NCBI RefSeq assembly: GCF_036566945.1
Contig: NZ_DATCVJ010000399.1
Coordinates: 1-38,809, forward strand
Source: Chitinophaga sp.
GTDB taxonomy: Bacteria > Bacteroidota > Bacteroidia > Chitinophagales > Chitinophagaceae
Reading direction: 5' to 3'
DNA length: 38,809 nucleotides
In this document: one piece after another, positions 1 to 38,809 of the stretch
How the letters are laid out: every line of letters begins with the position of its first letter
How positions within the stretch are numbered: position 1 is the first letter of the stretch
Translations under genes and position numbers: made by a program
The notes under the pieces: generated by a model
What the model was told of the DNA's origin: nothing
Databases searched by the model: none
The model's input: only the letters and a program-made list of their open reading frames with translations

Positions 1-9
1 ACAATCATC

Positions 10-51
10 AAAATCCTGAAAATCCTGAGAAAGACAATCGCCGAAGGCGAT
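10..51. repeat. REP-like element / hairpin downstream of the DUF1080 gene
   Basis: AAAATCCTG x2 direct repeat (10-27) followed by a perfect hairpin ATCGCC-GAA-GGCGAT (37-51). May be truncated by the window edge. Confidence 0.4.
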
Positions 52-71
52 CCCCTCCGCTACTCCGCGCA

Positions 72-833
72 CTACAAACGTTTCAGCATAATATGCCGGT
101 ATTCCACCTTCATCGGCGGACCAACGTGTACCTGTACGCCCAGTAAGCCTTTTGACTTGCCGTTAACTTTATCATTATCGGTTACATCACTCATCAGCAC
201 GTCGTTGATGTAGTGTTGTAAATGGTTACCTCTTACAATAAGATGGCATTTATTCCAGTCTTCACTTTTGATCAGTGTTTTCAGGGAGTCGCTGCTACCC
301 AAAGAACCGGTTACCAGGGCCGCCGTCCAGGCGTTGTTTTTGATGCCATCTCCCAAGGAGGTGGTAGGCGCCGGAATCGTGGTTTTTTGTCCGCGATAGG
401 CGAGGGTAGTGCGTCCACGTTCTTCGTAGTTCTGGCCGGTGTAGTTGTTGGCGCCATCAATATCTGCCTGATAGCCTTTGAGGGCATTGGGTACATTTTC
501 TACCATCACGCTGCGGTAGTTGATGCCACTGTTGCCGCCATTGGTAATTTTAAACTCACAGGTGAGTTCAAAGTTGGCTGGTTGCCCGCCTTGCCAGATC
601 AGGAAGGTATTGGTTTTGATCAGTGTTTGTGGCGTTACTTCGCCTACCAGGTTACCATTTTCTGCGCGCCAGTGAATACCATCACCTTCCCAGCCTTTTA
701 ATGTTTTACCATCAAAGATTTCTACGAAGCCACTATAGTTGCCCATGCTGCTGCTGGTTTGACAGCTGCTGGCGGAAAACAGCGTAGCCGCTGCCACCAG
801 CGGAATAAACAATGTGCGGGTTCTTTTCAGCAT
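72..833 (-). CDS. DUF1080 (3-keto-disaccharide hydrolase / hydratase family) lipoprotein
   Basis: Family motifs IFDGKTLKGW, GNSGI, GYQAD, WN, QVH. Start moved to ATG 833 (MLKRTRTLF..SASSC lipobox); the track's longer N-terminus runs through an intergenic repeat. Confidence 0.85.
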   Translation of the reverse strand: MLKRTRTLFIPLVAAATLFSASSCQTSSSMGNYSGFVEIFDGKTLKGWEGDGIHWRAENGNLVGEVTPQTLIKTNTFLIWQGGQPANFELTCEFKITNGGNSGINYRSVMVENVPNALKGYQADIDGANNYTGQNYEERGRTTLAYRGQKTTIPAPTTSLGDGIKNNAWTAALVTGSLGSSDSLKTLIKSEDWNKCHLIVRGNHLQHYINDVLMSDVTDNDKVNGKSKGLLGVQVHVGPPMKVEYRHIMLKRL

Positions 834-858
834 AGTTGTTATTTTAAGATGTTTATTT

Positions 859-967
859 TTCGTGTATCCACGGGAGCCGGGAATGTTTCGTATACCCGTT
901 GTAGATAGTTGTTTTCGTATATCCTCCGGAGACAGATACCTTCGTATATCCACCGGCGATAGTTATG
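859..967. repeat. Degenerate 27-bp tandem repeat, 4 copies (core TTCGTRTAYCC)
   Basis: Cores start at 859, 887, 914 and 941 (spacing 28, 27, 27). Copies 3 and 4 are ttcgtatatcctccggagacagatacc and ttcgtatatccaccggcgatagttatg. Confidence 0.75.
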
Positions 968-2114
968 CGGCGTTAGTGTCTTTCCAGGTGCCGCTGTTGG
1001 CCGAGTCCAGTACTGCCTGGCAAACTTTCTGTGTTTCGAACGCCTCTTTAAAGGTAGGAGAACAGGGCGCACCGGTTTCCAGGCTTAACAGGAAGTCAGC
1101 TACCTGGTGAACGAAAGAATGTTCATAGCCGATGCCCAGTCCCGGTACCCACCATTTATCCATGTAAGGCTGGTCGCCATCCGTTACATGGATGGAGCGC
1201 CATCCGCGCAGCGTAGAGTCGTCCGCGTTATCGAAGTATTCCAGGCGGTTTAAATCATGCAGATCCCAGCGGATAGATGCATGTTCGCCATTGATTTCGA
1301 ACGTATATAAGGCTTTATGTCCGCGGGCGTAACGGGTTGATTCAAAGAGTCCCAGTGAGCCGTTGTTGAAGCGGCACAGGAAGGAACAGGCGTCGTCGAT
1401 ATTCACTTTTTCTACTTTGCCGGTGAGCTGGTGCATGCGTTCTTTCACAAAGGTTTCCGTCATAGCGGTAACCGTGGAAATGCTGCCATTCAGCCATAAC
1501 GCGGTGTCGATGCAATGGGAGAGCAGATCACCCAACACGCCGGAACCGGCTACATCTGCATCCATACGCCACAAGCCTTCACCACCCTGGGGCAGGTTGG
1601 CGTTAATGGTCCAGTCCTGCAGGAAATTGGCGCGGTAGTGAAAAATGCGGCCCAGTTTTCCGGAGTCGATAATTTTTTTGGCTAAGGTAACTGCCGGTAA
1701 ACGGCGGTAGTTGTACCATACGGTATTGGGCACGCCTGCTTTTTCTATCGCCGTTACCATGCCTTCAGATTCTGCGAGGGTCCGTGCCAGCGGCTTCTCA
1801 CAAAGGATCATTTTACCAGCGGCGGCAGCAGCGATCGCAATTTCTGCGTGCATATCATTGGGCGTACAGATATCTACGGCATCTATATCTTCTCTGGCCA
1901 GTAGTGCTTTCCAGTCGGTTTCTACAGATTCATAGCCCCACTGATCTGCAAAAGCACGGGCTTTACTTTCGGTGCGGGAACATACTGCTTTCAGCACCGG
2001 CACATAGGCCAGTTGAGGGAAAAAATTCTTTACACGCAGGTACCCATTGGAATGGGTTCTGCCCATAAAGCCACAGCCTATTAATCCTATCCGCAGTTCT
2101 TTCTTTGGTGTCAT
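963..2114 (-). CDS. Gfo/Idh/MocA NAD(P)-dependent sugar dehydrogenase
   Basis: GLIGCGFMG Rossmann motif, [28 protein letters not shown] 2114 preferred over GTG 2123. Confidence 0.92.
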
Positions 2115-2143
2115 AGTTGTCACTGATTTTTTTATTGAAAAAT

Positions 2144-3184
2144 CTATTCCTGCCAGCCATGTAGCTCACGTACATTGATCATGGCGGCGAGGATATCATT
2201 CCAGGTTTTTGCCTGGGTCATCACGGCATTGGGAAACATACAGCCATCCCAGCAAATATGCCGGAAGGCTTTGGTGAGTTCGCCTTTGTTGTCGCGAAGC
2301 CAGTAGCCTGCATCCACGGCGATATTCAATTTGCCGTTGGGATCAGTCGCCAGGCAATGCCGGCCGGTTTTATCGTGCGAACCAGTACCATGTACGGTAC
2401 CGTCATTTTGTGCCACATGAAAATCTATCGTCCACGGACGCAGCGCATCCGTGAGGGTACGCAGTCCAGCTGCCAGCGCATCCCGGTCTTTCCAGTCAAA
2501 ATCAACCGGCAGGATCCGGTCTTCCGGACTGTTATACCCCAACAGGTACAGGAAGGTGTGCGACATATCGGCCTGGAAGCCAATATTAGGGCGGTCTACC
2601 GCCGATAGGGTATCTACCATCGCTTTCCAGCTATGCATGCCACCCCAGCAGATTTCGCCCTCTGCTGCGAGTTTTTCACCGTAGTCGGCGGCTACATCAC
2701 AAGCTTCGCGGAATGTTTGTGCAATCAGTTTCGTATTGCCGGCAGGGTCCTGCGCCCAGCTATCAGGAGTACAGGCTGAGTCGATGCGCACAATACCATT
2801 GGGACGAATTCCCAGTTCCCGCAGCCGTTGGCCTACATGGCAGGACTTGCGTACCTGCTCCACAAAACGCGCCCGCTCTTCTTTGCTGCCCATGGCGGAA
2901 CCACCACTGGGAGGCCAGATGGGCGCCACGAGACTTCCGATTTCCAGGTTATAGGAAGCTACTTTATCTACCAGTCTTTTGAGATCGTCGTCGGAACTAT
3001 CTACGGGTACATGCGGATCAAACAACCCGATGTCGATGCCGTCGAATTTAACACCGTTTACTTCTGCTGCTGCCGTCATTTCCAGCAGGGTGTCAAATGA
3101 AATGATGGGTTCGGAACCATCACCTTTTCCTACAATGCCCGGCCAGGTGGCATTGTGGAGCTTAGGATAATTATTATCTTTCAT
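2144..3184 (-). CDS. Sugar-phosphate isomerase/epimerase-like TIM barrel (AP_endonuc_2 / xylose-isomerase-like)
   Basis: Metal-site pattern LAAEGE..DMSH..FHVAQ..CWDG; 346 aa; sits in a sugar operon. Confidence 0.8.
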
Positions 3185-3208
3185 AACGCAGTTTTTTTAA
3201 ATCAGTAA

Positions 3209-4408
3209 TTACAGCACCAGGTCGGGGTTACCCGGACCGAAATGTTTCAGCATCACGATGGGATCAGTAGCAGAGGTATTCACAATAGTTACCCCTGCTG
3301 TAGCTGCTGCTTCGGTGATGAAAAACTCATCATTGGTCAGCTGTCCATAACGGATCAGCGCAGGTGTTTCTATATCCCATACGCCCATTTTACCATGGCC
3401 CTGCATGACGATGATACCGTAGGCAGCGGCGTCTTTGATCACCACCGTGGCGCCGGGAGCTACGGTCAATTCCTTGGCACTGAAGGCATCTGATTTATAG
3501 CATACCCAGTTCTCCGTATAGCCGTCACCGCTGGCTGCCAGTTTAGGCGGCATGAAACGGTTCTGGAACTGATTGGGGTCTACGTTCAGCTCCCAGTCTA
3601 TCACATCCATCAGCGCATCATAATCGCCGATGCTTTCTTTGGGCGTGCCGTTCCAGAGCAGTACTTCGGGTACGATCGCTTCGTTTACGAGCGACTGATA
3701 CATCGCGAAAACGTCGGAGGCTTTTTGTGGCTCGTAAGTGCATAAGCTACCGGGTGCATGCAACAGTCCCGGCGGTACATCCCAGCCGGTGCCGGGTTCC
3801 AGGCGGTAAGCCTGAGAGTAGTTGGTGATTTTGTTATCGCCTTTGCTGAAGTTCAAAAGGCATTCTTTGATCTGTTCTTTGGTGGTGCCGGGAGCAATAC
3901 CCATAAATGTATACGGGAAATCGCCACCGTGGTTATTCAGCTGCGGCGGAAAGTAGTAGGCTTCGGGTTTGCCGGCCTGTCCTATCAGCGCTGCTTTTTC
4001 ATCGTTGTGGTGAATGTGGTGGGGGAGCGGTCCCATATTGTCAAAGAATTTGGAATACATGGGCCATGCGCCGTATTGATCCCAGAGTCTTTTGCCGATT
4101 ACTTTATCTTTTAATTCGCTGATGGCATCTTTCAGCAATACCTGTTGGGTGCTGTTGCCATCTTCCACGACTACCATGCTTAAACCCTCATTTTCGCCTG
4201 TTAAAGGCCCGTTCTTCGCCGGAGTGGTAGAGGATAGCCAACGTTCGTCGATACCGCCTCTTTCGCCTCCAAGGACGTAATAATCATCCGGGTGTAATTT
4301 GATCCGCCGGCCTGGCACACAAAATGATCTGGGTACCCAGTTTGGTGCCAGTCGGAGAATCCCTTGTCCCTGTTCGAGTGCTTTTGCAGCTAAGCTTAAT
4401 TTTTCCAT
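3209..4408 (-). CDS. Class I mannose-6-phosphate isomerase-like cupin (substrate unknown)
   Basis: Cupin motifs KFFD..LPHHIH..KPEAYYF..VPPGLLHAPG..YEPQKASDV parallel the PMI-I layout. Confidence 0.7.
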   Translation of the reverse strand: MEKLSLAAKALEQGQGILRLAPNWVPRSFCVPGRRIKLHPDDYYVLGGERGGIDERWLSSTTPAKNGPLTGENEGLSMVVVEDGNSTQQVLLKDAISELKDKVIGKRLWDQYGAWPMYSKFFDNMGPLPHHIHHNDEKAALIGQAGKPEAYYFPPQLNNHGGDFPYTFMGIAPGTTKEQIKECLLNFSKGDNKITNYSQAYRLEPGTGWDVPPGLLHAPGSLCTYEPQKASDVFAMYQSLVNEAIVPEVLLWNGTPKESIGDYDALMDVIDWELNVDPNQFQNRFMPPKLAASGDGYTENWVCYKSDAFSAKELTVAPGATVVIKDAAAYGIIVMQGHGKMGVWDIETPALIRYGQLTNDEFFITEAAATAGVTIVNTSATDPIVMLKHFGPGNPDLVL

Positions 4409-4411
4409 GGC

Positions 4412-5491
4412 TTAATAATGTATGGATGTTGAAAGATCAGTTTTAAATTGTTGAATGGCGGCGGGTGTATGCAGCAGGTCTACCTGCAGTTCATAGTGTC
4501 GCCGTTCTCCCGGCGCCAGCTGTATCAGCGTACCTTCCTTACGGGCCAGCGCCTGTCCGGTGGGTGGATGAGTACCGGGTTCCAGTCCCATCACATATTC
4601 GCCCTTACCCCAGTGTTGCCAGTTGGTGAGCACCGGCAACTGCTGTTTTTTAAAACGCAGGGAAAGTGCCAGCCCTAATGCGGCATTATGTACGCCACAG
4701 GTACACCATCCGTTGGCGTTGGCGGCTACATCAATGATAGCAGCTTCTTCTCCGCCACCAGCATGGCTATCCAGCGGAGCTAAACATTTTTTGTAATTAT
4801 TATCCTGCCGGAAGATGTGATCCGGATTGCCTGCTCTGGAGCGCCAATCACCCTCCCAGCAGATATCTGCACCTTCGTTTACCAGCGGCCAGCCAAAGTT
4901 GAAATGGTACAGCAGCATATGCGGGGCGGTAGTATTGCCGCTGTTGATTACTTCATCATGCACGCGGATCCCCGCTTCGCCCAGTGTACCGGAAATAGTA
5001 CGTTTCAGCAGCAGCTGAGGCCCCAAGGCCTGTACCTGTCGCATGATGCCGGTAATGCTCATCTCCATCTGCCCATTCACCGGGTCGGGTTGGATGATGG
5101 AAACGATTTCAGCGGGCGTATTGCTGATAGGGCCATGCAAGCCGCGTTCCCCATACTCATCGGACTCCGGACCGCCTACATGTGACAAACCGCAGGTGGT
5201 CATTAATCCACCGCCAAAGGTTTGGAGCCAGTCCAAACCTTTGTCAGTTAATCTTTGCGGTGCGGTAACGCCACCATGACTAATCCATGCCAGGCTATGC
5301 TGATTGAAAAAAGCATCTGCAATATCCATCGCACGATCTATCACTACCTTATACCTCAGCCCTGCACCGGTATTGATCCAGGCAATGCGGGTGCCCCTGC
5401 CGGGGCCATTGTCCAGCACCGCCGTTTCTATTCCGCCCAGTTGTAAGTGGTTCGATAGCTTATGTTCCCATGCCTGTTTTTGTATAGCCAT
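4412..5491 (-). CDS. DUF4432 / aldose 1-epimerase (mutarotase-like) family protein
   Basis: DRAMDI, FGGGLMTTCGL, LHG, YHFNFGWP, GLEPGT motifs. Confidence 0.85.
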   Translation of the reverse strand: MAIQKQAWEHKLSNHLQLGGIETAVLDNGPGRGTRIAWINTGAGLRYKVVIDRAMDIADAFFNQHSLAWISHGGVTAPQRLTDKGLDWLQTFGGGLMTTCGLSHVGGPESDEYGERGLHGPISNTPAEIVSIIQPDPVNGQMEMSITGIMRQVQALGPQLLLKRTISGTLGEAGIRVHDEVINSGNTTAPHMLLYHFNFGWPLVNEGADICWEGDWRSRAGNPDHIFRQDNNYKKCLAPLDSHAGGGEEAAIIDVAANANGWCTCGVHNAALGLALSLRFKKQQLPVLTNWQHWGKGEYVMGLEPGTHPPTGQALARKEGTLIQLAPGERRHYELQVDLLHTPAAIQQFKTDLSTSIHY

Positions 5492-5524
5492 CCGCGCGTT
5501 ATTTATCTTCCGAAAAAAAAATAT

Positions 5525-8215
5525 TTATTTTTTTGCCTGCTGAGGTTTCGCAAATATTGCATCCTCTTTGTTACCACCTGCTTTCAGATAAGCCAGCAGA
5601 TCTCTCAGTTCGTCTTCATTCAAACGGTTGATCAATCCGGGCAGCATCACGGAAACAGTAGAGGTTTTAGTACCGGCTACTTCGCTCTTCTTCAACTCCC
5701 GTGTTTCGGTAGTAGCAAAAGGATTCTGGGAAATGATGTATTTATCATTGTCCTGGCTCACCAGACGACCAACTACAGAACCGCCATTCTTCAGTGAGAA
5801 AACAGTGGCGCCATACTGATCAGAAATGGTTTTGCTCGGATTAATGATGGCATCCAGGATATCTTTGCTGGAAAAACGTGTACCCAGCTGCGTTAGATCC
5901 GGACCAGCCACACCACCTTCACCGCGCATACCATGACAGGAGCTGCACAGGGAAGTGGCAAACATGGCCTTGCCCTGCTCAAAGTTGCGGTTGGTTAATC
6001 CACTGTCTACCACCTTCACGGCTTCTTCCAGTTTCCAGTTTCTGCCAGGTCCCTGTGGCTGCGCATATCCCTGGGCCAGGTTACCATTGCTGTTCAGCAA
6101 AGAATCACCTGATACCTGGTTGAAATGCGCAAACTCATTTTTCGGTACGTTGGCCAACGCGTTTTTACGCGCGGTGTTAATGAAGCCAATGAAACTATGT
6201 CCGCCTTTAAAGGTAAAGGCATGATAGAACCATTGGAAATATTGTTCCTGTAAAGCAGGTGTCCAGCCATTTTTAGCCTGACTTAAAACAGTGGCATACC
6301 AGGTTTGCTGTAATGGCGGCATCTTGGAAAGCATACCAGCTATATCCAGCCCGTACTGCGGATTACGCATAATCAGGTCGGCAGATTGCATCGCTGTTTT
6401 TTGGGCAGCGGTATCATCTTTTGCCACCGCCAGTAAGGCCATGGTTTTCTCTACTGCATTCGGTGCATCGAGGTATACCAGCACTTTGCTCAGTGACCTG
6501 TTGAGATCATTGGTGGCAGCCGGATACTGCGGATCAAGATACTTCGCTACCTGGGCAGATAAAGTGGCATCGGGTTTACCCATGCGCACAAATACCAGCT
6601 CAAAGGCACGGAGCAGATCAATCTGTTGGGAAGGCGACAACTGTGCATAGTTGATCGTCATGAGTTGTGGCAACAGCAGCTTCTTCACATCTTCCTTACC
6701 CTGACGGGCCAGCGCAATACTGCTCTGGATCAGTGTTTCAGGATCTTTCTCCTGCAATACTTTATTCTGCCACTGACTTACTGGTTGGTTTTCGATGGCG
6801 ATTCTTGCCGCAAAACGAACAAAGCGATCATCGTTTTTCAGGTAAGGCCATGCAAAATCAACGGCACCTGCTTTAGGCCCACCATGATACGCTTCCAGCT
6901 GTTTGCGGATGTTAGCACCTTCCGTAGGCGTAGTCGCAGCCAACGGTTCGTTGCTTTCTTTATTGTCTTTATAATATACACGATACAGATCTGATTCCAG
7001 TCTGCGGCCACCGGTCAGAAAATACAGCGCGCCATCAGGACCAATCACACCATCTGTCAACGGCAGCGGTGATCCGGAAAGGAATTCTTCTGCGCTGGCT
7101 TTGTAGGAAGCACCTTCAGGCTGCAAATGGATCGCGTAAATAATACCAAAGCTCCAGTCAAATGCAAATAATGATTTGCGGTATTTTTCCGGGAAACGCG
7201 CTTTGCCGCCGTAGATCAGGTTAGTAGGAGAGCCCTGGCCTATGTTTAATAACGGAGGTAAATTATCCGGATAGGCGGGAGACCATTTCTCCGTACCCGG
7301 GCGCCAGCCGTATTCACTGCCACTGGTTACCTGGCAAATACGGGTAGGACGATACCAGGGGGTGCCAAAATCCCATTCCATATCTGAATCATAGGTGAAC
7401 ATGTCACCCTGATCATTAAACGTAAGGTCAAAAGGATTACGGAAGCCAGAGCTGATCAGTTCCCAGTTGGAACCGGTAGAATCAATATGCGCAATCCATC
7501 CGCCATGTGTATTCACCGTATTGTCGTGACCGTTAGGGTCTTTGATCAACGGCAGAATGTTGTCGATGTTCGTGGAGAGCGGATACCGGTAGGTATTCAT
7601 CTCCGGAATTTTGGTAAAATTACCGGCAATCACATAGATGGATTTTCCGTCGGGTGATAACACAATGCTGTGTGGGCCGTGTTCACCTTCTCCATCCAAT
7701 GCTTTCAGCTGTGTGATTTTGTCAAATTGATCATCGCCATCCGTGTCCTGCAAACGGTATAAACCGCTGCCTTTGGTGAAGCGGTCATCACTGTTATGGT
7801 TCACCATTACATACAAACTGTTGAACGCATACAGTAATCCCTGGGCATAACCCATAGACACTTTCTGGCTGGAAGTATCGTTGCCGATATTCAGCTTTTC
7901 AATTTTCAGTTTAGACGAATCTTCCCCTACAGCGGGCAGCTGCAGCCGGTAAAGGAACCCATACTGATCAGACACAATCATACGGCCCTTGTTGTCGAAA
8001 GTCATGGATACCCAGGACCCCTGCTTGTTATCGCCGGGACTGTATAATCGCTCTGCCTTGAAATTATCAGGTAATTTCAACGCATCGATTTTCGGATTTC
8101 CGGTTCCTTTGTCTTTCGACGTTGAGTCGTTTCCGTTATTGCAGGCCACACCCGTTATTAAAACGGTGGAAATGATTGCCAACAGCCTGAGTGGTCTTTT
8201 TCTTAACGCGGTCAT
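5525..8215 (-). CDS. PVC-type membrane-bound dehydrogenase-like lipoprotein (beta-propeller + HEAT-like repeats + C-terminal c-type heme domain)
   Basis: Lipobox ITGVAC; propeller motifs GEHGPH, GFRNPFD, DSDMEWD; CxxCH (CSSCH at 5933-5947), GPDL and a distal Met (SVMLPGL). Confidence 0.8.
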   Translation of the reverse strand: MTALRKRPLRLLAIISTVLITGVACNNGNDSTSKDKGTGNPKIDALKLPDNFKAERLYSPGDNKQGSWVSMTFDNKGRMIVSDQYGFLYRLQLPAVGEDSSKLKIEKLNIGNDTSSQKVSMGYAQGLLYAFNSLYVMVNHNSDDRFTKGSGLYRLQDTDGDDQFDKITQLKALDGEGEHGPHSIVLSPDGKSIYVIAGNFTKIPEMNTYRYPLSTNIDNILPLIKDPNGHDNTVNTHGGWIAHIDSTGSNWELISSGFRNPFDLTFNDQGDMFTYDSDMEWDFGTPWYRPTRICQVTSGSEYGWRPGTEKWSPAYPDNLPPLLNIGQGSPTNLIYGGKARFPEKYRKSLFAFDWSFGIIYAIHLQPEGASYKASAEEFLSGSPLPLTDGVIGPDGALYFLTGGRRLESDLYRVYYKDNKESNEPLAATTPTEGANIRKQLEAYHGGPKAGAVDFAWPYLKNDDRFVRFAARIAIENQPVSQWQNKVLQEKDPETLIQSSIALARQGKEDVKKLLLPQLMTINYAQLSPSQQIDLLRAFELVFVRMGKPDATLSAQVAKYLDPQYPAATNDLNRSLSKVLVYLDAPNAVEKTMALLAVAKDDTAAQKTAMQSADLIMRNPQYGLDIAGMLSKMPPLQQTWYATVLSQAKNGWTPALQEQYFQWFYHAFTFKGGHSFIGFINTARKNALANVPKNEFAHFNQVSGDSLLNSNGNLAQGYAQPQGPGRNWKLEEAVKVVDSGLTNRNFEQGKAMFATSLCSSCHGMRGEGGVAGPDLTQLGTRFSSKDILDAIINPSKTISDQYGATVFSLKNGGSVVGRLVSQDNDKYIISQNPFATTETRELKKSEVAGTKTSTVSVMLPGLINRLNEDELRDLLAYLKAGGNKEDAIFAKPQQAKK

Positions 8216-8260
8216 AATATATTCTTAAAATGTTCCTGAGATGATACAATTGGCTTGGGT

Positions 8261-8292
8261 CGTTCACTATAGCTGTAGTAATATAGTGAACG
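8261..8292. other. Perfect 11-bp inverted repeat between susD and the heme-protein gene
   Basis: CGTTCACTATA-N10-TATAGTGAACG; T-rich tail only on the + (antisense) side. Confidence 0.55.
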
Positions 8293-8315
8293 TTTCCACT
8301 TTTTTTCTATTTTTT

Positions 8316-9797
8316 TTACCAGCCGGTATTTTGTTCAAATCCATTCAATCTAATTTCTCTTTCAGGAATCGGATAAAGTAACTGATATGCCTGTATGTTG
8401 TAAGATGCCGGGCTGAGTCTGGTCAAACGCTTTTTTTCTTCGATACCATGCGCAGTCATAACAGATACGGCTTTGCCGGTACGGAGCAGCTGGTACCAGC
8501 GTTGGTCTTCAAACGCCAGCTCTACCCGTTGTTCATGAAATACGGTATCGCGGAAGGCCGATTGATTTAATGCAGGCAGCGGATCTAAACCAGCGCGCAC
8601 ACGTACCGGGTTGATATATTGTAATGGATCGCCATTGCCCGTTTCGTTGATCGCTTCTGCCAGCATCAGCAATACCTGTGAGTAGCGGTATACCGGCCAG
8701 TTTTCATTGGCACGGCCATCGAGCGCATACGGCGGATGATAGAATTTTTTGATGAGCGGTAATTTACCACCAAAGGCAACGGATTCTGCAAAAGCGGTGT
8801 TGGTAGGACTATCATACATAAAAATAGACGCATCCTTTCTTTTGTCTTTCGGCTCATACGCATTCACAATACTGGGAGTAGGCATATTGCAACCACCCAG
8901 GGTACCATTAAAACCGGTCAGGTCTTTTTTACCGTTACGCGGACCAAAAACAAAAATAAAATTGCTGCTTTCTGTTTCCATACCGGCGTTATACTGCACG
9001 GAGAAAACAGATTCTGTATTATTCTTTTTAGCAGGATCAAAATTATCTGCATAATTGTCCACCAGCGAATAATTCAAGCCTACCACCTGTTGCAGGGTGG
9101 TTACCGCTTTAGGATAATCTTTCATGGTCATGTACACATCACCGAGCAGTGTTAAAGCGGCGCCTTTGGTGGCTCTGCCCATATCGCTGGCGCCATAGGT
9201 GGCAGGCAGGCTGGCGGCTGCATCCGTAGCATCTGCAATGATCTGCGCATATACTTCCGCTACACTGGCTTTTTTAGGCGTGGAAGCCTGCTCCGGGCTG
9301 GCCACTTCTTTCACCAATAGTGGCACACCGCCGAAAAGGCGCACGAGGTGAAAGTAGTACAGGGCCCGGAGGAATTTAGCTTCACCGGCGTATTGTTTTT
9401 TAGTGGCTTCGTTGGCAAATGGCACCGCATCAATGCGCGTAAGGATCACATTGGATTGCTGGATGTTGTAATACAATTGTGACCAGGTATTATTTATATA
9501 GTTATTGCTGTTAGTGGTCAGGAATTCATCAATTTCTTCCCGCTGCTGCGCTCCACGGTCACTTTCATCATATTGGTAATTGGTATTGTCTGCTCTCATT
9601 TCAGACATGGCCCAGTAGTCACTGGTATACAGCGTTTGTAATTGGCCATAGGCGCCATTTACGGCACGTAATATCTGCGCTTCGGTGGTGTAATAATTAG
9701 ACCCGCTGGAAAAAGAGCTGGGTTGTACATCCAGCATACTCGTACATCCATTCAGTGCGATCGCTAAAAGCGCGATTAAAGGTATTTTCGTTTTCAT
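8316..9797 (-). CDS. susD: SusD/RagB family outer-membrane lipoprotein
   Basis: Lipobox LNGC; GEAKFLRALYYFHLVRLFGGVP, YRYSQVLLMLAEA, EQRVELAFEDQRW; C-terminal PIP..QNTGW. Confidence 0.95.
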   Translation of the reverse strand: MKTKIPLIALLAIALNGCTSMLDVQPSSFSSGSNYYTTEAQILRAVNGAYGQLQTLYTSDYWAMSEMRADNTNYQYDESDRGAQQREEIDEFLTTNSNNYINNTWSQLYYNIQQSNVILTRIDAVPFANEATKKQYAGEAKFLRALYYFHLVRLFGGVPLLVKEVASPEQASTPKKASVAEVYAQIIADATDAAASLPATYGASDMGRATKGAALTLLGDVYMTMKDYPKAVTTLQQVVGLNYSLVDNYADNFDPAKKNNTESVFSVQYNAGMETESSNFIFVFGPRNGKKDLTGFNGTLGGCNMPTPSIVNAYEPKDKRKDASIFMYDSPTNTAFAESVAFGGKLPLIKKFYHPPYALDGRANENWPVYRYSQVLLMLAEAINETGNGDPLQYINPVRVRAGLDPLPALNQSAFRDTVFHEQRVELAFEDQRWYQLLRTGKAVSVMTAHGIEEKKRLTRLSPASYNIQAYQLLYPIPEREIRLNGFEQNTGW

Positions 9798-9821
9798 GTT
9801 GCTATTCTTTTAGGAACTGAA

Positions 9822-12800
9822 TTAAAAGGAGAGGTTGGCGCCCAGTGAATAAATTCTTGGAACGGGATAACTGGAATAATCGATACCCGGTACCAATGCG
9901 CCACTACCGCCTTTACCCATGTAGTTGGTGACTTCCGGATTACCACTGTAGTTGGTAAACAGGATCGCATTTTGTACACTCAGGTATATCCTGGCACTTT
10001 GCACAAATCCGAATTTAGGAAGCGAATAACCCAGTGTAATATTTTTCACCCATGCATAGTTGTTTTTCTCTACAGTGAGTGAACTTACGTCTCTGTACAT
10101 CACCCTGCCACGGCCGGAACCATTGGTGGTAGGCACTTTTCCGTTGCCAGGATTAGACTCTGATCTCCACCTGTCAGCCACATCTTTTCTTACGTTGAAA
10201 ACACCATCTATATTACCATTGTAATCGTTGGTGGCATGTAAACGATCAGCTCCCATGGAACCTACCACCAATACACGCAGATCAAATTTTTTGTAGTTCA
10301 GAATATTGGTTAAGCCCCAGTTGAAGTCCGGATAAGGATTACCAATGATGGCAAAGTCTTCACGCGGATTAATCACGCCATTGCCATTAATATCCTTGAA
10401 ACGGATATTGCCTGGAATCGCACCCGGGAAAGCCGGTCCTTTATCTACTTCTGCCTGGTTCTGATAAATACCGTCAAATACATATCCGTACAGCATCGCC
10501 AGCGGTTTTCCTACCATGCTTACGTTGGTGGGATTGCCTTCACTGGAGTTGCCGGAGTAGATAGGCGCATTATCTGTTCCTAACTGCAGCACTTTGTTAC
10601 GGTTAAAGGAAATGTTGAAGTTGGTGGTCCAGGTAAATGATTTGGATTCGATGTTGCGGGAAGAAATACCAATTTCCAATCCCTTGTTTTCCATGTCACC
10701 CTTGTTTTGTGTTACGGTGGAGAAGCCACTGGATTGTGGTACTTCCACGTTTAACAACAAGTCCTGGGTATTTCTTTTATAGGCGTCGATGGTCAGATAA
10801 ACGCGGTCTTTCCACAGTCCAACGTCAACGCCTATATTTAATTCCCGCATTTTTTCCCAACCCAATGCAGGGTTGCCCAATGAATTCATGACACGACCAC
10901 CGGCGAGTGAGCCGCCTAATACATAATCACTGGTACCAATGTTACTCATGTAAGAGTAGTTACCAATATTAAAGTTACCGGAGAAACCATAGGAAGCCCT
11001 TAATTTCAGGTCACTGAAAAGACGGGAAGATTTCATGAAGTCCTCCTGTGAAATGCGCCATCCCAGTGCTACAGAAGGGAAAGTACCCCAGCGGTTGTCT
11101 GGTCCGAAACGGGAAGAACCATCGCTTCTTACAGTAGCCGTTACCAGGTATTTGTCTTTGTACGCATAGTTGATTCTCGCCAGGTAAGACAACAAAGCCC
11201 ATTCTGTTTTATCGGTACCGCCAGTGATGGTAGCGGCGCCGTTTAATGTTTTGATATCATCATCGGGGTAGTTGGCGCCATTGAAACCGGCAAATTCTTC
11301 TTTTTGTGATTGTATGCTGTAACCGAGTAATCCGGTGAAAGCGTGACCACTATGTGTATTATACTGATAGGTCAGCGTATTTTCGTTTAGCCAGTTCAGG
11401 TAGTTACCACTGTTGTAGCCACCGACAGGGATGCTGGGCGGCGCGGTATTGGTGCTGCCAATAGTAGAAGGAACAAAATATTCCCCGCTACCTTCCTGGT
11501 AGTCTACGTTAAAAGTAGATTTGAACTTCAGGTTCTTTATAATTTCATATTCTCCATAAGTATTAAAAAGAATACGGGTACTTTTGGATTTGTTGGTAAC
11601 ATCATTCAGGAACATCACCGGATTGGGAAGTCCGAAGGTACCGGGGCTCTGGATATAGGCATTTAAGCTACCATTTGGTTTATAGATGGGTTCAATCGGA
11701 CTGGCGATGCCAAAGTAGCTGCCACGGCCTTCTCCGGAGGTGTTGCCTTTGCGGGTTGTATAGGAAGGGGCTATGTTAAAGCCTACTTTGAACCTGTCTG
11801 AAAGATTCGCATCTACGTTGGCTCTTACAGAAAATCTTTTGTAACCCGAGTTGATAATAACACCATCCTGGTTATAATAACCGGCAGAGATATACGTTCT
11901 GATTTTTTCCGTACCGCCGCTTACATTCAGGTTGATATCCTGCATGGGCGCCACGCGGGTAATGGCATCAAACCAGTTGGTGCCTTCACCGATCAGTTCC
12001 GGGTGACGATATATTTCCGGAATGTCCGCATCCGTAGGTTCGCGGTGTTCGGTAAAGCGGATATTATCTTCTATGGATTCTTTTCTGAACTGGGCAAACT
12101 CTTGGCCGTTCATAAGGTCAGGACGTCCTTTCTGTGGAATCTGTTGCAGGCCGTAGCTGGCGGAGAGCTGCACGGTTGGAATACCGGAGCTGCCCCTTTT
12201 GGTAGTAATGAGTACTACGCCGTTGGCGCCTCTGGAACCATAGATAGCGGTGGCGGATGCATCTTTCAATACCGCCATAGATTCTATATCCTGTGGATTG
12301 ATGGCATTCATCGGATCAGATACCTGGTCGGAAGAAGACGCCAGTGGATAACCATCCACTACATACAGGGGCTGGCTACCGGCACCTACTGCACCAATAC
12401 CACGTACCTGTACCTGCGGACCGCCACCCGGAATACCGTTGGAGGTACTTACCTGAATACCTGCGATCTGCCCGGCCAACGCCTGGTCAGGACCCGCTAC
12501 CGGCATATCTTTCACATTTTTCATAGACACAATACCCACAGATCCCGTTACATCCTTTTTTTGCTGGGTACCATAACCTACTACCACTACCTGGTTCAGC
12601 AATTTATTGCTGGACTCCAGTTGTACACTGATTTTGGTACGACTACCAACATGAATGGTTTTGGTCACATACCCGATAAAACTAAAAACAAGTGAATCTG
12701 TGCTGCCGGCGGAAATAGTATATCTGCCATTGGCATCACTAAATGCGCCCTGGCTACTTCCCTTTACACCAATGGTAACGCTGGGAAGGGCAGAGCCGGC

Positions 12801-12938
12801 AGCGGCATCAGTTATTTGCCCGGTAATCGTAGTTTTTTGTGCATAGGCAATTGAGCAAATAAAGAGGAGTAATAAGGTGACTCCATAACGTGCAAGACAG
12901 GCATATCCTCTACGACAAAGGACGTAAACTTTAATCAT
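9822..12938 (-). CDS. susC: SusC/RagA TonB-dependent transporter
   Basis: VVVVGYG, PLYVVDG, LKDASATAIYGSRGANGVVLITTKRG, RSDGSSRFG, C-terminal F. Start placed at ATG 12938 before the signal peptide (..AYA/Q). Confidence 0.95.
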   Translation of the reverse strand: MIKVYVLCRRGYACLARYGVTLLLLFICSIAYAQKTTITGQITDAAAGSALPSVTIGVKGSSQGAFSDANGRYTISAGSTDSLVFSFIGYVTKTIHVGSRTKISVQLESSNKLLNQVVVVGYGTQQKKDVTGSVGIVSMKNVKDMPVAGPDQALAGQIAGIQVSTSNGIPGGGPQVQVRGIGAVGAGSQPLYVVDGYPLASSSDQVSDPMNAINPQDIESMAVLKDASATAIYGSRGANGVVLITTKRGSSGIPTVQLSASYGLQQIPQKGRPDLMNGQEFAQFRKESIEDNIRFTEHREPTDADIPEIYRHPELIGEGTNWFDAITRVAPMQDINLNVSGGTEKIRTYISAGYYNQDGVIINSGYKRFSVRANVDANLSDRFKVGFNIAPSYTTRKGNTSGEGRGSYFGIASPIEPIYKPNGSLNAYIQSPGTFGLPNPVMFLNDVTNKSKSTRILFNTYGEYEIIKNLKFKSTFNVDYQEGSGEYFVPSTIGSTNTAPPSIPVGGYNSGNYLNWLNENTLTYQYNTHSGHAFTGLLGYSIQSQKEEFAGFNGANYPDDDIKTLNGAATITGGTDKTEWALLSYLARINYAYKDKYLVTATVRSDGSSRFGPDNRWGTFPSVALGWRISQEDFMKSSRLFSDLKLRASYGFSGNFNIGNYSYMSNIGTSDYVLGGSLAGGRVMNSLGNPALGWEKMRELNIGVDVGLWKDRVYLTIDAYKRNTQDLLLNVEVPQSSGFSTVTQNKGDMENKGLEIGISSRNIESKSFTWTTNFNISFNRNKVLQLGTDNAPIYSGNSSEGNPTNVSMVGKPLAMLYGYVFDGIYQNQAEVDKGPAFPGAIPGNIRFKDINGNGVINPREDFAIIGNPYPDFNWGLTNILNYKKFDLRVLVVGSMGADRLHATNDYNGNIDGVFNVRKDVADRWRSESNPGNGKVPTTNGSGRGRVMYRDVSSLTVEKNNYAWVKNITLGYSLPKFGFVQSARIYLSVQNAILFTNYSGNPEVTNYMGKGGSGALVPGIDYSSYPVPRIYSLGANLSF

Positions 12939-13009
12939 AACGAGTGGAATTAGAGTGATGAAACGGCGATTCTTTACGGAAATAAATTTAGGTGAAGAAT
13001 AATACATTC

Positions 13010-13047
13010 CTGTCCTGTTGCGTCCTGTACTGTCCTGCACTGTCCTG
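13010..13047 (-). promoter_or_regulatory. Four 10-bp-phased direct repeats (CAGGACAG on the minus strand), putative operator upstream of susC
   Basis: CTGTCCTG at 13010, 13030 and 13040, with variant GCGTCCTG at 13020. Confidence 0.6.
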
Positions 13048-13179
13048 TTTGAAGGCCGTTGATCCTTGTCTGTATCCTTTGATAATCAGCTATTGCGAAT
13101 GCCAGGAAAAAGATGTTATTTTCCGCTACCTTACCGATGGCATTTCGCCGACGGCTATACGTTATTTAAATTCTGATCC

Positions 13180-13926
13180 ATGAAAATGAAAAAATTAAGC
13201 TGGCCGTTAATGGCTTTGCTCGGCCTGTTGGCCACTTCGGCTTTTGCACAGGATAACACCGATGCAGCAGCTAAGAAAAAGCAACAAGAGGAACTGATGA
13301 AACAGGACTGGGCCTGCCTGAAATGTTTCCAGGACGATAATGCGAAAGTAGAAGCCCCTAAAGCCGGCGAAAAACGCGTGGTATTTATGGGGAACTCTAT
13401 TACTATAGGCTGGAGCCACCTGAACCCAGAGTTCTTTGCCGGTAAACCTTATATCAACAGAGGTATTAGCGGACAAACTACCCCGCAGATGCTGATTCGT
13501 TTCCGTCCCGACGTGATTGACCTGCATCCCGCCGTAGTGGTGATCCTGGCCGGTACCAACGATATTGCGTGTAATACCGGTTATACACCTGTTCCCACCA
13601 TTTTCGGCAACATCGTGTCTATGGCGGAACTGGCGAAGGCGAATGGAATCAAAGTAGTACTCTCTTCTGTACTGCCCGTATACGATTACCCTTGGCGTCC
13701 GGGATTGGATCCTGTTACCAAAATTGCAGACCTGAACCAGCGCATTAAAGAATACGCGGCTAAAAACGGCTTCGTATATCTCGACTACTACTCCGCGATG
13801 GTGGATGAGCAAAAAGGCCTGCAGAAGGCACTCTGTACCGATGGCGTACATCCTAACAAGGAAGGTTACCTCGTGATGGGGCCACTGGCAGAAAAAGCAA
13901 TTGCTGCTGCGTTGAAAAAGAAATAA
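13180..13926 (+). CDS. SGNH/GDSL hydrolase (probable carbohydrate acetylesterase), secreted
   Basis: Signal peptide (AFA/Q); blocks GNSIT, NRGISG, GTND, DGVH. Confidence 0.92.
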   Translation: MKMKKLSWPLMALLGLLATSAFAQDNTDAAAKKKQQEELMKQDWACLKCFQDDNAKVEAPKAGEKRVVFMGNSITIGWSHLNPEFFAGKPYINRGISGQTTPQMLIRFRPDVIDLHPAVVVILAGTNDIACNTGYTPVPTIFGNIVSMAELAKANGIKVVLSSVLPVYDYPWRPGLDPVTKIADLNQRIKEYAAKNGFVYLDYYSAMVDEQKGLQKALCTDGVHPNKEGYLVMGPLAEKAIAAALKKK

Positions 13927-14091
13927 GGCGATTTATTATTTTGAAAAAGTCATCCGGGAACAGCCGTTGCCGCCGGTAAATGAGAAGTAGTACAGTACAT
14001 TACATAATTTCACTGCGACAATATGTTATTTTTTTGTTGTAGTGTTTTCTGGTTTGAATATTTTCCCTTAATTTCATTACTCACCAAAGAA

Positions 14092-14151
14092 AAGGAGGTA
14101 TTCATGCTATCTACAGAATATTCATGGACACCTAAGGTTAATTTAGTTTAA
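14092..14151 (+). other. Candidate 15-aa small ORF (14104-14151, MLSTEYSWTPKVNLV) or sRNA carrying a perfect Shine-Dalgarno
   Basis: AAGGAGGT at 14092-14099, ATG 14104, TAA 14149-14151; followed by two hairpins, one a terminator. Confidence 0.3.
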
Positions 14152-14193
14152 CCCAGGCGGCTCCATCAAAGAATCTGTTAACGCTTTGGCGTT

Positions 14194-14226
14194 AAAGGCA
14201 TCCTGGCATAGCCGGGATGCCTTTTT
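14194..14226 (+). terminator. Rho-independent terminator
   Basis: AAAGGCATCCTGGC-ATA-GCCGGGATGCCTTT plus T-tract. Preceded by hairpin TTAACGC-TTTG-GCGTTAA (14178-14195). Confidence 0.8.
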
Positions 14227-14275
14227 CATGGGAGCGGGTATCACGCCGTCTTTTTTCTTGTATAATAATATTTTA

Positions 14276-14283
14276 TATCTTTG
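14276..14283 (+). promoter_or_regulatory. Bacteroidota housekeeping -7 element for the exonuclease gene
   Basis: TATCTTTG matches TAnnTTTG, about 47 nt upstream of ATG 14331. Confidence 0.6.
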
Positions 14284-14330
14284 TAAGACGAATAAAAAAT
14301 TGTTTAACCCAAAAAATCAAACTACAAATC

Positions 14331-14849
14331 ATGGCTTTTATTATGGTGGACGTGGAAAGCGACGGGCCTATACCCGGCGATTTTTCTATGATCTCATTCG
14401 GCGCTGTACTCGTGAACGAACAGCTCAACCAAACTTTTTACGGTCAGCTGAAACCCGTTTCCGATAAGTATATCCCGGAAGCATTGGCGGTATCGGGTCA
14501 TACCCGTGAAGAAACATTGACCTTTGAAGATCCCGCAACGGTGATGTTGAATTTTAAGAAATGGATAGCAACGGTTTCTAAAGACCGACCCATTTTTATC
14601 AGCGACAACAACGGTTTCGACTGGATGTTTATATGCTGGTACTTTCATCATTTTCTTGGCGAAAATCCTTTTGGCTTCAGCTCTCAGAACCTCGGCAGCT
14701 TATACAAAGGGATGATGAAAGATACGTTTACAACGTTCAAGCACCTACGAAAAACAAAGCATACCCATCATCCGGTCGATGATGCGAAAGGTAATGCAGA
14801 AGCACTGCTGACAATGAAAAGGGAATTAGGACTCAAGGTGAAATTGTAG
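14331..14849 (+). CDS. DEDDh 3'-5' exoribonuclease (Rv2179c / RNase AS-like)
   Basis: MVDVESDGP, DNNGFDW, HHPVDDA motifs. Start at ATG 14331; the track's extension overlaps the terminator and promoter. Confidence 0.85.
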   Translation: MAFIMVDVESDGPIPGDFSMISFGAVLVNEQLNQTFYGQLKPVSDKYIPEALAVSGHTREETLTFEDPATVMLNFKKWIATVSKDRPIFISDNNGFDWMFICWYFHHFLGENPFGFSSQNLGSLYKGMMKDTFTTFKHLRKTKHTHHPVDDAKGNAEALLTMKRELGLKVKL

Positions 14850-14850
14850 A

Positions 14851-14879
14851 GACAAGCAGCGGTATCGACGCTGCTTGTC
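14851..14879. terminator. Hairpin between convergent genes (probable bidirectional terminator)
   Basis: GACAAGCAGCG-N7-CGCTGCTTGTC, a perfect 11-bp stem with weak U tails. Confidence 0.6.
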
Positions 14880-14887
14880 CTTCATCG

Positions 14888-17242
14888 TTATCGCAAACTT
14901 TTTACAGGGTTCACCAAACCGGCTTTTATGGCCTGATAAGCAACGGTGATACCGGCTATGACCACAGATACGCCGATTGCAATCAGGAAAGTACCGCCAC
15001 CAATACTGGTTTGGTAAGCAAAATTATCCAGCCATTTATGCATCACGAACCAGGCCACAGGAGCCGCTATGCAGAAGGAGATAATGATGAGTACAATAAA
15101 TTCTTTTGCAAAAAGTCCTACAATATTCAATAGCGAAGCCCCCAGTACTTTGCGGATGCCTACTTCTTTCGTGCGTTGCACAGCGGCAAATGCCACCAGA
15201 CCGTATAATCCCAGGCACCCAATCAATATAGCGAGTGAGGAAAAGAGTTTAAAAGCGGTATAGAGCTTTTGCTCCTGTTTATATAAATTGGCAATATGGT
15301 CGTCCAGAAATTCGTATTCAAACTGATCCTCCGTAAACAGCGCAGACCAGGATTTGTCAATGCCAGCAAGGGTATTGCGCATATTGCCCGGCTGTATCCT
15401 TACGCATGCCGACCAAAAACGACCGGAGTTGTATTCCAATACGCAGGGTCTTCTTTTTTTATAACGTGACTCACTCTGAAAGTCCTGTACTACACCGGCA
15501 ATCAACGCTGGCCGGCCATTAACCTGGAAACGTACGCCAATAGCTTTTTCCGGTATTTGCATACCCAGTTTGTGCAGCAGCGTTTCATTGACCAGTACCC
15601 GGCGTATGGTATCTGCGTCTGTAAGCTTACGGAGATTTTCACCGGCCAGCAGCCGGATGGAGAACATGCCCAGGTATTGCTCATCAATGGCTTTCATTTC
15701 CGTTACATCATCCTTGGTAATACCGGCATCAGGATAGCTGAAAGGCGCGTAATTACTGCCACCTACGGGAGGTCCGGATGCAAACGACAGCTGCTTCACA
15801 CCGGGATTGGATAGTAATTGTTCCTGTAGAATATCGCGTTTATTTTTGTCAGGTACCCCAAAGGAAACAACGGCATCTTTGCTGAAACCCAGGTCCTGGT
15901 TCTGCAGAAAATCCATCTGGTAACCTACAATGAGGGTGCCGGCAATCAGCAGTTGTGAAATGCCGAACTGGGTAGACACTAATATCTTACGTAATCCTAA
16001 TCCTTTGATAGTGATGCCGGTAGTGCTTTTCAGCGAGGTAACCGGTTCAAAGGCCGATTGCACAAAAGCAGGATAGAGGCCCGCCAAAAGTATAACCGTT
16101 ACCGTTATGCCGCCCAGCACCAGTATAACAACCGGTTGTGATAGTTGCGCCGCGCTCAGGGCAATGCCCATCCAGGCCGCCACCAGCGGCAGGAAAACGG
16201 CTGCCGCAATGGTTCCCAACACCACTGCAATTAATACCAGCAGCGCGGTTTCAGCGAGAAATTGCCGGATCAGCTGCCCACGGTAAGCCCCCAGGACTTT
16301 ACGTACACCCACTTCTTTTGCACGACGTATAGCCTGTGCCGTAGCCATATTAATAAAGTTGATACAGGCGGTGATGATAATGAATAAGGCCACCATGCCC
16401 AGTCCCCAGTAGGTTTCTTTACTCACGGTAGGACTGGCAGGATTTTCCTGGTAACGCTGGTCAAAATGAATTTCTTTTAAGGGCTGTATCAACAGCGATG
16501 TTTCGGCAGATATATTTGCGCCCCAGTTTTTGGTAACAAAGCCCGGCATGCGGCGTTCCAGCTGCCGCACATCGTAGTTTTCCGGTAATACAATATAAGC
16601 CGTACCGCCATTGATCGAGTAAATACCCGTATGTGCCAGCGCCTCGGCTTTAATGGTTTCGTAGGAAACCAGGAATACAAACGGCTGACTGTTATTGATG
16701 GGAGGATCTTTTACCACACCGGTTACTTTCAGGTTATACTGATTCTCCAGGTTGATGACCTGTCCCATAGGATCTTTATCGCCAAAGTATTTGCGGGCAA
16801 TAGTTTGGGTCAGCACTACTTCATTGGGTTCCGATAAGGCGGTGCGGGGATCTCCGGCCAGCCACGTATAATCGAAGATCTGGAGGAAGGCGGCATCCGC
16901 AAAAGCGTAGCCTTTCTCGTTGTACCGTGCCTCACCGGTTTTTACCAATCCATTTCCCTGGTACCAATACTGCGATACCTGCTCCAGTTCCGGGAAATCA
17001 TTGCGCAAAGCCGGTACCACCAGCAACGATACGCTGGAATTATAGTCCAGCCCATGCATGGTTACCCGGTACGTACGATCGGCTTTTTTGAAAGGGCTAT
17101 CGTAGCTCAACTCATTCCGCACAATTAAAAATATAATCAGGCAGGCGGCAATACTTAAGGTTAATCCGAATACATTCAGAAAAGTATAGCTGATATTCCG
17201 CCGGATGGTTCTTAAGGCTGTTTTTAAATAACTACTGAACAT
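14888..17242 (-). CDS. MacB/FtsX-type ABC transporter permease (duplicated MacB_PCD-FtsX)
   Basis: ACINFINM..RAKEVGVRKVLGA and CLGLYGL..RTKEVGIRKVLGA; C-terminal NPVKSLR. Start MFSSYLKTA (17242; 17251 also possible). Confidence 0.92.
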   Translation of the reverse strand: MFSSYLKTALRTIRRNISYTFLNVFGLTLSIAACLIIFLIVRNELSYDSPFKKADRTYRVTMHGLDYNSSVSLLVVPALRNDFPELEQVSQYWYQGNGLVKTGEARYNEKGYAFADAAFLQIFDYTWLAGDPRTALSEPNEVVLTQTIARKYFGDKDPMGQVINLENQYNLKVTGVVKDPPINNSQPFVFLVSYETIKAEALAHTGIYSINGGTAYIVLPENYDVRQLERRMPGFVTKNWGANISAETSLLIQPLKEIHFDQRYQENPASPTVSKETYWGLGMVALFIIITACINFINMATAQAIRRAKEVGVRKVLGAYRGQLIRQFLAETALLVLIAVVLGTIAAAVFLPLVAAWMGIALSAAQLSQPVVILVLGGITVTVILLAGLYPAFVQSAFEPVTSLKSTTGITIKGLGLRKILVSTQFGISQLLIAGTLIVGYQMDFLQNQDLGFSKDAVVSFGVPDKNKRDILQEQLLSNPGVKQLSFASGPPVGGSNYAPFSYPDAGITKDDVTEMKAIDEQYLGMFSIRLLAGENLRKLTDADTIRRVLVNETLLHKLGMQIPEKAIGVRFQVNGRPALIAGVVQDFQSESRYKKRRPCVLEYNSGRFWSACVRIQPGNMRNTLAGIDKSWSALFTEDQFEYEFLDDHIANLYKQEQKLYTAFKLFSSLAILIGCLGLYGLVAFAAVQRTKEVGIRKVLGASLLNIVGLFAKEFIVLIIISFCIAAPVAWFVMHKWLDNFAYQTSIGGGTFLIAIGVSVVIAGITVAYQAIKAGLVNPVKSLR

Positions 17243-17274
17243 GGAATGCATTTTATGGGCCGGTACAGGAAGGC

Positions 17275-17289
17275 GCTAACAAAATGCCA
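17275..17289 (-). promoter_or_regulatory. Sigma54-type -24/-12 promoter of the permease
   Basis: Minus strand TGGCATTTTGTTAGC fits GG-N10-GC, about 32 nt upstream of ATG 17242. Confidence 0.6.
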
Positions 17290-17294
17290 TTTCT

Positions 17295-17307
17295 TAAGGT
17301 GTTGATT
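17295..17307 (-). promoter_or_regulatory. IHF-like binding site
   Basis: Minus strand AATCAACACCTTA is an exact WATCAA-N4-TTR match, lying between the promoter and the UAS. Confidence 0.45.
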
Positions 17308-17341
17308 TTCAGTAGATAGGAAAGGGGGGCGTGAAGTTAAA

Positions 17342-17382
17342 TGTCCGTTTTTGAAACCGGGTGTTCAATACTGAACACCCGG
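17342..17382. promoter_or_regulatory. Putative bEBP upstream activator sites / hairpin after the VF530 gene
   Basis: TGT-N10-ACA (TGTTCAATACTGAACA, 17362-17377) inside perfect IR CCGGGTGTTCA-N4-TGAACACCCGG; degenerate copy TGTCCGTTTTTGAAAC 20 bp away. Confidence 0.5.
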
Positions 17383-17391
17383 CACTACATA

Positions 17392-17628
17392 TCATTTGAG
17401 TTTATTCTTTCTCAGGGAGTATTTATAAAAGTCTTCCACTTTTTTCCGCGCCCATGGCGTTTTCCGCAGGAACTTTAAACTGCTTTGTACAGATGGATTG
17501 CTGGTAAAACAGTTAATTCTGATTTCTTCTCCCAGCACTTCCCAGCCATAACTTTCGTAGAGATGTGTCACTATTTTCTCCAGTGTAAGCCCGTGCAGCG
17601 GATCATTGGATTTTTCTGGTGTTTGCAT
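17392..17628 (-). CDS. VF530 / DUF2132 family small DNA-binding protein
   Basis: [39 protein letters not shown] signature. Confidence 0.9.
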
Positions 17629-17676
17629 TTTTTTCCGTTTAATGCCCTAAAGGTACAGAACCTGGATCGAAATACA

Positions 17677-18708
17677 CTAGAGGGAAGCCCGCATGGTCAC
17701 ATAAAACGGTACTTCTATCTGCGCCCTGGAATGATCCAGGATCAGCTGTGCAGCCATTTCCCCCATACATTTAAAGTCGGTGGAAATGGTGGTAATGCCT
17801 TTCAGGATGAATTTTTTCAGCGGGGTTTCGTTATAGGAAATCACGCCTACATCTTTCCCTATCTGTAAATTCAGAGATATAATCCGCTCTATCAGCAATA
17901 CCAGGTCATTTTCCCGAAGGTTAATGTATACATCTCCCGGCTGTATATCTTCTTCTTCAATCTCATTTACTTTCTTACTGTTGAAAGCATAGTTCTGGCA
18001 AAACTGCACGAAGCCTTCATATATTTCTTCCGGGTAGTAAGTGTTTTCCGGGTAAATGATTTTCAGGGTATGATACTGCTGTAGCTTATTCCTGGCTTGT
18101 TCCAGCGCACCATAAATATCTTCCTGAAAATTTTCATACACCGCACCATACTCGCCGGTTACCCCTTTCAGCTTTTTGTCCAGCAAAATTAATTTCTCTT
18201 TGGGAATAGTATTGATCACTTCATCTACATGTTCCCATCGCTCCCGGAAATGTGGCAGGATCACGATATGCGTGTATTCATTGATATTCTGCGACAATAA
18301 TTTTTTGAACAAACTAAAATCACTGTTATAAATATAAAAGTCGATGTTCGCCTGTTCCCCTAGTTTGTCGGCAAAGGAATCATAGATAATTTTTTTATGT
18401 TCACTCAATTTGTTGAACAGGAGTAGTATCTTATACTGCTGATCAAAATTGGTATGTTGTACATAGTAACCTTTGCCCGGAACAGACCCCAGAATTCCCA
18501 GGCCTTTCAGGTATTTATAAGCTTTTTCTGCGGTGTCTCTCGATATCTCAAATGCATAGCTGACCTCATTGATAGAAGGTAAGATATCGTCCTGTTGTAC
18601 TTTCTTGTCTACTATCGCTTTGATAATAGAGTTGGCCAGCTGAAAATATTTTGGCGTGGCGGAGAAATCATCGATGAACAGGTATTTGAAAATCGGATGT
18701 TGTTTCAT
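17677..18708 (-). CDS. GntR-family regulator (wHTH + periplasmic-binding-protein-like effector domain); probable rhamnose-locus regulator
   Basis: PKY.QL, LPSINE, ISRDTAEKAY..L, VPGKGYYV; C-terminal DVGVISYNETP..ITTISTDF. Divergent from rhaT. Confidence 0.9.
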   Translation of the reverse strand: MKQHPIFKYLFIDDFSATPKYFQLANSIIKAIVDKKVQQDDILPSINEVSYAFEISRDTAEKAYKYLKGLGILGSVPGKGYYVQHTNFDQQYKILLLFNKLSEHKKIIYDSFADKLGEQANIDFYIYNSDFSLFKKLLSQNINEYTHIVILPHFRERWEHVDEVINTIPKEKLILLDKKLKGVTGEYGAVYENFQEDIYGALEQARNKLQQYHTLKIIYPENTYYPEEIYEGFVQFCQNYAFNSKKVNEIEEEDIQPGDVYINLRENDLVLLIERIISLNLQIGKDVGVISYNETPLKKFILKGITTISTDFKCMGEMAAQLILDHSRAQIEVPFYVTMRASL

Positions 18709-18790
18709 GGCTCAGTTGATATTAGTCACGTGGAATTAGCTGTCAGCAACTTTTCCCGACAATGATAGTAATTTAATTCTACAATTGCTG

Positions 18791-18822
18791 CAGGATATTG
18801 GAAGCATGACAGTCCATGACAG
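18791..18822 (+). promoter_or_regulatory. 10-bp-phased CATGACAG direct repeat, putative GntR operator upstream of rhaT
   Basis: CATGACAG at 18805 and 18815; related CAGGATAT at 18791. Confidence 0.55.
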
Positions 18823-18889
18823 TTTAAAAATATACATGCTTTATTTTTATGAAACATTAGTTTTCCACGTTACAAATTACGATGTCATT

Positions 18890-19945
18890 ATGCAGGCTTT
18901 ACTGGGCGTTTTGTTCCACTTTATCGGAGGGTTTGCCTCTGGCAGTTTTTATATCCCTTACAAAAAAGTGAAGGGGTGGAGCTGGGAGAGTTACTGGATT
19001 GTAGGAGGCGTGTTCTCCTGGCTGGTGGTGCCTCTGGCAGCCGCCTGGCTCACCGTTCCCGGTTTCATGGATATTATCGGCAGCACTGCCGGCCCCGTAC
19101 TTTTCTGGACATATTTCCTCGGCGTATTATGGGGGATAGGCGGGTTAACCTTTGGCTTATCTATGCGCTACCTGGGCATGTCGCTGGGAATGGCGGTGGC
19201 CCTGGGCTTCTGTTCCGCATTTGGTGCACTCATACCACCTGCTTACCGCGGCCTGTTTACCGACGATCCTAATACCCTGGGCGCCATGTTACATACCAGT
19301 AAGGGCATGTTTGTACTGCTGGGCGTAGCAGTATGCCTCATCGGCATTGCTATTTGCGGCAGGGCAGGGATGCTCAAGGAAAAGGAACTCTCGCAGGAAC
19401 AGAAAACGGAAAGCATCCAGGAATTCAATCTCCGTAAAGGATTGGTCGTGGCCATTGTTTCCGGTATCCTCAGCGCCTGCATGAGCTTCGCTATCACTGC
19501 GGGCAACAGCATGGGCAAAGCCGCAGTAGCCAACAACGCTAACCCGCTGTTCAAAAACAATGTTATTTTTGTTATTATCATGTTAGGCGGACTCACCACC
19601 AATTTCATCTGGTGTATGATCCTCAATAAAAGGAATCAATCTTTCAACGATTATACGAACAAAGAAACCCCGCTGGTAAAGAATTATGTTTTCGCCGCCA
19701 TCGCCGGCACCACCTGGTTTCTGCAATTCTTTTTCTACGGCATGGGAGAAAGTAAGCTGGGCAACGATGCCAGCTCCTGGATCCTGCATATGGCTTTTAT
19801 TATCCTGATTTCCGGCATGTGGGGCTTTGTGTTAAAGGAATGGAAAAATGCCAGTAAAAAAACATTCGCTACTATTTCCCTCGGAATATTCACTATTATA
19901 TTGTCAGTGATCCTGGTGGGATATGGTAATTCATTAGACAATTAA
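18890..19945 (+). CDS. rhaT: L-rhamnose/proton symporter
   Basis: GVLFHFIGGFASGSFYIPYKKVKGWSWE, LSMRYLGMSLG, WFLQFFFYGMG, SSWILHMA. Start MQALLG at 18890. Confidence 0.95.
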   Translation: MQALLGVLFHFIGGFASGSFYIPYKKVKGWSWESYWIVGGVFSWLVVPLAAAWLTVPGFMDIIGSTAGPVLFWTYFLGVLWGIGGLTFGLSMRYLGMSLGMAVALGFCSAFGALIPPAYRGLFTDDPNTLGAMLHTSKGMFVLLGVAVCLIGIAICGRAGMLKEKELSQEQKTESIQEFNLRKGLVVAIVSGILSACMSFAITAGNSMGKAAVANNANPLFKNNVIFVIIMLGGLTTNFIWCMILNKRNQSFNDYTNKETPLVKNYVFAAIAGTTWFLQFFFYGMGESKLGNDASSWILHMAFIILISGMWGFVLKEWKNASKKTFATISLGIFTIILSVILVGYGNSLDN

Positions 19946-19987
19946 CCCGCAGCATTATCGCAATTAAAAACGTTAAAATTATATAGT

Positions 19988-22114
19988 ATGTCTTTAGATG
20001 GAACTACCACGCAATTCAGGCATGTCAGTTATTTATGGGATGAAGCCACAGCAGCCGGTATGGCTGGTGACGAAGTAGCCTTGCTGATCTATCGTTCCAA
20101 CTTGCTGGGAGCCGATCTGCGGCTGACCAACTACGGAGGCGGAAATACCTCCTGCAAAGCCATGGCTAAAGATCCGTTAACAGGTGAGCCCGTAGAAGTC
20201 ATGTGGGTAAAGGGTTCCGGCGGAGACCTGGGCACACTGAAAAAAAGTGGACTGGCTGCTTTATATGTAGATCGTCTTCGCAGCCTGCAACACATTTACA
20301 GAGGGATGGCACATGAAGATGAAATGGTAGAACTGTTTAACCATTGTATTTATGATCTCAGTTCCAAAGCACCTTCTATTGATACCCCCCTGCATGGATT
20401 TCTTCCTTTTAAACATATCGATCACCTGCATCCGGATGCCGCCATTGCCATCGCCGCGGCGAAAGACGGTAAAAAGATTACGCAGGAATTATTCAATGGC
20501 ACTATTGGCTGGGTCCCCTGGCAAAAGCCAGGATTCGATTTGGGCCTGCAACTGAAACAATGTCTCGATGAAAATCCCGGTATCCGTGGTATCATGCTGG
20601 GATCACATGGCCTCTTTACCTGGGGCGATACTGCCTACGAAAGCTATATCAATACCCTCGAGGTGATAGAACGCTGCGCGGAATACCTGCAGGCAAACAC
20701 CGGCCGTCAGAAACCAGTATTTGGAGGCGCTAAAATCGACGCATTGTCGCCGGAAGCGCGGAAGGCCCAGGCGGCTGCATTGGCCCCGATTTTACGGGGT
20801 TATTGCTCTTCCAGGCAGAAAATGGTGGGCCACTTCACCGACGACGCCCGTGTACTGGAATTTATTAACTCCCAGGATCTCGACCGGCTGGCCCCACTCG
20901 GCACCAGCTGCCCGGATCACTTTTTACGCACCAAAATCAGCCCGCTGGTACTGAACCTCGCCCCGGACGCAAGTCTGGCCGATCTTGCCGCTATCAAAAC
21001 CGGCCTGTCACCCTTGTTTGAAGCCTACCGGGAAATGTACGCAGCCTACTACAACACCTGCAAACATCCCAACAGCCCGGCCATGCGCGATCCTAACCCC
21101 GTAGTGATCCTGTATCCCGGCGTAGGCATGTTCACCTTCGCAAAAGATAAACAAACCGCCAGAGTGGCCGCCGAATTCTATATCAACGCCATTAACGTAA
21201 TGCGCGGCGCAGAAGCCATTTCTGAATATACCTCCCTGCCAAGACAGGAAGCCTTCAATATTGAATACTGGCTGCTGGAAGAAGCAAAACTACAACGCAT
21301 GCCCAAACCGAAAGCACTCAGCGGCAGAATTGCCCTGGTCACCGGCAGCGCCGGCGGTATCGGTAAAGCCATCGCTAAAAAGTTTGCAGAAGAAGGCGCC
21401 GTGGTAGTGATCAATGATAACGATGCAGAACGACTGGCTTCCGCCACCGCAGAATTTAATAAATTATTTGGGAAAGATGTGTTCGCAGCAGACCTGCTCG
21501 ATGTAACAGATGCGGCGTCGATCCGTCAGACCTATAACACGGCCGTACTGGCTTTTGGTGGAGTTGACATTATTGTCAATTGCGCTGGACTCTCTATTTC
21601 CAAACCATTGGAAGAGCATACGGAAAAAGACTGGGACCTGTTGTATGATGTACTCGTAAAAGGACAGTTCCTCGTTACGCAAACCGGTGTGGAAATTATG
21701 CGCAAACAGGATACCGGCGGCGACGTGCTGAACATCGTGAGTAAAAATGCGTTGGTGTCCGGGCCTAATAATGCCGCCTATGGCTCTGCTAAAGCAGCAC
21801 AACTGCACCTCAGCAGACTCAATGCCGCCGAACTGGGAAAAGATCGTATACGCGTGAACGTAGTCAACCCTGATGCCGTTATTTCCGATAGCAAAATATG
21901 GGCAGGCGCCTGGGCAGAAGGCCGCGCCAAAGCATACGGTGTAAAGGTGGAAGAACTACCGGCATTCTACGCTAAACGTACCCTGCTCAATGAAATCATC
22001 GTCCCCGAAGATATTGCCAATGCATGTTATGCTTTTGTAAGTGGACTGTTGAATAAAGCCACCGGTAATGTGCTGAACGTAGACGGTGGCGTAGCCATGG
22101 CTTTTGTAAGATAA
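19988..22114 (+). CDS. rhaD: Bifunctional rhamnulose-1-phosphate aldolase / short-chain (lactaldehyde) dehydrogenase (RhaEW type)
   Basis: Class II aldolase domain (GGGNTS, PSIDTPLH, HLHP, HG) fused to an SDR domain (TGSAGGIG, YGSAK). EYWLLEEAKL linker. Confidence 0.93.
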   Translation: MSLDGTTTQFRHVSYLWDEATAAGMAGDEVALLIYRSNLLGADLRLTNYGGGNTSCKAMAKDPLTGEPVEVMWVKGSGGDLGTLKKSGLAALYVDRLRSLQHIYRGMAHEDEMVELFNHCIYDLSSKAPSIDTPLHGFLPFKHIDHLHPDAAIAIAAAKDGKKITQELFNGTIGWVPWQKPGFDLGLQLKQCLDENPGIRGIMLGSHGLFTWGDTAYESYINTLEVIERCAEYLQANTGRQKPVFGGAKIDALSPEARKAQAAALAPILRGYCSSRQKMVGHFTDDARVLEFINSQDLDRLAPLGTSCPDHFLRTKISPLVLNLAPDASLADLAAIKTGLSPLFEAYREMYAAYYNTCKHPNSPAMRDPNPVVILYPGVGMFTFAKDKQTARVAAEFYINAINVMRGAEAISEYTSLPRQEAFNIEYWLLEEAKLQRMPKPKALSGRIALVTGSAGGIGKAIAKKFAEEGAVVVINDNDAERLASATAEFNKLFGKDVFAADLLDVTDAASIRQTYNTAVLAFGGVDIIVNCAGLSISKPLEEHTEKDWDLLYDVLVKGQFLVTQTGVEIMRKQDTGGDVLNIVSKNALVSGPNNAAYGSAKAAQLHLSRLNAAELGKDRIRVNVVNPDAVISDSKIWAGAWAEGRAKAYGVKVEELPAFYAKRTLLNEIIVPEDIANACYAFVSGLLNKATGNVLNVDGGVAMAFVR

Positions 22115-22148
22115 AAACAGTATTTTATCTGCTGTTAAAAAGAGAACG

Positions 22149-23423
22149 ATGCAAATAGAAAAATATAAAATAGACGAACATAATCATTCATTGCTGGCAG
22201 CCCACCAGCGCGCATTTGACTATCTCTCCGGAGAAATTGACAATGTGCCGGACCTCGTTCAGCAGTTAAGCGCTTTCCAGGTGGGTATTCCCAGCTGGGC
22301 ACTCGGTACAGGTGGTACCCGCTTTGGCCGTTTCCCCGGTGGGGGCGAACCCCGCAACCTGGAAGAGAAAATTGGCGACGTTGGATTGCTGCACCAGCTC
22401 AATCAATCCAGCGGCTCCATCTCCCTGCATATTCCCTGGGATGTGCCGGACAACCCGGCGCATATCAAAGCAGTGGCGGCGCAGCATGGACTTCGCTTCG
22501 ATGCCATGAACTCCAACACCTTCCAGGACCAGCCGGGACAAACGCATAGCTATAAATTTGGTTCGCTGCAGCATGTCAATAAAGACGTTCGTAAACAAGC
22601 CATTGAGCATAATATTGAAGTGATTCAATATGGTGTGGCACTGGGCTCCGATGCGCTGTCTGTGTGGCTGTCCGATGGCTCCTGTTTTCCCGGCCAGCTG
22701 AACTTCCGCCACGCTTTCCAAAATACACTCGAAGGACTGCAGGAAATTTATGCCGCCTTACCAGACGACTGGAAAGTGTTTGTAGAATACAAAGCGGCGG
22801 AACCTAATTTTTATTCCACCACGGTAGGCGACTGGGGACAGTCGCTGCTCTATGCCAATAAGCTGGGACCTAAAGCCTATTCCCTCGTGGATCTGGGCCA
22901 CCACCTGCCCAACGCCAACATCGAACAAATCGTTTCCCTGCTGCTGATGGAAGGTAAATTAGGCGGCTTCCATTTTAATGATTCCAAGTTTGGTGATGAT
23001 GACCTGACCGTAGGTAGCATCAAGCCTTATCAGCTGTTCCTTATCTTTAATGAACTGGTGGAAGGCATGGATGCGAGAGGCATGAACCACAACACCGACC
23101 TGGCCTGGATGATAGACGCTTCGCACAATGTAAAAGATCCGCTGGAAGACCTCCTGCAATCTGTAGAAGCCATCATGATCAGCTATGCGCAGGCGTTGCT
23201 GGTAGATCGAAAGAAATTATATGCAGCACAACAAAATAATGATGTGGTAACTGCACAGGAAATATTACAACAAGCATTCCGCACAGACGTTCGTGCATTG
23301 GTGGCTGCCGCCAGAATGCAGACAGGTGGCGCGTTGAATCCACTGGCCTTGTATCGCTCAGCCAAAGTAAGGGATCAGCTGATCCGTGAAAGAGGAGTGA
23401 GAACCATGGCGACAGGACTGTAA
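22149..23423 (+). CDS. rhaI: L-rhamnose isomerase (RhaI type)
   Basis: PSWALGTGGTRFGRF, SLHIPWD, NSNTFQD, EYK..EP, DLGHH, HFNDSK.GDDDL. Confidence 0.88.
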   Translation: MQIEKYKIDEHNHSLLAAHQRAFDYLSGEIDNVPDLVQQLSAFQVGIPSWALGTGGTRFGRFPGGGEPRNLEEKIGDVGLLHQLNQSSGSISLHIPWDVPDNPAHIKAVAAQHGLRFDAMNSNTFQDQPGQTHSYKFGSLQHVNKDVRKQAIEHNIEVIQYGVALGSDALSVWLSDGSCFPGQLNFRHAFQNTLEGLQEIYAALPDDWKVFVEYKAAEPNFYSTTVGDWGQSLLYANKLGPKAYSLVDLGHHLPNANIEQIVSLLLMEGKLGGFHFNDSKFGDDDLTVGSIKPYQLFLIFNELVEGMDARGMNHNTDLAWMIDASHNVKDPLEDLLQSVEAIMISYAQALLVDRKKLYAAQQNNDVVTAQEILQQAFRTDVRALVAAARMQTGGALNPLALYRSAKVRDQLIRERGVRTMATGL

Positions 23424-23437
23424 TCTTAAAAATATTT

Positions 23438-24835
23438 ATGAGCGAAATTCCCGTTATAGCCATCTTCGATGTTGGTAAAACCAACAAAAAGCTGTTTCTC
23501 TTTGATGAACAGTATCGGATCATCTTTGAGCGGACAGCTCGTTTTACGGAAACGGTGGACGAAGATGGAGCGCCCTGCGAAAACCTGGAAAGCCTTCGCC
23601 TCTCTGTATTTGATTCATTGAGAGAAGTATTCCGGCGGAAAGACCTGGTGATCAAAGCCATTAACTTTTCTACCTATGGCGCCAGTTTGGTGTACATAGA
23701 TGAGGAAGGGCGCCCATTGACTCCGCTATATAATTACCTGAAAGAATATCCTGCTGCATTGCAGGAGCAGTTTTACAATAGCTATGGCGGAGAAAAAGCC
23801 TTCTCTGTACAAACAGCTTCTCCGGTACTGGGAAGTCTTAATTCCGGAATGCAGTTGTACCGGCTGAAGTATACGCAGCCAGACATTTTTCCGCGCGTGA
23901 AATACGCACTGCATTTACCGCAGTACATGAGCTACCTGCTTTCCGGCGTGGCCTGTTCGGATATTACCAGCATCGGATGTCACACTAATTTCTGGGACTT
24001 TAAACAAAATAATTATCATGCGTGGGTGAAAAAAGAAGGGCTGCTGGAAAAGCTGGCGCCACTGTTATCTTCCGGAGAAGTAATGCCCGCTGCATTCCCT
24101 GGTAATAATTATGCCATCGGTACGGGCCTGCACGATAGCTCGGCTGCATTGATTCCTTACCTGGTGAACTTTCATGAACCGTTTATATTAATTTCTACCG
24201 GCACCTGGTGTATCAGCTTCAATCCATTTAACGATACACCACTTACCGATGAAGAACTGGCAGCAGACTGCCTGTGCTACATGACATTCCAGGGCAAGCC
24301 GGTAAAGGCTTCCCGTTTGTTTGCCGGTTATGAACATGAGCAGCAGGTAAAACGCATTGCAGCCCATTTTAATCAGCATACCGGTCATTATCGCAATATT
24401 GATTTTGATAGCAACATTATTCGCACCTTAAAAGAGCGGAACAAACAGGATCATGCTCTGTTGTCGCCAGATCCAAAGCTGCTACAGGCTTCTGTCTTCG
24501 GACAACGCGACCTGCATAGCTTTGCTGATGATACCGAAGCGTATCATCAGCTGATGCTCGATATTGCCCAGCAACAATACATCGCCACTAAAAGGGTCCT
24601 CAATGGCTCTGCAGTAAAACGTATATTCGTTGACGGTGGGTTCAGCAAAAATGCCATCTACATGCATTTACTGGCAGCGCTGTTTCCGGAGATAGAAATC
24701 TTTGCTGCATCTATGGCGCAGGCTACTGCCATGGGAGCAGCACTGGCCATCCATTCATCGTGGAATAACAAGCCTTTGCCTAACGATCTGATAGCATTGA
24801 AATATTATTCGGTGACACATGATGTAACTTTATAA
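23438..24835 (+). CDS. rhaB: FGGY-family carbohydrate kinase (probable rhamnulokinase)
   Basis: FDVGKTNKK, GLHDS, STGTW, DGGF motifs; position in the rha operon. Confidence 0.8.
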   Translation: MSEIPVIAIFDVGKTNKKLFLFDEQYRIIFERTARFTETVDEDGAPCENLESLRLSVFDSLREVFRRKDLVIKAINFSTYGASLVYIDEEGRPLTPLYNYLKEYPAALQEQFYNSYGGEKAFSVQTASPVLGSLNSGMQLYRLKYTQPDIFPRVKYALHLPQYMSYLLSGVACSDITSIGCHTNFWDFKQNNYHAWVKKEGLLEKLAPLLSSGEVMPAAFPGNNYAIGTGLHDSSAALIPYLVNFHEPFILISTGTWCISFNPFNDTPLTDEELAADCLCYMTFQGKPVKASRLFAGYEHEQQVKRIAAHFNQHTGHYRNIDFDSNIIRTLKERNKQDHALLSPDPKLLQASVFGQRDLHSFADDTEAYHQLMLDIAQQQYIATKRVLNGSAVKRIFVDGGFSKNAIYMHLLAALFPEIEIFAASMAQATAMGAALAIHSSWNNKPLPNDLIALKYYSVTHDVTL

Positions 24836-24870
24836 AGATTTTCTTACTATTATGGTGAATAATTAATACT

Positions 24871-25806
24871 ATGCGCGCCCTCTTTATTTCCCTCCTCAGC
24901 TTCGTTGCCATCGTTGCCCATGCACAAAATGTAATGCCTTTATATAGCGGTCTTCCGCCGGGCGGTATTGCTTCCCCTGATGAGGAAATAACAGATAAGG
25001 ATAATAATCGCGCGCTCACCAGCGTACCTACACTCACCGCTTTTCTGCCCCCTAAAGAAAAGGCAACCGGCACGGCGGTGTTGATTTGCCCCGGTGGAGG
25101 CTATGCCTGGGTAGTATTGCAAAAAGAAGGGTTGAATATCGCTGAATACTTCGTGAAACAAGGCATTGCCGCTTTCGTACTCAAATACCGTTTACCTTCC
25201 GATAAGATCATGACCGATAAAAGCAGTGGCCCGCTGCAGGATGCACAAGAGGCACTGAAAATGATCCGGTCACGTGCCAAAGAATGGAATATCGACAACA
25301 AGAGAGTAGGCATCATGGGCTTTTCCGCCGGTGGCCACCTGGCGTCTACGGTAGGAACACATTTTGACCGCCCCGTATTGGCCGCCAATGCAGGGGTAAA
25401 CCTGCGCCCGGATTTTATGATCCTCGTATACCCGGTGATCAGCATGGAAAAAAATCTCTCTCACGCCGGTTCCCGTACCCGCTTGCTGGGCGAACATCCC
25501 GATGAACTAGCCGTGAAATATTATTCCAACGACCGGCAGGTGACGCCGCAAACACCGCCCACACTATTGTTTCATACCGGCGACGATAAGACCGTAGATG
25601 TAGACAACACCCTGTTGTTTTACCAGGCATTGCGCCATCAGCACGTACCGGCAGAAATGCATATTTATCCCGAAGGAGATCACGGGTTTGTACTGAAACT
25701 ACCGATAGACGTATGGATGCAAACCGTGATGAAATGGCTGGGCCGCAGCGATATGCTCAACCCGGATAATCCCTTACTACAGGGAGGTACAGGACAGTTA
25801 TACTAA
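24871..25806 (+). CDS. Secreted alpha/beta hydrolase (BD-FAE-like carbohydrate acetylesterase)
   Basis: Signal peptide (AHA/Q), PGGGY oxyanion loop, GFSAGG nucleophile, D (DDKTV) and H (GDHGF). Confidence 0.88.
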   Translation: MRALFISLLSFVAIVAHAQNVMPLYSGLPPGGIASPDEEITDKDNNRALTSVPTLTAFLPPKEKATGTAVLICPGGGYAWVVLQKEGLNIAEYFVKQGIAAFVLKYRLPSDKIMTDKSSGPLQDAQEALKMIRSRAKEWNIDNKRVGIMGFSAGGHLASTVGTHFDRPVLAANAGVNLRPDFMILVYPVISMEKNLSHAGSRTRLLGEHPDELAVKYYSNDRQVTPQTPPTLLFHTGDDKTVDVDNTLLFYQALRHQHVPAEMHIYPEGDHGFVLKLPIDVWMQTVMKWLGRSDMLNPDNPLLQGGTGQLY

Positions 25807-25863
25807 TACAGTTTTCTATTTTGGGTGAGTTATGCTATTCACTGTGCCGACAGGGACAGGAAT
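25780..25863 (+). promoter_or_regulatory. Third CAGGACAG-type site cluster, upstream of GH106
   Basis: CAGGGAGG at 25780 and CAGGACAG at 25790 (10-bp phase). GGACAGGAAT at 25854-25863 is identical to the minus-strand end of the susC array. Confidence 0.4.
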
Positions 25864-25897
25864 ACTATGTATAACGGAGAACGCTAAACGAAATTTA

Positions 25898-28800
25898 ATG
25901 AATCATTTTATAAAGAGAAAAACAGCTGCGGTAGTTTTACTCTTATCCGCGTCAGCGGCTGTCAGCGCGCAGCAAGCCACTTTACGGCAAGGTTTCGTAA
26001 CACCACCGGACAGTGTAAAACCAAGTGTATACTGGTATTGGATGAGTGATAATATATCGCAGGAAGGGGTGAAGAAAGATCTGGCAGCCATGGCGAAAGT
26101 AGGCATAGGCCGTGCTTTCATTGGCAATATCGGTTATCCGAAAGAAGAAGTACCCTACGGCAAAGTAAAATTGTTTTCAGACGAATGGTGGAAGGTGACC
26201 CGCGCAGCGATCAGCACCGCCTCCAAAAATGGAATTGATATAGGCTTGTTCAACAGCCCCGGCTGGAGCCAGAGCGGCGGCCCCTGGATCAAGCCATCCC
26301 AATCTATGCGCTACCTTACTGCCGGTGATGAAATAACCGTGCAGGGGCCAAAGCAGCTTTCACAGCCAGCTCCCAACATCCCGGATTTTCAAACTGTAGC
26401 CGTGATGGCTTTCCCCGTACCGGCAGACGATGGAGATGATATTGGTAAACATGCGCCTGTGCTGACTTCCAACGCCATTTTCGAACATATAGCGCAACTG
26501 GTAGACGGTAATATCACAGCCGAAGTAGCTGTCACAACACCCGTGAACCGACCTACTCCTGTGAACATAGATATGGAGGTGACCTCAGATTTCACCGCCA
26601 GAAGCCTGATTATTTATCCCGCTGCACGCCCCTTCAGAGCACAGTTCGAGTTGCAGGTAAAAGAAAATAATACCTGGCGTAGTGTAAAAATATTTGAACT
26701 GGATCGTAGTAATCCTGCGCTCAATGTAGGTTTTAAACCTTATGCCCCGGTAGCAGTGTCGTTTAAAGCCACTACTGGTAAGCAGTTCCGGCTGCTGATC
26801 AGTGAGGGACATCCGGCACTGGCGGAAATAAAATTGTCTGCCGCCCCACGTATAGAGCGTTTTGAGGAAAAGCAGCTGGCTAAAATGTTCCAGACGCCAT
26901 TGCCTTTATGGAACGAATACCAATGGCCACAACAGCCGGAGGCCGATGGCGGAGGGATGATTATTGATCCCACTAAAGTCATTCATCTCACTAAAAATTT
27001 ACTGCCCAACGGCACCCTGAGCTGGACCGTGCCTGCGGGCAACTGGATAGTAGTGCGCTATGGCATGCTACCCACGGGCGTTACCAACAGTCCTGCCTCT
27101 AAAGAAGGCACAGGGCTGGAAATAGATAAGATCAGCGATACCTGGTCACAACATCACTACGATTCCTTTGTGGGCAAAATCCGCAACAGCATACCCGCTG
27201 CAGAACGTACTGCCCTGAAATGGGTAGTAGCAGATAGTTACGAAACCGGTTCTCAAAACTGGACCGACGATATGGCCGCAGACTTTGTGCAAACATATGG
27301 CTATGACCCTTTGCCATGGCTGCCTGTATTATCCGGCAGGGTAGTGGGCACCGCGGACCAGTCGGACCGTTTCCTCTGGGACCTGCGCCGCCTCGTAGCA
27401 GATCGCGTTGCCTATAAATATGTGGCTGGCCTGCGTAAAGCCAGTCATAAAGACGGCCTGAAATTATGGCTGGAAAACTACGGCCACTGGGGCTTTCCAT
27501 CAGAGTTCCTTAAGTACGGCGGACAGTCGGATGAAATTGGCGGTGAATTCTGGAATGAAGGTACTTTGGGAGATATTGAATGCCGCGCCGCTTCTTCCGC
27601 TGCGCACATCTACGGCAAAACAAAAGTGGCGGCGGAATCTTTCACCGCTGGCGGACAAACATTTGTGCGCTATCCGGCCCTGCTGAAACGCCGCGGCGAC
27701 TGGTCGTTCACCGAAGGGATCAATCATACACTCCTGCATGTTTTTATTACACAACCTTATGAAGACCTGAACCCCGGTGTGAACGCGGGTTTTGGCACAG
27801 AGTTTAACCGTAAGAACACCTGGTTTTACCAGGGCAAAGCTTTTGTAGATTATATCAGGAGATGTAACTACCTCCTGCAACAAGGCAAACCCGTAAATGA
27901 TGTCGCCTATTTCATCGGAGAAGATGCACCTAAGATGACCGGTATCAGGAATCCCGAATTGCCCAAAGGCTACTCCTATGATTACATCAATGCAGAAGTA
28001 ATCATGACCCGCCTGCAGGTAAGAGCCGGCAAACTGGTGCTGCCGTCCGGCATGAATTATCGCTTGCTGGTGCTACCTCAGCTGGAAACCATGCGGCCGG
28101 AGCTGCTGGAAAAAATAGCACAGCTGGTAAAACAAGGCGCTACCATTTTAGGGCCGGCACCACAACGCTCGCCCAGCTTACAACACTATCCCGCAGCAGA
28201 TGTACGGGTGCAGCAGTTGGCCACGGAGCTGTGGGGCAACGATCATGCACAACAACATCCTTATGGTAAAGGGCAGGTACTCAGCGGTATGAATATGGAA
28301 CAGGCCTTGAACACGTTGTCGTTAACCGCCGATGTGGCCAATCTGCCGGCATCCGCGCTCTATGCGCATCGCACCACACCGGAAGGAGAAATATATTTTA
28401 TTACCAACCAGGCAGCTACTACTACCACGTTGTCGCCGGCTTTCCGCGTAAGCGGCAAACAACCGGAATGGTGGAACGCCGTTACCGGTGAAATCCGTGA
28501 TCTGCCAGTCTTTACGATGCAGAATGAAAATACCGTAGTGCCGTTAACGTTAGCGCCTTATGAAAGTGGCTTTGTCTTGTTCCGTAAAAAAGCAACGACC
28601 ACTAACATCAGTAAAGCTAACTTCCCGGAATCAACCATATTGCAGGAATTGAAAGCCCCGTGGCAGGTGCGTTTTGATACCGCCCAACGAGGCCCTGCCC
28701 AGCCGGTAGTATTCGATCAGCTGACCGACTGGAGCAGTCATCCGAATGAACAAATCCGCAACTATTCCGGTACAGCGGTATACGAAACTACTTTTAAGGC

Positions 28801-29122
28801 AGATGTAATACCCACGGGATCCAGGCTATACCTGGATTTGGGCAATGTGAGTGTGATGGCTACGGTGAAACTGAATGGCGTAGCATTGGGTACCGTATGG
28901 ACCGCACCTTATCGCGTCAATGTAAAAGATGCACTGAAAAAGGGAACGAACAAACTGGAAATAGCCGTGGTCAACACCTGGGTAAACCGACTGATAGGAG
29001 ATAGTAAACTGCCGGCGGCGTCGCGTAAAACATGGAGTAACGTGAACCCCTATACGCCGGAATCCGGGTATCAGTCGGCAGGGTTACTAGGCCCTGTTAG
29101 ATTGACTGCTGTAAAGTATTAA
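25898..29122 (+). CDS. GH106 alpha-L-rhamnosidase
   Basis: P.VYWYWM..NIS.EGV.KDL.AM, SPGWSQSGGPW, GLEIDK, DSYE, GEFW, SAAHIYG, AAESFT, GLLGPV. Start MNHF at 25898 (signal VSA/Q). Confidence 0.9.
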   Translation: MNHFIKRKTAAVVLLLSASAAVSAQQATLRQGFVTPPDSVKPSVYWYWMSDNISQEGVKKDLAAMAKVGIGRAFIGNIGYPKEEVPYGKVKLFSDEWWKVTRAAISTASKNGIDIGLFNSPGWSQSGGPWIKPSQSMRYLTAGDEITVQGPKQLSQPAPNIPDFQTVAVMAFPVPADDGDDIGKHAPVLTSNAIFEHIAQLVDGNITAEVAVTTPVNRPTPVNIDMEVTSDFTARSLIIYPAARPFRAQFELQVKENNTWRSVKIFELDRSNPALNVGFKPYAPVAVSFKATTGKQFRLLISEGHPALAEIKLSAAPRIERFEEKQLAKMFQTPLPLWNEYQWPQQPEADGGGMIIDPTKVIHLTKNLLPNGTLSWTVPAGNWIVVRYGMLPTGVTNSPASKEGTGLEIDKISDTWSQHHYDSFVGKIRNSIPAAERTALKWVVADSYETGSQNWTDDMAADFVQTYGYDPLPWLPVLSGRVVGTADQSDRFLWDLRRLVADRVAYKYVAGLRKASHKDGLKLWLENYGHWGFPSEFLKYGGQSDEIGGEFWNEGTLGDIECRAASSAAHIYGKTKVAAESFTAGGQTFVRYPALLKRRGDWSFTEGINHTLLHVFITQPYEDLNPGVNAGFGTEFNRKNTWFYQGKAFVDYIRRCNYLLQQGKPVNDVAYFIGEDAPKMTGIRNPELPKGYSYDYINAEVIMTRLQVRAGKLVLPSGMNYRLLVLPQLETMRPELLEKIAQLVKQGATILGPAPQRSPSLQHYPAADVRVQQLATELWGNDHAQQHPYGKGQVLSGMNMEQALNTLSLTADVANLPASALYAHRTTPEGEIYFITNQAATTTTLSPAFRVSGKQPEWWNAVTGEIRDLPVFTMQNENTVVPLTLAPYESGFVLFRKKATTTNISKANFPESTILQELKAPWQVRFDTAQRGPAQPVVFDQLTDWSSHPNEQIRNYSGTAVYETTFKADVIPTGSRLYLDLGNVSVMATVKLNGVALGTVWTAPYRVNVKDALKKGTNKLEIAVVNTWVNRLIGDSKLPAASRKTWSNVNPYTPESGYQSAGLLGPVRLTAVKY

Positions 29123-29146
29123 TTTCACCAACATGAATTGTACCAC

Positions 29147-30919
29147 ATGAAAATATATACCTTGTTGCTGCCGTTAAGTATGTTGCTGCTGAGTGAAATG
29201 CCCGCCCAGGCACAGTTGCCGCCGGTGTTTGACAGCAGTCGCATGGCCACGGTTCAAACAACACCTACCGTGCGGCGGTATCTGTCTCCCGAAAAAATTA
29301 TATGGCAAACAGATAATACGGGCAGCAGCATTACCAACGCAGCACGCTTCCTCTTACCCGGCAACGGACAGGCGGACCTGGCCAATCAAAATATGTGTGT
29401 GCTGAAAAGCACGGCCACAGAGCATCCCGGCATCCTATTCGACTTTGGGAAAGAGCTGCACGGTGGTTTGCAACTGGTGACCGGCATGTTTAAAAGTGGA
29501 AAGCCTGTGAAGCTGCGGGTACGCTTCGGTGAATCCGTCAGCGAAGCAATGAGCGATATTGAGCCAGGTAAAAATGCGACTAACGACCACGCCATCCGTG
29601 ATATGATCGTAGAAGTGCCGTGGTTGGGTAAACTGGAAGTGGGCAATACCGGTTTCCGCTTTGTGCGCATCGATCTGTTGGACGACAATGCCGAGCTGCA
29701 ACTCAAAGAAGTAAGGGCCATTTTCATTTACAGAGACCTGCCTTACCTCGGCTCCTTCAAGTGCAGCGATGACCTGCTCAACCAGATCTGGATGACCGGC
29801 GCCTATACTGTTCACCTCAACATGCAGGACTATTTATGGGATGGCATTAAGCGCGACCGCCTCGTGTGGATTGGCGACATGCACCCCGAAACGTCTACCA
29901 TCAGCGCGGTGTTTGGGTATAATGACGTAGTTCCTAAAAGCCTGGACCTGTCACGCGATATTACCCCGCTGCCACAATACATGAATGGCATGGTATCGTA
30001 TTCTATGTGGTGGGTGCTTATTCAGCGCGACTGGTACCTGCATACCGGCAATCTTGATTATCTGAAACAACAGGCCGGTTATCTGAAAGGCTTGCTGGAT
30101 CATTTGTCTAAGAAAATCGACGATAATAACAGCGAGGACTTACAGGATGGTACCCGTTTCCTGGACTGGCCTTCCAGCGAAAATAAAGCGGGTATACACG
30201 CAGGCTTACAAGCCATGATGATCATGACGCTTAATGCCGGCGCGGCACTCAGCAAGGTGTTGAACGATGACGCCAGCGTAAAAAAATGCGAAGCTGCTAT
30301 CGCCCGCCTCAAAAAAAATGTGCCGGACGCTAATGGCTCTAAACAGGCCGCTGCCTTACTCGCCTTGTCGGGCCTGGTGCCTGCCGAAAAAATCAACCAC
30401 GATATTTTATCCGTAGGCGGTGTAAAAGATTATTCCACTTTTTATGGTTACTATATGTTGCAGGCAAAAGCCAAAGCCGGCGACTACCAGGGAGGGCTAA
30501 ACGATATTCGTACTTATTGGGGGGCCATGCTTAAACTGGGAGCTACCACCTTCTGGGAAGACTTTAACATGGACTGGCTGCACAATGCGTCCCGCATTGA
30601 TACGTTGGTACAACCCGGACAAAAAGATATTCATGGTGATTATGGTGCTTACTGTTATAAAGGTTTCCGTCATAGTTTATGCCATGGCTGGGCATCCGGT
30701 CCTACGCCATGGTTAACAGAACATGTATTGGGCATCTCCGTAGTGGTCCCGGGTTGTAAAGTGATTAAAGTAGTGCCGCATTTGGGAGATCTGCAATTTG
30801 CAGAAGGTACTTTTCCTACGCCTTATGGTGTGGTAACGGTGAAGCATACACGCCTGGCAAATGGAAAAATTAAATCAGATATTAAAGCACCGGCGCAGGT
30901 GAAAATTATCAGGGAGTAA
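29147..30919 (+). CDS. GH78 alpha-L-rhamnosidase (short form)
   Basis: DFGKELHG, GFRF, WDGIKRDRLVWIGD, GATTFWE, SLCHGWASGP. Signal peptide AQA/Q; ATG 29147. Confidence 0.9.
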   Translation: MKIYTLLLPLSMLLLSEMPAQAQLPPVFDSSRMATVQTTPTVRRYLSPEKIIWQTDNTGSSITNAARFLLPGNGQADLANQNMCVLKSTATEHPGILFDFGKELHGGLQLVTGMFKSGKPVKLRVRFGESVSEAMSDIEPGKNATNDHAIRDMIVEVPWLGKLEVGNTGFRFVRIDLLDDNAELQLKEVRAIFIYRDLPYLGSFKCSDDLLNQIWMTGAYTVHLNMQDYLWDGIKRDRLVWIGDMHPETSTISAVFGYNDVVPKSLDLSRDITPLPQYMNGMVSYSMWWVLIQRDWYLHTGNLDYLKQQAGYLKGLLDHLSKKIDDNNSEDLQDGTRFLDWPSSENKAGIHAGLQAMMIMTLNAGAALSKVLNDDASVKKCEAAIARLKKNVPDANGSKQAAALLALSGLVPAEKINHDILSVGGVKDYSTFYGYYMLQAKAKAGDYQGGLNDIRTYWGAMLKLGATTFWEDFNMDWLHNASRIDTLVQPGQKDIHGDYGAYCYKGFRHSLCHGWASGPTPWLTEHVLGISVVVPGCKVIKVVPHLGDLQFAEGTFPTPYGVVTVKHTRLANGKIKSDIKAPAQVKIIRE

Positions 30920-30941
30920 ACTTTTTTTCTCAACGTGGTCT

Positions 30942-30973
30942 AAGGCAGCTTCCGGTTATCGGAGCTGCTTTTT
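30942..30973 (+). terminator. Rho-independent terminator of the rha/rhamnosidase unit
   Basis: AAGGCAGCTTCCGG-TTAT-CGGAGCTGC followed by a T-run, between convergent genes. Confidence 0.7.
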
Positions 30974-31648
30974 CTATGCAGGTATAAACTCGCTCAAATC
31001 CACATCCCGTATATCAAAATCTTTCTTATGCCGGATAATATCCGGATGTAGGTATAGCTTGTAATCCTTGATCACAAAGGGATTGTCAGGATCCGTTTCG
31101 TCCGGATTGGCATCACTGATCTTCAACGTTTGTTTAATTTCTTTCAACGCATTTTGTAGCCGGACGGCATTGAGCTGGGCGAGTGGCAGCTGCCATTGAA
31201 ACTGGTGCGTATGATCAATGGATATAGGTACCCAAACGCTTTTAGAGGTAGAAACGTTGAGGTCTCTGTCAAAAAAAAGCACATCTTCTATGGTGATCAG
31301 ATCGGCCTGTATACCGGCTTCTCCATTGGGAAGCATCACTTTGCCATAGCCGCCGATGCTGAAAATACTTAGCGCGTTTTTTCCTGCCAGCACCGCTTTC
31401 AGATTCGCCATAAAGTCAGGGAGGTTGTCTCCCGGTATAGCGATAATATCGTCTAAACGTATATACGTAGGCGTGAGTAGATCGTATTTAATGGTGATCG
31501 CGAGTACCCGTTCAAGATCTTCAAATACCGTATCGGGTATTGGCGCACCTTTTTGCAGGGCTTGTATTGTTGGATATCCTTCAGGGGCATCGTCATAAAA
31601 ATACCAGGTATTATGATAGCCACTATCCGGGAAATCAACATGTTCCAT
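30974..31648 (-). CDS. Hypothetical protein, 224 aa
   Basis: Fills the gap between the terminator and marR. Own TAnnTTTG element (TATATTTG, minus strand 31680-31687). No family recognised. Confidence 0.7.
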   Translation of the reverse strand: MEHVDFPDSGYHNTWYFYDDAPEGYPTIQALQKGAPIPDTVFEDLERVLAITIKYDLLTPTYIRLDDIIAIPGDNLPDFMANLKAVLAGKNALSIFSIGGYGKVMLPNGEAGIQADLITIEDVLFFDRDLNVSTSKSVWVPISIDHTHQFQWQLPLAQLNAVRLQNALKEIKQTLKISDANPDETDPDNPFVIKDYKLYLHPDIIRHKKDFDIRDVDLSEFIPA

Positions 31649-31708
31649 AATGAGGTGAGTTTGGTGAAGGGCAAGAGAACAAATATAGTGTTTTTGCCGC
31701 TGGGTACC

Positions 31709-32161
31709 TCATTGGGATAACAATACCCGCAGCGCCCTGTTAAGCTCGCCCACTTTGGCTCCCAGTGGTGCAAAGAAGTCTTTGTCGAACTTTTCCACTA
31801 CTTTTATCGCCTGCCGGGTCACTTTTTCGCCGGCTTCTGTTAAGGCAACGGTTTTTGCCCGGGTATCGGTGGCATGTTCCTTTCTTTGCAGCAATCCTTT
31901 GGTCTGCAAGGTGCGCAATACCGTGGAGGTGGTCATCGGATCTATTTTGGAATGTGCAGAGAGAAGAATTTGGGTCACCGGTTCATTTTGCTGCATCAGC
32001 CATAGCGTACTGGCTAACAGCACAAACTGGGAATGCGTCAGATCATATTTTTCCAGGGCTTTCCTGATCTCTCTTTGCCATAAGCTGGTCACCTGCCACA
32101 ACAGAAAGCCCGGACTATCCTCCGCCGCTGCTACACTAAAAGCATTATCGTCTTTTTTCAT
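31709..32161 (-). CDS. MarR-family transcriptional regulator
   Basis: SPGFLLWQV, LTHSQFVLL, DPMTTSTVLRTL, DTRAK..LT..G. Confidence 0.93.
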   Translation of the reverse strand: MKKDDNAFSVAAAEDSPGFLLWQVTSLWQREIRKALEKYDLTHSQFVLLASTLWLMQQNEPVTQILLSAHSKIDPMTTSTVLRTLQTKGLLQRKEHATDTRAKTVALTEAGEKVTRQAIKVVEKFDKDFFAPLGAKVGELNRALRVLLSQ

Positions 32162-32184
32162 CGCGCTTTTTTTTGCAAAAATAA

Positions 32185-32604
32185 TTATAGTTTACTGGCT
32201 ACCCGCACCTGGTTTTGCATTTCTTCGGGTAAATGGTTAACGATGTCCTGCGCTACTATTTTCTTCCATAAAAAGCCCAGTACACCGGATACTGTCATGG
32301 TAACGGTCAGCTTCAATCCTTCAGGGGTATCTTCAAAAGTATGCTCACCGTACATTTTGGCTAAAGGGAAGTGGGTGAGATCCACAAATTTTTTGTTGGG
32401 AATGGTTTCATACAATTCGATTTTGATTTTGGGGCCTTTCTTAGGTTTCAGCAGGAAATGATTGCCCTTTTCAAATGCGCCGTCCAGTTTGGCATATTCA
32501 ATACCATTGTCCCAGGTATGCCAGTTGTTAACGTCTGCAAACAGCTTCCACATTTGTTCTTTGGTAGCTTCTTTAGTAACGAGGGTGTGAGATTGTGACC
32601 ACAT
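32185..32604 (-). CDS. SRPBCC / polyketide cyclase-dehydrase family protein
   Basis: ATKEQMWKL..DVNNWHTWD START-like N-terminus; 139 aa; paired with MarR. Confidence 0.8.
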   Translation of the reverse strand: MWSQSHTLVTKEATKEQMWKLFADVNNWHTWDNGIEYAKLDGAFEKGNHFLLKPKKGPKIKIELYETIPNKKFVDLTHFPLAKMYGEHTFEDTPEGLKLTVTMTVSGVLGFLWKKIVAQDIVNHLPEEMQNQVRVASKL

Positions 32605-32643
32605 AAAATTTGTTTTTTAGAATGAATAATTATTTTATAAGTG

Positions 32644-32674
32644 CAAATATAATAAGTGTACTTATTATAGCAAA
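32644..32674 (-). promoter_or_regulatory. Bacteroidota promoter with palindromic (probable MarR) operator
   Basis: TTTG-N19-TATATTTG on the minus strand; TAATAAGT-GT-ACTTATTA (32650-32667) sits in the spacer. Confidence 0.75.
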
Positions 32675-32709
32675 ATAAATTATTACAAGATAAGTAGACG
32701 AGAGGCTAC

Positions 32710-34068
32710 TTAAACCTGCGGATGCTCCCAGGGCCCCCGGTAGGGTCGCTGTAAAAGTGCTGTAGCAGCGGGATCGCCGGTAATAATTCTTTTGTGTGGA
32801 TCATATACCACCGGTCTGCCGGTTTGCAGGGAAATATTAGCGAGAATACAGCTGGCAGTGGAAATATGTCCTTCTTCGATATCCGCTACCGGCCTGCCGC
32901 CATTTTTAATAGCTCCCAGGAAATTAAGCATATGCAGCCGCGTGGCGGGAGCCGCATTCAGCTCTATGGCCGGTTCGGTCACATCTTCCGGGTATTTCTC
33001 TTTTTCATACACCACATCTTTATGGATAGGGGTACCATTACCCTCGGGTATAAAGTCGTAAGACATGGTGCTGGCGGCGAGGGTACCTTTTTCTCCGTAC
33101 AACTTAAACGACCAGGGATATTTGGGATCTGCCGGGGTGCCCCAGCTACGGTGCTGCCATACACAGTTAAGTCCATCGTACTCGAAAATGGCCGATTGGG
33201 TATCGGTAATATTTGATTTGCCTTCTTTCTGTACATAGATGCCGCCGGTAGAACTGATGCGCGTAGGCCAGCCCAGTTGCAGCATCCAGCGTACGGTGTC
33301 GAACATATGCACGCACATATCGCCCATAATACCGTTGCCATATTCCATAAAGGTGCGCCACCAGCGTACATGTGGTATGCCGTCGTAAGGCCGCAGGGGA
33401 GCGGGGCCTGTCCACATGTCGTAATCAAAATAGTCTGGTACTGCCTGCACTGGCGGGTTGCCATTGTTACGCATATGATAGTAGCAGCACATTTCTACAT
33501 GAGATACCTTCCCCAATAATCCGGCATCTACAATATTCTTTTTGGCATCAATCAGGTGAGGGGTACTTTTCCGTTGCGTACCTACCTGTACCACCCGGTT
33601 GTATTTACGCGCAGCGGCTACCATGGCTTCTCCCTCTATTACATCTACACTGATAGGCTTTTGTACATACACATGCGCACCTGCCTGGAGGGCTGCTATC
33701 GTTTGTAAGGCATGCCAGTGATCCGGCGTACCTATCAGCACAATGTCCAGCTCATTTTCAGACAACAACTTGCGGTAATCGGTGTACAGCCGGGGCATGG
33801 CGCCGGAAGCCTGCCGTTTACGCACCATTTCGCCGGCAGCCTGCAGCATATTTTTATCTGCATCGCACAAGGCCACCACCTTTACCGGGGCTACCTGTAT
33901 CAGGCGGAATAAATCACTTTTTCCATACCAGCCGGTGCCTATCAGGGCCACCCGGTAAGGTTTGTCAGGATTAATAAAATCAAGTGCGCTGGCGCCTATC
34001 GCGGAAAGTGCGAGGGTAGCCGTGGCCCCTTTCAGAAAGCGGCGACGGTTAATGTTGAACTGGTCCAT
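32710..34068 (-). CDS. Tat-exported Gfo/Idh/MocA oxidoreductase
   Basis: NRRRFLK Tat motif, LIGTGWYG, TPDHWH, YVQKP, QVGTQ, GDMCVH. Confidence 0.92.
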   Translation of the reverse strand: MDQFNINRRRFLKGATATLALSAIGASALDFINPDKPYRVALIGTGWYGKSDLFRLIQVAPVKVVALCDADKNMLQAAGEMVRKRQASGAMPRLYTDYRKLLSENELDIVLIGTPDHWHALQTIAALQAGAHVYVQKPISVDVIEGEAMVAAARKYNRVVQVGTQRKSTPHLIDAKKNIVDAGLLGKVSHVEMCCYYHMRNNGNPPVQAVPDYFDYDMWTGPAPLRPYDGIPHVRWWRTFMEYGNGIMGDMCVHMFDTVRWMLQLGWPTRISSTGGIYVQKEGKSNITDTQSAIFEYDGLNCVWQHRSWGTPADPKYPWSFKLYGEKGTLAASTMSYDFIPEGNGTPIHKDVVYEKEKYPEDVTEPAIELNAAPATRLHMLNFLGAIKNGGRPVADIEEGHISTASCILANISLQTGRPVVYDPHKRIITGDPAATALLQRPYRGPWEHPQV

Positions 34069-34145
34069 GTCGTGGAATTAATGAAGCAAAAAATAGGTTT
34101 CCTGTTCAGCAGGAAGATAGTTTAACCAGTAAGAAAGATAATAAT

Positions 34146-34751
34146 TCAGGCGAAGAAATTATAGCCTACGGATAATATTAATAATATCAGCTCCTGTCCG
34201 TTGAATTCTTTTCTGAGGATAGCCAGGGCTTTACCAATATGTTTTTCTACGGTGTTAACGGAGATGCCTAATCGTTCGGCAATCCCTTTATTGGTCAGCA
34301 GTTCAAAGCGGCTTAGTTCAAATACTTCCCGGCATTTTTCCGGCATCTGTGCCAGCGTTTGCCGGAAGCGCATTTCAAGTGCCTTACCATCAATAGTGGG
34401 TTGTATAATATTATGGGGCACCTGGATCGCCGCAATGTTGGCGTGATGCGCTTCATGAATCAGCTGGTTGCGGAATTCATTGAGGATACGGTTTTTCAAG
34501 CTGGTGAGCAGATACGGCTTTACCGGCTGCCGGACGTCCAGCAAATGCCTCCGCTCATAAAAACGAACAAATACTTCCTGTACAGCATCGTCTGCGGCAG
34601 CTTTGGAGGGGAGCCTCTTGTAAGCAGTGCGGTACATCACATCTATGTAACGTTGGTACAGTGTTTTGAATGCGGCTTCATCATCCTGCTTCATGGCTGT
34701 TAGCAGGCGTTCATCAGGTAAGTCGGCATATATCACGTTAAAATCAGTCAT
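34146..34751 (-). CDS. ECF sigma-70 factor (Bacteroidota PUL type)
   Basis: AFKTLYQRY, DAVQEVF, MPEKCREVFELSR, IAERLGISVNTVEKHIGKAL. Confidence 0.95.
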   Translation of the reverse strand: MTDFNVIYADLPDERLLTAMKQDDEAAFKTLYQRYIDVMYRTAYKRLPSKAAADDAVQEVFVRFYERRHLLDVRQPVKPYLLTSLKNRILNEFRNQLIHEAHHANIAAIQVPHNIIQPTIDGKALEMRFRQTLAQMPEKCREVFELSRFELLTNKGIAERLGISVNTVEKHIGKALAILRKEFNGQELILLILSVGYNFFA

Positions 34752-34904
34752 TAGTCACGTACAGGTTACAGGTTCACGCATGAAAAGTATTTAAAAAAAA
34801 TGAGAAATGGAATTATTGCTGATTTCCATCTCCCTAAAAAAAAATTTCATTTGGAATGGCGGTAAAGTAATCCTGATGTGTTTACATAGAAAGACATCCA
34901 CCTT

Positions 34905-35870
34905 ATGAACGCAAAAAAATTGGCCGACCTCCTGCAAAAATACCAGGACGGCCAGTGTACGGAAGAGGAGCGTTACCTCATTGAGAAGTTCTATCAGGGC
35001 TTCGATGCCGATGAGGATACTTTGCCTGGCAGCAACAGCATGCAGCCAGCTTATGATGCGCTGTACGAGCAGGTTTTAAGTAAGATAAAAGAACGGCCGG
35101 TAACGATAAAAAGATCATTTCCATACCGCCGGCTGGCCACTGCCGCCGCTGTACTGCTGCTATGTGGGGCCGCTACTGCCTGGTTTTTCCTGCCGGAAAA
35201 GAAGGCGGAGAAAATGGCTGTCGCCAACAAAACGGAGAAGGCAAAGAAGCGCTTTATCAAACTGTCGGACGGCAGCTCGGTACTGTTGAACGCACAGAGT
35301 GAATTAAAATATCCGCCGGTATTCGCAGGCGATACCCGCGAAGTATATCTCAGCGGGGAAGCGTACTTCGATGTTACCGCCAACAGCCGGCAGCCGTTTA
35401 TTGTGCATACCGGTAAAGTGGCCACCACCGTGTTGGGCACCGTGTTTAACGTAAAGGCATTACCCGGCGATAAAGCAGTCACGGTGACCGTAGAACAGGG
35501 AAAGGTAAGGGTAGAAGCCAATGGTAAACCACTGGGTGTGATAGGATCTAACCAGCAGATCGCCGTGAATCAAAGCGTTGCCGGCTATGAGAAAAATGAT
35601 ACGGTGAATGTACTGCCGGTAATGAACTGGGTAAAAGAAGACCTGGTATTTAATAACGTGACGTACGAGGAAGCGGCTAAAGTGCTGACGGAGCAATATG
35701 GTATCACGGTGGTGTTTCACCAGTCCCATCTGCAGCATTGCCGGTTTACCACCTCCTTTAAAAATCAATCATCACTGGAAGATATCCTGACGGTACTCTG
35801 TGCATTTAATCAGTCGACCTACCGGATCAAAGATAGTATCGTGACCATCAGTGGAGGAAATTGTCAATAA
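34905..35870 (+). CDS. fecR: FecR-family anti-sigma factor
   Basis: Single TM helix; LSDGSSVLLNAQSEL, REVYLSGEAYFDV, VLGTVFNV; C-terminal W..L.F domain. Confidence 0.93.
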   Translation: MNAKKLADLLQKYQDGQCTEEERYLIEKFYQGFDADEDTLPGSNSMQPAYDALYEQVLSKIKERPVTIKRSFPYRRLATAAAVLLLCGAATAWFFLPEKKAEKMAVANKTEKAKKRFIKLSDGSSVLLNAQSELKYPPVFAGDTREVYLSGEAYFDVTANSRQPFIVHTGKVATTVLGTVFNVKALPGDKAVTVTVEQGKVRVEANGKPLGVIGSNQQIAVNQSVAGYEKNDTVNVLPVMNWVKEDLVFNNVTYEEAAKVLTEQYGITVVFHQSHLQHCRFTTSFKNQSSLEDILTVLCAFNQSTYRIKDSIVTISGGNCQ

Positions 35871-35913
35871 TAATTTAAAAGAACAGATATGCCACCATCA
35901 TTACCTATATGCT

Positions 35914-35947
35914 AAAAAAGCAACCCTGGCTGCTACCAGGATTGCTT
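35914..35947 (-). terminator. Hairpin with minus-strand U tract in the fecR-susC intergenic region
   Basis: A-run, then AAGCAA-C-CCTGG-N6-CCAGG-A-TTGCTT. Terminator polarity is antisense to fecR/susC. Confidence 0.45.
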
Positions 35948-35995
35948 AACAGGTCTTAAATACTTATGTAGAACACTTAAAACCAATTGCAATTT

Positions 35996-38809
35996 ATGCA
36001 AAAATTTACTCTTTTGCCTGGTGCAAAAGCGCAGGGTCATGCCCCGTGCCTGCACAGGAAAGTGGTTATCAACCAACGAACACTGCACCTTTTTATGAGA
36101 TTAAATGTAATTGCTGCCGTCATTACCTTTACCAGCACACAATTGCTGATGGCAGCTCCCGGCAAGGGGCAAACCATGGATAAGGCTACGGTTACACTCA
36201 ATGTACAGCATGAGTCGCTGAAAGCGGCCCTGTCACGCATTGAACGCCAGAAAGAAGTACGTTTTATTTATAGCCAGGAACAGGTGGCTGCTTTCAACGA
36301 TATCAGTATCCCTAAAGGTACCCGTACTATCGGAGAACAACTGGACCTGCTGCTGGCCGGAACTTCCCTGCGCTACCGCGTGGTGAACGATCACTTTATT
36401 ATTTATAACCCGTCAGGCGAAACACCCGCCACCACCGGCACTGAAACAGTGGTCAAGGAAGAAGGCGTTATTCGTGGTAAGATAACGGATGCCAAAGGCG
36501 ACCCTGTTGTAGGCGCAACAGTACATGTGTCTGGCACTACCTATGGCAGCACTACCAATGCGGAAGGCGTATTCGTCATCAAAGGATTGAAAGAAGGTAG
36601 TTACACTATTACTGCTTCTTCCATTGGTTTTGAGAAAAACAGTAAGACGGTTACTCTCAGCGGTAAAGAAGCGATCGTAAACCTGTCCTTACCCGATGGC
36701 CTTAACCCACTCAATGAAGTGGTGGTAGTGGCCTATGGTACCCAGAAACGCTCCAGCTTCACCGGTTCTGCCGCCACCCTGAAAGCAGAAGCCTTTGAAG
36801 GCTCTCCCCGCGCTTCTGTACAGGAAAACCTGCAGGGAAATGTAGCCGGCGTGATGGCCAGCAATGGTACCGGCCAGCCAGGCGCTGCACCGGATATCCG
36901 CGTAAGAGGCGTAGGCTCTGTGAACGCAGGCAGCTCACCCTTGTATGTGGTAGATGGTATTCCACTCGCCGCCACCAGCGTAAGCAGCCTGAATAATGCC
37001 GACATTGAAAGCTTTACCGTATTGAAAGATGCAGCGGCTGCCTCTATCTATGGCTCTCGTGCCGCAAATGGGGTAATACTGATCACCACTAAAAAAGGAA
37101 AAAGCGGCAAAACAAAATTCAACGCTTCCTCTCAGTTTGGATTCAATAAAGTAACGCTGAATAAAGATCTCTACCCACTCAATACCACTGAAATGCTGGA
37201 GTTGTTGAGAGAAGGCGTAAAAAATGCCGGTAAAGATGAAGCCTACTTTCAGTCGGAACTTAAAACCGCTGGTATTGATACAACTGTTAATACAGACTGG
37301 TTTGATGTGCTGACCCGCAATGGCCAGTTCCAGCAATATGATCTCTCCGCCAGCGGTGGTACCGATAAAACAACTTTCTATGGTTCCGGTAGTTACTACA
37401 CCAGCAAAGCCGCCCTGGAAGGAAGTGAGTTTAAACGCGCTACGGGTAACTTTAAATTAAGCAATAAGGCTACTGATAAATTATCTTTCAAAATAGGACT
37501 GCAACTGAGTTATCGTCAGCGCCGTGATCAACCGGATGAAGGCTCCAATGGCAACCCGGTGCGGATGTACAAACGCTATATGCCCTGGCTGCGCGTGTAT
37601 AATGCAGATGGAAGCTATGATGTGAGCTACCTGAATAAATACAACCCGCTGGCAGTAGTAAGAGAAAACTGGAACATCCGCTCCGACTACGGCGCCGTAG
37701 GAAATGCCAGCGCAAAATATGACTTCACAAAATCACTCAGCCTGGAAAATCAGTCCAGCATCGATTTTAATTACAACGATATACAACTGTTTTACAAAAG
37801 CGGCATCGGTACTGCACGTACCAATGGAGGAGAAGCCACTTACTCAACTTATAAAACATTCAATTGGGTAAATACCAGTATTCTCCGTTTCAATAAAGAC
37901 TTTGGCGAACATGGGGTAAACGCTTACCTGGGCTATGAAGCACAGCAGGTAAGTGCAGGTGGCAACAGTGCCTCCGTGCAAAATTTTCTGCCGGGCAGCT
38001 ATACCATGGACAACGCGGCGATTGCCACTGCAGCAGGATCGAATGTAACTGGTAATTCACTCAATTCATTTTTTGCCAACGCCGGATATAATTTTAAATC
38101 CCGCTATTACCTCAGTGCCTCTGTACGCCGTGATGGATCTTCCCGTTTCGGAACGGAAAAGAAATTTGGTAACTTCTGGTCGGTAGGCGCTTCCTGGAAT
38201 ATGGCAGATGAAGCATTTATGAAATCGGTGCGTGCCATGTCTGAGCTTCGTCTCCGTACCAGCTACGGTGTAAACGGTAACCAGGATATCGGAAACTTTG
38301 TTTCCCGTGCCTTGTATAGCAACACCGACTATAACCAGAATCCCGGCTACTATTTTTCACAATTTGGCAATACCAGCCTGACCTGGGAAAAGAATAAACC
38401 ATTTAACGTAGGACTGGACTTTGGTGTGCTGGCCAATCGTATCACCGGTACCATAGAATACTATACCCGTAAAACAACGGATCTGTTGCTGGATATGCCA
38501 ATTTCTGCTACCAATGGCCTCAGCAGCCTGTACTCCAATGTGGGCGAAATGAAAAACAGCGGATGGGAATTCCAGATAAATACACAGAATATCGTATCCC
38601 GCAACCAGGGCTTTGCGTGGAATACCAGCTTTAATATTTCTACTTTAAAGAATGAAGTCACGGCGTTGAACAGTCCTATTATTTCTGGTTATTATGATCG
38701 TCATGTTGGCGGCGATTTTTACCAGCTCTATATGAAAGGATATGCCGGCGTTGATCCACAGAATGGAGAATCACTTTGGTATACCGACGCAACTAAAACC
38801 AAAACGACC
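35996..38809 (+). CDS. susC: SusC/RagA TonB-dependent transducer with N-terminal STN-like signalling domain (3'-truncated by the window)
   Basis: Not in the ORF track because there is no stop in the window. Hand translation from ATG 35996 (or 36095) gives ESLKAALSRIERQKEVRFIYS, EVVVVAYG, PLYVVDG, LKDAAAASIYGSRAANGVILITTKKG, RRDGSSRFG. Confidence 0.93.
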   Translation, partial: MQKFTLLPGAKAQGHAPCLHRKVVINQRTLHLFMRLNVIAAVITFTSTQLLMAAPGKGQTMDKATVTLNVQHESLKAALSRIERQKEVRFIYSQEQVAAFNDISIPKGTRTIGEQLDLLLAGTSLRYRVVNDHFIIYNPSGETPATTGTETVVKEEGVIRGKITDAKGDPVVGATVHVSGTTYGSTTNAEGVFVIKGLKEGSYTITASSIGFEKNSKTVTLSGKEAIVNLSLPDGLNPLNEVVVVAYGTQKRSSFTGSAATLKAEAFEGSPRASVQENLQGNVAGVMASNGTGQPGAAPDIRVRGVGSVNAGSSPLYVVDGIPLAATSVSSLNNADIESFTVLKDAAAASIYGSRAANGVILITTKKGKSGKTKFNASSQFGFNKVTLNKDLYPLNTTEMLELLREGVKNAGKDEAYFQSELKTAGIDTTVNTDWFDVLTRNGQFQQYDLSASGGTDKTTFYGSGSYYTSKAALEGSEFKRATGNFKLSNKATDKLSFKIGLQLSYRQRRDQPDEGSNGNPVRMYKRYMPWLRVYNADGSYDVSYLNKYNPLAVVRENWNIRSDYGAVGNASAKYDFTKSLSLENQSSIDFNYNDIQLFYKSGIGTARTNGGEATYSTYKTFNWVNTSILRFNKDFGEHGVNAYLGYEAQQVSAGGNSASVQNFLPGSYTMDNAAIATAAGSNVTGNSLNSFFANAGYNFKSRYYLSASVRRDGSSRFGTEKKFGNFWSVGASWNMADEAFMKSVRAMSELRLRTSYGVNGNQDIGNFVSRALYSNTDYNQNPGYYFSQFGNTSLTWEKNKPFNVGLDFGVLANRITGTIEYYTRKTTDLLLDMPISATNGLSSLYSNVGEMKNSGWEFQINTQNIVSRNQGFAWNTSFNISTLKNEVTALNSPIISGYYDRHVGGDFYQLYMKGYAGVDPQNGESLWYTDATKTKTT

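Follow-up and report, generated by a model that had tools for sequence, protein, structure and literature searches.

Positions 72-12938 of the window, by which we mean the whole analysed stretch of 38,809 nucleotides from a soil Chitinophaga-like bacterium, contain eight co-oriented genes on the minus strand. They are listed here with the adjoining sequence signals and a nearby regulator gene.

9822-12938, minus strand: SusC-type TonB-dependent outer-membrane transporter, operon gene no. 1 (TIGR04056, Plug, CarbopepD_reg_2)
8316-9797, minus strand: SusD-family outer-membrane lipoprotein (SusD_RagB, SusD-like_3; lipoprotein signal)
5525-8215, minus strand: haem-c propeller lipoprotein, 896 aa (TIGR02603, Cytochrom_C, Foldseek)
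4412-5491, minus strand: DUF4432 protein (PF14486; PDB 3ty1)
3209-4408, minus strand: bicupin of predicted PMI fold, 399 aa (AlphaFold, Foldseek)
2144-3184, minus strand: divergent xylose-isomerase-like TIM barrel (TIM346), 346 aa (AP_endonuc_2)
963-2123, minus strand: Gfo/Idh/MocA oxidoreductase (NF052479 below cut-off; PDB 4h3v, 6a3f)
72-833, minus strand: DUF1080 lipoprotein, last operon gene (PF06439; lipobox)
36-52, minus strand: terminator-like hairpin, 20 nt past the stop codon of DUF1080; likely end of the operon
13012-13047, minus strand: four CAGGAC direct repeats immediately before the SusC start; putative leader or operator
17677-18708, minus strand: regulator with GntR-HTH and periplasmic-binding-protein-like parts, 91% identical to a Chitinophaga vietnamensis regulator

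Lying on one strand with gaps of 3-129 nt (24, 100, 33, 3, 24, 20 and 129 nt from SusC to DUF1080), the eight genes make up a single compact operon. The SusC frame is open to a GTG at 13040, with the signal-peptide Met at 12938 (Met35 of the longer frame), and the DUF1080 frame is open to a GTG at 953, with the lipoprotein signal starting from the Met at 833. The operon probably ends with DUF1080, as marked by the hairpin at 36-52; since the count of such sites in the scan is not above chance, only the position of this hairpin is suggestive. After DUF1080 the closest genome goes on with unrelated genes. In view of the hairpin and this continuation, an extension past the left window edge, which an earlier sequence-only reading had considered, finds no support. 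In that genome the operon is not followed by classical glycoside hydrolases either, in agreement with that reading. The eight families named in that reading were each confirmed by Pfam/NCBIfam or, for the PMI-like fold of the cupin, by AlphaFold and Foldseek, and no GH or PL family was matched by any of the eight proteins in Pfam or NCBIfam, as it had stated.

SusC and SusD are the outer-membrane import proteins. SusC reaches 869 bits for TIGR04056 (cut-off 368), carries Plug and CarbopepD_reg_2 domains and lacks an STN domain; SusD matches SusD_RagB (E 1.3e-31) and SusD-like_3 (E 4.6e-27) behind an N-terminal lipoprotein signal (...ALNGC). The CAGGAC repeats follow a 10-bp phase inside a stretch of ~115 nt that is conserved upstream of SusC in loci L001 and L004. 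The pattern gave 3 overlapping matches in the window vs 0.01 expected by chance, and it stands in front of SusC only in L001, L004 and L005. The C. vietnamensis regulator (locus L002) is the immediate upstream neighbour of SusC and has the same orientation. Its counterpart in the window is accordingly the likely regulator here, pushed 4.7 kb upstream by the insertion of three genes. Homologues of this regulator occur in 5 of the 80 loci fetched for comparison.

The operon is conserved in hundreds of Bacteroidota species. A pattern search of species genomes gave 600 hits; 592 of these encode the cupin, so that at least 592 species genomes possess it. Among the 80 fetched loci, 46 are complete, with 8 kb or more of sequence to either side. 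These contain TIM346 (46), Gfo (45), DUF4432 (43), DUF1080 (43) and the haem protein (36), together with SusC in 17, SusD in 18 and all eight genes in 13 cases. Gene order around the core is variable and membership is kept; the six enzyme genes remain together across Bacteroidota orders. Because the same genes recur jointly in the 80 fetched loci, taken from different orders, their grouping is far beyond chance, which bears out the co-occurrence expected from the sequence alone. Median identity is 76-81% for cupin, TIM346 and Gfo (cupin 81%, 80 loci). L006-type loci have two further genes inserted between cupin and TIM346, one for a ketose 3-epimerase-like TIM barrel (match to D-tagatose/D-psicose 3-epimerase, E 3e-35), whose cluster is present in 17 of 80 loci, and one for an exported ThuA-like protein, whose cluster occurs in 22 of 80. 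Spirosoma-type loci carry ribose-type ABC importer genes directly after the Gfo gene; the binding protein of this importer is nearest to ribose and D-allose binders, i.e. of the monosaccharide type.

Export signals among the six enzymes are restricted to the haem protein and DUF1080, both lipoproteins. Behind a lipoprotein signal (...ITGVAC), the haem protein combines a six-bladed beta-propeller (~45-415), helical HEAT-like repeats (~430-710) and, at its C-terminus, a cytochrome c domain with a single haem site (CSSCH at 757-761). It scores 95 bits for TIGR02603 (cut-off 68), E 1.7e-8 for Cytochrom_C and 74 bits for TIGR02604, below the cut-off of 122. The top Foldseek matches of its AlphaFold model (pLDDT 77) are PQQ soluble glucose/aldose dehydrogenases and AA12 enzymes (TMt 0.55-0.74). 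All 25 sequences compared share C757, C760, H761, H179, H182 and N260, and in a weak profile alignment to 2ism the RNP motif falls on the HRNP of that enzyme. We predict a periplasmic sugar dehydrogenase that would hand electrons to the respiratory chain. For pqqC no match was obtained in 5 cluster-carrying genomes, and the control genomes gave no match either. DUF1080 matches PF06439 (3keto-disac_hyd) over its full length (E 2.6e-35) and PDB 4jqt (E 3e-17), with the lipobox ...FSASSC. A Q-x-H close to its C-terminus and an N-S-G motif are invariant in 18 sequences; according to the accessible part of the BT2157 work, Gln273 and His275 of that enzyme contact the bound sugar. The family match suggests a 3-keto-glycoside lyase or keto-glycal hydratase; an endo-glycanase also belongs to the DUF1080 family, as stated in the available text of PMC9007349.

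DUF4432, cupin, TIM346 and Gfo are cytoplasmic and without export signal, and a crude lipobox pattern found no match in orthologues of Gfo (63), TIM346 (68), DUF4432 (66) and cupin (80). Two of these four enzymes belong to uncharacterised families. For DUF4432, PF14486 (E 7e-98) and PDB 3ty1, a 'hypothetical aldose 1-epimerase' (E 8.6e-24), indicate a mutarotase-like fold. The cupin has no Pfam or NCBIfam match; its AlphaFold model (pLDDT 94.5) resembles 1zx5, 5zuw, 1qwr, 3h1w and 1pmi (Foldseek E 1e-13 to 6e-18, 10-16% identity), and E55, W57, K120, H131, H133, K147, E149, Y151, H217 and E226 are invariant. Distant paralogues adjoin FGGY sugar kinases in other Bacteroidota, like free-sugar isomerases. 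The cupin is modelled as a member of an unnamed bicupin family with the type I phosphomannose-isomerase fold and predicted to be a metal-dependent free-sugar isomerase. TIM346 matches AP_endonuc_2 (E 8.8e-14) in residues 46-218 only, and neither an NCBIfam family nor a solved relative by sequence or profile was found. With E175, E177, D206, H209, H256, D261 and D313 invariant in 22 orthologues, it is predicted to be a keto-sugar epimerase, eliminase or hydratase. Gfo scores 341 bits for NF052479 (LevoglcsnDh; cut-off 650) and matches PDB 4h3v (E 6e-97) and 6a3f (E 2e-81). Judged by these matches and its motifs (GCGFMG at 16, EKP at 109, SHC at 202), it is an NAD-type, LgdA-like enzyme of the levoglucosan-dehydrogenase (C3 dehydrogenase) branch.

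Our preferred reading, which we hold tentatively and at somewhat less than an even chance, is a two-compartment operon in which no classical glycosidase takes part: a glycoside or oligosaccharide would be imported and degraded by oxidising the sugar first. SusC and SusD would bring the substrate into the periplasm, where the propeller domain may oxidise a sugar hydroxyl, probably at C3, and feed the electrons into the aerobic respiratory chain by way of the cytochrome c domain of the same protein. The haem protein would thereby stand in for the LacABC flavoprotein or for the Tat-exported NAD enzyme used by Bacteroides. Elimination of the aglycone, hydration of the keto-glycal so formed, or both would fall to the DUF1080 lipoprotein, as with BT2157/AL2. 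The released 3-keto-hexose, being monosaccharide-sized, could then enter the cytoplasm, where DUF4432 might switch it between ring forms, the LgdA-like Gfo would use NADH to reduce the keto group at C3, and TIM346 and cupin might epimerise or isomerise the product to a common hexose, e.g. glucose or fructose. The roles of cupin and DUF4432 are guesses, as the canonical pathway needs neither. Several observations count against this proposal. Enzymes with the sGDH-type propeller fold oxidise C1 of aldoses and are not known to oxidise C3, and the propeller does not reach the curated cut-offs of TIGR02604, DUF7133 and GSDH. The glucose release from lactose described below for Lac161_ORF7, a protein built like the haem protein, also counts here. 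DUF1080 aligns to the solved BT2157-type chains 8tda, 8rr2 and 9fbe with only 26 bits and in its N-terminal half only, the window's operon has no inner-membrane transporter, and in 10 of 46 complete loci the cytoplasmic core is kept with no haem protein within 8-10 kb.

The last observation would also suit an Lgd-like cytoplasmic cycle, which we consider rather unlikely: a small glycoside or anhydro-sugar would be imported intact, oxidised at C3 by Gfo and subjected to elimination by TIM346 like LgdB1; DUF4432 and/or cupin would hydrate or isomerise the enone, and the same Gfo would reduce the product. In that case the two exported proteins, the haem protein and DUF1080, would do no more than prepare a larger precursor, or their function would lie elsewhere. 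Consistent with this, levoglucosan dehydrogenase is the closest relative of Gfo, the four core proteins are the most conserved ones, and Gfo and TIM346 are encoded side by side and both cytoplasmic, like their counterparts in the lgd clusters described in PMC7676230 and PMC10066097. However, the Gfo score lies far under the LgdA equivalog cut-off, TIM346 resembles no NCBIfam family or solved chain, the second Gfo (LgdC) is absent, and the binding protein of the associated ABC importer belongs with the ribose/allose binders. In 43 of 46 loci the core is joined by DUF1080, which argues that a periplasmic step is part of the same pathway.

The ribose/allose-type binding protein would suit an interconversion of rare sugars or monosaccharides in which no glycosidic bond is cleaved. 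A free hexose, ketohexose or polyol would be taken up and end as fructose or glucose: Gfo would act by C3 redox epimerisation, the cupin as an aldose-ketose isomerase and TIM346 as an epimerase working beside a carbonyl, DUF4432 would interconvert anomers or rings, with the haem protein as periplasmic aldose dehydrogenase on the same sugar. The aldose-ketose isomerase fold of the cupin with its H-x-H, K-x-E, H, E pattern, its kinase-adjoining paralogues, the ketose 3-epimerase-like barrel beside TIM346 and the oxidation of free aldoses by sGDH-fold enzymes are in accordance with this. Nevertheless, we regard it as improbable: SusCD pairs, of which 13 of 46 complete loci carry one, as a rule import oligosaccharides or glycans and not free monosaccharides, DUF1080 would have no role despite its retention, and the operon contains no sugar kinase or aldolase. 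In addition, no NCBIfam pathway model was matched at its curated cut-off, in agreement with the earlier suggestion of an undescribed pathway. It is highly improbable that the haem-c propeller protein itself represents a new, non-classical glycosidase family, with a structural or regulatory cytochrome domain and the remaining operon processing the released sugars. A precedent is Lac161_ORF7 from Verrucomicrobia, which likewise joins a TIGR02604 domain to HEAT repeats and cytochrome c and after purification released glucose from lactose with a Km of 1.8 mM (PMC5342196). In the accessible part of this source, the sole biochemical report on such a protein, a coupled glucose-oxidase assay was used, no electron acceptor is named, and a GH-like DUF377 enzyme was encoded on the same cosmid. 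For the haem protein of this operon, a dehydrogenase is indicated by the fold together with the invariant His and RNP motifs, and a hydrolase would offer little reason for an invariant CxxCH haem site.

The preferred two-compartment reading has precedents in the accessible portions of the literature, namely a route of oxidation, elimination, hydration and reduction (10.1101/2024.03.25.586180) as well as cytochrome-c-dependent periplasmic 3-dehydrogenases adjoining DUF1080 and a cytoplasmic 3-ketohexose reductase (PMC8121099, PMC9007349). The sequence-only reading had compared the locus with the oxidation/elimination/hydration enzymes BT2156-2159. The families hold, with an LgdA-like Gfo, an AP_endonuc_2 TIM barrel and DUF1080; the periplasmic trio is not reproduced, because Gfo and TIM346 have no export signal. 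Similarly, the proposed lyase/hydratase likeness extends to the shared families and not to close matches of DUF1080 or TIM346 with solved lyases. The BT2156-2160/AL pathway is periplasmic, whereas here four enzymes are cytoplasmic and only the haem protein and DUF1080 are exported; Lgd systems, in turn, possess the second Gfo that this operon lacks. The haem-c protein, DUF4432 and the PMI-fold cupin, already singled out as additions in the earlier reading, are part of this operon and foreign to the published BT/AL and Lgd systems.

The minus strand between 72 and 13040 carries eight large consecutive open reading frames, whose starts were chosen to fit signal peptides (SusC Met at 12938, DUF1080 Met at 833):

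9822-12938, minus strand: SusC; TIGR04056, 869 bits vs a cut-off of 368.
8316-9797, minus strand: SusD; SusD_RagB, E 1.3e-31, 24-nt gap to SusC.
5525-8215, minus strand: haem-c propeller lipoprotein of 896 aa (haem protein); C-terminal cytochrome c / TIGR02603, sub-threshold N-terminal TIGR02604 ("PVC-type").
4412-5491, minus strand: DUF4432 protein; PF14486, E 7e-98.
3209-4408, minus strand: cupin of 399 aa; matches no Pfam or NCBIfam family.
2144-3184, minus strand: TIM346, a 346-aa TIM barrel; AP_endonuc_2, E 8.8e-14, partial match.
963-2123, minus strand: Gfo386, a Gfo/Idh/MocA enzyme; best model levoglucosan dehydrogenase, 341 bits vs a cut-off of 650.
72-833, minus strand: DUF1080 / 3keto-disac_hyd protein; E 2.6e-35.

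With these starts the intergenic gaps in operon order, from SusC to DUF1080, are 24, 100, 33, 3, 24, 20 and 129 nt, and SusC and SusD are adjacent as in a polysaccharide utilisation locus (PUL). Searches with Pfam and NCBIfam found no GH or PL family in any of the eight proteins. The eight-gene list and coordinates of the sequence-only reading are correct by ORF positions and family names, and its description of the locus as free of GH and PL is borne out for all eight proteins by the same two collections.

Lipoprotein signals are present in the translations of SusD, the haem protein (...ITGVAC) and DUF1080 (...FSASSC). In DUF4432, the cupin, TIM346 and Gfo386 the folded domain begins at the N-terminus and no signal is found. 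A crude lipobox pattern was applied to orthologues from 80 related loci in other genomes; it matched 24 of 51 haem proteins and 30 of 58 DUF1080 proteins, counts which are lower bounds since start codons were uncurated, and none of the 63 Gfo, 68 TIM, 66 DUF4432 and 80 cupin sequences. A looser hydrophobic-stretch pattern, tried as a sign of export, fired on the Rossmann motif in 62 of the 63 Gfo sequences and was rejected as a false signal. The main correction to the earlier interpretation follows from these compartments. It had taken BT2156-2159 of Bacteroides thetaiotaomicron as a model, but Gfo386 and TIM346 do not share the compartment of BT2158 and BT2156, as both are without an export signal: Gfo386 has neither the Tat nor the Sec signal of an exported dehydrogenase (BT2158, or AL3 of Alistipes), and TIM346 lacks the signal peptide of an exported lyase (BT2156/AL1).

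Relatives of the cupin are abundant: the protein collection contains more than 8000 close ones. Each of the best 120 shares 81% identity or more with it; Chitinophaga, Larkinella, Flavihumibacter and Agriterribacter are among their sources, and the annotations read "hypothetical", "cupin" or "class I mannose-6-phosphate isomerase". With one genome per species, at least 592 species genomes encode a relative (592 of 600 among the pattern matches listed), and the best 80 loci of those matches were compared with the proteins of the window by tblastn. DUF4432, cupin, TIM and Gfo form a nearly fixed block across the 80 loci, which the genes for the haem protein and DUF1080 adjoin in variable order. 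Presence was counted in the 46 loci that extend 8 kb or more to either side of the cupin, at thresholds of 35% identity and half the query length. TIM was present in 46, Gfo in 45, DUF4432 and DUF1080 in 43 each and the haem protein in 36, while SusC was found in 17 and SusD in 18 at thresholds that would miss more divergent pairs. The expectation that these genes co-occur elsewhere was thereby confirmed, as all six enzymes are encoded in 31 and all eight genes in 13 of the 46 loci. Median identity to the window amounts to 81% for the cupin, 80% for Gfo, 76% for TIM, 63% for DUF4432, 62% for the haem protein, 61% for DUF1080, 42% for SusC and 39% for SusD. Of 301 evenly sampled Bacteroidota genomes, 6, the centre genome included, have a cupin orthologue of at least 74% identity, and 6 further ones a paralogue of 37-41% identity; the cluster is therefore restricted to a part of the Bacteroidota. 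The wider cupin family comprises 1745 representatives at E up to 1e-3, with named members from Stappia, Eubacteriales and Planctomycetota. Contigs of the metatranscriptome X13 cover the bins from DUF1080 to the haem protein, mostly in the 90-95% and <90% identity bands. Single contigs span the DUF1080/Gfo, cupin/DUF4432 and DUF4432/haem-protein junctions; they belong to a relative, DNA carry-over is possible, and one contig spanning two genes is no proof of a single transcript, so these data are not taken as a sign of expression. SusC and SusD lack such cover, to which no meaning is attached. The locus is a real, strongly conserved, glycosidase-free PUL.

The left flank was taken from the nearest relative, Chitinophaga polysaccharea. 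There, DUF1080 is followed by a 5'-nucleotidase gene, then by genes for a PNPOx-like and a bPH protein, and further on by a separate convergent locus that includes SusD, an esterase and a beta-helix protein. In the window, the DUF1080 stop codon is followed after 20 nt by a terminator-like hairpin (36-52), detected in a promoter and terminator scan whose counts were not above chance. From this flank and the hairpin we infer that the operon does not continue beyond the left edge, so that the extension considered earlier finds no support.

At the other end, the approximately 115 nt upstream of SusC (about 12940-13055) are almost identical in three Chitinophaga species and the DNA further upstream is not conserved. 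This stretch includes four CAGGAC direct repeats with 10-bp spacing (13012-13047, minus strand), a pattern seen before SusC only in L001 (C. polysaccharea), L004 and L005 among the fetched loci. GntR-type operators are not usually direct repeats. A regulator with a GntR HTH and a sugar-binding PBP domain is encoded at 17677-18708 on the same strand as the operon. It is 91% identical to the regulator at the front of the operon in Chitinophaga vietnamensis (L002), and in L002 and L005 the GntR/PBP regulator immediately precedes SusC. In the window, genes for a GDSL esterase, an Rv2179c-like exoribonuclease and a MacB/FtsX permease (13180-17251) lie in between. The protein is probably the regulator of the operon. 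Since its gene adjoins a rhamnose locus and diverges from rhaT, the protein may have been mistaken for a rhamnose regulator or double as one.

That neighbour, at 18785-30919 on the plus strand, is a complete L-rhamnose utilisation locus with a RhaT symporter, a bifunctional rhamnulose-1-phosphate aldolase/dehydrogenase (NF006191, 1405 bits), a RhaI-type isomerase and an FGGY kinase, and further with a BD-FAE esterase, a GH106 and a GH78-like rhamnosidase. An ORF of 224 aa without a Pfam family (30974-31648, minus strand) separates the rhamnosidase genes from a MarR regulator. At 32710-34068 (minus strand), 20 kb from the operon, a Gfo/Idh/MocA gene with a Tat signal gives a partial match to the BT_2158 glycoside 3-dehydrogenase model (151 bits vs 750). 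It is accompanied at 34146-38809 by an ECF sigma factor, a FecR anti-sigma factor and a SusC that matches the STN domain weakly. The stretch 32710-38809 possibly belongs to another oxidative glycan locus, distinct from the operon and continuing beyond the right edge.

The only exported protein of the operon that could act as an oxidant is the haem protein. Its AlphaFold model (alignment of 25 sequences, pLDDT 77) consists of a beta-propeller (residues ~45-415), helical repeats (~430-710) and a cytochrome c domain. Foldseek placed PQQ soluble glucose/aldose dehydrogenases on top (2ism, 1cq1, 7cdy, 3a9g, 2g8s, 3das), followed by fungal AA12 enzymes, the propeller matches having E of about 1e-8 to 1e-10, TMt of 0.55-0.74 and 10-18% identity. 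By sequence the relation is faint: Pfam GSDH (PF07995) gave a weak match (E 0.028) in 2 of 18 members, and a PDB profile search returned 2ism first at E 0.095. In this weak alignment GFRNP of the haem protein falls on GHRNP of 2ism and SGSEFGW on PGGNYGW. H179, H182, N260 and CxxCH are invariant in the 25 sequences; H179 is presumably, by its motif, the counterpart of the catalytic histidine of PQQ dehydrogenases. TIGR02603 was matched at the C-terminus with 95.1 bits (cut-off 68.15) and TIGR02604 at the N-terminus with 74 (cut-off 122.2), and 16 of the 18 members scanned, one being the paralogue, match DUF7133 weakly. Matches to pqqC (TIGR02111) were obtained in 0 of 5 cluster-bearing and 0 of 14 control genomes, so that this search had no working positive control. 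The haem protein thus has the six-bladed propeller fold of PQQ dehydrogenases and AA12 (1cq1, 2ism, 2g8s, 3das, 6h7t, 6jt5), and its RNP motif aligns with HRNP of 2ism. Fungal AA12 pyranose dehydrogenase is also fused to a cytochrome domain. Unlike these enzymes, the haem protein is anchored as a lipoprotein, carries HEAT-like repeats and has a cytochrome of the c type instead of the b type.

The second exported enzyme, DUF1080, matches its Pfam family over the full length (122.6 bits vs 26.8). A C-terminal Q-x-H and an N-S-G are invariant, and the solved BT2157-type chains 8tda, 8rr2 and 9fbe were reached with only 26 bits in the N-terminal half. In BT2157, Gln273 and His275 are described as touching the bound sugar (10.1101/2024.03.25.586180).

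Among the proteins without a signal, Gfo386 contains the GxGxxG, EKP and His motifs. Its nearest PDB entry is 4h3v (E 6e-97), levoglucosan dehydrogenase 6a3f being second best (E 2e-81). On the LgdA equivalog NF052479 it scores 341.3 bits, below the cut-off of 650 and yet the best of all models; the family models BT_2158 and BT_2159 give it no more than 33-36 bits (NF058561, 32.9 vs 750). TIM346 found nothing below E 0.5 in the PDB with a single sequence or a 22-sequence profile, and no family in NCBIfam. Its invariant acidic and histidine positions are of the kind seen in metal-dependent TIM barrels, and the ESM Atlas labels it sugar phosphate isomerase/epimerase. DUF4432 matches PF14486 with 327.6 bits (vs 32.5), residues 31-338 covering profile positions 1-303 of 304, and also the mutarotase-like PDB entry 3ty1; a literature search for this family gave no relevant paper.

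The AlphaFold model of the cupin (pLDDT 94.5) shares its whole-chain fold with type I phosphomannose isomerases (PMI; 1pmi, 3h1w, 1qwr, 1zx5), with Foldseek E of 1e-13 to 6e-18, TMq of ~0.6 and 10-16% identity. By sequence no Pfam or NCBIfam PMI family was matched, and 1zx5 appeared only at E 0.16. Across 24 sequences, the most distant at 30% identity, the residues E55, W57, K120, H131, H133, K147, E149, Y151, H217 and E226 do not vary, H131, H133, E149 and H217 forming a plausible ligand set. The spacing of K-x-E and H(+9)E equals that of K132/E134 and H255/E264 in Salmonella PMI (numbers from PDB titles). The cupin differs from type I PMI by H-x-H in place of Q-x-H. As the operon contains no kinase, a non-phosphorylated substrate is likely. 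Distant paralogues of 35-41% identity in other Bacteroidota (L082-L087) sit in quite different sugar operons, next to FGGY kinases, ABC importers, GH10, GH2, GH92 and corrinoid methyltransferase-like genes. Taken together, fold, residue pattern, the absent kinase and the neighbours of the paralogues suggest an isomerase of free sugars.

The paralogue loci also contain alpha-amylase genes, a PhyH dioxygenase and an aldo/keto reductase, and two of them a MtaB / B12-binding / URO-D-like methyltransferase set that hints at the use of methylated sugars. On a Planctomycetota metagenome contig (L081), a 36%-identical cupin lies in a neighbourhood different from that of the window, with heparinase II/III-like, sulfatase, DUF1080, AP_endonuc_2 TIM barrel, FG-GAP and GH141-like proteins; the association of cupin, DUF1080 and TIM barrel hence recurs, in a sulfated-glycan context, though this single locus tells little about the cluster in the window.

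Additional genes recur in the 80 loci. A cluster of 292-aa ThuA-like proteins is found in 22, its L006 member carrying a signal peptide, a ketose 3-epimerase-like TIM barrel in 17 and a second haem-propeller protein in 14. The accessory TIM barrel has D-tagatose and D-psicose 3-epimerases as best PDB matches (E 3e-35) and, unlike TIM346, also matches 6wn6, "3-keto-D-glucoside 4-epimerase" (E 3e-14). In one locus variant (L006 at 11261-16238; also L017, L024, L025 and L049) three genes are inserted between cupin and TIM346, encoding an exported protein of 1057 aa, an exported ThuA-like protein and the cytoplasmic ketose 3-epimerase-like TIM barrel. The 1057-aa protein of L006 combines a GDSL-like N-terminus, a DUF7133 propeller, HEAT repeats and cytochrome c; the carriers of the three genes are some Chitinophagaceae. 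Spirosoma-type loci have a ribose/allose-type ABC importer after Gfo (ATPase in 10 loci, binding protein in 7, permease in 6). No GH family was found among the 12 largest recurrent extra clusters, all present in 5 or more of the 80 loci, or among 8 smaller ones.

Gene content, compartments, folds and conservation are observed, and all catalytic steps of the following route are inferred from them. SusCD would import the substrate, which the haem-propeller protein would oxidise, passing the electrons to the respiratory chain. Elimination and/or hydration could then be carried out by DUF1080, a monosaccharide-sized keto-sugar would enter the cytoplasm, and DUF4432, Gfo386, TIM346 and the cupin might turn it into a common hexose. 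We consider this sequence of oxidation by the haem protein, elimination/hydration by DUF1080 and cytoplasmic keto-sugar conversion the most economical reading, which is held tentatively, at a little below an even chance.

A wholly cytoplasmic cycle like that of the Lgd enzymes, acting on a small glycoside or anhydro-sugar, appears unlikely. C3 oxidation, elimination, hydration and reduction are a theme common to both systems, and Gfo386 is nearest to LgdA, cytoplasmic and adjoins a TIM barrel (LgdA/LgdB1/LgdB2/LgdC; PMC7676230, PMC10066097). The operon differs in that it has no LgdC-like second Gfo and contains extra exported proteins and SusCD, and in that TIM346 matches no solved chain by sequence. 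Interconversion of rare sugars with no bond cleavage would agree with the isomerase suggested for the cupin and leave DUF1080 without a role; we regard it as distinctly unlikely.

The haem protein could itself be a new glycosidase, which we judge very improbable given its dehydrogenase-like propeller. A precedent is the "beta-galactosidase" Lac161_ORF7 of Verrucomicrobia from a soil metagenome, which is reported to have released glucose from lactose, was described as a hydrolase, and allowed S. meliloti, though not E. coli, to grow on lactose (PMC5342196). It has the same three parts as the haem protein (TIGR02604-type domain, HEAT repeats, CxxCH cytochrome c), whereas phylum, gene neighbourhood and the reported hydrolase function differ. 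It is the sole member with a sugar-directed activity that a literature search on PVC-type heme-binding, TIGR02604 and DUF7133 proteins, covering few subscription journals, brought up.

The locus is best filed under the oxidative (3-keto) glycoside pathways, with a candidate oxidant that has no precedent and a cytoplasmic module of four enzymes without assigned chemistry. Cleavage of glycosides by oxidation and elimination has so far been elucidated in gut anaerobes, whose NAD enzymes have no obvious route of re-oxidation. If the oxidative route proposed here is true, aerobic soil and freshwater Bacteroidota could run the same chemistry with the electrons flowing into respiration, and a glycosidase-free PUL would become energetically productive. 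More doubtful, though possible, is the wider claim that the haem-c lipoprotein founds a new class of periplasmic glycoside dehydrogenases, coupled to the respiratory chain and replacing glycosidases in a whole group of PULs of aerobic Bacteroidota, and that cupin, TIM346 and DUF4432 constitute an unknown cytoplasmic pathway from 3-keto-hexose to hexose. Substrate prediction based on CAZymes would see no GH or PL in this PUL, as judged with Pfam and NCBIfam. The large and almost unstudied PVC-type haem-binding family becomes directly testable. The cupin and TIM346, with median identities of 76-81% across orders and no solved relative detectable by sequence, are candidates for enzyme discovery; the searches made found no characterised member of either family.

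A literature search with coverage of few subscription journals found no paper on this gene cluster, and none on 3-dehydrogenase, PQQ or cytochrome c proteins of this type. The published scheme consists of C3 oxidation, 1,2-elimination of the aglycone, hydration of the 2-hydroxy-3-keto-glycal and reduction; in it, the TIM barrel is the beta-lyase, DUF1080 the alpha-lyase and hydratase, the Tat-exported Gfo the oxidant and a cytosolic Gfo the reductase (10.1101/2024.03.25.586180). The BT2156-BT2160 and AL1-AL5 clusters (10.1101/2024.03.25.586180, PMC8121099) share with the operon an exported DUF1080 lipoprotein, Gfo/Idh/MocA enzymes and an AP_endonuc_2 TIM barrel, neither system has a Koshland glycosidase, and the cytoplasmic Gfo386 could be a 3-ketohexose reductase like BT2159/AL4. 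The operon differs in that it lacks a Tat-exported Gfo, leaving the haem-c propeller protein as sole exported candidate oxidant, and in that its TIM barrel, a cytoplasmic protein, shows no sequence relation to solved TIM-barrel chains. It further has DUF4432 and the PMI-fold cupin in addition, and follows SusCD in lineages of aerobic soil and freshwater bacteria.

Also similar is the LacABC type of Caulobacter and of Pedobacter and Echinicola clusters, for which cytochrome-c-dependent periplasmic 3-dehydrogenases beside DUF1080 are described and cytoplasmic epimerases and a reductase for the 3-keto-hexose are proposed, both as proposed here (PMC9007349, PMC8121099). A GMC/FAD LacA-like gene was found neither in the window nor among the scanned extra gene clusters recurring in at least 5 of 80 loci, and in the operon the cytochrome domain is instead fused to a propeller and helical repeats. 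The YcjQRS pathway of E. coli comprises a D-glucoside 3-dehydrogenase and a 3-keto-D-glucoside 4-epimerase (PDB 6wn6). There a Gfo/Idh/MocA enzyme works together with a TIM-barrel epimerase acting beside the carbonyl of a 3-keto sugar, which offers a precedent for the possible role of TIM346.
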